A DNA stretch of 47,020 nucleotides from an uncultured Candidatus Saccharimonadales bacterium (lineage in GTDB: Bacteria > Patescibacteriota > Saccharimonadia > UBA4664 > SCTI01): contig CAYRGI010000001.1 in assembly GCA_964423965.1 (NCBI GenBank), positions 15,872-62,891 of the forward strand. Direction: 5' to 3'. The position numbers were made by a program, and so were the translations under genes. Numbering within the stretch: position 1 is the first letter of the stretch; every line of letters starts with the position of its first letter. Positions 1-47,020 of this stretch are shown here, in pieces. The notes under the pieces were generated by a model. The model was not told where the DNA came from, did not search any database, and saw nothing but the letters and a program-made list of their open reading frames with translations.

Positions 1-31
1 GACCGGGGTGCGATTCCCCGCAGCTCCACCA
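1..31 (+). ncRNA. 3' end of a tRNA-like RNA (T-arm, acceptor 3' strand, discriminator A, encoded CCA), truncated by the window edge. Most consistent with tmRNA (ssrA) or an Ala-type tRNA acceptor.
   Basis: Positions 4-8 CGGGG, 9-15 TGCGATT and 16-20 CCCCG form a 5-bp T-stem with a 7-nt loop. Next come CAGCTCC (21-27), A (28) and CCA (29-31). The string CAGCTCCACCA matches the 3' terminus I recall for E. coli tmRNA and is close to tRNA-Ala. The T-loop has G where the near-universal U55 would sit, so the assignment is uncertain. Confidence 0.5.
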
Positions 32-36
32 AAAGG

Positions 37-62
37 GCGCCAGAGAGATCTGGTGCTTTTTT
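37..62 (+). terminator. Rho-independent terminator of the tRNA-like RNA
   Basis: GCGCCAGA (37-44) pairs with TCTGGTGC (49-56): 8 bp including one G-U, with a GAGA loop. A run of six T follows (57-62). Confidence 0.7.
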
Positions 63-147
63 GATCACAGTGTAAGGACTATTTACAAATCATAAGAATT
101 ATGGTAAAATATTGGCTGTCCTTGAAAATCTATTCTTTGGAGTTCAC

Positions 148-591
148 ATGGAAACAGGTGAGCATAGAACAATCGACGAGAACAAGCGCGTCGTTGATGA
201 GTGGTGGATCTCAATCCTCAGTCCTCTCGGGTTTGAGACCGACAAGCCGACCTACCCGGTCGATCCGCAATTCGATTTGAGCGACCTCCAAGATGCTCTC
301 TTTGCTGGCACCTTCGCCGCGAGGGCAACCATCGAAGTGAGCATCGAGGACGCAGATCGGACGGTCTCTGTCGTGGTCGATTCCGTCAGGGCTGTATTCC
401 CCGATGATTCAGACCCCGATCGGGTGGGCAGAAGTCTGGGCCCCTATCCGTACCCGGACTGGTACGTCGAGGGGCATTTGCCGATCGATCCACTGAATCC
501 GGAAGTCGTGCTTTTTCAGATGTACGTCCGCGCTGACTCCAGCGATGGATCGATCACACACGAGTACGATTCTTTCTTCCAGTTTGTATAA
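148..591 (+). CDS. Hypothetical acidic protein, no recognisable motif
   Basis: The ORF is open from the TTG at 112. That TTG lies 1 nt after a TGgTAAAAT extended -10 (103-110), so the ATG at 148 (GGAG 6 nt upstream) is the more plausible start. Codon usage looks GC-richer than in neighbouring core genes. Confidence 0.55.
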   Translation: METGEHRTIDENKRVVDEWWISILSPLGFETDKPTYPVDPQFDLSDLQDALFAGTFAARATIEVSIEDADRTVSVVVDSVRAVFPDDSDPDRVGRSLGPYPYPDWYVEGHLPIDPLNPEVVLFQMYVRADSSDGSITHEYDSFFQFV

Positions 592-783
592 GGGAAGGAA
601 TTCCAGGGACTTATGCCCCGCACGAGCGAGTTGCACCAGCAAAGGTGTGAGCCTCGCTACGGCGGGGCTTTCACTTTTCTAGATTCACATATCTGTAAAA
701 AACTGCTATTATCAACCAACTTTGACAAAAGCCTTAGCGGAACGCTTTGGCCGATTTGGACGGAACGTCCAAGGAGCGCTTAA

Positions 784-1746
784 ATGCCTCAATCTCAAAG
801 TAGTATCAGAAAGTTCATGGAGCAGTATCCGTTTTTGGTCAAGATCAGGTCTTGGGCATCTCGCGTGGGCGAGGATCTAGCGGCACTTGAGAAGACATCT
901 ATCCGTGTTGAGCGGGCAGATGCCAATTTGATGTTCAGGATCCCATCTGACCAGGATTGCTATGGGAGTTTCATCCGGCACCTCGATAAACCGTGGATCG
1001 GGTCATTGAAGGAGTCCTTCTACGCGGTAAATCGCCAAGGCGAACCTGGCAATAAGAGAGATCTCAAGCACGGCCCCGGTAACTACGTGCGAGATCTTTT
1101 CAATAGGCCTATTAGGGATTGGCTTAGCAGCGGTCAAGACCCATTCGAGACAATCCAGTACGTCGTTTGGGTTAGCTCCACGATCTGGAGGGTTGAGGAG
1201 GAAGAGACGGATTTCGATAATCCCACATCAAAGCCAGTTTCGGTGAGCGTGGATATCACAGTCTTCAGGGAGCCGAAAGAAGGGTGGATGCGCCTTTACG
1301 TAAATTCTGACCCTCTGGAGAATGTCATTCTCCGCGGCAGCGGACTTTGGCCTAACTCTGGTGTGGACGAAGAATTCCGTGAGGTCGCAAATGACAGACT
1401 CTCTAGGCTCGCCATCAGATTCGATCATGAGGTGGTGAGGCAAGGCCTTTGGCCGGTCATTGATCGGTCTAGGTGTAAGGGCATGTCAGGGCAGCTCGGA
1501 GACGTGAAGATCATAACGTATGTGGTCCTTGGCGGATTGCTCATTCGGCTTGAAAGAGGTGCCACAGGAATTACCTTCCGAGGAGTGGAAGACGAAAAGT
1601 CGAATCTCGGCTTCAGCAGTATCCAAGGGATGCTGCCAGACGCAACAAGCATCGTCACCGACGCATCAGCTTGGTGGGCAAGGATGACCGAGGAAGAGAG
1701 AAGTTGCGCCATTAAGGACAACCCGCGTGTGAATATGGGGATTTAG
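784..1746 (+). CDS. Hypothetical protein (320 aa), no recognisable motif
   Basis: Long ORF with AAGGAG 8 nt upstream of the ATG. The antisense ORFs at 1228-1443 and 1425-1721 are shadows. Confidence 0.65.
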   Translation: MPQSQSSIRKFMEQYPFLVKIRSWASRVGEDLAALEKTSIRVERADANLMFRIPSDQDCYGSFIRHLDKPWIGSLKESFYAVNRQGEPGNKRDLKHGPGNYVRDLFNRPIRDWLSSGQDPFETIQYVVWVSSTIWRVEEEETDFDNPTSKPVSVSVDITVFREPKEGWMRLYVNSDPLENVILRGSGLWPNSGVDEEFREVANDRLSRLAIRFDHEVVRQGLWPVIDRSRCKGMSGQLGDVKIITYVVLGGLLIRLERGATGITFRGVEDEKSNLGFSSIQGMLPDATSIVTDASAWWARMTEEERSCAIKDNPRVNMGI

Positions 1747-1957
1747 AGCCCTCAAGTAGTTGCCAAGAGCTCCTACCTGGGGGCTCTTGTGCTATTATCT
1801 GAGTGCGCATCTGCCGTTGTCCTCAAAACAACACGCGCAACTCGTTGTAATTTTAGTGTGGGTAATTACTATAATCGCCCGAATAACCGATGTTCGGTTG
1901 GTGGGTAAAATGTGTATTCATAAGTAAACTTTAAGCCCCCGCCAGATGGCGAGGGCC

Positions 1958-3052
1958 TTAGTCACTTACTTTAAATAGGTGATCTACGGGTGTGTAGTCG
2001 ATCCTTTCTGAAGTTTCGAGTCTACCCAAGGTGTAATAGTGGGCGTTGGGTACGTTTAGCTCGCATCTTCCCCTAACAGGGCACCTCTTGCATGACCGCT
2101 CAAACTTGGCCTGGTCCTCGCCGTTAAGAAACATATCCACGTCGTGAACTGTTACCTCAGTAGATCTGGCGGCGTACTCACCCTTACTGCTCATGTTGCC
2201 AGGGTTGTATTTGCAGAGAGATCTCGATAGGAGCCAAACCGCATCGGCTACTTCGTTGGTGCTAAACCCACGAAGCTTTATGTAATCGAGGTACATAGAC
2301 CTCAGAACGGCCTGTAGGGCATCAAGCTCGCCCGATCTTACCACCAGCACCTTTTTGCGCCTGCTCCGATAAACAATCCTTGTTGAGATCGCAATCCTGT
2401 TAAAGTGAAAGTCAATCGGAGGTGGGTACAAGAACGGCTGGAGTAGACCAGTCTCGATCCAGAAGTAGCAGATCATGCTGACCATCTTGTACTGGAAGCC
2501 TGGGAAGCCAGACGATCCAGCGTTACGAATAAGCCTAACGGCATCATGATAATCGGCAATCTGATCTACTATCTGAAGAACCTTTCCACCGAACTGCTCG
2601 TACACGATCTGGGCCGAGTTGATCCAGTCGATGGCAAAGCGGTGAGGCTCATTTGGCGGATCTTGCAGCCCAGACTTGAGACCTGGGATTTCGAGTGTTT
2701 TCTCTCGTTGGTCCAGCTTTTTGAGGCCGAGGAGCTCTGTCAGAAGCAGCGGGTCCATCTTGCGGGCGTATCTCGGGTCAAATGGCCTGGATCCGCCTCG
2801 TCCCATTGTCTGGTCGTACATTTCGACCATCGCCTTGAGCCCGGTGTCGCTATCGATCCCACCACGCATCAGCATGCAAGCAAAGAACCAGAAACGGGCT
2901 TCGGCTTCTCCGCCACGCTTCAACTTCTTGGGCAACTCAAATCCGTCGAGCATGCCTTTTCTGGTGTTGTAAGGGTACGCACCTCTTTTGTACCGGTCCA
3001 GGATCGCATCCAGGACCAGTTCGGCGCGCTTTGCGTCGACCAAAAAGGTCAT
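1958..3052 (-). CDS. Putative divergent HhH-GPD / endonuclease III-like DNA glycosylase with an Fe-S cluster loop
   Basis: The 364-aa ORF contains GFPGFQYKMVSMICYFW followed by PPPIDFHFNRIAISTRIV. This resembles the EndoIII helix-hairpin-helix plus the catalytic-Asp segment (..GVGRKTA.. / ..VDTHIFRV..). The C-terminal CKRCPVRGRC fits the C-x2-C-x5-C part of the EndoIII [4Fe-4S] loop, with a further Cys upstream (SLCKYNPG). The match was made by eye only. Confidence 0.5.
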   Translation of the reverse strand: MTFLVDAKRAELVLDAILDRYKRGAYPYNTRKGMLDGFELPKKLKRGGEAEARFWFFACMLMRGGIDSDTGLKAMVEMYDQTMGRGGSRPFDPRYARKMDPLLLTELLGLKKLDQREKTLEIPGLKSGLQDPPNEPHRFAIDWINSAQIVYEQFGGKVLQIVDQIADYHDAVRLIRNAGSSGFPGFQYKMVSMICYFWIETGLLQPFLYPPPIDFHFNRIAISTRIVYRSRRKKVLVVRSGELDALQAVLRSMYLDYIKLRGFSTNEVADAVWLLSRSLCKYNPGNMSSKGEYAARSTEVTVHDVDMFLNGEDQAKFERSCKRCPVRGRCELNVPNAHYYTLGRLETSERIDYTPVDHLFKVSD

Positions 3053-3219
3053 GGATTGCTCCTTGGGTTGGTTGCAAACATTGTAGCATTACAGGTTAAA
3101 ACACGAAAACAATGTTCAATTTTACAAACAATTATTTGGCCTTTTTTGATTTGTGATTTTGTTTCATGTTACCTGTTGAACCAACAGTTAGCATTAACAC
3201 ACTAATTAAAGGAGGGGGA

Positions 3220-3456
3220 ATGGGTGGCGATACAAAAACTAAGGCAGGCTCGGCAACCGCCGTACTGCTGGATAGAACCGAGGATAATTGCCTAGTCCTA
3301 AGGTTCTTATTAAGTGACGTGGTCTGGGACGTACACACAAAGGAAGTGAGGTTAACTCCAGATCTTGCAGAGCAACTGCTCAAAATGCTCGAAGTAGAAA
3401 TGAGCTCCGAGACTCATGAACTTCAGAGCAACCTTAAATATCAGTTTGCGATATAG
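3220..3456 (+). CDS. Small hypothetical protein (78 aa)
   Basis: The ATG at 3220 is preceded by a strong AAAGGAGGGGG ribosome-binding site (3208-3218). No motif was recognised. Confidence 0.5.
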   Translation: MGGDTKTKAGSATAVLLDRTEDNCLVLRFLLSDVVWDVHTKEVRLTPDLAEQLLKMLEVEMSSETHELQSNLKYQFAI

Positions 3457-3459
3457 ATA

Positions 3460-5034
3460 TTAAGGAGAGAAGTTAAAATAGGTTCTGGGCTGATTGAGCA
3501 CGCCAGTTGATGGTTGTAGCGATTTCAGCCCTGCACTAATAGTTTGATCGGTAGGGAAGAAGTAGAGGTACTCTCCGGTGACACTCGTTGGTTTTTTTGC
3601 AACGAGTGGAAGGACTGCACCGGATGAGTTGAGGACCCCATAAGCGCATGTACTCATGTTGCCAGGGCAACTCAACTTCATCCCAATCTGGTTCGATAGG
3701 CTATAAGTTGGCGCTTGTAATGATCGCAGCATCTCGTATACGTCTAAGCGGCCTGCTCCATAAATGTTGCTCTTTAGCTCGGTACCCATACCGGCAACCT
3801 TGTCGGCGGACACTACCACAGCATCAACTGCCTTTGTAGGGGTTGCGCCGTTCTTGATAGCAACTGTGATCGCGCCGGCTACTACAGGCGAGGCGAATGA
3901 TGTGCCGATACCACCGCAAACGCTGGCGGCAGTTTCGTCGTATGGGAACCATCGATACGAGCACATTCCGACTCCAGGAGCAACAATATCAATGTTGTCG
4001 CCCCAGTTAGAAAAACTGGCTAAGACGTCATTCTGGTCAGATGCTCCAACAGCTACGACTTCTGGGAAGTTTGCTGGGTATCGCACGCAATCGCATGATT
4101 CGTTACCAGCCGATGCAACAACTACAACACCTTTATTCACGGCATATTGTATTTGCTCGTGCAACCACTCATCAGGGTACACGCTGCCGAGTGACATATT
4201 AATTACATCAACACCGTTATCTGCTGCGTATCTTATAGCCAACCCAACCGCAAGGGTGTCACCAAGGCCGTCGTCACCTAATGCTTGAAGAGGAAGTATT
4301 TTTGCACCTTCGGCAATGCCTTTTAACCCGTTATAAGGAGCACCTGCAGCTAGACCGGCAACAAATGTCCCATGGGAGGTATATAGGCCATCTGGGAACT
4401 GTAGGCCTGTCTTTGGGTCATTATCGTCCGACATAAAGTCCCATCCTCGCCAATCATCTATATATCCGTTGCCGTCGTCATCAATATTGTTGCAATTTTT
4501 ATTGAGCGCTAGACCTCGACTAGTACAGTTAGGGGCAGAACCTTCAGTAACTGTTGTGCCGATCTCGGCGGGATTTGTCAGCCAGGTTGAGCTTAAGCCC
4601 AGATGGTTGAGCGCAAAACCGGTATCAATGACAGCAATCTTTTTACCAGTGGCGTCCATGGACTGAAGGTTGCTCTTGATTGTAGTTGGGTGCCATGCCG
4701 TTAACTGAGCAGAGAAGTCTTGGCCTATCTCCCCGTGAGCCTTGTATGGGTAATTTGGATACTTGCCATCAATAAGAGCGAATTGTGGGGGACGGTTCTT
4801 TTTTACACTCGTTGTAGTTTGAGCCACGAGTGGTGTTGAAGTTGACGGGTTTTCAAATAAAGCCGATAAGTCAGCATTGTTGTAAGCTAAAGATCCGGTA
4901 GCGCCAGATGGTTCATTTGTAATTACAACATTTGTATTCCGGTGAATATAGTCTGAAGCAATGCAAATAGTAACGATAAAGGTCATCGCTAGTAGCAAAA
5001 ATACTTCAGAATGTTTTTTTGTTTTTTGTTTCAC
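3460..5034 (-). CDS. Secreted subtilisin-like serine protease (peptidase S8)
   Basis: The catalytic triad contexts are present: VIDTGF (Asp), HGTFVAGLAAG (His) and GTSFASPVVAG (Ser). There is an N-terminal signal/anchor MKQKTKKHSEVFLLLAMTFIVTICIA. The start codon is GTG. Confidence 0.9.
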   Translation of the reverse strand: MKQKTKKHSEVFLLLAMTFIVTICIASDYIHRNTNVVITNEPSGATGSLAYNNADLSALFENPSTSTPLVAQTTTSVKKNRPPQFALIDGKYPNYPYKAHGEIGQDFSAQLTAWHPTTIKSNLQSMDATGKKIAVIDTGFALNHLGLSSTWLTNPAEIGTTVTEGSAPNCTSRGLALNKNCNNIDDDGNGYIDDWRGWDFMSDDNDPKTGLQFPDGLYTSHGTFVAGLAAGAPYNGLKGIAEGAKILPLQALGDDGLGDTLAVGLAIRYAADNGVDVINMSLGSVYPDEWLHEQIQYAVNKGVVVVASAGNESCDCVRYPANFPEVVAVGASDQNDVLASFSNWGDNIDIVAPGVGMCSYRWFPYDETAASVCGGIGTSFASPVVAGAITVAIKNGATPTKAVDAVVVSADKVAGMGTELKSNIYGAGRLDVYEMLRSLQAPTYSLSNQIGMKLSCPGNMSTCAYGVLNSSGAVLPLVAKKPTSVTGEYLYFFPTDQTISAGLKSLQPSTGVLNQPRTYFNFSP

Positions 5035-5158
5035 CGATATATCGGGTATTACAGCTAAAATTTTACCATAAGAGCTATGTTTTCAATAGAAAAATTGTTA
5101 TTCAGCAATATCTCAGATAGATGGTATAGTCTTTTTCTGTATTCAAGATAGGAAATAG

Positions 5159-5548
5159 ATGAGTAAAGGACTAAAAATAGGATTAATTTCGCTTGCATTA
5201 ATAGGGTCAATTATCTTGACAGGTGCAATGCTGGCATACCTTAGCACACAGCCAAATAGCTCTCCGGTTTCATTAGTAACGGGAGCAAACAAGACTTCAA
5301 GCTCAGCCAATGTAATTACGCTTGATCAGCTGGCTCAAAAAAATGGGTTAAATGGAAGCGATTGTTACGTTGCCATTGATACTAAAGTGTACTTGGTGAA
5401 AGGGTTTGCATCTTGGGAGATGGGTAGACATACTCCCGCCGATAGCAGTGTTACTTGTGGCAAGGACTTAACGCAGGCACTACAAGAGTCACCTCATGGA
5501 GCAAAAGTGTTGAGAAAATTGCCTGTTGTTGGAACGCTCCAGAATTAA
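5159..5548 (+). CDS. Membrane-anchored cytochrome b5-like heme/steroid-binding domain protein
   Basis: An N-terminal TM helix is followed by CYVAIDTKVYLVKGFASWEMGRHTPADSSVTCGKDLTQALQESPHG. This fits the bacterial cyt-b5-like pattern (VYDV..W..G.H...G.D.T......H). Confidence 0.5.
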   Translation: MSKGLKIGLISLALIGSIILTGAMLAYLSTQPNSSPVSLVTGANKTSSSANVITLDQLAQKNGLNGSDCYVAIDTKVYLVKGFASWEMGRHTPADSSVTCGKDLTQALQESPHGAKVLRKLPVVGTLQN

Positions 5549-7197
5549 GCTTCAGATATTCGAATAATTTCAGAGATTGTCGTAACACCAGACAACGCTT
5601 TTTTTACACCATCTTCTAGAAGCGTCATCATGCCATTCTTGATAGCGACGACCTCAATATCTTGAGAGGTAGTTCTTGTAACCTGTGTCATCAACTTCTC
5701 AATATCTGGTGTAATTAGCATCATCTCGATAATGGCAACGCGACCCTTATACCCAATGCCGTGACACTCAGGGCAACCTTTGCCGTGCTTTAGCCTAAGA
5801 GTGTTGTCAATTTTTGGGCGCCTTTCCTCTGGAAAATGCTCAATAGCTCGCTTAATGTAATCTAGCTCTTCCTTTGTTGGTTCGCGTTCTTCAATGCAAT
5901 GAGGGCAAAGTCTACGGGCAAGACGTTGTGCAATAATCATGCGAATAGCAGATGCAAAGAGAGGATTTTGCCCAATCATGTCTAGCATACGGCTTACAGC
6001 TGCTGAGGCACTTCCGGCGTGGAAGGTAGAAAGCACAAGGTGCCCTGTTAAAGCAGCCTGAAGTGCGGTCTTTGCAGTATCAACGTCGCGGATCTCACCA
6101 ATCATTACAACGTTTGGATCCTCGCGCATTACCGCTCGAAGTTTTTCGGCAAAAAGTTCCTTGTCATCGGTACGAACCGGCACCTGACTTACGCCATCGA
6201 GGTCGTACTCAACAGGGTCTTCAAGAGTAACAATCTTTACTTCGGGGTTATTTAGCCGGTTGATCATTGCATACAAAGTGGAAGTTTTACCTGAACCCGT
6301 AGGTCCGACTGTTAATACCATCCCATTAGGGTGGCTACTGACCTCATCGATCTTCTTTACCTGATCGGGTGAGAAGCCCATCGTCTCGAGCTGAAGGTTT
6401 CGAGTTTCGTCATTAAAGATACGTACTACAATCTCCTCGCCGTGGAAGGTTGGTATGGTCTCGATGCGCATATTAACGTTAGTCCAGTTGGTGGTGTGGT
6501 CCATTAACCTGTAACTTATGCGGCCACTCTGAGGTTCATCAGACCCCCACTTAATTTCGGCACGGGTTTGGAGGTCGCTCAAGAAAATTTCGTAAGCCTT
6601 TGTATTAACCGTGCTGATTGGGTGTAAAATTCCATCAATTCGGAATCGAATCCTGGCTTCGTTAGGTTGGGGCTCGATATGTATATCTGAGGATCTCAAC
6701 CAATAAGCAAGCTGCGCTATGTATTGAAATGCCTCTTTAGGGGCGGATTTTGCCAGCTTTTCGCCAAAGAGCTTAAAGTCGCCACTTCTTTCGGCGTCGA
6801 ACTGCAGATAGTAGACCTGATTCAGTATCTCGTCGAACCCTATAGTAGAAATTGTTTTAAATGTAATCTGGGTGTGCGCCAGCTTCTGTTGTAGTTCAGG
6901 CAGCTTAGCCAGATCGGTAAGACTAGTTACTCCAAACTCAAGGCTGTGATCGTTGTACTGGTGAAGGGGCGCAACCTTAAACTCCCGCATTTCATCCAGA
7001 GTAAGAAAATTACTCATAGGTACAATTTGCTCGATCGTACGAGAATCGTAGTAGGGGAAGCCTCTTTTTACAGCTTCGTCAGCTGTTTTTTGTTCCAGTT
7101 GATCACGATCAATTTTTGCATCATTGTCAGGGCCTGCATTTACTTTTGTAGGCTGCTTGGTTGGTGCATTTACTACCTTTGGAGTAGTCGGTTCCAT
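5545..7197 (-). CDS. pilB: Type IV pilus assembly / type II secretion ATPase (PilB/GspE family)
   Basis: Walker A GPTGSGKTS is present, with the conserved GspE core (IGEIRD, STFHAGSA) and a C-terminal CPHC..CPEC tetracysteine. The ORF stays open to a TTG at 7332. The ATG at 7197 has CTTATGC-TAAAGT-7 nt upstream, which fits a leaderless-type promoter and removes the overlap with the divergent LCP gene. Confidence 0.88.
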   Translation of the reverse strand: MEPTTPKVVNAPTKQPTKVNAGPDNDAKIDRDQLEQKTADEAVKRGFPYYDSRTIEQIVPMSNFLTLDEMREFKVAPLHQYNDHSLEFGVTSLTDLAKLPELQQKLAHTQITFKTISTIGFDEILNQVYYLQFDAERSGDFKLFGEKLAKSAPKEAFQYIAQLAYWLRSSDIHIEPQPNEARIRFRIDGILHPISTVNTKAYEIFLSDLQTRAEIKWGSDEPQSGRISYRLMDHTTNWTNVNMRIETIPTFHGEEIVVRIFNDETRNLQLETMGFSPDQVKKIDEVSSHPNGMVLTVGPTGSGKTSTLYAMINRLNNPEVKIVTLEDPVEYDLDGVSQVPVRTDDKELFAEKLRAVMREDPNVVMIGEIRDVDTAKTALQAALTGHLVLSTFHAGSASAAVSRMLDMIGQNPLFASAIRMIIAQRLARRLCPHCIEEREPTKEELDYIKRAIEHFPEERRPKIDNTLRLKHGKGCPECHGIGYKGRVAIIEMMLITPDIEKLMTQVTRTTSQDIEVVAIKNGMMTLLEDGVKKALSGVTTISEIIRISEA

Positions 7198-7204
7198 ACC
7201 TTGA

Positions 7205-7210
7205 ACTTTA
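7205..7210 (-). promoter_or_regulatory. -10 element (TAAAGT, preceded by TGc) 7 nt upstream of the proposed pilB ATG
   Basis: The minus strand reads CTTATGC TAAAGT TCAAGGT ATG. Confidence 0.4.
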
Positions 7211-7286
7211 GCATAAGAGGAAAACTCCTTCCACCTAAAATTATCGCACTCATGCTTGAATTTTTGGTACAATGGGTTGGTAGTAT

Positions 7287-8702
7287 ATGCGTGACGAAAT
7301 AGTAATTCATCAGGATGAACTTGACCTTCCAAAGCGGAGGTCTGTTAGCGGTTTGTCAGAATCAAATGGTGATGGTCCAGAACCTCAACAGAGAATAAAG
7401 TTGAAGCGAAAGTTCAACTGGAAGCGTATGTTTAAGCTCCTGGCAGTTGCCTTGGGGCTATTTGCGGTTGCAGTAGCTATTTTTCTACTAACGAACCTAC
7501 TTAAGGTTACGGGCAACCCTTTCAGTTTTGGTGCTCTCAAGGGTGAGAAAGACGGCAGGGTTAACATCATGATGCTTGGTGTAGGCGATCCTGGGCATGA
7601 CGGTGAAAAGTTGAGTGATACAAACATGATCATCAGTGTCGATACCAAGAATAAACAGGTTGCAATTATAAGTATTCCTAGAGACCTTCGGGTTAAGATT
7701 CCAGGATACGGTTATAGCAAGATCAATAATGCCCATGCCCAGGGGGGTATTGAGGGAGCAAAGGAGGTCTACGAAGAAACGTTTGGAATTCCTATTCATT
7801 ATTATGTTAAGGCAAACTTCACCGGTCTAAAGCAGGTCGTCGATGCAGTTGGAGGCGTTGATGTTGAAAATAAAACAATGTTGTACGACCCTGAATACCC
7901 GTGTGATAAGAACCAATATAAGATGTGTGGGTTTAAATTGGCGGCTGGTCAGCACCATCTTGATGGAGCGACTGCACTTAAATATGCCAGATGTCGCAAA
8001 GGCACTTGTGGGGACGACTTCGGTCGTGCCGAGCGTCAGCAGCAGATCATGGACTCGATACGCGAGCGAGCTACATCAGCTGGCGTTCTGGCAAATCCCG
8101 TTGCGCTTGGGAAGTTGGTCAATGCCGCAGGCGACAACATTGATACCGATCTAAGCGTCAATAATGTCCTTCGCCTAAACGAGATAACAAAGGACATGGA
8201 TAAGTCAAAGACTATTCGCGTTGTCTTCAATATTGACGAGGGTGGCTTCTTGGTTAGCTCTGGCAATTCAAGCGACCTGCTTCCGAAGGGTGGCAGCTTT
8301 GATGACATCCAGGCATTCGTCAAAAACGTATTCAAGTACGGTCCAATATGGATGGAGAAGCCAACGGTACTTGTTGAGAATGGTACAACGACTCCAGGTG
8401 TGGCAGGCGCATTTCAAAAGCAGCTCGATAAGGATGGATACAATATAAACGTGCTCGCCGTAACAAATGCGACCGAACGCAATTATACTCAAACCAAGAT
8501 TATTGATTATACAAATGGTCAAAAGCCAAACAGCATAAACTATCTCCAAGGTCTTCTTAAGGTACAGGCAACTCCTCCTGAAAAGCCACTTAAGAACCCG
8601 CCAGCTGACATAGTCATTATCCTTGGTAGTGATTACGCTTCTACGGTTCAAACAACTGGTTCATCCGCCGCTACCGGAACAAGCTCAAGAACTGTTAGAT
8701 AA
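7287..8702 (+). CDS. LytR-CpsA-Psr (LCP) family cell-envelope glycopolymer transferase with a LytR_C-like C-terminal domain
   Basis: A cytoplasmic N-terminus and TM helix (LLAVALGLFAVAVAIFLL) are followed by the LCP core NIMMLGVGD...SDTNMIISVDTKNKQVAIISIPRDL...KINNAHAQGG. The C-terminal VLVENGTTTPGVAG...INV is typical of LytR_C. Confidence 0.85.
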   Translation: MRDEIVIHQDELDLPKRRSVSGLSESNGDGPEPQQRIKLKRKFNWKRMFKLLAVALGLFAVAVAIFLLTNLLKVTGNPFSFGALKGEKDGRVNIMMLGVGDPGHDGEKLSDTNMIISVDTKNKQVAIISIPRDLRVKIPGYGYSKINNAHAQGGIEGAKEVYEETFGIPIHYYVKANFTGLKQVVDAVGGVDVENKTMLYDPEYPCDKNQYKMCGFKLAAGQHHLDGATALKYARCRKGTCGDDFGRAERQQQIMDSIRERATSAGVLANPVALGKLVNAAGDNIDTDLSVNNVLRLNEITKDMDKSKTIRVVFNIDEGGFLVSSGNSSDLLPKGGSFDDIQAFVKNVFKYGPIWMEKPTVLVENGTTTPGVAGAFQKQLDKDGYNINVLAVTNATERNYTQTKIIDYTNGQKPNSINYLQGLLKVQATPPEKPLKNPPADIVIILGSDYASTVQTTGSSAATGTSSRTVR

Positions 8703-8782
8703 GCTTACGTTGCATTAGCCAAACCTTTTTGGTAGAGTTTGGGCACTTCAGTGGTGGAGAGAACCTTCAAGAAAGGAGACTC

Positions 8783-9391
8783 ATGCGGCGCAGGAAAAGT
8801 CGCTACACTGCAGCAAAACGCGGCAGGGATACAGCTCTTTCGGCAGAGGTAATCAGGCTGAGGGCGCGCCTTCAAGACCTGGAGAAGCGCCTTGCGGATG
8901 CAGAATCGCTTCCCGAAATAGCTGATAGACAAAGCTTCGAGGAGGCCCGCCAACGTCTAGATAACGATCCAGCGATTCAGCTCATCATGTTTGATGCCAA
9001 CAACTTCGGTATGGTCAACAAGATTGCCGGACATGATCTGGGTAATCAAGGGATCGATGAGATGGCGTGTGCAATTCGCGGCGCCGTCGATAACAGCCCC
9101 CATGCTTCAGCTCGTCAAATCTGGAGAATTGGGGGTGACGAGTTTGTTGTTGCCGTGCATGGGACCTACGGTGATGCTCACGAACTTGCACTAGATGCGA
9201 TCGAGAGATTCGGGCATAGGACCCTTGTTCGTGGTCCAGGGGATGTTGTTGTGGTAAGCCTGGAACACGGGATTGGCGATACGTTTTGTGAGGCAGATCG
9301 TGAGCTGCGTGGGTTCAAGGAGGCAAGAAAAGCCTCCGATATGGATCAACACTACCTCCAGTTCAGCAAGCCCTTTGTTGAACACGACTAG
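8783..9391 (+). CDS. Stand-alone GGDEF-domain protein (diguanylate cyclase-like) with a short coiled-coil N-terminus
   Basis: The protein has RIGGDEFVV, an upstream MFDANNFGMVNKIAGHDLGNQGI (metal/substrate region) and a C-terminal EADRELRGFK. No RxxD I-site lies 5 aa before GGDEF. The ATG at 8783 has GAAAGGAG 5 nt upstream. The ORF track starts earlier, at 8729. Confidence 0.75.
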   Translation: MRRRKSRYTAAKRGRDTALSAEVIRLRARLQDLEKRLADAESLPEIADRQSFEEARQRLDNDPAIQLIMFDANNFGMVNKIAGHDLGNQGIDEMACAIRGAVDNSPHASARQIWRIGGDEFVVAVHGTYGDAHELALDAIERFGHRTLVRGPGDVVVVSLEHGIGDTFCEADRELRGFKEARKASDMDQHYLQFSKPFVEHD

Positions 9392-9417
9392 TGGGGCCCA
9401 GAAGATTGGGCCCCACT
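9390..9417 (+). terminator. Perfect 11-bp hairpin immediately after the GGDEF stop codon (no T-run)
   Basis: AGTGGGGCCCA (9390-9400) pairs with TGGGCCCCACT (9407-9417) around a 6-nt loop. Confidence 0.5.
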
Positions 9418-9449
9418 CAACGCAATTATTCCTTGATTCAACCCAGAAG

Positions 9450-9458
9450 TGCTACAAT
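9450..9458 (+). promoter_or_regulatory. Extended -10 (TGcTACAAT) 6 nt upstream of the ATG at 9465
   Basis: The sequence is TGCTACAAT GTGCTT ATG. There is no Shine-Dalgarno sequence. Confidence 0.5.
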
Positions 9459-9464
9459 GTGCTT

Positions 9465-9827
9465 ATGTTAGTTCTTGAGGTGATAACCTGGTGGTATGGC
9501 GCTGGGTGGAAGGGGTTAATACTAAGGCTCCAAAACCTAGTAAATAGGGTATGGGTTGTATTTTCTGTACCATTATTGATTAGGACACTGTTCGCTCCTT
9601 GGCGAAGAATTATTAGCTATACAGATAATAGTTTTATTCAGAACATCCGAGCTGCCCTAGATAATGCGATATCGCGATTTGTTGGGTTCTGGGTTCGACT
9701 CATTGTTATATTTACAGCGGTATTATTCATAATCATCGTAATCATATCTGGAATAGTCGCAGTTGTAGTTTGGCCGCTTTTGCCACTTGTCGGCGCAGGT
9801 GCATTAATAATGGGGCTGCTTCCATGA
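9465..9827 (+). CDS. Small integral membrane protein (120 aa)
   Basis: The protein has hydrophobic segments (VWVVFSVPLLIRTLFAPW; FWVRLIVIFTAVLFIIIVIISGIVAVVVWPLLPLVGAGALIMGLL). Its stop codon overlaps the next start as ATGA (9824-9827). Confidence 0.6.
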   Translation: MLVLEVITWWYGAGWKGLILRLQNLVNRVWVVFSVPLLIRTLFAPWRRIISYTDNSFIQNIRAALDNAISRFVGFWVRLIVIFTAVLFIIIVIISGIVAVVVWPLLPLVGAGALIMGLLP

Positions 9828-12199
9828 GTTATCAGCTGCGACTCAATACCAATCGGGCAGCAAAAGCGCGGTTTGCTCAAGCCCTCAAACCCTGGCTTAC
9901 AAAGCTATTGTGGTTCATCTACCTTTCTTTGCTAACTACTTCTGGGTATTTATTGATAAATGGGCAGAATTCAGGGTGGTCATTATTTGGTATTGCTACC
10001 TTCTTACTTATGTTCCTTATATGGATAATGTGGGATGTTAAGGACATTAAGGTTGAGGGAAGCGCTGCCGATTCAAACTTATCTTTAGATTCAATACTCG
10101 AGCCAAAACTACTCGCTCAAATCAAGAAGTGGCCAATCTCTCCGGCGGAAGCTTTGGGGTATGCTGCAAGAACCTGGGAGGGCAGATTCATAATCAACCG
10201 CATGGGAGTGCCGTTAGAATTGATTCAACAGATCCTGACCAAGCAGGGTAAAACCGATATCTGGGAAAGTGCGGTCAGACTGGCGGCAAATGCTCGCATA
10301 AAGGAGCTAGACGGTGGCGTTGTGGTTGCAGCGGTAATGGGTTCGGATGAGATATCAGGTCTACTTACTGAACTTAAGCTGGAGAACTCGGACGTAATTA
10401 GTGTGTTGATGTGGCAGCAGAGGATCAAGCAAGAGCTGGTAATAAGTAAACCAAAGTATTCATATGGTGGGATCGGAAGAGATTGGGCAAGCGGATATAC
10501 TCCAACTCTTAACCGGTTCGCAAAGAACATCAGTAGAGAAGTGGAATATGGTTATTATCGACATATACCACAGGTACATGAGGTTATTGTCGACCGTATG
10601 GCATCGCAACTAGCGAGCACGAATCCGCGAGTTTCACTTGTTGGCGATGTTGGTAGTGGGAAGACAGCCCTTGTTTACTCCCTAGCGGAACGGCTTATAA
10701 CGGGAAAGAATGCCCATGGGCTAGAGTACTTCTATGTGATGGAGCTTAATGCATCGATTATTCTTTCGGAGGGTAGAATTGAAGAGACCGTACTGCAGCT
10801 TCTCTCGGAGGCCGTTCATGCTAAGAACGTTATCATCTTTCTCGATGACGCTCATCTCTTCTTGGGAGAGGGTACTGGATCGGTCGACCTTTCTCAGGTG
10901 TTACTCCCAATTGTGCAACAATCTTCACTCAAGCTGATCATGGCGATGTCGCCTCATGATTGGCAGGCTCTTACAGCAAAGAACCCTGGGCTGGTTAATA
11001 ATATCTCTAAACTCGCTTTAAGTGCTCCCGCTCCAGAAGACACGATCAAGATCGTTGAAGATGCGGCCCTCGGTATCGAGGCAGAGAGCAAGACAGTTAT
11101 CTCTTACCAGGCAATTAAGGAAGTTTATCGACTTGCCGAGCGCTATCTAACGGAGTCATCGTTCCCTGGTAAGGGGATAACCTTGCTCGAGGCAGCAGCC
11201 AACTACTCCGAGAGCGGAGTAGTAACGACAAAGTCTGTTCAACAAGCGATTGAGGCAACCGTAGGAACAAAGGTGAGTACTGCTGATGCCGGGGAGAAGG
11301 TAAAGCTACTCAATCTTGAAGACGAGATTCACCAGCGCATGATCAACCAGACTCATGCTGTTAAGGTTGTGTCGGATGCACTAAGGCGTGCTCGAGCCGG
11401 CGTGAGCAATCCAAATCGGCCAGCGGGTAGCTTCTTATTCCTAGGCCCAACAGGTGTGGGAAAGACAGAATTAGCGCGTGCACTTGCCGATATCTATTTC
11501 GGTGGCCAGGACAAGATTGTGCGAGTAGATATGAGCGAGTATCAGCAGCCGAGCGACATCGATCGACTCCTTGCGCCTTCTGCCGGGCGTGCCGGCTCGA
11601 GCCTAATATCTAACATCCGCAAGCAACCTTTTAGCGTTGTACTACTTGACGAGATCGAAAAGGCTCATCCGGATGTTCTAAACCTATTGCTTCAATTGCT
11701 TGATGAGGGGCGTCTAACAGATACTGGCGGACGTGTTGCATCGTTCAAGGACGCAATTATCATTGCAACATCTAACGCTGCCGCAGATAAGATCCGCGAG
11801 AAGGTTTCTGCCGGGCAGGAGCTGGCTCAGTTCGAGGACGAGATTGAAGAGCAGTTAATCTCCTCACACCAGTTTAAACCTGAACTGCTCAATAGATTTG
11901 ATGACATTGTTCTATTCAGGCCCCTAAATAAGCCGGAACTCCGACAGGTTGTAGATCTTATGATTGCCGATGTAAACAAGACTCTATATTCGCAGAAGAT
12001 AAAAGTCTCGCTCACCGATGAGGCGGCAGACAAGTTGGTTGAAGAGGGTTACGATCCAAACTTCGGTGCACGCCCGATGCGCAGAATGGTCCAGCGGTCT
12101 GTCGAAAATGTTGTTGCCAAGAAAATTCTCGCGGGCAATGTTAAGTCGGGGCAGGCGGTTGAGCTTGGCTTAGACGACATTGAATTGTCTACGAAATAA
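9824..12199 (+). CDS. Membrane-anchored Clp/Hsp100-family double-ring AAA+ ATPase (ClpB/ClpC-like)
   Basis: Two N-terminal TM helices are followed by Clp_N-like repeats. D1 has Walker A GDVGSGKTA and Walker B IIFLDDAH. D2 has Walker A GPTGVGKTE, Walker B VVLLDEIEKAH and sensor-2 GARPMRR. I saw no obvious ClpP-docking [LIV]-G-[FL] loop and no long coiled-coil M-domain. Confidence 0.85.
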   Translation: MSYQLRLNTNRAAKARFAQALKPWLTKLLWFIYLSLLTTSGYLLINGQNSGWSLFGIATFLLMFLIWIMWDVKDIKVEGSAADSNLSLDSILEPKLLAQIKKWPISPAEALGYAARTWEGRFIINRMGVPLELIQQILTKQGKTDIWESAVRLAANARIKELDGGVVVAAVMGSDEISGLLTELKLENSDVISVLMWQQRIKQELVISKPKYSYGGIGRDWASGYTPTLNRFAKNISREVEYGYYRHIPQVHEVIVDRMASQLASTNPRVSLVGDVGSGKTALVYSLAERLITGKNAHGLEYFYVMELNASIILSEGRIEETVLQLLSEAVHAKNVIIFLDDAHLFLGEGTGSVDLSQVLLPIVQQSSLKLIMAMSPHDWQALTAKNPGLVNNISKLALSAPAPEDTIKIVEDAALGIEAESKTVISYQAIKEVYRLAERYLTESSFPGKGITLLEAAANYSESGVVTTKSVQQAIEATVGTKVSTADAGEKVKLLNLEDEIHQRMINQTHAVKVVSDALRRARAGVSNPNRPAGSFLFLGPTGVGKTELARALADIYFGGQDKIVRVDMSEYQQPSDIDRLLAPSAGRAGSSLISNIRKQPFSVVLLDEIEKAHPDVLNLLLQLLDEGRLTDTGGRVASFKDAIIIATSNAAADKIREKVSAGQELAQFEDEIEEQLISSHQFKPELLNRFDDIVLFRPLNKPELRQVVDLMIADVNKTLYSQKIKVSLTDEAADKLVEEGYDPNFGARPMRRMVQRSVENVVAKKILAGNVKSGQAVELGLDDIELSTK

Positions 12200-12324
12200 C
12201 AAAAAAATTTATAAATTTTTTACGCGTTTTTTAATAATTATTTTGCATTCCAAAATAAAAATATAAATTTTCGAAATTGAAAATCTGCTGTTTCATAAAA
12301 ACATAAGTATTTTGACAAACAAAA

Positions 12325-12350
12325 AATAACGGCTTGGTAAAGCCGTTATT
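12325..12350 (+). terminator. Hairpin terminator in an AT-rich spacer
   Basis: AATAACGGCTT pairs with AAGCCGTTATT (11 bp perfect, GGTA loop). The T-rich TGGTTCTGTTT follows. Confidence 0.6.
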
Positions 12351-12572
12351 TGGTTCTGTTTCGTTGGATTTTTGTTTTGAGTACTGATTTTGTTCAAGTA
12401 CCTATTTACAGATTACATAGGTACAAAAATGCTGTCAATACATTTTTTTAAAAAAAGTATAAGCGGAATGAACTTTTTTGGCCGTGTGCCCAATTGGATG
12501 TTAGTGTCTTTGTGCCAAACTGCGTTATTATGTCACACGAAATCCCAGCCAAAGTTTAAGCGGAGTTAGTCA

Positions 12573-13202
12573 ATGCAAATTACAAAGTACCCACAGTCGT
12601 GTTTAAAAATTGAGCGTGAGGGCCGAGCTATTATTTTTGACATAGGCTCATTCGCGACAGAAAAATATTCAGTTAGCGATTTTGGAAAGTTGGATGCAGT
12701 TATTTATACGCATCGTCACCCCGACCATTTAGACTTGCGAGTGATCGATGAGCTCCACAACAAGGGTGTATCAATTTATGGCAACAGTGACGTAGCAGAC
12801 GCGATCGGAAAAGATTACGTAGAGGTTGTTGAAGACGAAGAGGAGCTTGTAATTGCCGGCTTTAAGATCAAAAGCCTTCATTTGGAGCACTGTCTTCTGG
12901 TTGATGGCAGCAAAACAGTGCCAAATACCGGCTTTGTTATTGAAGACAAGCTCCTAGTACCTGGTGACAGTGTTGAGCCAGGCAATCTTAAATTAGAAGT
13001 AGGGGCTTTGCCAATTTTCGGTCCCGACATCACGTTCCATGATACCTATAAGATGGCCCTAGACCTGGAGGCTAAGGTTGTTATTCCTATTCATTACGAT
13101 ATAGCCAAGATGGATCCAAGCACATTTACTCTTCTGGGGGGTGACTTTCATGGTAAGTTTAAGGTCAATATCCTTAAAGATGGTGAAAGCATAACTATTT
13201 AG
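12573..13202 (+). CDS. MBL-fold metallo-hydrolase
   Basis: The HRHPDHLD motif (HxHxDH) is present, with downstream His/Asp ligand contexts. GGAG lies 9 nt upstream of the ATG. Confidence 0.75.
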   Translation: MQITKYPQSCLKIEREGRAIIFDIGSFATEKYSVSDFGKLDAVIYTHRHPDHLDLRVIDELHNKGVSIYGNSDVADAIGKDYVEVVEDEEELVIAGFKIKSLHLEHCLLVDGSKTVPNTGFVIEDKLLVPGDSVEPGNLKLEVGALPIFGPDITFHDTYKMALDLEAKVVIPIHYDIAKMDPSTFTLLGGDFHGKFKVNILKDGESITI

Positions 13203-13223
13203 GCATAAGCACTTTGAGTCGTT

Positions 13224-13664
13224 TTAAGCCTTTTTAAGGGCTCTTCCAGCTTCGCGATCCTGTTCCCGCCGTTTGATCGTTTCGCGCTTGTCATAGCGCT
13301 TCTTTCCGCGCCCAAGGCCCACCTCAAGTTTTACCAGACCCTTATCTTCTAGGAGTGCCAATGGCACAGCTCTTATCCCGCTATTCTGGCTGCCAATAAT
13401 CTCGTTGATCTGTTTCCTATGAAGTAAAAGTTTGCGACTTCTGTCGGGGTCTAATTTTACCCCTGAAGCAGGGGGGTAGGGAGTGAAATGAGCGTTGGTT
13501 AACCATGCTTCACCGTCTTTAAAGGCAATAAAGCTACCTTTAAGGCTTACGTTGCCTAATTTGGCGCTTTTTACTTCTGGGCCAGACAACACTAAGCCCG
13601 CCATCAGCTTATCTGTTATGGCGTAGTCAAAAAGGGCTTTTCGGTTTTTGGCTAACAGCTTCAT
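13224..13664 (-). CDS. smpB: SsrA-binding protein SmpB
   Basis: MKLLAKNRKALFDYAI...GLVLSGPEVKS...AWLTNAHFTPY...RSRKLLLHRKQI...KGLVKLEVGLGRGKKRYDKRE is a typical SmpB sequence. The ORF track extends to 13733, but the ATG at 13664 matches the family N-terminus. Confidence 0.85.
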   Translation of the reverse strand: MKLLAKNRKALFDYAITDKLMAGLVLSGPEVKSAKLGNVSLKGSFIAFKDGEAWLTNAHFTPYPPASGVKLDPDRSRKLLLHRKQINEIIGSQNSGIRAVPLALLEDKGLVKLEVGLGRGKKRYDKRETIKRREQDREAGRALKKA

Positions 13665-13670
13665 ACTATG

Positions 13671-13676
13671 ATTATA
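13671..13676 (-). promoter_or_regulatory. -10 TATAAT exactly 6 nt upstream of the smpB ATG (leaderless-type)
   Basis: The minus strand reads TATAAT CATAGT ATG. Confidence 0.5.
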
Positions 13677-13695
13677 GGATATCGCTTCATCTAGG

Positions 13696-13701
13696 TATAA
13701 T
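13696..13701 (+). promoter_or_regulatory. -10 TATAAT exactly 6 nt upstream of the argS ATG (leaderless-type)
   Basis: The sequence is TATAAT ATCGTT ATG, with no Shine-Dalgarno sequence. Confidence 0.5.
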
Positions 13702-13707
13702 ATCGTT

Positions 13708-15318
13708 ATGGCAATGCAAGAAATCAAAAGCATTTTATCTCAATCAATTGAAGAAAACTTTGAGCAAAAGATAGAGCCCGAGGTTACATATCCAGATGTA
13801 AAGTTTGGTGATTTTTCCACGAATGTTGCTTTTCAACTGGCGAAGCCGCTCAAGAAAAGTCCTATCGAGATAGCAGAAAAACTATCCCAGTACATCAATC
13901 ATAAACATATTGAGTCTGCCTCGGCTGTTAATGGCTTCATCAACATCAGGATGAAGAAAGATTATTGGATAGATAGACTTCATGAGATTGATGGAAAGTA
14001 CGGCTCATCCGATTTTGGGTCTGGGAAGAAGATGCAGGTTGAGTTTATCTCGGCCAACCCAACTGGCCCACTTACTCTCGGGAACGCTCGAGGAGGTTAT
14101 GTGGGTGACGTAATCGGAAGGGTAATGCAGCACCAAGGCTACAAGGTGACCAATGAATACTACTTCAATGATGCTGGTACACAGATACGTAACCTTGTGG
14201 GCTCGGTTAAGGCTGCGGCTGGCTTTGCCGAGAAAAGCGAAGATCATTATCCAGGTGAGTACATCGAGGAGTTAGCCAAAGATTTTAAATCTGATCTTGA
14301 GTCTAAGGATGAGAAGGAGCTAGCTCAGGTATTAACACAGGCAATCTTTGAAAGATGGATTAAACCATCTATTGATAAGATGGGGGTTAACTACGATGAG
14401 TGGTTCAACGAGAGCAGCCTGGTTGAATCTGGCGAGTTCGAGAATGTGATCAAGATTCTCCACGAAAAAGGTATGTCCTACGAGAAAGATGGGGCGCTTT
14501 GGCTCGAGAGCTCAAAATACGGCGATGAGAGAGACAGAGTAATCAGGAAGTCATCCGGTGATGTAACGTACCTTGGTACCGACATAGCGTACCATCTGAA
14601 TATCTTCAATAAGAGAGGATTTGACCAGGCAGTCAAGATATGGGGAGCAGATCATGCTGGTCAGGTACCATCACTTAAGCTAACAATTGATCAGCTTGCA
14701 CCAGGAAAGAAGCTGGACTTTGTCTTGATGCAATGGGTGCGCTTAATCAAGGAAGGCCAAGAGGTCAAGATGAGCAAGCGAGCGGGCACATATGTAACGG
14801 TTGAAGAACTGGTTGATGAGGTTGGTTCGGATGTTGCAAGGTTCTTCTTTTTACAACGTTCTACCGATACGGCAATGGATTTTGATCTGGATTTGGCAAA
14901 AGAACAGTCTCAAAAAAATCCGTTGTTTTATGTTATGTACTCTTACGCTAGGGCACACTCAATACTCAAGCAGGCTGACTTACGTGGTCTAACTCCGGTC
15001 AGCAGCATCTCCGAAATATCAGATCAGGAATTGGCGCTTATTCGTTACATCAGTCGATTTCCTGGTGTCTTAGATGAGGTGGTTCAGGATTATGGTGTCC
15101 ATAGGCTTACTTTCTTTGCGATGGAAACGGCAAAGCTTTTCCACGATCTTTACGAGAGTGAGCGAATTATTGATTTGGATAAAGGCGTTGCATCTAAGCG
15201 CCTCTACACAATTCAGAAGTACACACAGTTCATGCGGCTTCTATTTGGGTTGATTGGTGTAACTCCAGTCGACAGGATGGAGCACAACGAAGAGCCAGAT
15301 ACATCCAACCCGGCTTAA
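13708..15318 (+). CDS. argS: Arginine--tRNA ligase
   Basis: SANPTGPLTLGNARG is the class I HIGH-region variant typical of ArgRS. The length is 536 aa, with a C-terminal DALR-type anticodon-binding region (FYVMYSYAR). Confidence 0.9.
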   Translation: MAMQEIKSILSQSIEENFEQKIEPEVTYPDVKFGDFSTNVAFQLAKPLKKSPIEIAEKLSQYINHKHIESASAVNGFINIRMKKDYWIDRLHEIDGKYGSSDFGSGKKMQVEFISANPTGPLTLGNARGGYVGDVIGRVMQHQGYKVTNEYYFNDAGTQIRNLVGSVKAAAGFAEKSEDHYPGEYIEELAKDFKSDLESKDEKELAQVLTQAIFERWIKPSIDKMGVNYDEWFNESSLVESGEFENVIKILHEKGMSYEKDGALWLESSKYGDERDRVIRKSSGDVTYLGTDIAYHLNIFNKRGFDQAVKIWGADHAGQVPSLKLTIDQLAPGKKLDFVLMQWVRLIKEGQEVKMSKRAGTYVTVEELVDEVGSDVARFFFLQRSTDTAMDFDLDLAKEQSQKNPLFYVMYSYARAHSILKQADLRGLTPVSSISEISDQELALIRYISRFPGVLDEVVQDYGVHRLTFFAMETAKLFHDLYESERIIDLDKGVASKRLYTIQKYTQFMRLLFGLIGVTPVDRMEHNEEPDTSNPA

Positions 15319-15319
15319 C

Positions 15320-15328
15320 TGCTATAAT
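15320..15328 (+). promoter_or_regulatory. Extended -10 (TGcTATAAT) 6 nt upstream of the helicase ATG
   Basis: The sequence is TGCTATAAT CGGCAT ATG. Confidence 0.5.
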
Positions 15329-15334
15329 CGGCAT

Positions 15335-18259
15335 ATGAATCCGGGGGAGTTAAAGCAGTCAGAGTTGGGGCTTTTTGGTCAGCCAGAAGAGGTTGTTCTT
15401 AATGACGCCCAAAAGGCTGCTGTAGAACATCTTGATGGCCCTGCCTTGGTTGTTGCCGGAGCAGGAACTGGTAAAACAAGGGTTATTACCCAGCGAATCG
15501 CACACCTTATTGGTATCGGTAAGGCGGAGCCACAGGAGATATTGGCGTTGACCTTTACCGAGAAGGCGGCTCGAGAGATGGCTGAAAGATTGTACGATCA
15601 GATTGGGTGGCGCTCCTATCAGGTGGCGGTTCTGACCTTCAACGCCTTTGGATCAGAACTGTTGGGTCGTTACGCCTCTCATATAGGGCGATCTGTTAGC
15701 GGTGGACTGCTGAACGATACCCAGAAAGCCCTTCTTCTTCAACAGAATATAGAACGCGTTGAGCTGTCATATTATGGTCCTCACTCGAATATTTTTGAGT
15801 TCCTGATCGGAGTGGTTGAGTACATTGGCAGACTGCAGAATGCAGGAATAGGAAGTGCCCAATATACGAAATACGCCTCCGGGTTGAAACCGGGAGCGGA
15901 AATGCACCCTCAAGATATTGCTGAGCAGCAAGATTTAGCTAGGCTTTATGAGCTATATGAGCAGCTAAAAGAGGAGTCTGGGACCTACGATTTCAATGAT
16001 CAGCTCCTGTTGCCATTGAAAATATTACAACAAAGAAAGAATTTAGCGCAAAGACTCAGTAAGCAGTACAAGTATGTGCTAGTAGACGAATATCAGGACA
16101 CGAACAAGCTGCAGGATGATCTGCTAAGAGCCTTCATTAGTAAAGAGGGTAATCTATTCGCTGTTGGAGATGATGACCAGGCGATATATGGGTTTAGAGG
16201 AGCAGAAATCGGCAACATACTTAACTTTGTTGATCATTTTAATGTTGAGAAGCCTCTAGCTCTAACCGAGAACTACAGGTCGGGTCAGGAGATACTAGAT
16301 TCGGCTTACAGACTAATCAAACACAATGATCCCAATAGGTTGGAGAGCAAGTTGGGTATCAATAAGAAGCTGTCTTCTTCAAAAAAGGGTAGCTCAATTG
16401 AGTTCAAGCTTTTCGAATCACCTACAGATGAGCTATCTGGAGTTGCAGAAGAAATACAATCAAAAATAAGTGAAGGCATTGAGCCAAAAAATATTGCTGT
16501 TCTATCCGCTACCCATGCTCCTTTAAAGCAGCTAGCAAAGATGCTCAAATCGAGAAATATTCCATTTGCACTATCAACTCAAGTTAATATTTTTGAGCAA
16601 CCAGAGCTTAAACATCTCTGGTATTTGCTCGAGTGGCTCGGGAACAAAGCCGATGACGAAAGTATTTCTCACGTTTTGATAAGTAAGTTTACAGGTTTGA
16701 AAGCCGAAGAAGTGAGGAAATTATTACAACAAAGGGACATCGATAATGAAAATTTAGAAGATGCTCTGCGTAAGACGGCTGAATCTGATGAAAATCTTGA
16801 GGGCGTAGTTCAAAAAATAGATGAATGGCGGAGCTGGGCGCAACAAAATTCGGTTAGTCAGCTAACATACAGGCTGGTGTTTAAAACGGGCCTGTCCGAC
16901 AGCCTTATTGAAGCCGCCAAGAGTGATGACCGCATTATTAGAGTTTTCGAAGACTTGGTTCAGCTACTTACACAGATGCAGGACTATGAGACGGTTGCAA
17001 AAGATAGCACGTTAATTGGTTACCTCAAGTCATTCCCCAAACCACCTACCATTGAGGTCCAAGAGCCGGTAGGAGACGAGGGAGGTGTTCAGCTTCTAAC
17101 CGTTCATGCATCCAAAGGTCTCGAGTTCAGCAGGGTATATCTTATAGGCTGCACACAGCGTAGTTGGAGTAGAGGTCGAGATTCGGGGTGGCAAATCCCT
17201 GAAGAGTTAAGAAGAGATAGTGATTTCGGCCCAGAGCACGAGCTCAGAAGACTGATGTATGTTGCAGTAACAAGAGCCAAGGATGATATTCAGTTAAGTG
17301 CAGCAGCCTTATCTGCAGGAGGCGTTCGTCAAACAGTTAGCCCATTTATTGATGAGCTCTTTGGTGACCTAAAGTTCAAGATGGGGAAGCAATCACTAGA
17401 CAAGCCTGCTATTGAGAAAGTATTGACAAAAATACAACGTATATATCCACTGGCGGGCTATAACGTCGGAAAGAAACTACCATTCGAAGATTCCGACGGA
17501 TGGCTCAACCTAACTGTTGGAGAATTAGCTTCCTACGAGTTTTGCCCGTATGATTTCTATCTGGAGAAGGTGTTGGGAATAAAACAACCCTTTGGAGCCC
17601 AATTAGCATTCGGGTCGGCAATCCATGGCGCGATCCAGTCATATTACGACTCCATTTTGCGAGGTGAAGAGCCAGTGGAAGAAGAGGTTATTCAGAGGCT
17701 CGACGAGCTTTGGAGCGAGCGTGGTTACCCGACAAAAAAGGCTGCAGAGCAAGCTATAAAATCAGCTCAAGAAGCTCTGCATAAATTTGTTGCTCGAGAG
17801 TTAAAATCGGATCGGCAGGTGCTCGGGTCTGAGGTGCCTATCAAAATCGAAATACCGGAGGCGAAGCTTCGTGTTCGGGGACGGCTAGATGCCTACTTCA
17901 AGACACCTGATGGAATTGAGCTTAGGGACTTCAAGACCGGTCGTAAAACAGATCCAGAAAGTCTGAGTCGTACAGCCAAGTCCAGCATCCAGCTCCGTAC
18001 CTATGCTATGGCTTTTCAAGAGATGACTGGTAAGAAGGTGGATCAAGTCGTCCTAGACTATGTTGTGAGTGGTGTTGAGGGGGGCGCTAGGCTGACGCCT
18101 AAAATCCTTCAAAATCATCGAGATAAGTTGATCTCGATTGCAGAAGGGATAAGGTCTCGTGAATTCAAGCCGAAGCCCTCGAATGTACATGAGTGTGCGG
18201 CAATCAAGTACTTCGGGGATGTCCAAGACTTCGAAGGCTATGAGGTGAGTGATGCGTGA
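15335..18259 (+). CDS. UvrD/PcrA-type SF1 helicase fused to a C-terminal PD-(D/E)XK (RecB/AddA-like) nuclease domain
   Basis: Helicase motifs are present: AGAGTGKT (Walker A), VLVDEYQDTN, VGDDDQAIYGFRGA, ENYRS, TVHASKGLEF and YVAVTRAK. The C-terminus has RGRLDAY...ELRDFKTG...QLRTYA (D..D/ExK plus QxxxY). Confidence 0.85.
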   Translation: MNPGELKQSELGLFGQPEEVVLNDAQKAAVEHLDGPALVVAGAGTGKTRVITQRIAHLIGIGKAEPQEILALTFTEKAAREMAERLYDQIGWRSYQVAVLTFNAFGSELLGRYASHIGRSVSGGLLNDTQKALLLQQNIERVELSYYGPHSNIFEFLIGVVEYIGRLQNAGIGSAQYTKYASGLKPGAEMHPQDIAEQQDLARLYELYEQLKEESGTYDFNDQLLLPLKILQQRKNLAQRLSKQYKYVLVDEYQDTNKLQDDLLRAFISKEGNLFAVGDDDQAIYGFRGAEIGNILNFVDHFNVEKPLALTENYRSGQEILDSAYRLIKHNDPNRLESKLGINKKLSSSKKGSSIEFKLFESPTDELSGVAEEIQSKISEGIEPKNIAVLSATHAPLKQLAKMLKSRNIPFALSTQVNIFEQPELKHLWYLLEWLGNKADDESISHVLISKFTGLKAEEVRKLLQQRDIDNENLEDALRKTAESDENLEGVVQKIDEWRSWAQQNSVSQLTYRLVFKTGLSDSLIEAAKSDDRIIRVFEDLVQLLTQMQDYETVAKDSTLIGYLKSFPKPPTIEVQEPVGDEGGVQLLTVHASKGLEFSRVYLIGCTQRSWSRGRDSGWQIPEELRRDSDFGPEHELRRLMYVAVTRAKDDIQLSAAALSAGGVRQTVSPFIDELFGDLKFKMGKQSLDKPAIEKVLTKIQRIYPLAGYNVGKKLPFEDSDGWLNLTVGELASYEFCPYDFYLEKVLGIKQPFGAQLAFGSAIHGAIQSYYDSILRGEEPVEEEVIQRLDELWSERGYPTKKAAEQAIKSAQEALHKFVARELKSDRQVLGSEVPIKIEIPEAKLRVRGRLDAYFKTPDGIELRDFKTGRKTDPESLSRTAKSSIQLRTYAMAFQEMTGKKVDQVVLDYVVSGVEGGARLTPKILQNHRDKLISIAEGIRSREFKPKPSNVHECAAIKYFGDVQDFEGYEVSDA

Positions 18260-18719
18260 CGACATTTGGTTGCAGCAGCTTCTAGATGAGACTTGGGACA
18301 GGTACTTCAGCGACGTTCCTCAGGAAAATATTGTCCGAATTGAGTTCGGCCGCAGGGCTAAACGTCAGCTTGGTTCAATTAGGCGCGATCGAAAAGACCC
18401 ATCGGTCACAATCATCACGTTGAATGGTCTATTTCGCTATGAGAATATTCCAGAGCACATTCCTCAATCGACTCTGGTGCATGAGTTGATTCATTATGCT
18501 CATGGCTTCAATTCGCCTTTAGAACAGCTCCACAGGCATCCTCACGCGGGTGGTGTGGTGCGTCGCGAGTATGCTGAGCGCGGCCTTGAGCAGATGTATC
18601 TCGATCAACAGAAATGGCTTAAGGATAACTGGCCCAGAATACTTGAAGAGAACTTTGGCACAAGCCTGCCAAAACCCAGGAGGAGTCGACGCCGCGTACC
18701 CAAACCATTTTGGTTTTAG
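18249..18719 (+). CDS. SprT-like / HExxH zinc-metalloprotease-motif protein
   Basis: The LVHELIHYAHG motif is present. The C-terminus is basic. The start (GTG 18249 or ATG 18252) overlaps the helicase stop codon. Confidence 0.5.
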   Translation: MMRDDIWLQQLLDETWDRYFSDVPQENIVRIEFGRRAKRQLGSIRRDRKDPSVTIITLNGLFRYENIPEHIPQSTLVHELIHYAHGFNSPLEQLHRHPHAGGVVRREYAERGLEQMYLDQQKWLKDNWPRILEENFGTSLPKPRRSRRRVPKPFWF

Positions 18720-18727
18720 CGATAGGG

Positions 18728-18733
18728 TAGAAT
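18728..18733 (+). promoter_or_regulatory. -10 TAGAAT 6 nt upstream of the ATG at 18740
   Basis: The sequence is TAGAAT AAGCAT ATG. Confidence 0.45.
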
Positions 18734-18739
18734 AAGCAT

Positions 18740-19618
18740 ATGTGGTTTATTTATGGGATTCTAAATGCTAGCTTTTTATCGGTTAGGCGACTCTACGACA
18801 AGAAAGCCTTAACAACTGGCCATGTACCTCCATTGACCTTGAGCTGGTCGACCAGGGCGATTGCTGCAGTAATTATGCTTGCTGGCTTAATACTCTTTAT
18901 CCAGCCTGATGTAACCATTTCAACAGACTTCTATATTGCAATCATTTTGGTGACGGTGGGGTTTTACCCGTTGTTCTCTTGGCTGTACTACTCTGCGCTC
19001 AGGGACGGGAAGATTTCGACTACGCTCCCAATACTCGGCTTGATACCGGTCTTCAGCTTGGTAGCGGCTTACTTTGTAAGAGGAGAGACACCACCTCTTT
19101 GGGGTATTGTTGGAGTCCTCTCTATAGCGTTCTCGATATACTACATGCACTTTCATACTTTCAATCATCCACTTCAACCATTTAAGGAAATACTATCTGA
19201 AAAACCTGCTAGAAAGATGCTAGCTGTTGCGGTTATTGCAACGTTTGGAGCTTTGGTAGACAAATGGGGAGTTGATGCCGGTGGTCCTTTTCTTTATGCA
19301 ACTTTCAATCTGGTTGGAGCGGTAATGGCAGTCGCTATAATCGATGCGATTATGCATCACAAAAGAGCGATTCAGCCAGTGTTTGAGAGGTGGCACATTA
19401 TTTTATTCATTGGGCTAGTCGAATTGGGTGTTTTCGTTTTTTACAACCTAGCATTAGCTAATACACCATCTGTAGCATATATCGTTGCCATGAGGGATCT
19501 AAGTATCTTAGTGACGGCGGCCGTGGGAGCTTATGTCTACAAAGAGAAGGTCAGCAACCATACAAAAGCCGCGTATTTGATCGCGGCCATTGGTTTTATA
19601 CTTATCGCTGTTCAATAA
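18740..19618 (+). CDS. EamA/DMT-superfamily transporter-like membrane protein
   Basis: About 10 hydrophobic helices are arranged as two similar halves, 292 aa in total. The family call rests on topology and length only. Confidence 0.55.
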   Translation: MWFIYGILNASFLSVRRLYDKKALTTGHVPPLTLSWSTRAIAAVIMLAGLILFIQPDVTISTDFYIAIILVTVGFYPLFSWLYYSALRDGKISTTLPILGLIPVFSLVAAYFVRGETPPLWGIVGVLSIAFSIYYMHFHTFNHPLQPFKEILSEKPARKMLAVAVIATFGALVDKWGVDAGGPFLYATFNLVGAVMAVAIIDAIMHHKRAIQPVFERWHIILFIGLVELGVFVFYNLALANTPSVAYIVAMRDLSILVTAAVGAYVYKEKVSNHTKAAYLIAAIGFILIAVQ

Positions 19619-19622
19619 TACC

Positions 19623-19699
19623 TGGTCGGGGTGAAAGGACTCGAACCTTCGACCTCAGCAACCCGAATGCTGCGCGCTAGCCAACTGCGCCACACCCCG
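19623..19699 (-). tRNA. tRNA-Pro (anticodon CGG), CCA encoded
   Basis: The reverse complement folds as: CGGGGTG / TG / GCGC-AGTTGGCTA-GCGC / G / CAGCA-TTCGGGT-TGCTG / AGGTC / GAAGG-TTCGAGT-CCTTT / CACCCCG-A-CCA. This is a 77-nt cloverleaf with a perfect 7-bp acceptor stem. Confidence 0.9.
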
Positions 19700-19728
19700 C
19701 GACGGGGGAATAATAGCAAAAATGAAGG

Positions 19729-19768
19729 GGGCCCCGCTAGCTCTCAAGGATGAGAGGTAACGGGGCCC
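19729..19768 (-). terminator. Compound GC-rich hairpin downstream of the zinc-ribbon gene
   Basis: GGGCCCCG (19729-19736) pairs with CGGGGCCC (19761-19768). An inner stem CTCTCA/TGAGAG has an AGGA loop. On the minus strand, CATTTTT follows. Confidence 0.6.
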
Positions 19769-19788
19769 GGTTGGGTCCGGCGATGGTT

Positions 19789-20148
19789 TTACGCATCGTT
19801 GCCCCCGTAAGGGCTGTAGTCGGACTTGGGGTTGGAGTTGTCGCCGCGATCGCTGCGTCCTCCAGAAGACTTTGGACGGTTGCCGTCCTTTGTCGTCTTT
19901 GACTTTGCGCTCTTGCTTCGCGAGCCCTTTGTCTTGGACCCGGTAAAGACAACCTTCTTACGAACCCTTGACTTCGGCTTCGAGGGAGTCTCGGGGCGGA
20001 TGCGCTTTGGTGGCGCGACTGGGACTCGGTTCGTGTCGATGTCGAACTCTTGATCGCAGCTGGGACATTTGATCATCCCGTTGGTTCCTACTGAACCCCA
20101 GTCAAGTGCCTTGCACTGAGGGTTGGGGCACCTTGGTACTCCTGACAT
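19789..20148 (-). CDS. Zinc-ribbon protein with a Lys/Arg/Ser-rich disordered tail
   Basis: CPNPQC...CPSC forms a four-Cys ribbon at the N-terminus. The tail is rich in K/R/S/P. Two spot-counted 60-nt lines gave 52% and 67% GC. Confidence 0.6.
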   Translation of the reverse strand: MSGVPRCPNPQCKALDWGSVGTNGMIKCPSCDQEFDIDTNRVPVAPPKRIRPETPSKPKSRVRKKVVFTGSKTKGSRSKSAKSKTTKDGNRPKSSGGRSDRGDNSNPKSDYSPYGGNDA

Positions 20149-20254
20149 GTTCCTCCCAGAAATCGTATTTCTAGAACAGATACATTATACAACAAAAACA
20201 TAAGCATTACAAGTATATTAATGAAAAATTCGTGACAAAACCAAACAAATACCG

Positions 20255-20260
20255 TACACT
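20255..20260 (+). promoter_or_regulatory. -10-like TACACT 6 nt upstream of the rmuC ATG
   Basis: The sequence is TACACT TTCATT ATG. Confidence 0.4.
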
Positions 20261-20266
20261 TTCATT

Positions 20267-21328
20267 ATGGAACTGATTATTGGAGCGGTAATAATTGCAG
20301 CAGCACTGATTGGTGTTGGCATCTATTTATCTTTCCTCATAAAGCGAAACTCTCAATCTGAATCAAAGCCAGATCAAGGCCTGCTTTTGCTCCAAGAGCA
20401 GTTGGGAAAACTAACAGATAGGATGGATGAGAGGCTCGATAAGTCTCATGAGAATATGCAGACTGCAATTCGAAGCCAGTTTGCCGCCTCAACCAAACTC
20501 ATCGGAGAAGTTACTCGGGATCTAACCGAACTCAAAGAAAGTAACAAGCAGGTCATGAACATTACTGATGAGCTCAAGCTTCTGCAAAATACACTTCAAA
20601 ACCCTAAGCAGAGAGGAGTTCTAGGGGAGTACTTCCTACAGACGGTCCTAGAGAATGTTCTCCCGCCTGAGCGCTACAAGCTTCAACATCGATTCAATGA
20701 TGGCGAAACAGTTGATGCTGCTATTATTCTTGATCGGGGCAAGATCCTTCCTGTAGATTCAAAGTTTAGCCTCGAGAATTACAACAGACTTGTTGACGAA
20801 AAGAATGAGCAGAGGCGTGAGACCTTGGTTAGGGCAATCAAGAATGATCTTAAGCTTCGTATCGATGAAACTTCAAAGTACATCCGTCCCTCAGAAGGAA
20901 CTATGGACTTCGCCTTTATGTTTATTCCTAGCGAAGCGATATATTACGACCTGCTGGTTAACAAAATCGGTACGTTGCAGACAAATGCCCGAGATCTTAT
21001 TGAATATGCTTTCCGAGATAAGAAAGTCATAATTGTAAGCCCAACATCATTTATGGCTTATCTTCAAACGGTCATGCAGGGGCTAAGAAGTCTTCAAATT
21101 GAAGAGCGGGCCAAAGAGATCGAGAAACGTGTGGGAGAGCTTGGCCGTCATCTTACTGCTCACGAGACATATATGCAGAAGCTCGGCGGTTCGCTTGGCA
21201 CAACAGTTAACCATTTCAATGCGGCACATAAAGAGCTCGCCAAGGTTGATAAGGACGTAGTTAAAATTGCCGAGACCACACCTGCCGTAGAGGCAATACT
21301 TGTCGACAAGCCATCATTAAACGACTAA
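20267..21328 (+). CDS. rmuC: DNA recombination protein RmuC
   Basis: An N-terminal TM helix and coiled coil are followed by RGVLGEYFLQTVLENVLP...VDAAIIL...LPVDSKFSLENY...FMFIPSEAIY, which is characteristic of RmuC. Confidence 0.8.
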   Translation: MELIIGAVIIAAALIGVGIYLSFLIKRNSQSESKPDQGLLLLQEQLGKLTDRMDERLDKSHENMQTAIRSQFAASTKLIGEVTRDLTELKESNKQVMNITDELKLLQNTLQNPKQRGVLGEYFLQTVLENVLPPERYKLQHRFNDGETVDAAIILDRGKILPVDSKFSLENYNRLVDEKNEQRRETLVRAIKNDLKLRIDETSKYIRPSEGTMDFAFMFIPSEAIYYDLLVNKIGTLQTNARDLIEYAFRDKKVIIVSPTSFMAYLQTVMQGLRSLQIEERAKEIEKRVGELGRHLTAHETYMQKLGGSLGTTVNHFNAAHKELAKVDKDVVKIAETTPAVEAILVDKPSLND

Positions 21329-21331
21329 TAT
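21326..21331 (+). promoter_or_regulatory. -10 TAATAT 6 nt upstream of the trpS ATG
   Basis: The sequence is TAATAT TTACAT ATG. It overlaps the rmuC stop codon. Confidence 0.45.
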
Positions 21332-21337
21332 TTACAT

Positions 21338-22342
21338 ATGAAGCGTGTCCTTTCTGGAATCCGTTCAAACAACGACCTGACCCTCGGTAATTACCTTGGA
21401 GCTCTAAAGCCATGGGTTGAGATGCAGCCTCAGGTTGGTGATGCCGACAGAACGACCGAGTACTTTTTCTTTGTTCCAGATTTACATACTCTAGTCGCTC
21501 GGCCAGAGCCATCAGTGTTGAGACGAAACACGCTTTCGAACGTCGCCTGGTTCCTTGCAGCAGGTCTGGACCCAGATCGAGTAACCCTGTTTGTACAATC
21601 TCAAATACCGGCTCATAGCGAGCTGGCTTGGATATTCAACAACTTTGTGACTATGGGCGAGCTAAGTCGAATGACTCAGTTTAAAGATAAGTCTCGCAAA
21701 GGTGGATCAGAGGGCCAGTTGGTCGGGATGTTTACATACCCAACCCTTATGGCGGCAGACATACTTTTGTACGATGCAGACGAGGTTCCTGTTGGAGATG
21801 ACCAAGTCCAGCACGTTGAGCTAGCTCGTGATATAGCACAGCGCTTTAACAATCTTTATAATGGCGTATTCAAGCTTCCCAAGGCTGTTAAGCCGGTTGC
21901 AGGTGCAAGAGTTATGAATCTCCAGGATCCAAATTCTAAGATGAGCAAGAGCGACGAAGATTCGAGCGGTGTTATTTTGCTTAGCGATTCATCCGAAACA
22001 ATTCGAAAGAAAATTATGAGAGCGGTAACTGACTCAGGAAGCAACGTAAAAAGGGGCGAGGGGAAAGAGGCAATTTCGAATTTACTTGAAATTTTTTCTG
22101 CCATTACCGGGGACAAAGTGGAGGCAATTGAAAATCGATACAAGGGCAAGGGATATGGAGACTTTAAGAAAGATCTTGCCTCGGCAGTGGTTGATCACCT
22201 AATGCCGATACAGGAAATGCATAACGAGCTTATGAACGACCCCTCAAAATTAAACGCCGTCCTGGAAACAGGTAGAGAAAAAGCTGCCAAAATAGCGGAC
22301 GATAAGCTAGATCAGATCAAGCAAAGCTTAGGACTAATATAA
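21338..22342 (+). CDS. trpS: Tryptophan--tRNA ligase
   Basis: It has a class I fold with a KMSKS motif. GDDQVQHVELARDIAQRFN is typical of TrpRS. Length is 334 aa. Confidence 0.9.
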   Translation: MKRVLSGIRSNNDLTLGNYLGALKPWVEMQPQVGDADRTTEYFFFVPDLHTLVARPEPSVLRRNTLSNVAWFLAAGLDPDRVTLFVQSQIPAHSELAWIFNNFVTMGELSRMTQFKDKSRKGGSEGQLVGMFTYPTLMAADILLYDADEVPVGDDQVQHVELARDIAQRFNNLYNGVFKLPKAVKPVAGARVMNLQDPNSKMSKSDEDSSGVILLSDSSETIRKKIMRAVTDSGSNVKRGEGKEAISNLLEIFSAITGDKVEAIENRYKGKGYGDFKKDLASAVVDHLMPIQEMHNELMNDPSKLNAVLETGREKAAKIADDKLDQIKQSLGLI

Positions 22343-22380
22343 TAATTGTAGTTTTTACTACAGATTTTACTCGAAGACTG

Positions 22381-22410
22381 TTGACATTTTTATACTACTT
22401 ATGCTAATAT
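22381..22410 (+). promoter_or_regulatory. Sigma-70-type promoter for the orphan RNA locus
   Basis: TTGACA (22381-22386), an 18-nt spacer containing TGc, then TAATAT (22405-22410). Confidence 0.55.
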
Positions 22411-22416
22411 GAGGGC

Positions 22417-22919
22417 AATCAAACAAAACAAGGTTTGATTTACCTTGAAAAACAAAAACCTCAATAAAGAAACTCGCAATTACACCAATAGGGAGGCGGT
22501 CCAAACGTCCATCCCTCCGTAGAGGACTGTGGGACCAGCCCGGACTTAGAAGTATCCCCCTTACTTTCTAAATCCGGACTTGTCCTACTGTTCTAGAAGT
22601 GTCATGCAATTAGCACTTTGCTGGAATCTGAGGTAGATCCTGGTCGCGATCATGAATCGTGGTCAGAAACTACCTCAGATACCGTACCAACGGTAGTGAT
22701 TGCACCTGCTACTGCGTAACCTTACCACACGCAGTACTCGGAATCTTTGCACCACCGGTGTAAGGAATCTTATCCGGGGCGACAGGCGCCAACTAAGTAA
22801 CATACATTGGGCGATTCCTAGTTGCCCCGGCACGCTGAAATTATCTCGTATCGGGTTGTTGTAGTATTCGATACATCAATTATCAATAAAAACGTCTGGA
22901 TCCCGGCCAGGCGTTTTTT
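22417..22919 (+). ncRNA. Candidate structured non-coding RNA of about 500 nt, family unassigned
   Basis: No ORF of 60 aa or more appears in any frame across 22343-22976. A promoter lies upstream and an intrinsic terminator at the 3' end. Many clean hairpins are present: TCTGAGGTAG/CTACCTCAGA (10 bp, 22628-22679), TACTGCGT/ACGCAGTA (8 bp), CCGGGGC/GCCCCGG (7 bp), GGGAGG/CCCTCC, CCGGACTTAGAAGT/ACTTTCTAAATCCGG and GTATCG/CGATAC. One core line (22501-22560) counts 60% GC against 38% for the line before it. Confidence 0.45.
22892..22919 (+). terminator. Intrinsic terminator of the orphan RNA locus
   Basis: ACGTCTGG pairs with CCAGGCGT (8 bp including one G-U). TTTTTT follows, and an A-run lies upstream. 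Confidence 0.75.
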
Positions 22920-22976
22920 ATTTATTTGAAGCATAAGCCATAATTTGACATACTTGTATCAAGAAAAGAGGTAATT

Positions 22977-23336
22977 GTGGCTAAAGGTTATGTAGCCAAA
23001 ACATCAACCATTGCATTAGCGGCCGGTGCGGTCTGCTTTTTAGCGCTTATAGCTACGAACCCCTCATCGGTTGGGCCCATTGGTGTAACCATATGGTTCC
23101 TCTTGCTATTTGCAGCCCTCAGCTCCCTGGCGGCTCTCGTGAGCTTCTTAGTAGCCAATAGCATCACTAAGAACGAAGCCAGCAAGTCAGCCGCATGGAG
23201 ACGGGGATTTTTTATAGGGGGCTATATTACTATATTGCTCGCCTTAAGCTCTCTTCAGCAGCTCAACCTTAGGGATGGAATCCTCCTTGCACTATTACTA
23301 CTGTTGGCGGAGTTCTATATGGTGATGCGAAAATGA
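22977..23336 (+). CDS. Small four-helix membrane protein
   Basis: GTG start with AAGAGGT upstream. Four hydrophobic segments. The stop codon overlaps the pheS start as ATGA. Confidence 0.6.
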   Translation: MAKGYVAKTSTIALAAGAVCFLALIATNPSSVGPIGVTIWFLLLFAALSSLAALVSFLVANSITKNEASKSAAWRRGFFIGGYITILLALSSLQQLNLRDGILLALLLLLAEFYMVMRK

Positions 23337-24364
23337 GTAATCTAGATCTTAATAAAGCCTTAAGTGAAATTGAAAAAGCTTCTTCCGAAAAAGAGCTCAA
23401 TGAATTGCGCGTAAAATATCTGGGTAGAAACGGATTAATTACTCAGAAGCTTCGTTCTATTGGTGAGCTTAATGAGTCCGAGCGTAAAAAGGCAGGCGCT
23501 GAAGCAAATAAACAACGTTCACAAATTGAGAGTGCAATCTCTCAGTCGTTGAACAAGATACAACAGCTACAGATTAAAAATGACTTAAAAAATATAAACA
23601 TTGATGTTACCGCCCCGGTTAAACTCCCCATTGAGTGGGGCCATCATCATCCAGTTAATACGGTCATCGATGATATCGTTAAGGTTTTTTGGCAGATGGG
23701 TTACGAAGTAGTCGATGGCCCAGAAGTAGAAACTGAGTGGTACAACTTCGATGCACTACTGGTCGGCAAAGATCACCCCGCTAGAGATATGCAAGATACC
23801 TTCTATCTAGAAGAGGGTAATCTACCAAGAACTCACACTTCTAATATGCAGATAAGACATATGGAGGAAAATAAGCCTCCAATAAGGATCATCTCGGTTG
23901 GGAAGGTTTATCGCAACGAGGACGAGGACGCAAGGCATGTCTGGATGTTCAACCAGATTGAGGGGCTGGTGGTCGACGAAAACATTACGCTAGCTGATCT
24001 AAAGGGTACCTTGCTAGCTATGATGCAAGGAGTGCTCGGCCCCGATACGAAGCTACGATTGAGGCCAAGCTTTTTCCCGTACGTTGAGCCTGGCGTAGAA
24101 ATGGACGCAAGCTGCGTTATCTGTAAGGGAAGCGGCAGAGTTGATGATGCGGAATGCAAAACTTGCTCCGGGACTGGATGGCTTGAGATTGGTGGTGCCG
24201 GCATGGTTCATCCTCAAGTCTTGGTGAATGTGGACATCGACCCCAAGAAATACTCAGGATTTGCATTTGGCTTTGGCGCAGAGCGCATCGCAATGATAAA
24301 GCATGACGTTGGAGATTTACGCGAATTCTGGCGACCAAATCTTAAGTTCCTGGAGCAATTCTAA
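23333..24364 (+). CDS. pheS: Phenylalanine--tRNA ligase alpha subunit
   Basis: Class II motifs are present (HPARDMQDTFY, FRNE-like YRNEDEDARH, GFAFGFGAERIAM). Length is 343 aa. It has an unusual Cys-rich insert, CVICKGSGRVDDAECKTCSGTG. Confidence 0.92.
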   Translation: MSNLDLNKALSEIEKASSEKELNELRVKYLGRNGLITQKLRSIGELNESERKKAGAEANKQRSQIESAISQSLNKIQQLQIKNDLKNINIDVTAPVKLPIEWGHHHPVNTVIDDIVKVFWQMGYEVVDGPEVETEWYNFDALLVGKDHPARDMQDTFYLEEGNLPRTHTSNMQIRHMEENKPPIRIISVGKVYRNEDEDARHVWMFNQIEGLVVDENITLADLKGTLLAMMQGVLGPDTKLRLRPSFFPYVEPGVEMDASCVICKGSGRVDDAECKTCSGTGWLEIGGAGMVHPQVLVNVDIDPKKYSGFAFGFGAERIAMIKHDVGDLREFWRPNLKFLEQF

Positions 24365-26703
24365 TGAAAGTATCGGTTGAGTGGGTCAACAGTTTTCTGG
24401 AGAAAAAGCTGACAGCAAAGCAGATGGCGGATGCCATGGAGCTGGCAGCGATCGAGGTAGAGGACGTTTCTGAATCAAAAAGTTTCGACCCTAATATTGT
24501 TGTAGGGGAGGTTCTTGAGGTCACCGAGCATCCTAATGCAGATAAGCTTAGACTCGCTACGGTTGACGTTGGTAACTCCACAGTATTGGAAATTGTGTGT
24601 GGAGCACCCAACCTAGAGCCAGGCCAAAAAGTTCCTGTTGCACGAATAGGTTCAAAGCTTCCAAATGGTTTCGAGATTAAGAAGTCTAAGATCAGAGGCG
24701 TCAACTCTAATGGTATGATCTGCAGTGAAGCCGAATTGGAAATCAGCAGTGATCACGAGGGAATTATGATCCTACCAGAAGAAACCAAAATAGGTGCTAA
24801 ACTCGTTGATATAATTACATCAAGTGAAGTTATCGATGTTAAGACTCCTGCTAATCGTTGGGATCTCAACAGTGTAGTAGGTTTAGCACGCGAGGTTGCC
24901 TCCCAAACCGGTCAGAAGCTCGCTCGAAATTACCCAGAACAAAAATATAGCTCGGGCAATGATTTTGATGCGTCTGTAGAATCCAAGGACTTAGCGTCAA
25001 GTTATGTACTAGCAAGGCTCAAAGTTGATCAAGGCAAGCCTTCACCTGATTGGCTGGTGGATCGTTTAAGAGATTCTGGTATACGGCCAATCAGTGTCAT
25101 TGTAGATATTACGAATTACATAATGGTTGAGTATGGACAGCCTCTGCATGCGTTTGACGCTTCAAAGGTGGAAGGTTCGATCAATGTAAGACGAGCCAAG
25201 CAGGGGGAAGTTCTTACAACTCTAGATGGAGTCGTAAGAAAGCTGACTCCAGAGGATATAGTCATTGCAGACCAGGCAAAGGTTATCGGCTTTGCAGGGG
25301 TTATGGGTGGAGAGAATTCCGAGATTGACGAAAATACAACAGAAATATACTTGGAAGCTGCAAGTTTTCATCCAGCCAGCTTAAGGAAAACTGCTATTAG
25401 GTTTGGATTAAGAACTGATGCTTCCGCTAGGTTCGAGAGGGGGCTTCCGAATAATCTTCAACTCATCTCATTTGGAGGGGGCTCGGGAAAGAATAAGGGT
25501 GCCCTGGATTTGCTGGTTGAGTTAGCCGATGCAAAGATACTGGGGGTAAAAGCAATCTCAAAGCCTGATGCAGTAAACAATCTCACCGCCGATAGTAACC
25601 GGATTAGTGGACTGCTCGGAATTGAGTTGAGTGCCCAAAAGATCGCCAGCGAGTTAAATAAGCTAGGCTTTAATGCACAAACCGGTTCCGGCAACGAAGT
25701 CAGAGTCCAAATACCGTGGTGGAGAACTGATGTAAAAATGGAGGCAGATGTTGCTGAAGAGGTAATCAAGCTAGTTGGCTTTGAGTCTCTGCCGTCAACA
25801 ATACCGAGCTGGCGACCACTGAATATCAAATTCGATAGTCACTGGAGTAATATTTGGAAGATGAAATCTGTTCTTATGTCATTGGGCCTATTTGAGGTAT
25901 CAACCTATTCTTTCATCAGCCCACAACATATTGAGCAGGTTGGCTGGGATCTAAAGGGGCACCTTAAACTTAAAAACCCACTTTCCAGCGAACAGGCCTA
26001 CTTACGTAGCTCGCTATTCCCAAGCTTGCTTTCAACTGCGGCGAAAAACCGTCATTACTCAAAAAACTTCGGCATGTTTGAACTATCTAAGCTGTTTCAC
26101 AAAACTCAGAAGGGGCAGCTACCGGTCGAGTCTCCGTATCTTGGTGTAATCACTGTTCGGGAAAAAGATGCATACAAACAAGTTAAAGCGACAATTGATC
26201 GCCTTGCCGCCGACTTCAACGTACAACTCCAGGTTGAGCCATTTGTATTTGACCCGAATATTGCTCACCCCTCAAGAGCTGCTGAAATTGTAATCAACGG
26301 AGAAAGGCGGGGCATAATTGGCCAACTCCATCCGGAGCTTACTTCTAAAAACAAAATTAGCGGTGAGGTTGGTTATCTCGAGCTGGATTGGGACGCGTTT
26401 GTTGGAGCGAGCCGACCAAAAACCTCGCGTAGTTTGAGTAGGTACCCAGAGATTAGTCGCGATTTATCAATTGAAATAGATGTAAGCGTTCCTTGGGTAG
26501 AAGTCGAGAGAGAATTAACTGGTTATAAAGTTGAGTTCATAAGTGATTATTACGGAAAGGGAGTTTCAAAAAATAAGAAGTCCCTCACTTTGCGTTTAAC
26601 ATTTAGATCTGACGAACGAACTCTTACAGATAAGGAAGCTGATAAAATGGCTCAAAAGGCGGTTGATGTCCTTAAGAACAAGTTTGGTGCTCAACTCCGA
26701 TAA
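24364..26703 (+). CDS. pheT: Phenylalanine--tRNA ligase beta subunit
   Basis: It has an N-terminal tRNA-binding OB domain (HPNADKLRLATVDVG...VCGAPN), B3/4 and B5 domains, and a C-terminal FDX-ACB domain. Length is 779 aa. The start overlaps the pheS stop codon (TAATG). Confidence 0.92.
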   Translation: MKVSVEWVNSFLEKKLTAKQMADAMELAAIEVEDVSESKSFDPNIVVGEVLEVTEHPNADKLRLATVDVGNSTVLEIVCGAPNLEPGQKVPVARIGSKLPNGFEIKKSKIRGVNSNGMICSEAELEISSDHEGIMILPEETKIGAKLVDIITSSEVIDVKTPANRWDLNSVVGLAREVASQTGQKLARNYPEQKYSSGNDFDASVESKDLASSYVLARLKVDQGKPSPDWLVDRLRDSGIRPISVIVDITNYIMVEYGQPLHAFDASKVEGSINVRRAKQGEVLTTLDGVVRKLTPEDIVIADQAKVIGFAGVMGGENSEIDENTTEIYLEAASFHPASLRKTAIRFGLRTDASARFERGLPNNLQLISFGGGSGKNKGALDLLVELADAKILGVKAISKPDAVNNLTADSNRISGLLGIELSAQKIASELNKLGFNAQTGSGNEVRVQIPWWRTDVKMEADVAEEVIKLVGFESLPSTIPSWRPLNIKFDSHWSNIWKMKSVLMSLGLFEVSTYSFISPQHIEQVGWDLKGHLKLKNPLSSEQAYLRSSLFPSLLSTAAKNRHYSKNFGMFELSKLFHKTQKGQLPVESPYLGVITVREKDAYKQVKATIDRLAADFNVQLQVEPFVFDPNIAHPSRAAEIVINGERRGIIGQLHPELTSKNKISGEVGYLELDWDAFVGASRPKTSRSLSRYPEISRDLSIEIDVSVPWVEVERELTGYKVEFISDYYGKGVSKNKKSLTLRLTFRSDERTLTDKEADKMAQKAVDVLKNKFGAQLR

Positions 26704-26763
26704 AAGGGGTAGCCAAGTAAAAACCATAAGCGTTATAATGAAGGCTGTAAGTATGGAGCCGCA

Positions 26764-28248
26764 TTGCAGGCTGACGCTCACGAAAAAAATACAATTCCAT
26801 CTGTAAATCCAGTTTATCGACAGGATGTTTTTGGTGAGCCCGTTTCGCGTATAAGGCAAGCAGCCTTCATCATTGGTGGTTTTCTTCTCGTTGCACTAAG
26901 TACCGCTCAGGTACTCATTGGATCAATCTATGCAGGCAAAGCATACCCTGGCGTTAAAGTGGCAGCGCAAGATATAGGTGGCATGACAAGAGAGCAGGCC
27001 AAGGAGCTTCTACAGCAAAAAATTAATGGCTACAAGGTTACGATCAAAGTTGATACCAAGACTTATACCGCAACTCCAGAAGAAGCTGGTATTAGTTATG
27101 ACCTAAACTCAACTCTGGACGATGCGTTTGTTCAGGGTAAAAAGCAGTGGTTTGCGCCAGTAGGCCTATATCAGACGATAAACTCTGTAGGCATAAACTA
27201 TTCCTACAAAGTTGATAATGACAAAAAGAAAGCTTTTGTCGACAAGATCGTAACAGAAACCGGGAAGGCTCCTGTTGACGCAACGGTCGTTATTGAAAAC
27301 GGTGAACCTAAGGTACAGCCTGATCAAAATGGGATCGGGCTTAGTTCTTCGCAGGTGGAAAATGCTTTGTTTGAGCGAGTTTCTACAGTTGACCCTGATC
27401 CGGTCGGTTTATCTCAAAGCTCTCAGCCGGCCAGGATAAAAGCTAAGGATGTGGAGCCGGCAATCAAGGAGACAAAGCAGCTACTTTCAACTCCTGTAAC
27501 GATTACATATCAAGGCAAGGTCTTTCAGCCGACGCCTTCTGATATGAGCAACTGGTACGCATTCGAAAAGACTCAACCAGAAGAGCCCGCTGGCGTTAAG
27601 CCAGTCGTTAACTCTGATGGGATCAAGAACTATTTGCAGAAGGTCGCTATCCAGATAAACGTTAATCCGATCAACAAGAAGGTAAAGATTGAGAATGGAG
27701 TTTCTCAAGTTGAAAGAGAGGGTGCGGAAGGCCTCGCATTAGATCAAGACACTCTTTCAGCTCAAATTGCCGAAGCAGTTGGTCAGAAGAAGTCATTCAC
27801 CGGTGAGGCTCCCACAGTAAAGCTAGGCTTTAAAACTGAGACAAACAGAGTTACAACGCTCGCCTACGGAAAGTACATCGAGATCAACCTATCACGGCAG
27901 TATATGTGGGTTTATCAAGATCAGAAAGTAATATTTGAGTCGCCGATAACCAGTGGGGCAGCAGGTGCCGGTTTTCCCACAGTTCAAGGACTGTTCTCGG
28001 TTCTTGCCAAGCAGACGAACCGTAACCTTAACGGGTACGCCATCGGTTACAACTACAATGTGTTCGTAAAGTACTGGATGCCATTCTTTGGGAACTATGG
28101 ACTACATGATGCCAGCTGGCGCTCAAGCTTTGGTGGATCAGATTACTATTACGGTGGATCCCATGGTTGCGTAAATATGCCGCTAAACGCCGCCGCATTC
28201 CTTTATGGGTGGGCCGATGTTGGCACTCCAGTTTGGGTCCATTCTTAA
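26764..28248 (+). CDS. Membrane-anchored L,D-transpeptidase (YkuD domain)
   Basis: An N-terminal TM helix is present. The C-terminal GLHDASWRSSFGG...GGSHGCVNMP matches the YkuD catalytic His/Cys motif. The start is a TTG; a TATAAT lies at 26734-26739. Confidence 0.8.
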   Translation: MQADAHEKNTIPSVNPVYRQDVFGEPVSRIRQAAFIIGGFLLVALSTAQVLIGSIYAGKAYPGVKVAAQDIGGMTREQAKELLQQKINGYKVTIKVDTKTYTATPEEAGISYDLNSTLDDAFVQGKKQWFAPVGLYQTINSVGINYSYKVDNDKKKAFVDKIVTETGKAPVDATVVIENGEPKVQPDQNGIGLSSSQVENALFERVSTVDPDPVGLSQSSQPARIKAKDVEPAIKETKQLLSTPVTITYQGKVFQPTPSDMSNWYAFEKTQPEEPAGVKPVVNSDGIKNYLQKVAIQINVNPINKKVKIENGVSQVEREGAEGLALDQDTLSAQIAEAVGQKKSFTGEAPTVKLGFKTETNRVTTLAYGKYIEINLSRQYMWVYQDQKVIFESPITSGAAGAGFPTVQGLFSVLAKQTNRNLNGYAIGYNYNVFVKYWMPFFGNYGLHDASWRSSFGGSDYYYGGSHGCVNMPLNAAAFLYGWADVGTPVWVHS

Positions 28249-28323
28249 GATAGAAAACAAGACATATCATCCTATTGGAATTCAACCATAAGTGGTATAA
28301 TTTCCATAAGATAGGGGACAGAT

Positions 28324-28740
28324 ATGGAGCCAACACAAAATCCGAACGTTAATCCAAACGTTCAACCTATGCCAGAAAACGGGAACATTCCCGAAAACTT
28401 GCACGCACCTGGGGCGCCCGAGGTAGCGCCGATAACACCACAGGCAGCACCATCATCAAATAATGCGCCGGCTACACCTGTGCAGGTGCCTCAAAATCAA
28501 CCTCAAACTCCGGTTGCTGGTAATCCAGCTGCCCAGCAGGGTGCACCCGAGGCAAATGGTGCACCCGCTGTTGCAGGAGACGTTGATGTTATCGAAAAGG
28601 AATGGGTCGATCAGGCAAACAAAATAGTTGATCAAACCAAGGAAGATCCTTATGCCGAAGAAGAAGCGGTCGAGGCACTACAGGTAGATTATCTAAAAAA
28701 GCGCTATGGTCACTCGGTAAAAAAGCCAGGTGAGAAGTAG
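28324..28740 (+). CDS. Hypothetical protein with a Pro/Ala/Gln-rich N-terminus and a conserved-looking helical C-terminus
   Basis: 138-aa ORF with GGGGA upstream of the ATG. It lies directly upstream of the large ATPase gene. Confidence 0.55.
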   Translation: MEPTQNPNVNPNVQPMPENGNIPENLHAPGAPEVAPITPQAAPSSNNAPATPVQVPQNQPQTPVAGNPAAQQGAPEANGAPAVAGDVDVIEKEWVDQANKIVDQTKEDPYAEEEAVEALQVDYLKKRYGHSVKKPGEK

Positions 28741-28772
28741 GAAAATAATAGAAGCATGAGGCATCATTCGAG

Positions 28773-31700
28773 GTGAGTGGAATTGCAGGGTTAGTCGCAA
28801 TATTTGTTGTTGTCGCTCTAATACTTGGCGTCTTTTCATTTTTCGCTTACCGTCGAGTTTTGAGGAGGGCAAAGGGGATAGAACGTGGTCTAAAGATGGT
28901 CCCGCTATTAATCCATCTGCCGCCACCTTCAGATGAATCCGAGCAGCAAACTATGCGCGATGTTCGTGATGTCATGCGAGAGAAAGCATCCCAAGCTCAA
29001 ACACTTTATGACCTGATCGCTGGTACTGCTCAACCCGGGCTTAAGAGTACGTTTTATGGTCAGCGTCATATTGCCTTCGAGGTTATTGCATCAAATGGCT
29101 TGGTGCATTTTTTCACTGCTGTGCCGGTGGCTTTGGTTAGTACTATTGAGCAAGCCATACAAACTGCATATCCAGGAGCACGTATAGAAGAGGTTGAGGA
29201 CCACAACATCTTTAATCCACAAGGGAAGCTGTCCGGCACCGTTGGTGGCGAGCTTGTGCTGAAGCAAGAATACTCATACCCGATCGAGACTCTTGACCAA
29301 ATGGAGAGAGATCCAATTGAGGGCCTTCTTAATGCGTTGATTAAGTTACAACAAGGTGATGGCGCTGCAGTTCAAATTATGCTCAGGCCGGCAAAACCCA
29401 AATGGTCAAATCGTGGTAAATTCTTGGTTGCTCGAAAACGCCGCCAGCGTCAAGGCACGCTCGATATTAATCCTGCCGACATTGCTAAAGCGGCATATAA
29501 ATCACCTGATGAGTGGCATCAGGAGTCCGTTCAGTATCAGCCGAGCAAGCTTGAAGAAACCATGCTTCAAGCGATGGAAGAGAAGATGCGCCATCCAGGG
29601 TTTGAGGTTCTTATTCGCGTAATAGCAAGCTCAACCACATATGACAAGGCGGAGATGATTTTAAGGAATCTAATCAATAGCTTTGCTCTGTATGAGGCAC
29701 CTGGTTCCAACGGCTTCCGGTTCCTTGAGTCTCGGGACATACAGGGCCTAGTTACTGCATTTATCTTCAGATTCTTCCCACCAGAAGTTACAAGCAATAT
29801 TCTTGCAACCAATGAGCTTGCGACGCTTTTTCATCTGCCGAACGACCAATTTACAGCCAGCACAGCAGTCGAGAGGCAGCTATCTAAACAGGTGGATGGC
29901 CCGGTTAATCTGCCTTCAACAGGGCTACTACTTGGGTACAACATGTATCGAGGCGTTAAGAAAGAGATTCGTCTTAGCGAGGAAGATCGTCGTCGACACA
30001 TGTACATCATCGGTCAAACTGGTACAGGTAAGTCGACAATTCTCGAAAACCTTGTCGTCCAAGACATGCTCGCTGGCCGAGGGCTAGCATTTATTGATCC
30101 CCATGGTGACGCTGCCGAGAAATTACTCAAGATGGTCCCCAAAGAAAGGGCAGAGGATGTAGTTTACTTCAATCCGGCAGATATGGAGCATCCGCTTGGC
30201 ATCAACCTGTTTGAGTTTGATACGCCCGAGCAAAAAGACTTCATTATTCAGGAGTCAATAAACATGCTCTATAAGCTTTACGACCCCGATAAGACTGGAA
30301 TAATAGGACCGCGATTTGAGCACTGGTTCAGAAGTGCTGCATTAACCCTGATGGCAGATCCTCAAGGGTCGTCTTTTATTGAAATTCCAAAAGTGTTTAC
30401 AGATACAACTTACTTAAAAAATAAATTTAAATATCTCAAAGATCCAACCGTAATTGATTTCTGGACCAAGGAAATGGGGCAGACAAGTGATTACCACAAG
30501 AGTGAAATGTTAGGGTGGTTCGTGAGTAAGTTCGGCGCATTCCAATCAAACGATATGATGCGCAATATTATCGGTCAGACCGAGTCGGCATTTAATATTC
30601 GCGACATTATGGATAAGAAGAAGATTTTGATCATTAACCTTAGCAAGGGAATGACTGGAGAGTTGAACTCGAAGTTGCTTGGAATGATCTTTGTTATCAA
30701 GATTCAAGCAGCTGCCATGAGCCGGTCCAATGTACCCGAGAGTGAGAGGGCAGATTTTAGTCTGATAGTTGATGAGTTCCAAAACTTTTCGACAGATTCA
30801 TTCGCTAGCATATTAAGTGAGGCCAGAAAGTACCGACTTAACTTAGTCGTTGCTAACCAGTTTATAGGTCAGTTGAGCGAAGAGATCAGGGAAGCAGTAT
30901 TCGGTAACATCGGAACAATGATGAGTTACCGTTGTGGTCCTGAGGACGCGGAATTCTTGGTCAAACAGTTCCAGCCGATGTTTACTGAGCGCGATCTTAT
31001 CAATATCCCTAACTTTAACGCAGTTATGAAGCTGCTTATTGGGGGACTACCTTCGCTTCCATTTAGTATCGCTGCGATGCCCCCACTGGGTCAGATGAAC
31101 GACGAGATGGGTCTTGCCGTAAAGCAGTTGAGCGCCGCCAAGTTTGGTGTTCAGCGATCCCAGGTCGAAGCCGATATATTTGCCCGACTTCAAAACCAAC
31201 CTCGTCCTAACTTAATGCCAGCCCAATCTCCGCAGCCGGCTCCAGCTCCTACTCCAGTTGCCCAGCCATCAGCTCAAACTCAGCCGTTAGCAGTACAAAC
31301 ACAGGTGCAACCTCAGCCACAGCCTCAGTCTCAAACCCCAACGGTTCAAACACTCCCGCCCAAGCCAATTGAGCCACCACAACCCGCTGTTGCAGCTCAA
31401 CCACAATATGTAGAATCTCCAAGTCAGCCACCAGCCCAACAGCCTCCCGTCTTACCGCAAATGCCTGGAGCTGTTCCGGCCACACCGTCTACCACCCCAC
31501 AGGTTCAGCAATCGGTGGATACTGTTACTGCGCAGCCGATTCAATCGCCGCCGGCTCAGTCGGTTCAGCCTGCACCAGTTGAATCAAAACCTGCGGCTAA
31601 ATCAGATCTAACCCTGACCAGTCTCCAAAAACCGGTGGCCGCTTCATCAAAACCAGTAAGCCCGCCCGCCTCGTCTAAATCAGATACAAACCAAATCGCC

Positions 31701-32855
31701 GACATTGTGGGCCCACCTGATATAAAACCGGCTACTACGACAAAACCGGTAGCGCTAATAGAGGCTCACGAGGAAGATGGTTATACTGATACTTCTTCAG
31801 TGGAGAATGCACCTACTGCGCCTCAATCTGTTTCGCCGCCAATGCAAGTTGCCCCAATAAATACACCAAGCTCTCCGCCAAAGTCAGATCCGACTCCAGC
31901 TCAAGCTCCAGCTTCAAAACAAATACCAACCCCTTCAGCTACCAGTTCGACTGATAGCGAAGAAGCGAAGCTCAATAAAGAGCTCCAAAAGGACGTTGAG
32001 GAGTCGATGAAGGCGGTTGCTCAGACCAAATCTTTCACGCCTCCAGAAAATCCTATTCCTCCGGCACCGCCCAAGTCTGCTCGAGCAACGTCGGATCCAC
32101 TTGAAGATATCACCGACAAATTAAATCAAGAATTAGAGCAAAAACTTGAGTCCGCATCGCATCCACTAATAAAACCCAAGGAATCGATATCTGTGCAGGC
32201 TGTGAAACCAAATCCTGCCCCTGCAACAGCACCAGCTCCATCGACATCGCCAGCTTCTGTTCCAGCTCCTTCTACAAGCGTCCCACCAAAGGTGGATCCC
32301 ACTCAAGCAACGGTATCCGTAAAAGCTCCAGACGTACCAGCTAAATCTGCGCCTACAGCTCCAAATACGCCTCAAACGGTAGTTCCTGCACAACCAGTTG
32401 CTCAGCCGCCATCTGGTCCTGCGGCAGGTAAGACGATGATTGCTACACATAGGAGTCCAAGGATTCCTGATACGAATCTGGCACCCCAGCCCGCAGCTCA
32501 GGAGTCAACGCTTGCTGAGCCAGAACCACCTACCATTGCTGTGCCAGCTCCTGTAGAGCCTAAGCCTTCATATACAGAGAGCGCTGCACCAAAGAAAGTT
32601 GTCATTGCCCCAGCGCCATCAAGCCAGCCCGTGCCGATTCCTAAAGATCCAAATCCCTTGCCGCCACCGCCAGCCCCTGGAACATCTTTCGCTCCAGCTT
32701 CACCTATAAAAATGGTGAATCAACAACCTCTGCCACAACCTGAACCGTCCACATCCGAGAAGGTGGATAATGCTTCTGCTCAGAAAGAGCAAGCACCTGA
32801 TCTCAAGCCAGGCGAAATTCGCATAGATAAAGACGGTAACGTAATTACTGGATAA
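28773..32855 (+). CDS. Membrane-anchored TraG/VirD4/HerA-like P-loop NTPase with a very long Pro/Gln/Ala/Ser-rich C-terminal tail
   Basis: N-terminal TM helix (GLVAIFVVVALILGVFSFFAY), Walker A GQTGTGKST followed by FIDPHGD, Walker B LIVDEFQNF, then ARKYRLNLVVANQ. The tail from about aa 806 is low complexity. The start codon is GTG. Confidence 0.6.
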   Translation: MSGIAGLVAIFVVVALILGVFSFFAYRRVLRRAKGIERGLKMVPLLIHLPPPSDESEQQTMRDVRDVMREKASQAQTLYDLIAGTAQPGLKSTFYGQRHIAFEVIASNGLVHFFTAVPVALVSTIEQAIQTAYPGARIEEVEDHNIFNPQGKLSGTVGGELVLKQEYSYPIETLDQMERDPIEGLLNALIKLQQGDGAAVQIMLRPAKPKWSNRGKFLVARKRRQRQGTLDINPADIAKAAYKSPDEWHQESVQYQPSKLEETMLQAMEEKMRHPGFEVLIRVIASSTTYDKAEMILRNLINSFALYEAPGSNGFRFLESRDIQGLVTAFIFRFFPPEVTSNILATNELATLFHLPNDQFTASTAVERQLSKQVDGPVNLPSTGLLLGYNMYRGVKKEIRLSEEDRRRHMYIIGQTGTGKSTILENLVVQDMLAGRGLAFIDPHGDAAEKLLKMVPKERAEDVVYFNPADMEHPLGINLFEFDTPEQKDFIIQESINMLYKLYDPDKTGIIGPRFEHWFRSAALTLMADPQGSSFIEIPKVFTDTTYLKNKFKYLKDPTVIDFWTKEMGQTSDYHKSEMLGWFVSKFGAFQSNDMMRNIIGQTESAFNIRDIMDKKKILIINLSKGMTGELNSKLLGMIFVIKIQAAAMSRSNVPESERADFSLIVDEFQNFSTDSFASILSEARKYRLNLVVANQFIGQLSEEIREAVFGNIGTMMSYRCGPEDAEFLVKQFQPMFTERDLINIPNFNAVMKLLIGGLPSLPFSIAAMPPLGQMNDEMGLAVKQLSAAKFGVQRSQVEADIFARLQNQPRPNLMPAQSPQPAPAPTPVAQPSAQTQPLAVQTQVQPQPQPQSQTPTVQTLPPKPIEPPQPAVAAQPQYVESPSQPPAQQPPVLPQMPGAVPATPSTTPQVQQSVDTVTAQPIQSPPAQSVQPAPVESKPAAKSDLTLTSLQKPVAASSKPVSPPASSKSDTNQIADIVGPPDIKPATTTKPVALIEAHEEDGYTDTSSVENAPTAPQSVSPPMQVAPINTPSSPPKSDPTPAQAPASKQIPTPSATSSTDSEEAKLNKELQKDVEESMKAVAQTKSFTPPENPIPPAPPKSARATSDPLEDITDKLNQELEQKLESASHPLIKPKESISVQAVKPNPAPATAPAPSTSPASVPAPSTSVPPKVDPTQATVSVKAPDVPAKSAPTAPNTPQTVVPAQPVAQPPSGPAAGKTMIATHRSPRIPDTNLAPQPAAQESTLAEPEPPTIAVPAPVEPKPSYTESAAPKKVVIAPAPSSQPVPIPKDPNPLPPPPAPGTSFAPASPIKMVNQQPLPQPEPSTSEKVDNASAQKEQAPDLKPGEIRIDKDGNVITG
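31190..32855 (+). repeat. Low-complexity coding region of about 555 codons (Pro/Gln/Ala/Ser/Thr-rich)
   Basis: The region has runs such as QPQPQPQSQTP, PAPATAPAPSTSPASVPAPSTSVPP and PLPPPPAPG. It generates spurious antisense ORFs (31249-31485, 32166-32450). Confidence 0.8.
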
Positions 32856-33410
32856 CTAAAATCTGCCGCGAATCCGGCGGACGGATTTCAGAATTCCCTC
32901 AATGATTAGGCCGAGTACGCCGCCGATCACAAGTGCAAAGAGAATTTCTGAGCCACTTAGCAAGAACCCATTGGCTCGAGCAAAGAAGTACATAGCGCCG
33001 CCGATCAACACTGCAGTTGTTGTTGCCCCAAGAGTTACAGATGGGCGAAATACAGTTTTGCCTAGTGCTTCACTTGTTGAGTCTACAACTGGTGAGTGAA
33101 TAAACTTACTAAATTGGCGTGTAGCCGGTTTCATTCGGTGTTGTAGGCTACGCATAGTGTTCTTGTAGTTTATTGAAGGCGTAATGAGCCTATGATGAGC
33201 ATGCCCGCCCTCGTTCTTGGTAGTCGTCTCATTCTTGGGTTGTACGGCCTCTGCCTGCTTAAGCATCTCCCGAGCTTTTTCGATGCTTTTCTCCTTGTTT
33301 TCCGGCCTTTCTCCATGGTTCTCGATCGACTTAAGTCTCTCTGCAGCCGCTCGCTCAATCTCGTTGTTGCTAGATCGTCGGTGCTCTACATTGCTAAGCT
33401 TTTCGCTCAT
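32856..33410 (-). CDS. Hypothetical membrane protein (charged N-terminus, two C-terminal TM helices)
   Basis: 184-aa ORF. Its start overlaps the upstream LPXTG gene's stop codon by 4 nt, which suggests an operon. Confidence 0.6.
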   Translation of the reverse strand: MSEKLSNVEHRRSSNNEIERAAAERLKSIENHGERPENKEKSIEKAREMLKQAEAVQPKNETTTKNEGGHAHHRLITPSINYKNTMRSLQHRMKPATRQFSKFIHSPVVDSTSEALGKTVFRPSVTLGATTTAVLIGGAMYFFARANGFLLSGSEILFALVIGGVLGLIIEGILKSVRRIRGRF

Positions 33411-34738
33411 CGTGGGCCTCCTTGATCATGTCTTAAGATAGATACCTCATATATAAGCTGGCGGTTGCGGAAGAATAAGAATCCAATAATTGCAGTAATG
33501 ATCATAATAATAAAAGTACTGCTTCCAGAGCCCGTTTGAGGTAACGCGGCGCTAGCGACTTCAACCTGCTTAGCGACCGTTGGTGCGGTGAGCTTTGTAC
33601 TGACACTATCTTTCTCATAAACATTGTCTATCTGTAGATCGTATGATCGAGGGTCGGATAGTGCAGCTGGCGTAGCAGGCAAAGGGCTTTTTATTCTTGC
33701 AGCGAAGTGCACCACTAAAGAGGCTCCAGGCGCGATATCAGTGGGCGCCCATGTAATAACCCCATCATTCAGTACGCCGTTTTCCGTATCGACGATATCG
33801 GCATACTCCAGGATGTCTCGAACGTTATCTCTTATAACGAATGATTTCTCGCTAGCAGTACCACTGTTTGTGACAGAAACGGTGTAGGTTACGGTTTCTC
33901 CGGCCTGTGCAGTTGCGCCATTCGCGTCCACAGTTGATCCATCAAGTCGAGTTAAGATGCCCGTCTTTAGGGTCGAAATATTTGGACTAAGATTCTCTGT
34001 TGGAGGGGGTATGACGGGTGTTATCGGCGTAGGGGTAACAGGTTGAGCAGGGGTGGGAGTTGGGACGGGCTGCGGGGCAGGGGTTGGAGGCTTTGGAGTC
34101 ACCTTAGGTGGCGTACTTGGCTTATCAGGCTTTGGAGGCGGAGCAGGGGTAGTATCGGTGATGGCGATGTTGCCGCAGTTGATCATTATGGCAAAGTATT
34201 TACCATCAATTGCGCGTCGGCCCTCAATAACTTTATATGTTATGTTATCTCCCCAGGAGTAGAGTGGACGCAAGTAGTATGTTGTCCCATTGATGACAAC
34301 TTTTGTGTCCCAATTCTTACCAGGCTTGTTATTAGGGTGGGGGTTTCTACCCAAAGACTTGATACTGTGGTTACTCGAGTTCATCGTGCCATGTTTTGTA
34401 TTTTCGATATCGTTACGATTGATCCCGTAACGATTAAGTATGGCCTTGATGTCACCATTGTTGTCGTAGTAGTGGAGCATGGTGGCTTGCGGATGGTTGG
34501 TTCCACCGATACCACCTCTAATGATGTCATTCGTGGAACCAGCAGCATTTGCCGGATCTGGTGGAGCGATTACGGTCATAACCTGCAGGCCAGCCACGGC
34601 TACCGCCATTACGATCGAGAGTTGCCTGGTTAGCTGCTCACCCTTAAGACGCCTATAGTAGTAGGCGAGTTGAGTAGTAGCCGAGGGGCTCAAACTGAGG
34701 TTAGAGACAATACTTCTAAACATAAAGGGTACACACAA
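33407..34738 (-). CDS. LPXTG-anchored cell-surface protein with a Pro-rich stalk and a DUF11-like repeat domain
   Basis: The C-terminal LPQTG plus hydrophobic stretch plus RNR is a canonical sortase signal. GETVTYTVSVTNSGTAS...FVIRDNV...GASLVVHFAARIK resembles the DUF11 conserved repeat. The stalk is PPPKPDKPSTPPKVTPKPPTPAPQPVPTPTP. The start is a TTG at 34738, or alternatively an ATG at 34723. Confidence 0.75.
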   Translation of the reverse strand: MCVPFMFRSIVSNLSLSPSATTQLAYYYRRLKGEQLTRQLSIVMAVAVAGLQVMTVIAPPDPANAAGSTNDIIRGGIGGTNHPQATMLHYYDNNGDIKAILNRYGINRNDIENTKHGTMNSSNHSIKSLGRNPHPNNKPGKNWDTKVVINGTTYYLRPLYSWGDNITYKVIEGRRAIDGKYFAIMINCGNIAITDTTPAPPPKPDKPSTPPKVTPKPPTPAPQPVPTPTPAQPVTPTPITPVIPPPTENLSPNISTLKTGILTRLDGSTVDANGATAQAGETVTYTVSVTNSGTASEKSFVIRDNVRDILEYADIVDTENGVLNDGVITWAPTDIAPGASLVVHFAARIKSPLPATPAALSDPRSYDLQIDNVYEKDSVSTKLTAPTVAKQVEVASAALPQTGSGSSTFIIMIITAIIGFLFFRNRQLIYEVSILRHDQGGPR

Positions 34739-34958
34739 TCGTACTTATGCTTAATTATGGGGAATAACAGGAGTAAAAGCAATACGCTTATGCTAAAAAG
34801 CCACGAGAGTACGCCGCAAAACGTAAAATTAGTGATATTTTGCGACATAGGCAATCAAACTTAATGCACATGTTTGCATGCCAAATAGCCAAGCGGTATA
34901 ATAGATACAAATGGTGAGGTGACCAGTTCACCTTTTTCTTTTTCAAACGTAGGAGTTT

Positions 34959-37052
34959 ATGTCAGCTAAATCCAATTCTCAGTATGGCGCAGAACAAATC
35001 CAAGTTCTTGAGGGTCTAGACCCAGTTCGAAAGCGGCCAGGTATGTATATCGGTGGTACCGGCAAAGAGGGTCTCCATCATATGATCTGGGAGATCATCA
35101 ATAACTCGATCGATGAAGCAATGGCTGGATATGGGGACACGGTAGATGTCACCTTACTCGAGGACGGCGGGGTAAAGGTTACCGATTATGGCCGTGGCAT
35201 TCCGGTTGAGAAGCATAAAACTACTGGTAAGAGCGCGCTCGAAACCGTTCTTACCGTTCTTCATGCTGGTGGTAAATTTGGTGGGTCCGAATCAGGATAC
35301 AAGGTTTCCGGTGGACTTCACGGTGTCGGAAGCAGTGTGGTTAATGCGCTTTCAACCAAGTTGGTCGCCGAGGTGCGCCGAGATGGAAAGTTGTACCGCC
35401 AAGAATATGAGGTAGGCAAGCCGCTGACCGAAATCAAGGAAGTCGGTAAATCTTCTGAAACTGGAACCACGATTATGTTCTGGCCTGATAAATCAATTTT
35501 CGAAACCGTTGATTTTGACTATGACATTATTCTCGATTACCTAAGGCATCAAGCTTATTTGACGAAAGGTATTCATCTGAGGGTAATTAACGAGAAGACC
35601 GGCCAGCGCTACGGTTATTATTTTGAAGGCGGAATTCGTAGTTATGTTGAGCACCTCAATAAAGACAAAGCGATCGTCAATCAGCCGCCATTCTATATCG
35701 ATAAGCAAGTGGGTGATGTAGCAGTTGAAATAGCTATACAGTATTCCGAAAGCTTTACCGAGAATGTAAAGACATTTGCAAACAATATTACAAACCCTGG
35801 TGGTGGTACTCATTTGACCGGGTTTAGGTCGGCTTTAACCAGAGTAGTTAACGACTACGCGCGTAAGAACAACCTTCTGAAGGAGAAAGAAGAGAGTTTG
35901 ACGGGTGAGGATGTACGAGAAGGTTTAACGGCAGTCATATCTGTGAAACTGCCCGATCCACAGTTTGAAGGACAGACCAAAGATAAGCTTGGCTCCCCGG
36001 AAGTTCGCGGTGTTGTCGAGCAGATTATGAATGAGTGGTTCTCTTATTATCTTGAAGAAAATCCCAACGAGGGGAAGAAGATTATTGGTAAAGCGACTCT
36101 TAGTGCCAGAGCCAGGCTTGCAGCTCGAGCCGCTCGCGATACTATCATTCGAAAGGGCGCACTCGATAGCATGTCGATGGTTGATAAGCTGGCCGACTGC
36201 CGTACAAAAGATCGAACAAGAAGTGAGCTTTATATAGTAGAGGGTGACTCAGCAGGTGGCTCGGCAAAGGGTGGACGCGACTCGGAGTTTCAAGCGATAC
36301 TTCCGCTTCGTGGTAAAATCCTCAACGTTGAGCGCGCACGTCTGGACAGGATGCTTGGTAACAATGAGATAAAAAACCTGATTGTAGCTATGGGAACAGG
36401 TATAGGCGACCAGTTTGAGCTGGAAAAGCTGAGGTACGGTCATATCATTATCATGACTGACGCCGATGTTGATGGTGCCCATATTCGCACGCTTCTGCTT
36501 ACTTTCTTTTACCGCCATATGCCCGAAGTAATCGAGCAAGGTCATCTTTACATAGCGCAGCCACCCCTATTCCTGCTGCCAGTCGGTCGTAAGAAAATCT
36601 ATGCCTACTCAGACGAGGAGAGAGATGCCATCATCGATCGCCTGATAGAAGAAAGGACCGGCAAGAAGAAGCCTGCTAAGGATGAGGAAGTGGTTGAGCC
36701 AGTAGCTGTAGAAGATCCGGAGCCAGAAGAAACGGAAGAGGTTGAAGTACAAGAAGTAGAGGCAGCTGAGGGCACAGAGGAAGACTCGCCCGTAACCGAA
36801 GAAGAGCGAAATCGACTCAAGAATGCAGGAATTACGGGCAACATTCAGCGCTATAAAGGTCTTGGTGAGATGAACGCAGATCAGCTCTGGGAAACGACTA
36901 TGAATCCAGATAACCGTATCCTATTACAGGTCACCATCGATGACGCCGAGAAAGCAGACGCCATCTTCAACAAGTTGATGGGCGAGGAAGTATTGTTAAG
37001 AAAGAACTTCATCCAGACACATGCTCGTGAAGTTGTTGATATTGATATCTAA
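34959..37052 (+). CDS. gyrB: DNA gyrase subunit B
   Basis: GHKL ATPase N-terminus (LEGLDPVRKRPGMYIGG, HHMIWEIINNSIDEA), TOPRIM domain (ELYIVEGDSAGGSAK, IMTDADVDGAHI) and C-terminal QRYKGLGEM. Confidence 0.95.
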   Translation: MSAKSNSQYGAEQIQVLEGLDPVRKRPGMYIGGTGKEGLHHMIWEIINNSIDEAMAGYGDTVDVTLLEDGGVKVTDYGRGIPVEKHKTTGKSALETVLTVLHAGGKFGGSESGYKVSGGLHGVGSSVVNALSTKLVAEVRRDGKLYRQEYEVGKPLTEIKEVGKSSETGTTIMFWPDKSIFETVDFDYDIILDYLRHQAYLTKGIHLRVINEKTGQRYGYYFEGGIRSYVEHLNKDKAIVNQPPFYIDKQVGDVAVEIAIQYSESFTENVKTFANNITNPGGGTHLTGFRSALTRVVNDYARKNNLLKEKEESLTGEDVREGLTAVISVKLPDPQFEGQTKDKLGSPEVRGVVEQIMNEWFSYYLEENPNEGKKIIGKATLSARARLAARAARDTIIRKGALDSMSMVDKLADCRTKDRTRSELYIVEGDSAGGSAKGGRDSEFQAILPLRGKILNVERARLDRMLGNNEIKNLIVAMGTGIGDQFELEKLRYGHIIIMTDADVDGAHIRTLLLTFFYRHMPEVIEQGHLYIAQPPLFLLPVGRKKIYAYSDEERDAIIDRLIEERTGKKKPAKDEEVVEPVAVEDPEPEETEEVEVQEVEAAEGTEEDSPVTEEERNRLKNAGITGNIQRYKGLGEMNADQLWETTMNPDNRILLQVTIDDAEKADAIFNKLMGEEVLLRKNFIQTHAREVVDIDI

Positions 37053-37061
37053 GGTAAGTAA

Positions 37062-39671
37062 ATGAATCCAGAAGAACAGACACCAGAAGAAAAGATTACG
37101 CCCGAAGAAGCCGCTGAAGCTGTAGAAAACGCTCAAAAGCATATCGCAAGCGGGAATATCAAGTTCCAGTCTCTTGAGACCGAGATGGAGACTAGCTACC
37201 TTAACTACGCTATGTCGGTTATTGTTTCCCGCGCCCTTCCAGATGTTAGAGATGGATTAAAGCCAGTACATCGCCGAATTCTGTATGTCATGAACAGCAT
37301 GGGCCTCAGACATACCTCAAAGTATCGCAAGAGTGCTGCAGTTGTAGGTGACGTTATGGGAACCTTCCACCCTCATGGTGACTCGGCAATTTATGACGCC
37401 ATGGTTCGCCTGGCTCAAGACTTCTCGATGCGCTATCCATTAGTCGATGGACAGGGTAACTTTGGGTCTATGGATGGCGACCCTGCGGCCGCTATGCGCT
37501 ATACCGAAGCACGTATGACTCGTATTGCAGGCGAGATGCTCTTTGACATCGAGAAGAACACGGTTGATTTTCGTCCCAACTACGACGGCTCAACAAAAGA
37601 GCCAACGGTTCTTCCTGCAAAGATTCCAAACCTGCTCCTAAATGGGCAAATGGGTATTGCTGTTGGAATGGCAACCAATATTCCACCTCATAATCTTGGG
37701 GAGCTAGTAGATGGTGTAATTCACCTAATCGACAACCCAGAGGCTCCGCTTGATGATCTAATGCAATATATTAAAGGACCCGATTTCCCAACTGGCGGGG
37801 TTATCTACGGCAATAATTCGATAAAACAAGCGTACGGAACCGGCAAAGGCTCAATTGTTATCCGTGCCGTCGCCGAGATCGAAGAGGACAAGAAGGGCAA
37901 TCAACAGATTGTCATCACCGAGATTCCTTTCCAGGTGAATAAATCGACTCTTGTAACTAAGATTGCTGAGCTCGTAAAAGAAAAGCGCATTGTTGGAATT
38001 AGCGACCTACGCGATGAGTCAAACCGTCACGGAGTGCGCGTTGTCGTCGAGCTCAAGAAGGATAGCTACCCGAAGAAGATCCTCAACCAGCTATACAAGA
38101 TGACCCCGATGCAGAGTGCCTTCCACGTTAATATGCTGGCATTAGTTGATGGCATCCAGCCTCGCGTGATGACCCTCGAGATGATGCTTCGAGAATTTAC
38201 AAAGCATCGCCAAGTAGTAGTTCGCCGCCGCACCGAGTTTGAGCTCGGTAAGGCTAAGGAGCGAGCTCATATTCTGGAAGGGCTCAAGATTGCTCTCGAT
38301 CACATTGATGAGGTAATCAAGACAATTCGAGCCAGCAAGACATCGGAAGAAGCCGAGACTAACTTAATCAAGCAATTTAAGCTGACTACCGTTCAAGCCA
38401 AGGCAATTCTTGCAATGCAGCTCAGACGTTTGACTGGCCTTGAGCGACAGGTCATTGAGGATGAACTCGCAGCCCTACTTAAACTTATCGCTGAGCTCGA
38501 GAAAATTCTGGCGGATGAAAAAGAAATCCTGCGCATTATTAAAGAAGAGCTCACGGAAGTCAAAGATAAATATGGTGATGATCGCCGAACCAAGATTGTA
38601 GCCCAAGAGCTTGGCAAGTTTAGCGAAGAGGAGCTCGTTCCAAACGAGCAGGTAATTGTCACGCTAACGCAAGGCAACTATATCAAGAGGATAGCGGCGA
38701 ATACATATAAGAGTCAGGGCCGCGGTGGTAAGGGAATTATGGGCATGACTACTAAAGAAGAGGACGTAGTAGAGCATTTAGTTCTGACCCAAAACCATGA
38801 TTTTATACTGTTCTTTACCAATAAAGGACGCGTGTTTAGGCAAAAAGTTTACGAAATTCCTGCCGCTAGCCGAACCGCTAAGGGACAAGCGATTGTGAAC
38901 CTACTCCAGTTGGGTCCCGATGAGGTAGTAACTTCGCTCAATACATTTAGCAAAGATACAGCTGGCAAATACCTGTTTATGACCACAAAGAATGGAACCG
39001 TAAAAAAGACCGCACTTACAGATTATGCAAATGTTCGAACTAATGGTTTGATTTCTATCAAACTTGATAGCGGAGATGAACTCAAGTGGGTTAAGCAGAC
39101 TAGCGGAAGCGATGAGATCGTGATCTCAACTATGCTGGCGCAAGCAATTAGATTTAAAGAAACAGATGTGCGTCCGATGGGGCGTGCTACCAGAGGGGTT
39201 AGAGGAGTTCGACTGCGCCCAGGTGATACGGTAGTTGGAATGGATGTTGTTTCGCCAGAAACCCAGCTGCTGGTAGTCATGGAGAACGGCTATGGCAAGA
39301 GAACCAAGGTTGATCAGTTCGCAACTCATGCTCGAGGCGGAGTAGGCATTAAGGCAGGTGTTGTTACTGATAAGACTGGTAAAACCGTTGACGTACGTGC
39401 TATCGAAAGTGTGGATGACGATCTGGTTATTGTGTCTACCAATGGCCAGGTTATACGGTTGCCACTCAAAGAAATTTCATTAATAGGACGAGCTACTCAA
39501 GGCGTCAGAATAATGAGAATGAAAGAAGGGGATAAAGTTGCTTCGGTGGCATTAGTCGGAGAGGCAAAGCTAGAAGAGGAAATTGCAGCTGAGTCATCCG
39601 AAAGTGAAGCATCATCCAAGGAAGAAGAGAAGCCCCAAAAGAAGGTTTCGAAGAAACCCACAAGCAAATAA
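37062..39671 (+). CDS. gyrA: DNA gyrase subunit A
   Basis: The sequence has [36 protein letters not shown] and the active-site AAMRYTE. The GyrA-box region and beta-pinwheel repeats are present. The tail is acidic and Lys-rich. Confidence 0.95.
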
Positions 39672-39860
39672 TTGTTGATTTTTCTACAATAAGCATAAGC
39701 AAATAATAGCTTAGCAAAGCCATAAAAACATAACAGAGTTGGGATTTTTTTTGGGCCATCATCCAATTTATTGGCATGTTCGCCTTGCTTTTTATTGTGG
39801 CAATTGATCGTGCTCTTAACCTACAAGAACCTTTATTCTTTCATAAAGTAGGAGGGTGTC

Positions 39861-40658
39861 TTGGGCAAGAAAGCTAGGCAAATACTTAGCGCATTAGCTT
39901 TTACCGCAACTGTTGGTTCAGGAGCGGCGTTAGCCGATGCTTCTGTTGTCACAAACTCTACTGCAAGCACAACTGTAAGTAATGAAGTTGAAAGTAGTAT
40001 TGTATCTAACTCATCTACCATTTCGAGTTCTTCAAATGAACAAAAATCAATTGATTCATCTCCTCTACAGGGTGAGTCAGCTACACATGAGGATTTTCAA
40101 ATAAGCCAAAAACAATTTGATGAAGAGCAATCAACTACGCAAGAAAATAAAAGCGAAGCCTCATCTGCATCTACACAAAATGAGGGGGTAGTTAATTTGA
40201 GTAAAGCTTCGGTATCATCGAGTTCAACGGCTCAAAGCAAAGGTAAATTGAGCCCACTTTGGTATTCCGATGCAAATCCTGAATCAAGATTAGATGCCAA
40301 GTCATTTGTATCGCAAACACCAGCAACTAGTTCCACAAACTCAAATCCACCACATAAATCAGATCCATTTAGTGGAATTATTGATGAGCTAGGTTTCCTT
40401 TCGGAGATAACTTTACCACTTGCTTTAGGAGGAGGTTTCGGAGGCTTTGCGTCTGACAAGAACTATCCTTCGTTAGTACTCATATTCATTCCCTTGATTT
40501 TGGCGCTTATTGCTTCTCGGATGTATATATTCTCTAGATATACAGACCGTTTGCGATACTCAGGGTTCATACACGCTCCGCGTAGTGATACGTTGTGGGC
40601 CTTCGATTTTGCCACTCCACCAAGATGGGTTTTATCAACTGCTCTAAGCAGAGCTTGA
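39861..40658 (+). CDS. Secreted Ser-rich protein with a C-terminal TM helix and basic cytoplasmic tail (first gene of the repeat-protein operon)
   Basis: TTG start with AGGAGGG upstream. Signal peptide ...GSGAALA/DAS. The middle is long and Ser/Thr/Asn/Glu-rich. TM helix LVLIFIPLILALIAS. Confidence 0.6.
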   Translation: MGKKARQILSALAFTATVGSGAALADASVVTNSTASTTVSNEVESSIVSNSSTISSSSNEQKSIDSSPLQGESATHEDFQISQKQFDEEQSTTQENKSEASSASTQNEGVVNLSKASVSSSSTAQSKGKLSPLWYSDANPESRLDAKSFVSQTPATSSTNSNPPHKSDPFSGIIDELGFLSEITLPLALGGGFGGFASDKNYPSLVLIFIPLILALIASRMYIFSRYTDRLRYSGFIHAPRSDTLWAFDFATPPRWVLSTALSRA

Positions 40659-40721
40659 AGGTAAAGCCTATTTTTGGTGGGTGCGAATGAATAACGCTAT
40701 TAGAAAGGAGGTGAAAGATGC

Positions 40722-41396
40722 ATGGGAGTTAAAGAGATAGCAAAAGCAGCTGTTATTGCAGGTTCTGTGACACTGGTTGGAGCGGGGGCAGCATTCGCAG
40801 ATGAAGCTTCAATAAATGAGACTGGTCCTGATTCAAGCAACACGATCAGTGTCAGCTACAGTAACAACATGAGTGTTAGTAATCAGAATTCAGTTACGGT
40901 AACAAATAACAATCAACAATCAGCATCGTCCGGGAGTGCAACTGTTAGCAACAACACAACCGCAGGAGATGCAACTAGCGGTAACGCTAGTAACTCAAAC
41001 AGCACATCAACAAGTATAGAGATAGGTAATCAAACTCAGGGCGGAAACGGTAACGGGCCCGGCGGCGGCCAAGGGAGTGGCGGCGGCGCTGGCTCCGGTA
41101 GCGGTGGCCAAGGTGCTGGAGGATCTGGTGGTATGGGCGGTGGAAGCTCCTCAGCAGCTGGTGGTTTAGGCGGTGGCCTTGCCATGGGCGGCGTAGGTGG
41201 CGGAATATCGACATTGCCAGCAGTAGGATGTGAAGTGGTTTGTGATGTCAGTGGTTTGAGAGCAGGATATAACGATGAAATTGCAAAAGCAACCGAACAG
41301 GCGAGAGGCATATCGGCCAGTCTGCTAGCATTAGCAGCGATATTAAGTCTTGTAGGAGCGGGAGGAAGCGCATTCTTCGCACGTAAGCAAGCATAG
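40722..41396 (+). CDS. Secreted TGPDS-module protein with a Gly-rich spacer and C-terminal membrane anchor
   Basis: AGGAGG ribosome-binding site. Signal peptide ...GAGAAFA/DEAS. One repeat module (aa 34-101), a 55-aa Gly-rich tract (aa 107-161), a CEVVC Cys pair, then C-terminal LLALAAILSLVGAGGSAFFARKQA. Confidence 0.7.
   Translation: MGVKEIAKAAVIAGSVTLVGAGAAFADEASINETGPDSSNTISVSYSNNMSVSNQNSVTVTNNNQQSASSGSATVSNNTTAGDATSGNASNSNSTSTSIEIGNQTQGGNGNGPGGGQGSGGGAGSGSGGQGAGGSGGMGGGSSSAAGGLGGGLAMGGVGGGISTLPAVGCEVVCDVSGLRAGYNDEIAKATEQARGISASLLALAAILSLVGAGGSAFFARKQA
41040..41204 (+). repeat. Gly-rich low-complexity coding tract (GGN codon runs)
   Basis: The tract reads GGNGNGPGGGQGSGGGAGSGSGGQGAGGSGGMGGGSSSAAGGLGGGLAMGGVGGG. 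It produces the spurious antisense ORF at 41036-41476. Confidence 0.85.
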
Positions 41397-41405
41397 GGGG
41401 TAAGA

Positions 41406-41864
41406 ATGGTAGTTCCAATAAAGAAGACAGCTATTGCAGTTGGAGTAGTAATGGTATCAGGTGGTGCGCTTATCACCCTTGCACACGACCAGATGCCAAC
41501 TACAAGTTCTAGTGGTAATCAAAGGGGTCAGCAAAACTCTGACGTCCAGGGTGTTGTGGAGAATCCACCCGTGGATGTGAAGATAAATGGCCAGCAGGTA
41601 CCGGTTCAGCCAGGGACAACTAGCTTTGACACCGGTTCTGGAAAAGCCACGGTCAGCGCTTCTAATGATCGAGTTGAGGTAAATCACAAGTCAACATCGG
41701 TTACCCCAGGGAACGTTGATGTAAGAGTCAAGACCGAGAGTCACGGGAACTCTAATACTAGTGCCCGGTATCGGTCTACTACCAGGAGCTCAACAGAGAG
41801 TTCATCGTCTTCGAGTGTAGAAATTTCTACTAAGGGGGACAGCAAAGTAAATATTGAAGAATAA
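41406..41864 (+). CDS. Small secreted or signal-anchored Ser/Thr/Asn-rich protein
   Basis: It has an N-terminal hydrophobic segment, AIAVGVVMVSGGALITLA. It lies between two repeat-module genes, with a 9-nt gap after the upstream stop codon. Confidence 0.55.
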   Translation: MVVPIKKTAIAVGVVMVSGGALITLAHDQMPTTSSSGNQRGQQNSDVQGVVENPPVDVKINGQQVPVQPGTTSFDTGSGKATVSASNDRVEVNHKSTSVTPGNVDVRVKTESHGNSNTSARYRSTTRSSTESSSSSSVEISTKGDSKVNIEE

Positions 41865-41882
41865 ATAAGTGAGGAATATAGG

Positions 41883-42464
41883 ATGGAAAAAGTACTAAAG
41901 TACGCGTCAATCGGATTGGCATCGTTGGGAATAGGTTTAGGAGTGGCAGCGGCAGATAGTGCCGACATTGGCACCACTGGACCAGATTCAGACAATAAGG
42001 TCGAGATCAGTAGGCATAATGATCTCGATATCGATAACAACAATGATGTTGATGTAAATAACAACAACGACCAAGAGGCTCGTACCGGTGACGCTAAAGT
42101 TTACGACAATACAACCGGTGGTGATGCCGAAAGCGGTAATGCCGAAAACTCGAATGACACTTCAACCGAGGTTAGTGTGACAAACTCGGGGGCGGGATCA
42201 TGGTCCGCGATGTTTGGAGGCAATGGAAGCTCCAGCGCATCGATTGATACTACTGGCCCAGATAGCTACAACAGCATCAAGTTCCACTATGATAACGATG
42301 TAAATGTTGATAACGATAATGACGTTAATGTTAACAACAATAACAGTCAGACTGCCAAGAGTGGTAATGCAACCGTTCAGCACAACACATCAGGTGGGGG
42401 TGCTTCAAGTGGTAGCGCAACAAACACAAATAGCACATCAACTTCGGTCCATATTAGCAACTAA
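41883..42464 (+). CDS. Secreted two-module TGPDS repeat protein, highly acidic (Asp/Asn-rich), no anchor
   Basis: Signal peptide ...GLGVAAA/DSAD. The modules are at aa 32-100 and aa 124-193 (nt 41976-42182 and 42252-42461). The protein ends directly after the second module. Confidence 0.7.
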   Translation: MEKVLKYASIGLASLGIGLGVAAADSADIGTTGPDSDNKVEISRHNDLDIDNNNDVDVNNNNDQEARTGDAKVYDNTTGGDAESGNAENSNDTSTEVSVTNSGAGSWSAMFGGNGSSSASIDTTGPDSYNSIKFHYDNDVNVDNDNDVNVNNNNSQTAKSGNATVQHNTSGGGASSGSATNTNSTSTSVHISN

Positions 42465-42477
42465 CTAATAGACTGAA

Positions 42478-42501
42478 GCGGGAGAGCATGTCTCTCCCCG
42501 C
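42478..42501 (+). terminator. Hairpin between the two-module gene and the 757-aa gene (terminator or attenuator)
   Basis: GGAGAG pairs with CTCTCC (6 bp, extended by flanking G-C pairs). AATTATAGTTTTT follows. Confidence 0.45.
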
Positions 42502-42543
42502 AATTATAGTTTTTGGAGAATTAATCAGATTGAGAGGTACGGG

Positions 42544-44817
42544 ATGTTAAAGGTAAGAAAGAGAAAATTCTGGGAGAAAAGTGTTTACTCAGTGTTGGCG
42601 GGTGCTCTAATCCTCGGTCAATCTTCGGGCGCAGTACTAGCTGCAGAGGGGGAGTTGGCAACCGTTCAGCAGGTTGAGCAGCCCACAGAGCCGCAGCCCG
42701 AAGCCGCTCCTCAAACAACAACAGAACCAGTAACCGAAGTTCCTGTAACTGACCCTCAACCGGTTCAACCCGTTGAACCATCTAATTCTCAAGGGCCGAC
42801 ATCAACACCGGGTCCAACAGGGCCTACTGGGCCAACGTCCTCTCCAGGACCTACTTCTCCAACAGGGAAAATACCAAACTATGCCTTTGATGACTCGGCA
42901 GGAAGATGGGTCCCTACGAACACAGCAACTTTTTCATGGAACCCGAAGTCGGGATTATATGAGTCACCTCTATATCGTTACGATCCAGTAGTTGGTTGGT
43001 ATCATGTGATTCCTGGCGCTCAAGCCCAGGCGCTTACTCTGCCTACAAGCGCTCAGGGTGCTCCGGTTGTAGCATCATCAGCTCAGATAAACCCTGCCGC
43101 AGTTCTTGCTTCCATGCTGGGGCTTGCTGGATCAAATTCAAACACCGGTCCAGATTCGCAAAATAGTATAGGAGTAGCAGCTTCAACCGAAGCAATGTTG
43201 AAGAACCTTACAAACGCTCTGATCAACAACATCAGTAACACAGCAGCGATTAGCGGTGATGCAACCGTTGATGGCAACACCAATGCGGGTGACGCCATTA
43301 CAGGTGCAGCGCGAGTAGTTGAGAACCTCTTCAACCTACTAAATGCTGCTTGGTCTTGGGCAAATGGAGGATTATCGTACTTTGCTCAAAATCTTTTTGG
43401 GGATCACTTTGGAGATATCACGATTGACCCACAAAGAGTTGAGGGAGCAGGCGGGCAGTTAGGAAGCTACAACCCGAATACTGGCGCATCTAATACTAAC
43501 ACTGGGCCAGATTCGCAGAATGAAGTAACGCTTGATGGTTCAAGCGATATTACGGTTATCAATCAACCTAACGGAGCAATCAACAATAACCTTAATTTAT
43601 TGGCTCAATCTGGTAACGCAAGCGTCACTAACAACACCAATGCAGGAAATGCTACTTCAGGTATGTCATCTGTTGAGGTGAATATTTTGAATCTTATTAA
43701 CTCTGCAATCAACGCTGGAGATTCGTTCTTCGGTCTTCTTAACATCTTCGGCGATTTTAATGGCGACGTTCTTTTCCCAGATGGTTTCTTGAACAGCGTT
43801 GTTGGCCCGCAGGGCGGGAGTGGTAACTTAAGCGCCGCAAATTCTTACACCGGACCCAATTCTAGCAATGCTATTCAGTTAAACGGTCAGAATAATACAA
43901 ATATAGCTAATAGCCCAAGTGCGTACTTCAATAATAATATCGAGTCAGTAACTCAAAGCGGTAATTCACTAGTAGATGGGAACACATCTGCCGGTTCGAG
44001 TTTGACAGGTAATGCAACTACGGAAAACAACTCATTTAATATATTCAATACCAGCTTAGCCGGCGATAATGCGGTATTAGTCTTGGTTAATGTTATGGGA
44101 CAATGGGTGGGCCATATCATGAATCTTCCATCGGCAAGCGGGTCAACGGGTGCGTTGCTAGCCGGAAATGCGACTTCAAGCAACTCAATGACTGGACCTG
44201 GTTCGGGAAACACTATAGATGGCAACTCAAACACCAATCTCAACATTACAGATAACCCAGTAGGAAGTATTTCTAACAACATTAATGCGGGTGCAATTAG
44301 TGGAAATGCGACCGTTAGCGGTAATACATCCGCCGGAAATGCGACTAGTGGTGATGCTAGTGTTTCTACAAATATTGCCAACATATTTGGCAGTCAATTC
44401 AACTTAAATAGATGGTTCGGAGTACTGGTCATAAACGTTTTTGGTAACTGGACAGGCAGCGTTGCTGATGATACCTCCGCGGGAGAAAGTGCATCTAATC
44501 TGTTGAATTCTCAGCAGCAGAGAACTGCAACGACAAAAGAAACAATTATTCAGACCAATAGTATGTATGATGGGCAAAGAAACAATAGTCAGTTCATAAG
44601 CAATACTGGTGGAAATAGTTCATTACAATCGGGCTCAAATGTTGAGAGTGGTACAACAACCAACCTAACACCCAATGCAGTGTTTGCTGCTGCAACAAAT
44701 AGAAGCCTGGATACTAGACAGGTAGCGGACTCGGCAGGGTTGCTAGCCGGTTTAGCCGCAGCCGCCTTGCTAATGTCGGGCGCCGCAATTCAAATTCGAC
44801 GAAAGTTGATGGTTTAG
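42544..44817 (+). CDS. Large secreted four-module TGP(D/N/G)S repeat protein with a Pro-rich N-terminal stalk and C-terminal membrane anchor
   Basis: It has a signal peptide, a Pro/Thr/Gln stalk (GPTSTPGPTGPTGPTSSPGPTSPTG), four modules of 114-119 aa beginning at aa 201, 320, 436 and 550, and a C-terminal GLLAGLAAAALLMSGAAIQIRRKLMV. Confidence 0.75.
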   Translation: MLKVRKRKFWEKSVYSVLAGALILGQSSGAVLAAEGELATVQQVEQPTEPQPEAAPQTTTEPVTEVPVTDPQPVQPVEPSNSQGPTSTPGPTGPTGPTSSPGPTSPTGKIPNYAFDDSAGRWVPTNTATFSWNPKSGLYESPLYRYDPVVGWYHVIPGAQAQALTLPTSAQGAPVVASSAQINPAAVLASMLGLAGSNSNTGPDSQNSIGVAASTEAMLKNLTNALINNISNTAAISGDATVDGNTNAGDAITGAARVVENLFNLLNAAWSWANGGLSYFAQNLFGDHFGDITIDPQRVEGAGGQLGSYNPNTGASNTNTGPDSQNEVTLDGSSDITVINQPNGAINNNLNLLAQSGNASVTNNTNAGNATSGMSSVEVNILNLINSAINAGDSFFGLLNIFGDFNGDVLFPDGFLNSVVGPQGGSGNLSAANSYTGPNSSNAIQLNGQNNTNIANSPSAYFNNNIESVTQSGNSLVDGNTSAGSSLTGNATTENNSFNIFNTSLAGDNAVLVLVNVMGQWVGHIMNLPSASGSTGALLAGNATSSNSMTGPGSGNTIDGNSNTNLNITDNPVGSISNNINAGAISGNATVSGNTSAGNATSGDASVSTNIANIFGSQFNLNRWFGVLVINVFGNWTGSVADDTSAGESASNLLNSQQQRTATTKETIIQTNSMYDGQRNNSQFISNTGGNSSLQSGSNVESGTTTNLTPNAVFAAATNRSLDTRQVADSAGLLAGLAAAALLMSGAAIQIRRKLMV
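43144..44463 (+). repeat. Four tandem divergent coding repeats (about 345 nt each) inside the 757-aa protein
   Basis: Each unit reads NTGP[DNG]S.N.I ... SGNA.V..NT.AG.A.SG ... [LI].N[LI].N ... N[IV]FG.[WF].G. The repeat is visible at protein level. The DNA copies are too diverged to be recent duplications. Confidence 0.8.
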
Positions 44818-44975
44818 AGTATCCCAAGTACTCAATACCTGCTTTATTACTGACCAAAGTGTAGTTGAATAAAAAAGTTATACGAACATTCGTAATAAAG
44901 GTTTGTTTGTAGCCAATGTTTATAGGTGACACGAAAACCGTTCTTTGCTAGCATAAGCCTAAAAGCGGAGTTAGC

Positions 44976-45842
44976 ATGTACAATCCATATCTGGTTATCC
45001 CATTTGTCGTTTGGATTATCACCCAGTTCTTAAAATTTATTATCGCTGCTGCAGGCGGCAAGTTAGATTTTAGGTATCTTTATGCGTCAGGTGGTATGCC
45101 TAGTGTTCACTCCGCAGTCGTCATATCACTAGCTACAACTGCTTTTCTTGTAGATGGACCGCAGTCGCCGCTATTCGGCATAACGGCAATTTTGGCTGCG
45201 ATTGTTATGTATGACTCATTTGGGGTTCGGCGATCTTCTGGGGAGCAAGCTATGGCTATAAACCTAATTCTAGATAGCTTACAAGAGGACAAGATACCCT
45301 TGCATCAACCTCAATCCCGCTTAAGGGAGCTCCTTGGTCACAAACCGTTGGAGGTTACAGTTGGAGCAGCTCTAGGGTTTGTACTAGCATGTCTCTTCAA
45401 TGTCGATAAACTCGATAATTTTATTAGCAGCATTACCACACCTGTTAGCCAGCAAATGGCGATCGCTATGGGCGGCATCTCAATTATTTTGCTTGTGGGG
45501 GCAATTATTGTGCGAAGCTTATATATGAAGCAGTACAAAAAGGTGCCAGTCGTTGCTAGGGCAATAAAGCAGGCTTTTTGGTTGATGGTAGTTCTTGCGG
45601 GTGTATCTTTAATAGTCGCTTTCTTTGCGTACCAAAAGATTGCCGTTGTAAACTGGCTGCTTTGGCCAATTCTCATAATTTTATTTACACTCGCCATCTT
45701 TGGCTGGCTATTCAACTACTACAGAAAAATTATTCCAAACGTTATTGCTGAGAACATTGTTGAGGAAGACAAGGCCAAGTGGTTTGAGGGCCCAAACAAA
45801 AAGCGTCGGGCAGCTAAGGCGCGCTCCAGAAAAAGAAAATAG
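44976..45842 (+). CDS. Divergent PAP2 / DUF212 (YuiD-like) membrane protein with extra C-terminal TM helices and a basic tail
   Basis: YASGGMPSVHSAVVISLATTAF...IVMYDSFGVRRSSGEQA matches the acid phosphatase / vanadium haloperoxidase-related DUF212 signature as I recall it. The C-terminus is KKRRAAKARSRKRK. Confidence 0.6.
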   Translation: MYNPYLVIPFVVWIITQFLKFIIAAAGGKLDFRYLYASGGMPSVHSAVVISLATTAFLVDGPQSPLFGITAILAAIVMYDSFGVRRSSGEQAMAINLILDSLQEDKIPLHQPQSRLRELLGHKPLEVTVGAALGFVLACLFNVDKLDNFISSITTPVSQQMAIAMGGISIILLVGAIIVRSLYMKQYKKVPVVARAIKQAFWLMVVLAGVSLIVAFFAYQKIAVVNWLLWPILIILFTLAIFGWLFNYYRKIIPNVIAENIVEEDKAKWFEGPNKKRRAAKARSRKRK

Positions 45843-45908
45843 CTCAAACCTATTGCACAGCATAAGCACTATAGTCTATTATTGCTTCTAGAAGCATAAA
45901 AGGCCTTT

Positions 45909-47020
45909 ATGACCGATAAAAAAACCAAATCAAAAGTAGGCGGTACAAGGATTAGGCGAGCGCGTAAGCCGTCCATTATTGCAATTATAGTACTTGCTGT
46001 TATATCTATCGCCATCGCCACATGGTTCATTCTGAAAAGTTTTGCCTATACTGAGGGCTGGATGACATTAAACATGACTACACCAAATGGTGCTGCTGTG
46101 CCAGGGGCGAGTATAACGGTCATGGCGGCAGACTCCAATTATAATGACATGACAACTACATGTAATGGGGTAAATTACCCTCCTGGATCACCTGTTATTA
46201 CTACTGGTTCAAATGGTTCAGGACGCCAGATGTGTATGGTTTCCTCAGCCACTGCGACATCGAAGCTTTATAAGATAAAGGCAATTAATGTACCTAGTGG
46301 CTATGTGCTCGATGGAAACTCTTTGTATGCTAGCACTCCAATTGATTGGGCTCATAATGCATTTGTGCATACACCCGGGGGGACTACTTTCAATTTTAAA
46401 GCAATACCGTCCGGATGTGGTGCTGGCACACAGAATAATCAATGTGCTTCAATTAGTTCATTCTCCGTTAACCCTACGGCAATTCCATATCTTGGTACGG
46501 CAACTTTTAATTGGGATAGTTCGTGGGTGTCTCGTTGTGGGCTTTCGCTGCCAGCTAATTTGAATGTTGCCATTAGCGTTGGTCCAAAAGGTCCTTACAC
46601 AAAAATAAATATTGAAAAAGGGGGTACAGTTACCCTGACATGTACCCCGAGCGCGGGAGGTGCAACTATAGCAGCTCAATTGAACTTGTCCGTCCAGGCC
46701 CCCCCATCAATTACATATTTTAGAGGCGCAACATCGATCGCTTACAATTCTACAACCACACTGTCTTGGGACTCTGCAAATACATCAGGTTGTGCTCTGA
46801 CTGGAGGTCCAGGTGCTCCTGGAGTAGTAGGCGTCAAATCATCATGGACCTCTCCAAAATTAACCCAAGGCACAAACTATCATCTTGAATGCAGCAACTC
46901 AGCTGGTGTTAAAACGGCTTCTCAAACAATAGGCATTACTGTAGGAGGAGCACCACCACCACCTCTTCCCGACGGCTGTGGCCCAGGCACAAAAAACAAT
47001 ACCTGTAAGCCAGGCACCGG
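45909..47020 (+). CDS. Secreted/anchored protein with Ig-like repeats, 3'-truncated by the window end (absent from the supplied ORF track because no stop codon is reached)
   Basis: I translated from the ATG at 45909: MTDKKTKSKVGGTRIRRARKPSIIAIIVLAVISIAIATWFIL... The frame stays open to 47020. Repeated units fit the pattern ..L.W.S.....C.L.........Y.L.C.. (e.g. TTTLSWDSANTSGCALTG...TNYHLECSNSAG). They are separated by GCGAGTQNNQC / GCGPGTKNNTC linkers. Confidence 0.65.
   Translation, partial: MTDKKTKSKVGGTRIRRARKPSIIAIIVLAVISIAIATWFILKSFAYTEGWMTLNMTTPNGAAVPGASITVMAADSNYNDMTTTCNGVNYPPGSPVITTGSNGSGRQMCMVSSATATSKLYKIKAINVPSGYVLDGNSLYASTPIDWAHNAFVHTPGGTTFNFKAIPSGCGAGTQNNQCASISSFSVNPTAIPYLGTATFNWDSSWVSRCGLSLPANLNVAISVGPKGPYTKINIEKGGTVTLTCTPSAGGATIAAQLNLSVQAPPSITYFRGATSIAYNSTTTLSWDSANTSGCALTGGPGAPGVVGVKSSWTSPKLTQGTNYHLECSNSAGVKTASQTIGITVGGAPPPPLPDGCGPGTKNNTCKPGT

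Follow-up and report, generated by a model that had tools for sequence, protein, structure and literature searches.

To our knowledge, few bacterial noncoding RNAs exceed about 400 nt and have a conserved, complex fold, the examples being RNase P RNA, tmRNA, self-splicing introns, OLE, GOLLD, ROOL and HEARO. Each such large RNA has historically pointed to unusual biochemistry. ROOL and GOLLD (RF03087 and RF01998), which are about 580 to 800 nt long, highly structured and of unknown function, were found by comparative genomics, and multimerisation has been seen for both, as for OLE. The 6C RNA of Actinobacteria and RsaE/RoxS of Bacillota are 60 to 120 nt long and have no architecture beyond their two or three C-rich loops, which pair with G-rich, Shine-Dalgarno (SD)-like mRNA sequences. 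The candidate phyla radiation (CPR) is a huge and poorly understood bacterial branch of minimal genomes, for which the literature that we searched describes no large lineage-specific noncoding RNA. OLE RNA, of about 600 nt and unknown biochemical function, forms a membrane ribonucleoprotein (RNP); its gene colocalises with oapA, the gene of its transmembrane partner OapA, and in its P6 element CCUCCU pairs with an SD-like strand, and bS21 binds this SD/anti-SD mimic (PMC12054373).

Judging from its sequence signals, the region 22381 to 22925 on the forward strand of the window (the whole 47,020-nt stretch of DNA analysed here) is very probably an independent gene, running from a strong TRTGn-extended -10 promoter to an intrinsic terminator, for a highly structured noncoding RNA of about 500 nt (Table 1). 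It lies in the 634-nt gap between the end of trpS at 22342, identified by a Pfam tRNA-synt_1b match, and the start of the next coding sequence at 22977. An earlier note had claimed that this gap holds no ORF of 60 aa or more, that it carries a TTGACA-18-TAATAT promoter with an extended -10, and that it ends in a terminator with a T6 run. These claims were borne out: the longest ORF is 54 aa, a promoter scan of 22000 to 23400 returned this TTGACA-18-TAATAT, with TG before the -10, as the sole sigma-70-type site, and the terminator was recovered at 22888-22918. Transcription is predicted to start at about 22416 to 22418. The note had also proposed a separate promoter-like region for the downstream gene, and here only part of the claim stood, in that this gene has its own -10 element (CATAAT at 22939-22944, read as TGnGATAAT in relatives) but the TTGACA at 22946 is not that signal.

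The same transcription signals recur in the homologues described below. A TTGAC(A/T)-17/18-TGCTAnnnT promoter was found in 29 of the 29 unique homologues scanned, and at least 23 of these end in a clean terminator, where a hairpin of unrelated sequence precedes a T-run. At two of the loci, L083 and L086, the gene that follows the RNA lies on the opposite strand and the RNA is intact with its own terminator, so the RNA is not a pheST leader. Together with the downstream gene's own -10, these observations uphold the claim of a stand-alone unit.

Table 1. Features of the RNA locus between trpS and pheS, in positions of the window
Feature	Positions	Strand	Remarks
Promoter	22381-22410	+	-35 TTGACA 22381-22386; TRTG/extended -10 TATGc 22400-22404; -10 TAATAT 22405-22410
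Predicted mature RNA	22417-22920	+	About 504 nt; bounds from promoter and terminator; fold z = -8.7
5' motif CCUUGAAAAAC, single-stranded, conserved	22443-22453	+	Family consensus UUGAA(A/G)
Pa, 5' strand GCAAUUAC	22476-22483	+	In the minimum free energy fold pairs with 22696-22703, closing a multi-helix junction that holds H1 to H4
H1, long conserved hairpin	22526-22591	+	Alignment A2
H1 apical loop UAUCCCCCUUA, core AUCCCCCUU invariant	22553-22563	+	Identical in every homologue
H2, hairpin of variable sequence	22592-22625	+	Predicted fold
H3, two 11-bp helices with a small internal loop between them	22626-22680	+	Alignment A5
H4 (ACCGU...ACGGU), then conserved AGUGAUUGC = Pa 3' strand	22681-22703	+	Predicted fold
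H5, variable hairpin	22710-22736	+	Length and sequence differ between clades
Pb/H7 hairpin GGAAUCUUUGCACC / GGUGUAAGGAAUCU	22740-22770	+	An A-rich insert lies within this helix in the distant clade
H8, conserved 3' hairpin CCGGGGCGAC...GUUGCCCCGG, loop CAACUAAGUAA	22774-22830	+	Alignment A3
3' tail CACGCUGAAAUUAUCUC, single-stranded, conserved	22831-22847	+	Family consensus ..UGCAAUUAU
Clade-specific hairpin just 5' of the terminator	22848-22874	+	Close relatives only
Intrinsic terminator	22888-22925	+	Hairpin 22888-22918; 12-bp stem, 7-nt loop, T6 at 22914-22919

About 32 unique homologous sequences were assembled, 12 of them anchored by proteins (L001, L081, L083-86, L124, L126, L128, L130-132) and 20 recruited by the H1-loop pattern. 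A TrpS scan of genome contigs reached mostly non-CPR bacteria and contributed one useful locus, L001. Using nhmmer, the RNA was found in each of the 12 Saccharimonadia loci that are anchored by a protein and have DNA, and also in 23 of the 32 metagenome contigs carrying the H1 loop pattern. The remaining nine metagenome matches to this 20-nt pattern, and four matches on viral contigs, are not this RNA; such off-target matches are mostly one conserved phage coding sequence, the rest being other chance matches, and a phage or plasmid origin was rejected. Homology to the window RNA extends across its whole predicted length in L081, L113, L083 and others, with predicted lengths of 382 to 559 nt among the homologues.

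The locus order is rmuC-trpS-[RNA]-small membrane protein-pheS-pheT, and the trpS-RNA-pheS synteny, which the earlier note had singled out, is held over TrpS identities of 55 to 93%. The TrpS relatives carry the names Saccharimonadia or Saccharimonadales, and every homologue found sits in a Saccharimonadia-type locus. The RNA was absent from 79 other bacterial trpS loci, and BLAST against phages and plasmids gave no match to it, in agreement with the suggestion that the RNA is lineage-specific. This RNA is not described in the literature that was searched. From these sequence comparisons, the RNA probably belongs to a previously uncatalogued family that occurs once per genome, at a fixed locus, throughout the class Saccharimonadia.

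Selection acts on the RNA and not on a protein. DNA identity to L081 and L113 is 93.3% and 96.4% for the RNA, against 76.1% and 78.9% for trpS. Substitutions counted by phase number 12/12/10 in the RNA and 41/16/183 in trpS, and the indels in the RNA are of 1 to 2 nt. A conserved small ORF was considered and rejected, since the homologues do not share a frame and codon periodicity is absent. The choice that the note had posed between a structured RNA and a decayed gene thus falls to the RNA, on the grounds of covariation, G-U pairs of the plus strand, lack of 3-nt periodicity and conservation above that of trpS.

In most loci a gene for a membrane protein of 119 to 134 aa lies downstream of the RNA. 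Searches of this protein against Pfam, NCBIfam and PDB sequences returned hydrophobic noise only. The gene overlaps pheS by 4 nt and stays with pheS where the locus is split (L083 and L086), so its adjacency to the RNA may be incidental.

The earlier description of the locus as packed with hairpins, at least seven stems including a long imperfect helix, around a GC-enriched core agrees with our analysis. The line of sequence from 22501 to 22560 has a GC content of 60%, against 38% in the line before it. RNAfold applied to the plus strand of 22400-22925 gave -190.2 kcal/mol, compared with -134.6 +/- 6.4 for shuffled sequences (z = -8.7); in the same test the minus strand reached z = -5.2. The seven helices of the predicted fold are 22476-83/22696-703 (8 bp), 22526-54/22562-91 (25 bp, imperfect), 22626-36/22670-80 and 22640-50/22656-66 (11 bp each), 22710-17/22729-36 (8 bp), 22740-53/22757-70 (13 bp) and 22774-86/22817-30 (13 bp).

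Compensatory changes support at least six helices, with covariation in H1, in H2 to H4, in Pb and in H8. For H1, 95.8% of the cells in alignment A2 (26 sequences) are paired, against 27 to 55% in slid controls; both sides have changed in 10 of 24 pairs, and the covariation score was reached by none of 500 shuffles. The H3 region has compensatory changes in 13 of 27 pairs. In alignment A5 it is 95.4% paired, with both-side changes in 8 of 10 pairs of the outer helix and 3 of 10 of the inner one, and again none of 500 shuffles reached its covariation score. H8 shows GC<->CG, AU<->GC and CG<->UA exchanges at 4 of 12 pairs in alignment A3 (26 sequences). Within the distant clade, compensatory changes occur in 25 of 65 pairs of the 5' domain, in 5+8 pairs of H2 and, for Pb (alignment A6), in 3 of 10 pairs. 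Many of the G-U pairs are valid on the plus strand only.

For Pa, other clades have alternative sequences able to pair (GGUCC/GGACC, CUUCCC/GGGAAG and UUAUCUCCAC/GUGGGGGUAG), but RNAduplex compared with shuffles gave a mean z of -0.6, which is not significant, and Pa is therefore proposed only. A helix closing the 5' and 3' ends (AGUU/AACU, GUUG/CAAU) was rejected for want of covariation, and no pseudoknot or tertiary contact could be supported.

Between the helices lie blocks of conserved sequence. Of 32 homologues, 26 carry TTGAA in their 5' leader, and it is seen also in alignments A1 and A4, and GGTAG(N)GA is conserved across group A. The H1 loop core is identical also in homologues found via TrpS and not via the DNA pattern; recruitment of 20 sequences by that same pattern inflates the apparent invariance of the loop, and the 12 protein-anchored loci agree nonetheless. 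The core of the family is likely to consist, in order, of the 5' UUGAAA, a junction with H1 and its C-rich loop AUCCCCCUU and with H2 to H4, then Pb, H8 and the 3' tail, and within it Pb would, with similar likelihood, be a second long-range helix.

Searches of Rfam 15 fit the earlier assignment of the RNA to no known class. At gathering thresholds there was nothing for the RNA in the window or at 13 homologous loci, and a search at E <= 10 with lax filters, made with three divergent members (the window RNA, L118 and L084), gave chance matches only, namely miRNA precursor hairpins and, at the terminator, Thr_leader and trpB. No family thus came near threshold in the window or in the two divergent homologues. 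Elsewhere in the window Rfam reported tRNAs and a tmRNA fragment. The OLE covariance model (RF01071) had no match at E <= 10 in the three divergent members, and ROOL, GOLLD, HEARO and raiA had none at gathering thresholds or at E <= 10.

As for what the RNA does, its size, its architecture and its pattern of conservation are the sole arguments for a trans-acting RNP scaffold, which we offer as a possibility by analogy. The RNA would act as the abundant, stable scaffold of a ribonucleoprotein complex, in which helices that conserve their shape and not their sequence would display a set of invariant elements (the 5' motif, the H1 loop together with the UUAGA/UCUAA stem next to it, the loop of H8 and the 3' tail), and these elements would be contact sites for proteins or for G-rich RNA. 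Taken as a whole, an independent gene of a new family with a scaffold role in trans is the explanation that we favour on balance. We lean, with slightly less assurance, towards seeing in this RNA the first representative of a novel class of ornate, large noncoding RNA, universal and single-copy in Saccharimonadia, whose genomes of about 1 Mb retain it under stronger purifying selection than the neighbouring essential trpS. Such retention would be expected of the core of an unrecognised RNP or ribozyme needed for the epibiotic CPR lifestyle, and the RNA may interface with translation through the H1 apex, which would resemble the 3' tail of 16S rRNA, as OLE does via bS21.

The invariant loop, which caps a rigid helix of some 25 bp, also suits a base-pairing riboregulator, for which AUCCCCCUU would be the seed for G-rich, SD-like sites in mRNAs. 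The genome of the window has G-rich SDs (GGAGG, AGGGGG), and among the predicted duplexes the strongest involves the gene at 41406, at its ribosome-binding site (AUAGGGGGUAAG, -16 kcal/mol). However, that duplex lies only in the 1% tail of random window sequence, which is not significant given that the initiation regions of 34 genes were compared; the 12-nt complement of the loop occurs in the window at chance frequency, and CCCCC differs at one position from a perfect complement of the canonical GGAGG. An RNA of 400 to 560 nt with at least eight conserved helices and several further invariant motifs in single strands also exceeds what an sRNA needs to present a seed, and we regard this role as rather unlikely.

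Conserved junctions and invariant single-stranded nucleotides could alternatively form the active site of a large ribozyme, and not protein-binding sites. Size, ornate architecture and conservation above a neighbouring essential gene would fit, and the same features motivate a ribozyme hypothesis for OLE RNA (PMC11332333). Yet the RNA has no likeness to any Rfam ribozyme class, no pseudoknot or tertiary contact is supported, H2, H3, H5 and the inserts vary freely in sequence and length (382 to 559 nt overall), and the gene context suggests no substrate. A catalytic RNA is on this evidence improbable.

A further alternative is a housekeeping RNA (RNase P, 6S or SRP) that has diverged so far that the Rfam models miss it in CPR. 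The 6S RNA is a rod of about 180 to 200 nt whose large central bubble imitates an open promoter; RF00013 had no match, and the fold found here is a branched, multi-domain one of 382 to 559 nt with covarying hairpins and not one rod. A strong promoter, a fixed single-copy locus and universal presence fit a housekeeping role, and the 5' UUGAAAG loosely resembles RNase P CR-I GGAAAGUCC. The RNase P RNAs of CPR are known to be aberrant, some being found by Lui et al. only with an RF00010 threshold of about 5 bits (bioRxiv 10.1101/2020.03.05.979740). Even so, RF00010 and RF00011 gave no match at E <= 10 in the three divergent members and none at gathering thresholds in the 13 loci, and the 6S and SRP models (the latter RF00169/RF01854) likewise had no match at E <= 10 in those members. 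SRP RNA is marked by a GNRA-capped helix 8 and the symmetric loop of domain IV, and RNase P RNA by the universally conserved CR-I and CR-V, which make up the long-range P4 helix. Among 31 homologues, CR-I GAAAGUC occurs in 2, CR-V ACAGAA in 1, and the combined CR-V ACA(G/A)AA...GCUUA, the SRP motif GGAAG.AGCAG and the T-loop motif in none. Threading on RNase P by eye and by regular expression produced no P4, CR-I or CR-V, the similarity of UUGAAAG to GGAAAG being superficial only. In most members UUGAAA lies about 10 nt or less from the transcription start, which leaves no room for P1 to P3, and P4 has no conserved 3' partner, the AGUU/AACU candidate being without covariation.

tmRNA, which has a tRNA-like domain with a CCA end and a tag reading frame, is excluded outright, its permuted form included. 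ARAGORN found no tmRNA or tRNA in the 31 homologues, no reading frame is conserved in the distant clade's A-rich segment, and a canonical tmRNA 3' end lies at positions 1 to 31 of the window (30.5 bits, E = 1.2e-8), so the ssrA of this genome lies elsewhere. RNase P RNA, SRP RNA and 6S RNA were not located elsewhere in the 47-kb window or in loci of up to 14 kb, which leaves some room for a very aberrant housekeeping RNA; we consider this identity quite improbable.

According to a further reading, the RNA is a T-box-like cis leader or attenuator, whose terminator read-through would control the membrane-protein-pheS-pheT operon. The genes pheST and trpS are among the classic targets of T-box control in Gram-positive bacteria, and in most loci the RNA lies directly upstream of the operon, is co-oriented with it and ends in a terminator. 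Against such control, neither the T-box model (RF00230) nor the T-box motif GGGTGGTACC found a match, the latter in 0 of 31 homologues, and in nearly all homologues a separate -10 (TGnGATAAT/CATAAT), followed by an SD and a start codon, stands between terminator and operon. The opposite-strand gene of L083 and L086 parts the intact RNA from the operon, and an alternative antiterminator pairing, which in a T-box leader competes with the terminator, is not conserved, the terminators of different clades having unrelated sequences; a leader function is accordingly very improbable. A non-functional origin, from the decay of a protein gene, from what is left of a mobile element or as a repeat/hairpin array, to which the short ORFs of up to 54 aa in the gap and the ability of REP-like or MITE-like elements to yield hairpin-rich intergenic DNA might point, has next to no probability and is already refuted by the compensatory changes and by conservation above trpS with 1-2-nt indels and no codon periodicity, the RNA being moreover single-copy at a fixed syntenic site, without direct repeats or tandem arrays (none found, CRISPR/TIGR-like arrays included) and without a phage or plasmid match.

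The trans-acting RNA that we favour is probably important for Saccharimonadia, as suggested by the presence of this 0.5-kb RNA at one fixed place in all the Saccharimonadia genomes examined and by its conservation above trpS. Saccharibacteria can be cultured on hosts and genetically manipulated by natural transformation (PMC10187176), and its function is therefore directly testable. A covariance model of the family would fill a recurrent annotation gap of about 600 nt in Saccharimonadia genomes and could serve as a lineage marker.

Compared with known systems, the locus shares with T-boxes a position upstream of an aminoacyl-tRNA synthetase operon and an intrinsic terminator at its end; it differs in having no T-box sequence, specifier loop or Rfam match, in the promoter that precedes the operon, and in the persistence of the RNA where an opposite-strand gene intervenes. 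The invariant cytosine run in an apical hairpin loop recalls 6C RNA and RsaE/RoxS, whereas here a single C-rich loop belongs to a 500-nt multi-domain RNA with no Rfam match. RNase P RNA, stable and strongly expressed, is likewise a structured RNA of 350 to 500 nt present once per genome, whose CPR forms can escape Rfam thresholds, but the strands of the P4 pseudoknot and CR-I to CR-V are absent here, and not even a weak RF00010 match was obtained. ROOL and GOLLD are also large, highly structured bacterial noncoding RNAs; they are often borne by phages or prophages near tRNA genes, whereas the present RNA, which has no Rfam match, lies on the chromosome in a syntenic position and is missing from the collections of phages and plasmids.

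Our best guess, by analogy, is that OLE RNA is the nearest functional analogue. The two differ in several ways: RF01071 has no sequence or structure match here at E <= 10, OLE belongs to Bacillota and this RNA to the Saccharimonadia of the CPR, OLE lies within an operon whereas this RNA has its own promoter and terminator, the membrane protein here is without a Pfam, NCBIfam or PDB match and segregates with pheS, and the C-run is CCCCC and not the anti-SD CCUCC. They are alike in size class (about 600 nt for OLE and 382 to 559 nt here) and in an ornate multi-helix architecture with invariant nucleotide blocks between covarying helices. A gene for a small multi-pass membrane protein adjoins OLE and, in most loci, the present RNA, a likeness of gene context that may be incidental. 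Both also have a pyrimidine-rich element recalling the 3' tail of 16S rRNA, which in the present family is the pairing of the purine strand UUAG(A/G)(A/G)G with UUUCUAA on either side of AUCCCCCUU.

The 634-nt gap 3' of trpS, which runs up to a GTG-started ORF, had been described in the earlier note as lacking any ORF of 60 aa or more, and the longest ORF there is indeed 54 aa. The TTGACA-18-TAATAT promoter reported for it is the sole sigma-70-type site in 22000-23400, with TATGc before the -10 providing a TRTGn extended -10. The terminator and the GC-enriched core (60% GC in line 22501-22560 versus 38% in the preceding 60-nt line) were likewise recovered. Comparative analysis shows the locus to be a single-copy gene for a predicted structured RNA, with a predicted strong promoter and terminator, that strong purifying selection maintains throughout a bacterial class.

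Coordinates of the RNA, its elements in 5' to 3' order, and neighboring features (window positions unless a locus is named)
Feature	Position	Description
tmRNA 3' end	1-31 (+)	RF00023 model positions 344-374 of 374, 30.5 bits, E = 1.2e-8; truncated at the window boundary, with ssrA of this genome just upstream
tRNA-Pro (CGG)	19623-19699 (-)	Only Rfam gathering-level match in the window
trpS	21338-22342	Pfam tRNA-synt_1b
Hairpin directly after trpS stop codon	22346-22362	UGUAGU-UUUU-ACUACA; may be a weak trpS terminator
Equivalent place, L001	5025-5050	Clearer terminator
Element 1, 5' end		Single-stranded UUGAA(A/G) motif
Element 2, Pa 5' strand	22476-83	GCAAUUAC
Element 3, H1	22526-22591	Apical stem UUAG(A/G)(A/G)N/NUUCUAA, loop core AUCCCCCUU
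Element 4, H2		
Element 5, H3		Two ~11-bp helices, small internal loop
Element 6, H4		Followed by GGUAGNGA
Element 7, Pa 3' strand	22696-703	GUGAUUGC
Element 8, H5		Variable
Element 9, Pb	22740-22770	Simple hairpin in window clade
Element 10, H8		CGGGGCGRC...GYCGCCCCG, loop CAAYUA
Element 11, conserved tail		..UGCAAUUAU
Element 12, terminator	22888-22918	Intrinsic, plus T6
Downstream -10	22939-22944	CATAAT; TGnGATAAT in most homologues
Membrane-protein ORF	22977-23336 (+)	GTG start, 119 aa; overlaps pheS by 4 nt
pheS	23333-24364	Followed by pheT
AGUUC leader, L132	5290-5400	Just past predicted transcription start
Lineage-specific insertions, L083	4014-4607, 5193-6017	Genes on either side of the RNA
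Lineage-specific insertion, L086	4553-5884	M20 peptidase gene (-)
Y1 transposase gene, L124	1973-2416	IS200/IS605-type (PF01797), ~3 kb upstream of the RNA

Homologues were collected in two ways. The nearest TrpS among GTDB species representatives (55% identity) belongs to L001, a complete 1.19-Mb genome of the candidate phyla radiation (CPR), where nhmmer with the gap found a homologue directly downstream of trpS; the remaining 79 trpS loci, all of other bacteria, gave none. Closer metagenome relatives of the window TrpS, and relatives of the L001 TrpS, are Saccharimonadales or Saccharimonadia where named, and all 12 such contigs with DNA (TrpS identity 55-89%; within L081-L087 and L124-L132) carry the RNA, in keeping with the lineage-specific distribution that had been raised as a possibility. 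The second set came from scanning JGI metagenomes with a 20-nt H1 loop pattern, which gave 32 contigs, 23 of them with the whole RNA. The other nine are not the RNA, most being one conserved phage CDS: the exact 20-mer TAGAAGTATCCCCCTTATTT lies within a conserved marine phage coding sequence (L090, L094, L097, L107, L111, L114, L122 and L123), a chance match unrelated to the RNA.

The synteny that the earlier note singled out for checking holds nearly everywhere by tblastn (rmuC-trpS-RNA-small membrane protein-pheS-pheT), with extra genes sometimes flanking the RNA on either side. The promoter TTGAC(A/T)-17/18-TGCTAnnnT is present in all 29 unique homologues scanned for signals and a clean hairpin plus T-run terminator in at least 23, with predicted RNA lengths of 382-559 nt (median 497). 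Terminator sequences are unrelated between clades. Those of the distant clade (for example L088, L093, L112 and L119) are long hairpins sharing a GCCGUGAGGC apex (a GNRA-type tetraloop), beyond which the stems differ between members. The transposase gene of contig L124 has no association with the RNA at any other locus.

Folded on the plus strand, 22400-22925 reaches -190.2 kcal/mol, with dinucleotide shuffles at -134.6 +/- 6.4 (z = -8.7; minus strand, z = -5.2), and the helices listed in the earlier note all lie within the minimum-free-energy structure. Compared with homologous loci L081 and L113, the RNA is 93.3% and 96.4% identical and trpS 76.1% and 78.9%. Substitutions by codon position are 41/16/183 in trpS; by phase they are 12/12/10 in the RNA, where indels are 1-2 nt. 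This, with the covariation of the structure, argues against a codon-like pattern and hence against a decayed gene. Across 26 sequences 95.8% of H1 cells are paired, with both-side changes at 10 of 24 pairs; slid registers pair only 27-55% of cells. The H2-H4 region in 12 window-clade sequences is 95.4% paired, with double changes at 13 of 27 pairs, and neither its covariation score nor that of H1 was reached in 500 shuffles. Double changes were also found at 25 of 65 pairs in the 5' domain of the distant clade (13 sequences), and covariation at 3 of 10 pairs in Pb (11 sequences) and 4 of 12 in H8 (26 sequences, four of them with GC<->CG flips). Frequent G-U pairs identify plus as the RNA strand. 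As judged from these comparisons, selection acts on RNA structure.

The H1 apical stem and loop core are sequence-invariant in every member, those found through TrpS included, while H3 keeps its shape as its sequence varies. In the distant clade an A-rich stretch, AAAACAAAAACG, and a small hairpin lie inside Pb. Pa, a long-range helix proposed to close the junction, forms from differing sequences in differing clades; since it fails a duplex-energy control (mean z = -0.6), we regard it as a proposal only. One subclade has 1-6 AGUUC copies ahead of the UUGAA(A/G) motif (leaders of L132, L101, L089 and L130). AGUUC is the commonest 5-mer in the RNA leaders (38 occurrences), with no copies in those of the window clade, and could be a reiterated protein-binding site.

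The predicted signals also indicate that the locus is a stand-alone unit and no leader, as the earlier note had inferred. The membrane-protein gene has a -10 element of its own, placed between it and the RNA terminator and followed by an SD and start codon within ~30 nt. In L083 trpS and the RNA are parted by an inserted HD-domain (phosphohydrolase) gene, and there as in L086 a minus-strand gene directly follows the RNA, separating it from the membrane-protein-pheS operon; in both lineages an intact RNA keeps a promoter and terminator of its own, and pheS is still fused to the membrane-protein gene. The conserved, unannotated protein, 119-134 aa long with roughly four transmembrane helices by prediction, has homologues at nearly every locus and had no matches in Pfam, NCBIfam or PDB.

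Rfam 15 (4227 families) gave no match to the RNA at gathering thresholds, and only chance hairpin matches at E <= 10 for the window RNA and two divergent homologues. ARAGORN found no tmRNA in 31 homologues, and the canonical tmRNA 3' end is elsewhere in the window. RNase P RNA was taken seriously because CPR versions are aberrant (bioRxiv 10.1101/2020.03.05.979740); CR-I, CR-V, P4 and even a weak RF00010 match are absent, and P1-P3 would not fit in the short stretch between the predicted transcription start and UUGAAA. Hallmark motifs of SRP RNA and T-box are absent, 6S RNA has no Rfam match and a rod unlike this branched 382-559-nt fold, and neither a phage or plasmid DNA match nor repetitive sequence points to a mobile element or repeat array. 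Full-text literature searches and a look through the main ncRNA-discovery papers gave no description. Judged against Rfam 15 and the searchable literature, the RNA represents a large structured ncRNA family not yet described and specific to Saccharimonadia; the feature is real, and the earlier reading of a stand-alone structured RNA of undescribed class is supported.

Several sequence-invariant elements of the RNA, single-stranded or apical, are carried on predicted helices that keep shape, not sequence. Such an arrangement is typical of RNAs acting as folded particles with partners, and atypical of simple antisense regulators or cis-leaders, and it leads us to favor, tentatively, a trans-acting RNP scaffold. 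Regulation by base-pairing through the C-rich loop is rather improbable, a ribozyme more so, and an unrecognised housekeeping RNA least probable of these. For the scaffold, OLE RNA is the closest analogue, comparable in size and ornateness, with membership itself ruled out by covariance model. The OLE RNA gene colocalises with that of its membrane protein partner, and bS21 binds to an SD/anti-SD mimic within OLE RNA (PMC12054373). The small membrane protein here is a putative partner only. As a lead, the H1 apex, running from a purine strand (UUAGGAG/UUAGAGG) through AUCCCCCUU to UUUCUAA, is reminiscent of an SD-like strand set opposite a 16S 3' tail-like sequence; its C-run is one base away from the canonical anti-SD.

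Follow-up and report, generated by a model that had tools for sequence, protein, structure and literature searches.

The long chaplins of Streptomyces, ChpA-C, are anchored by sortase, and the short ChpD-H are free and thought to assemble on the anchored ones; the sortase is a dedicated one. The subunits of curli and of the Fap system are parallel strand-turn-strand solenoids. To our knowledge, S-layer composition is undefined in CPR groups beyond those with SLH-domain proteins. The cell surface of Patescibacteria is poorly understood, and the system described here, which is specific to Patescibacteria and built on a module of some 70 aa that had not been described before, is probably one structural component of it.

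The system was found in a 47,020-nucleotide stretch of DNA from Saccharibacteria (the window). Five consecutive + strand genes, g1 to g5, lie between gyrA and a PAP2-like gene, as the first-pass annotation had placed them, with the same Shine-Dalgarno sites and the same 9-nt gap between g2 and g3. The open reading frames were also called, independently, in two further assemblies of this sequence. The proposed five-gene operon can be inferred only from the short intergenic gaps from g1 to g5 (63, 9, 18 and 79 nt) and the common orientation, since a promoter and terminator scan gave results at chance level. The features are as follows.

37062-39671, gyrA, flanking g1-g5 on the g1 side
39861-40658, + strand, g1, 265 aa, open reading frame with an AGGAGG Shine-Dalgarno site; signal peptide and S/T/Q-rich ectodomain before the TM segment
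40458-40538, + strand, TM segment of g1 (residues 200-226), by hydropathy
40539-40655, + strand, conserved cytoplasmic tail of g1, 39 aa, RYSGFIHAPRSD...FATPP
40722-41396, + strand, g2, 224 aa, open reading frame for the anchored one-module member; N-terminal signal peptide
40821-41030, + strand, short module of g2
41031-41216, + strand, Gly-rich spacer of g2, about 60 aa
41214-41228, + strand, degenerate sorting motif LPAVG of g2 (residues 165-169), separated from the TM segment by an insert of about 25-30 residues with a conserved 'DVSxLR' block
41301-41381, + strand, C-terminal TM segment of g2, with a basic tail
41406-41864, + strand, g3, 152 aa, open reading frame with no module
41418-41489, + strand, N-terminal TM or signal-anchor segment of g3, by hydropathy, followed by an S/T-rich region
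41574-41630, + strand, conserved block 'V-x-I-N-G-Q-x-[VI]-x-V' of g3, from alignment with its counterparts in L001, L003 and L007
41883-42464, + strand, g4, 193 aa, open reading frame with a signal peptide, two modules and no anchor
41976-42185 and 42252-42461, + strand, short modules of g4
42544-44817, + strand, g5, 757 aa, open reading frame for the membrane-anchored member with four extended modules; N-terminal signal peptide
42661-42843, + strand, N-terminal Pro-rich segment of g5 (residues 40-100)
42871-43023, + strand, aromatic beta-hairpin domain of g5, AlphaFold pLDDT about 95
43129-43431, 43486-43785, 43831-44127 and 44173-44469, + strand, extended modules of g5
residues about 645-725 of g5, membrane-adjacent S/T/N/Q-rich stalk
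44716-44811, + strand, C-terminal TM helix of g5 (residues 725-756), by AlphaFold
44976-45842, DUF212 'divergent PAP2' gene (Pfam, E=3e-39), flanking g1-g5 on the g5 side

The seven modules, which begin TGP[DNG]S at residue 34 of g2, residues 32 and 124 of g4, and residues 201, 320, 436 and 550 of g5, align without gaps over 70 residues at 29-57% identity, so that the module first noticed in the 224-, 193- and 757-aa proteins is indeed common to them. Composition-corrected BLAST between modules gives E-values as low as 5e-10 (nominal database size 1e8), and matches to homologues from other genomes reach 1e-17 to 1e-50; because these corrected values are significant, the resemblance is true homology and not low-complexity coincidence. 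No named family contains the module, in agreement with the first reading: the module returned nothing from Pfam and NCBIfam at E<=1, and PDB-sequence, PDB-fold and BFVD searches gave zero significant matches for it. Similar strings do exist in hypothetical CPR proteins, as the first reading had it: besides Saccharibacteria, the module is present in proteins labelled Parcubacteria, Andersenbacteria and Woykebacteria by NCBI.

Each module runs from a beta0 strand through the TGPDS turn and a beta1-beta2 hairpin to a short arch ('SG-x-A-x-V / NT / GG-x-A / SG-x-A') and a beta4 strand. AlphaFold models g5 as all-beta, which bears out the expected repetitive beta architecture, with antiparallel strands of 11-16 residues joined by tight turns, module cores at pLDDT >90 and the beta2-arch-beta4-beta5 part at 87-96. 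Coevolution across 1,689 unique module instances independently yields a ladder of 9 pairs at i+j=103, and 13 of the 40 top couplings have sums of 101-105, where about 2 are expected by chance (our estimate). The ladder follows i+j = constant, as antiparallel strands do, and not i-j = constant, and the two lines of evidence concur in predicting a long antiparallel beta-meander. They speak against the beta-solenoid or stacked strand-turn geometry suggested at first, and against an in-register cross-beta stack. The calcium-binding beta-roll proposed for the Asp-rich protein is likewise not supported, given the meander topology, a Pfam search without an RTX-type match, and the confinement of the acidic residues of g4 to one sheet face. 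In its beta1-beta2 segment, Asn, Val, Ile and Leu occupy one face and the other is Asp-rich. Family-wide, the conserved face carries Asn, Val, Ile, Ala, Gln and Gly, and the opposite face, acidic in the window's g4, is unconserved; strong Asp enrichment throughout the family is unlikely because, in the consensus, every second position between the conserved ones is itself unconserved. The invariant residues (TGPDS, SG, NT, GG and SG) are grouped at one end of the module, where coevolution couples the TGPDS loop to the NT tip (columns 9-52). All four g5 modules have an extra hydrophobic strand, beta5, which the g4 and g2 modules lack; judging from strand order and hydrophobicity, beta5 may cover the conserved sheet face, which would make the g5 modules self-sufficient folded domains.

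The free subunit, g4, is after cleavage a 17.3-kDa protein without Cys, with pI 4.05 and GRAVY -1.07. A profile search for g4 reached E<=1e-3 with 2,265 cluster representatives, and its homologues, at least 353, are tightly grouped at 190-202 aa, with identities of about 45-55% across many species and a median family pI of 4.2. Predicted alone from a 72-sequence alignment, g4 reaches a pLDDT of only 46.5; this fits a subunit that would be incomplete by itself, or may alternatively come from the shallow alignment or a flexible protein. The large partner, g5, is a type-I membrane protein. Its four extended modules and anchor are as first described, but the Pro-rich part is N-terminal, distal to the anchor, and the actual membrane-proximal stalk is the S/T/N/Q-rich region. 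Its N-terminal domain shows weak similarity to 4R03, with DUF3836/OCRE repeats below threshold.

The C-terminal TM segment reported for g2 is present, but it belongs to a derived sortase-type sorting signal: relatives in the window's sub-clade have LPETG, LPDTG or LPEVG at the LPAVG position. A sortase gene (PF04203) lies nearby in 24 of 79 species loci, and the one-module g2-like proteins adjoining it always end in LPxTG or LPxTS, a TM segment and a basic tail. In most lineages g2-type proteins are predicted to be joined to peptidoglycan by a dedicated sortase, and the window's g2, with its degenerate signal, is probably held by its own TM segment. The earlier inventory of anchors had left out g1, in which a C-terminal TM segment and conserved tail are found; g1 has no family in Pfam or NCBIfam. 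ORFs like g1, with a matching tail motif, lie 5' of a g2-like gene in L008, L009, L030, L035 and L067, and g1 is an accessory gene restricted to the window's sub-clade.

Gene order is conserved chiefly in a triad, g3-g4-g5. In 75 of the 79 species loci g4 is followed by g5; immediately 5' of g4 there is a g3-like ORF in 46 of 75 loci (by a weak 4-sequence HMM) and some + strand ORF in 23 more. The order gyrB-gyrA-g1..g5-DUF212 is kept even in one genome where g5 identity has dropped to 53%. Conservation of the five genes in order therefore holds for the triad, but not for g1, found in the sub-clade only, nor for g2-like genes, located away from the triad in most genomes. The expected division into free subunit and anchored relatives proved to be family-wide in a census of 711 module proteins: an anchor is missing from about 380 that carry 2-6 short modules and present in 28 of the 31 with a single module, and those with 4-8 extended modules are mostly TM-terminated. 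The free proteins carry 2, 3, 4 or 6 modules, with no simple pairing rule apparent.

Among described systems, chaplins are alike in logic only, as a small secreted family of one module type with some paralogues fixed to the wall and others anchorless. The module proteins have no chaplin/DUF320 match in Pfam, and the chaplin domain is hydrophobic and about 40 aa long, whereas the present module is a hydrophilic, acidic beta-meander of 70 aa. In the present system the free member exceeds the anchored one in number of modules, the reverse of chaplins, which also have no counterpart to the large TM-anchored g5 with its extended modules. The g2-like proteins share with monoderm LPXTG proteins a signal peptide, wall-spanning low-complexity spacer, LPxTG/LPxTS motif, hydrophobic segment, basic tail and neighbouring sortase, but their displayed domain is undescribed, neither g4 nor g5 is a sortase substrate, and the window's g2 has LPAVG, the insert before its TM segment and no sortase gene within the 47 kb. 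As in S-layer proteins, the module proteins are acidic, secreted, largely Cys-free, lineage-conserved and possibly self-assembling on the wall; however, Pfam and NCBIfam searches found none of the domains that anchor S-layers, SLH and CWB2 included, the free subunit has a mass of just 17 kDa, and a 2D lattice is without support.

We tentatively favour, at a little short of an even chance, a coat or fibre on the cell surface that associates with itself and is fixed to wall and membrane. Free g4 subunits would be exported by Sec, and their uncovered faces or edges would be satisfied by binding the modules of anchored proteins and of other g4 molecules. The resulting non-covalent coat or fibre would be tethered to both wall and membrane, with the small, N-terminally anchored g3 as a possible assembly or tethering accessory, and might serve envelope integrity or host contact. 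Cryo-ET of the cultivated Saccharibacterium TM7x is reported to have shown no more than two classes of filament, each assigned to type IV pili (PMC11623550), which counts against a fibre insofar as TM7x encodes the system. The varied module numbers of the free proteins also count against this reading. The modules might instead bind a ligand such as a host cell-wall glycan or protein, with g2 and g5 for display on the epibiont surface and g4 as a soluble secreted binder, and no self-assembly. Such a role, which we consider unlikely, fits the invariant residues at one module end and the TGPDS-NT coevolution, as a conserved functional cap or pocket, and the extra aromatic beta-hairpin domain at the distal end of g5. 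Yet the conserved positions make up an entire sheet face besides the cap. Host-binding adhesins are usually quick to vary, and g4 holds its length and identity across many species; the system occurs in lineages presumably with different hosts; simple adhesion also leaves the anchorless paralogue directly 5' of g5 unexplained.

Rather less probable again is a role of the proteins in arranging or tethering a polysaccharide from the multi-TM GT2 synthase that is frequently encoded next to them, the modules binding polymer and not each other, whether as capsule, as wall polymer or through glycosylation of the S/T-rich proteins. In 20 of the 79 loci a GT2 gene (Glycos_transf_2 / Glyco_tranf_2_3 / Glyco_transf_21, with hydrophobic C-terminal segments) adjoins the sortase and one-module LPxTG protein, in either orientation with respect to the triad, and g1, g3 and the g5 stalk are potential O-glycosylation substrates because they are S/T-rich. 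However, 59 of the 79 loci are without a GT2 gene within 6 kb either side, the window and its sub-clade retain the system without an adjoining GT2 or sortase gene, and no recognised carbohydrate-binding domain was detected. A functional amyloid, with g4 as a curli- or Fap-like subunit stacking in cross-beta form on a g2 'nucleator', is the reading we find least probable. Curli CsgA/CsgB and Pseudomonas FapC do share the logic of a free major subunit and a surface-bound paralogue with a common repeat, and the alternating Asn/Gln/Gly/Ala/Ser-rich pattern; g4 alone has no confident predicted fold; and FapC and CsgA rank top among PDB fold matches. Those matches are non-significant (E=0.6-1.9, TM<0.1) and amount to noise, and the likeness drawn at first pass does not extend to membership, as neither Curlin_rpt nor another amyloid family matches. 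Coevolution and AlphaFold place antiparallel long hairpins within each module, unlike the parallel solenoids, and the homologous g5 modules are predicted as ordinary folded domains. Mature g4 is strongly acidic and hydrophilic, and sortase and GT2 genes take the place of CsgE/F/G-like or FapF-like genes nearby.

The system is probably a structural part of the cell surface, because among the lineages sampled three further ones in Patescibacteria have this set of free and anchored proteins. In Andersenbacteria- and Woykebacteria-labelled loci a free protein of several modules precedes a large TM-anchored g5 orthologue (g5 HMM, E about 1e-65), and a third locus has a sortase gene nearby. The Woykebacteria-labelled locus additionally encodes a short two-module LPVTG protein.

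Five consecutive genes (g1-g5, encoding 265, 224, 152, 193 and 757 aa), flanked by gyrA and by a gene of the DUF212 'divergent PAP2' type, belong to a conserved exported envelope system. One beta-sheet module occurs in it in three topological settings: without an anchor in g4, tethered to the wall by sortase on a Gly-rich stalk in g2-type proteins, and tethered to the membrane in g5, whose modules are extended. The open reading frames lie where the first-pass annotation had placed them, and gene calls made independently on two other assemblies with an identical g5 concur:

39861-40658, + strand: ORF of g1
40722-41396, + strand: ORF of g2
41406-41864, + strand: ORF of g3
41883-42464, + strand: ORF of g4
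42544-44817, + strand: ORF of g5

Successive genes are separated by 63, 9, 18 and 79 nt, and the Shine-Dalgarno sites upstream of them are as initially described (good at all except g3); a promoter and terminator scan of the cluster was uninformative, at chance level. The repeat proposed to be common to g2, g4 and g5 holds up, as its seven TGP[DNG]S-initiated copies align gap-free along 70 residues. They comprise a single copy in g2, a pair in g4 and four in g5, are 29-57% identical, and reach composition-corrected E-values as low as 5e-10 between modules. By hydropathy, g1, g2 and g5 each have a C-terminal transmembrane (TM) segment, g3 has an N-terminal one and g4 lacks any. The initial reading had to be corrected for g5, whose Pro-rich tract, first called a stalk, is N-terminal and not membrane-proximal, and for g1, in which the signal peptide is accompanied by a TM segment and by a conserved tail:

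40539-40655, + strand: conserved cytoplasmic tail of g1 (residues 227-265), motif RYSGFIHAPRSD...FATPP

This tail motif (RRSGF-x-x-APRSD...FATPP) was seen in the related loci L008, L030, L035 and L067, and a g1-like match is also present in L009.

The module forms a domain family that is new and uncurated, and its genes a new system, of a general kind already familiar: monoderm-type surface proteins in which sortase is involved and paralogues are divided into free and anchored ones. Its suspected position outside any named family was supported by searches of Pfam, NCBIfam, PDB and BFVD. Scanned against Pfam (E<=1) and NCBIfam, g1-g5 returned nothing above noise, ten further longer family members had no Pfam match at E<=0.01, searching PDB sequences with g4 alone or with either of the two family profiles gave no match to the modules, and Foldseek comparison of the g5 model with PDB and BFVD gave none at E<=0.001. 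The best Foldseek matches of this model, to FapC, CsgA and collagen-like structures, were rejected as noise. Full-text literature searches with motif strings, with Saccharibacteria or Patescibacteria combined with S-layer, sortase or amyloid, and with Southlakia found no description of the family, and neither did targeted reading of papers.

Homologues of g4 number at least 353 in a word-indexed search, carry the names Candidatus Saccharibacteria or Saccharimonadales, and are very uniform in length (190-202 aa among 72 aligned); the closest genome locus belongs to an uncultured Saccharimonadales MAG. When 1.84 billion cluster representatives were searched exhaustively with a profile, 2,265 members were recovered at E<=1e-3 (333 at E<=1e-30), each with one to about six matched stretches. 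With a divergent six-module member as query, 619 further proteins were retrieved, among which the NCBI-labelled organisms are Parcubacteria, Andersenbacteria and Woykebacteria. No informative Pfam domain was found in the retrieved g4 and g5 homologues and divergent members. All NCBI or nr names for family proteins are 'hypothetical protein', and the name 'trimeric autotransporter adhesin' of a JGI homologue of g5 (P0162) is regarded as spurious.

The fold of the module was approached by structure prediction and by direct coupling analysis (DCA). AlphaFold with g4 alone and 72 sequences gave an unusable model (mean pLDDT 46.5); the g5 model, on which the fold searches were run, has a mean pLDDT of 68.5, with module cores at 87-96. 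In this model the extended module opens with beta0, the TGPDS turn and a hairpin whose strands beta1 and beta2 (16 and 13 residues) are joined by a turn of two residues, continues with a short arch (SG-x-A-x-V / NT / AG-x-A / SG) and beta4 (11 residues), and closes with a hydrophobic beta5 (15 residues) and GD-x-x-GD; the modules of g4 and g2 stop after beta4. Mean-field DCA of 1,689 unique module instances (Meff about 1,500) over a 76-column core revealed a nine-pair ladder with i+j=103 (31-72, 33-70, 35-68, 37-66, 39-64, 41-62, 43-60, 44-59 and 46-57), and of the 40 strongest couplings 13 fall at sums of 101-105, against about two estimated by chance. Since the columns involved coincide exactly with AlphaFold beta2 and beta4, in g4 and g5 alike, the module is an antiparallel beta-meander and not a solenoid. 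Weaker couplings with i+j of about 56-60 join beta1 with beta2, and another joins the TGPDS loop with the NT tip. The repetitive beta architecture that had been anticipated thus stands in so far as the modules are repeated and all-beta, but they consist of antiparallel hairpins of 11-16 residues and not of solenoid turns. DCA on extended modules alone was discarded because gap and indel artefacts dominate it (columns 1, 97 and 76-84), leaving the beta4-beta5 pairing unconfirmed by this route. Conserved positions alternate along the strands and form one Asn/Val/Ile/Ala/Gln face, and the opposite face is Asp-rich in g4. Obligatory intramolecular pairing of two modules was judged unlikely, as free proteins have 2, 3, 4, 5 or 6 modules.

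Ahead of its modules, g5 has a further folded part, N-terminal, membrane-distal and kept in the family:

42871-43023, + strand: aromatic-rich beta-hairpin domain of g5 (residues 110-160), Y-x-F/Y-D...G-x-W repeats, pLDDT about 95

This domain could be a glycan- or wall-binding tip. Its sole PDB sequence match is a weak one to 4r03_A (E=0.002), and matches to OCRE and DUF3836 are below threshold.

A census of 711 proteins bears out the proposed logic of a free subunit with anchored relatives. Proteins with 2-6 short modules (about 380) are essentially never anchored, one-module proteins are anchored in 28 of 31 cases (21 with LPxT[GS]), and proteins with 4-8 extended modules mostly terminate in a TM segment. 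The g2-like one-module proteins encoded next to sortase genes all end in LPxTG or LPxTS (LAKTTG in one), then a TM segment, then a basic tail. The C-terminal TM anchor first assigned to g2 does contain a TM segment; it is less a plain anchor than a putative modified sorting signal, in which LPAVG (Thr replaced by Val) lies about 25 residues ahead of the TM segment and the tail is ARKQA:

41214-41300, + strand: unusual putative sorting signal of g2 (residues 165-193), LPAVG with DVSxLR insert

At the same site, relatives of g2 in the window's sub-clade have LPETG, LPDTG or LPEVG, and the 'DVSxLR' insert between motif and TM segment is conserved in their g2-like proteins. A tblastn search found no sortase gene in the window.

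Gene order was counted over 79 species-level loci. In 75 of them g5 directly follows g4, and a small N-terminally anchored g3-like protein is encoded directly upstream of g4 in at least 46, a count that comes from a weak four-sequence HMM, some + strand ORF occupying this place in 23 more. A sortase gene is present at 24 of the 79 loci and a multi-TM GT2 gene at 20. The expectation that the five genes co-occur in order is supported by one genome in which gyrBA-(g1..g5)-DUF212 is intact although its g5 is only 53% identical; it fails more widely for g1, as g1-like genes were found only in the window's sub-clade. In this sub-clade the g2-like gene is immediately upstream of the g3-g4-g5 triad, unlike the sortase-adjacent copies elsewhere. 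Beyond Saccharibacteria, loci labelled Andersenbacteria and Woykebacteria and a third locus repeat this layout: a gene for a free protein with four modules and about 370 aa precedes one whose 750-1,020-aa product is anchored at its C-terminus and has an E-value of about 1e-65 against the g5 HMM; the Woykebacteria-labelled locus has an additional two-module LPVTG protein, and the third has a sortase gene nearby.

Several neighbours of the triad recur or vary between loci. A multi-TM, synthase-like GT2 gene, a sortase gene and a gene for a one-module LPxTG protein form a recurrent three-gene block that accompanies it:

L001 10729-13057, - strand: GT2-sortase-LPxTG block
L007 10237-12699, - strand: GT2-sortase-LPxTG block
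20-24 of L008-L086: GT2-sortase-LPxTG block

The block lies upstream or downstream of the triad in either orientation, and is absent beside the window's cluster. At a Saccharibacteria locus (L003 36-4548), genes for four secreted or TM proteins precede the triad by about 3 kb; a weak WxLIP_PGBD match is present in one of these proteins and a weak PKD_4 match in another, and the group resembles a WxL-type surface cluster. At two non-Saccharibacteria loci, one of them labelled Andersenbacteria (L087 10010-12614 and L089 11284-12213), a large g5-like gene is followed by one for a conserved N-terminally anchored protein of 303-309 aa, after which L087 has a further 560-aa protein; the small upstream gene at both (217-226 aa) is unrelated to g3. 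Accessory genes therefore vary by lineage.

Compared with named systems, this one is chaplin-like in logic, and it has no kinship with chaplins, curli or Fap in sequence or topology. The likeness to chaplins is the division of paralogues into sortase-anchored and free ones, a matter of logic and not of family, and g1-g5 have no Pfam match to the chaplin domain (PF03777). The curli-like amyloid geometry suggested at first was not borne out: Curlin_rpt (PF07012) has no match in g1-g5 at Pfam E<=1, and curli is a parallel strand-turn-strand beta-solenoid whereas the module has antiparallel hairpins and an antiparallel ladder. Foldseek alignment of the g5 model to CsgA (8c50) gave E=1.9 and TM 0.03-0.06, and that to FapC (9nqd) gave E=0.63, probability 0.01 and TM 0.04-0.10, with no sequence match to FapC in PDB searches. 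The neighbourhoods examined contain g1, g3, sortase and GT2 genes and no csgE/F/G-type export or assembly genes; the organisms are monoderm-like as far as known, so an outer-membrane channel is not applicable. The Ca-binding beta-roll, also raised early on, lost ground as well, since the RTX nonapeptide GGxGxDxUx (Pfam HemolysinCabind) has no match in g1-g5 and the Asp residues of g4 are confined to one sheet face; in the family consensus, positions alternating with the conserved ones lack conservation. SLH, CWB2 and other S-layer anchoring or lattice domains had no Pfam or NCBIfam match. Ester-bond or isopeptide cross-linked domains were also considered and rejected, as the module has no invariant Lys or His.

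How would such proteins work together? Homotypic association between modules would be the most economical mechanism of assembly, in which free subunits would be captured by anchored members to give a coat or fibre; we infer that the extended g5 modules are self-sufficient. In its broadest form, which we put forward tentatively and consider rather unlikely, the triad and the sortase-anchored one-module protein would together form the principal protein coat, self-assembling, of Patescibacteria (CPR) cells, an ancient phylum-wide envelope lattice or fibre with a new beta-meander fold. A ligand-binding adhesin is an equally tentative reading. A polysaccharide-associated scaffold tied to the adjoining GT2 gene seems quite improbable, and a true amyloid, given the topology, very improbable.

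Patescibacteria make up a large share of bacterial diversity, and their cultivated members are attached to other microbes. Their cell-envelope composition is largely unknown (PMC5220378), and the filaments reported from electron cryotomography of TM7x are type IV pili only (PMC11623550). What emerges is a module that matches no curated family and no known structure, together with a conserved gene set whose products are free, anchored in the wall or anchored in the membrane. This set is found in Saccharibacteria and in Andersenbacteria- and Woykebacteria-labelled loci, with related proteins in Parcubacteria. If a coat or fibre assembles, it would be a new self-assembling beta fold and a structural element, specific to the lineage, where the cell meets host and phages; if it is the main CPR coat, part of the missing molecular identity of the CPR envelope would be supplied. 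Some Saccharibacteria are now genetically tractable (PMC10633639; PMC11623550), which makes the hypothesis directly testable if cultivated strains encode the system.

Side observations concern other genes of the window:

26764-28248: L,D-transpeptidase with PG_binding_4
28773-32855, + strand: 1,360-aa ORF with HerA/DUF87 and TrwB-type ATPase signatures
32856-33410, - strand: 184-aa ORF after the DUF11 protein, no family match
33407-34738, - strand: 443-aa protein with a DUF11 repeat domain (E=7.5e-9)

The 1,360-aa ORF could encode part of the type IV secretion system of monoderm type that a preprint describes for Patescibacteria (10.1101/2025.01.22.634366). The DUF11 protein and the 184-aa ORF, encoded immediately upstream of gyrB, resemble a further pair of surface proteins. 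An envelope and pilus-related gene group occupies 3460-9391:

3460-5034, - strand: subtilase
5545-7332, - strand: T2SSE/PilB-type ATPase
7287-8702, + strand: LytR-CpsA-Psr ligase
8729-9391, + strand: short GGDEF-domain protein
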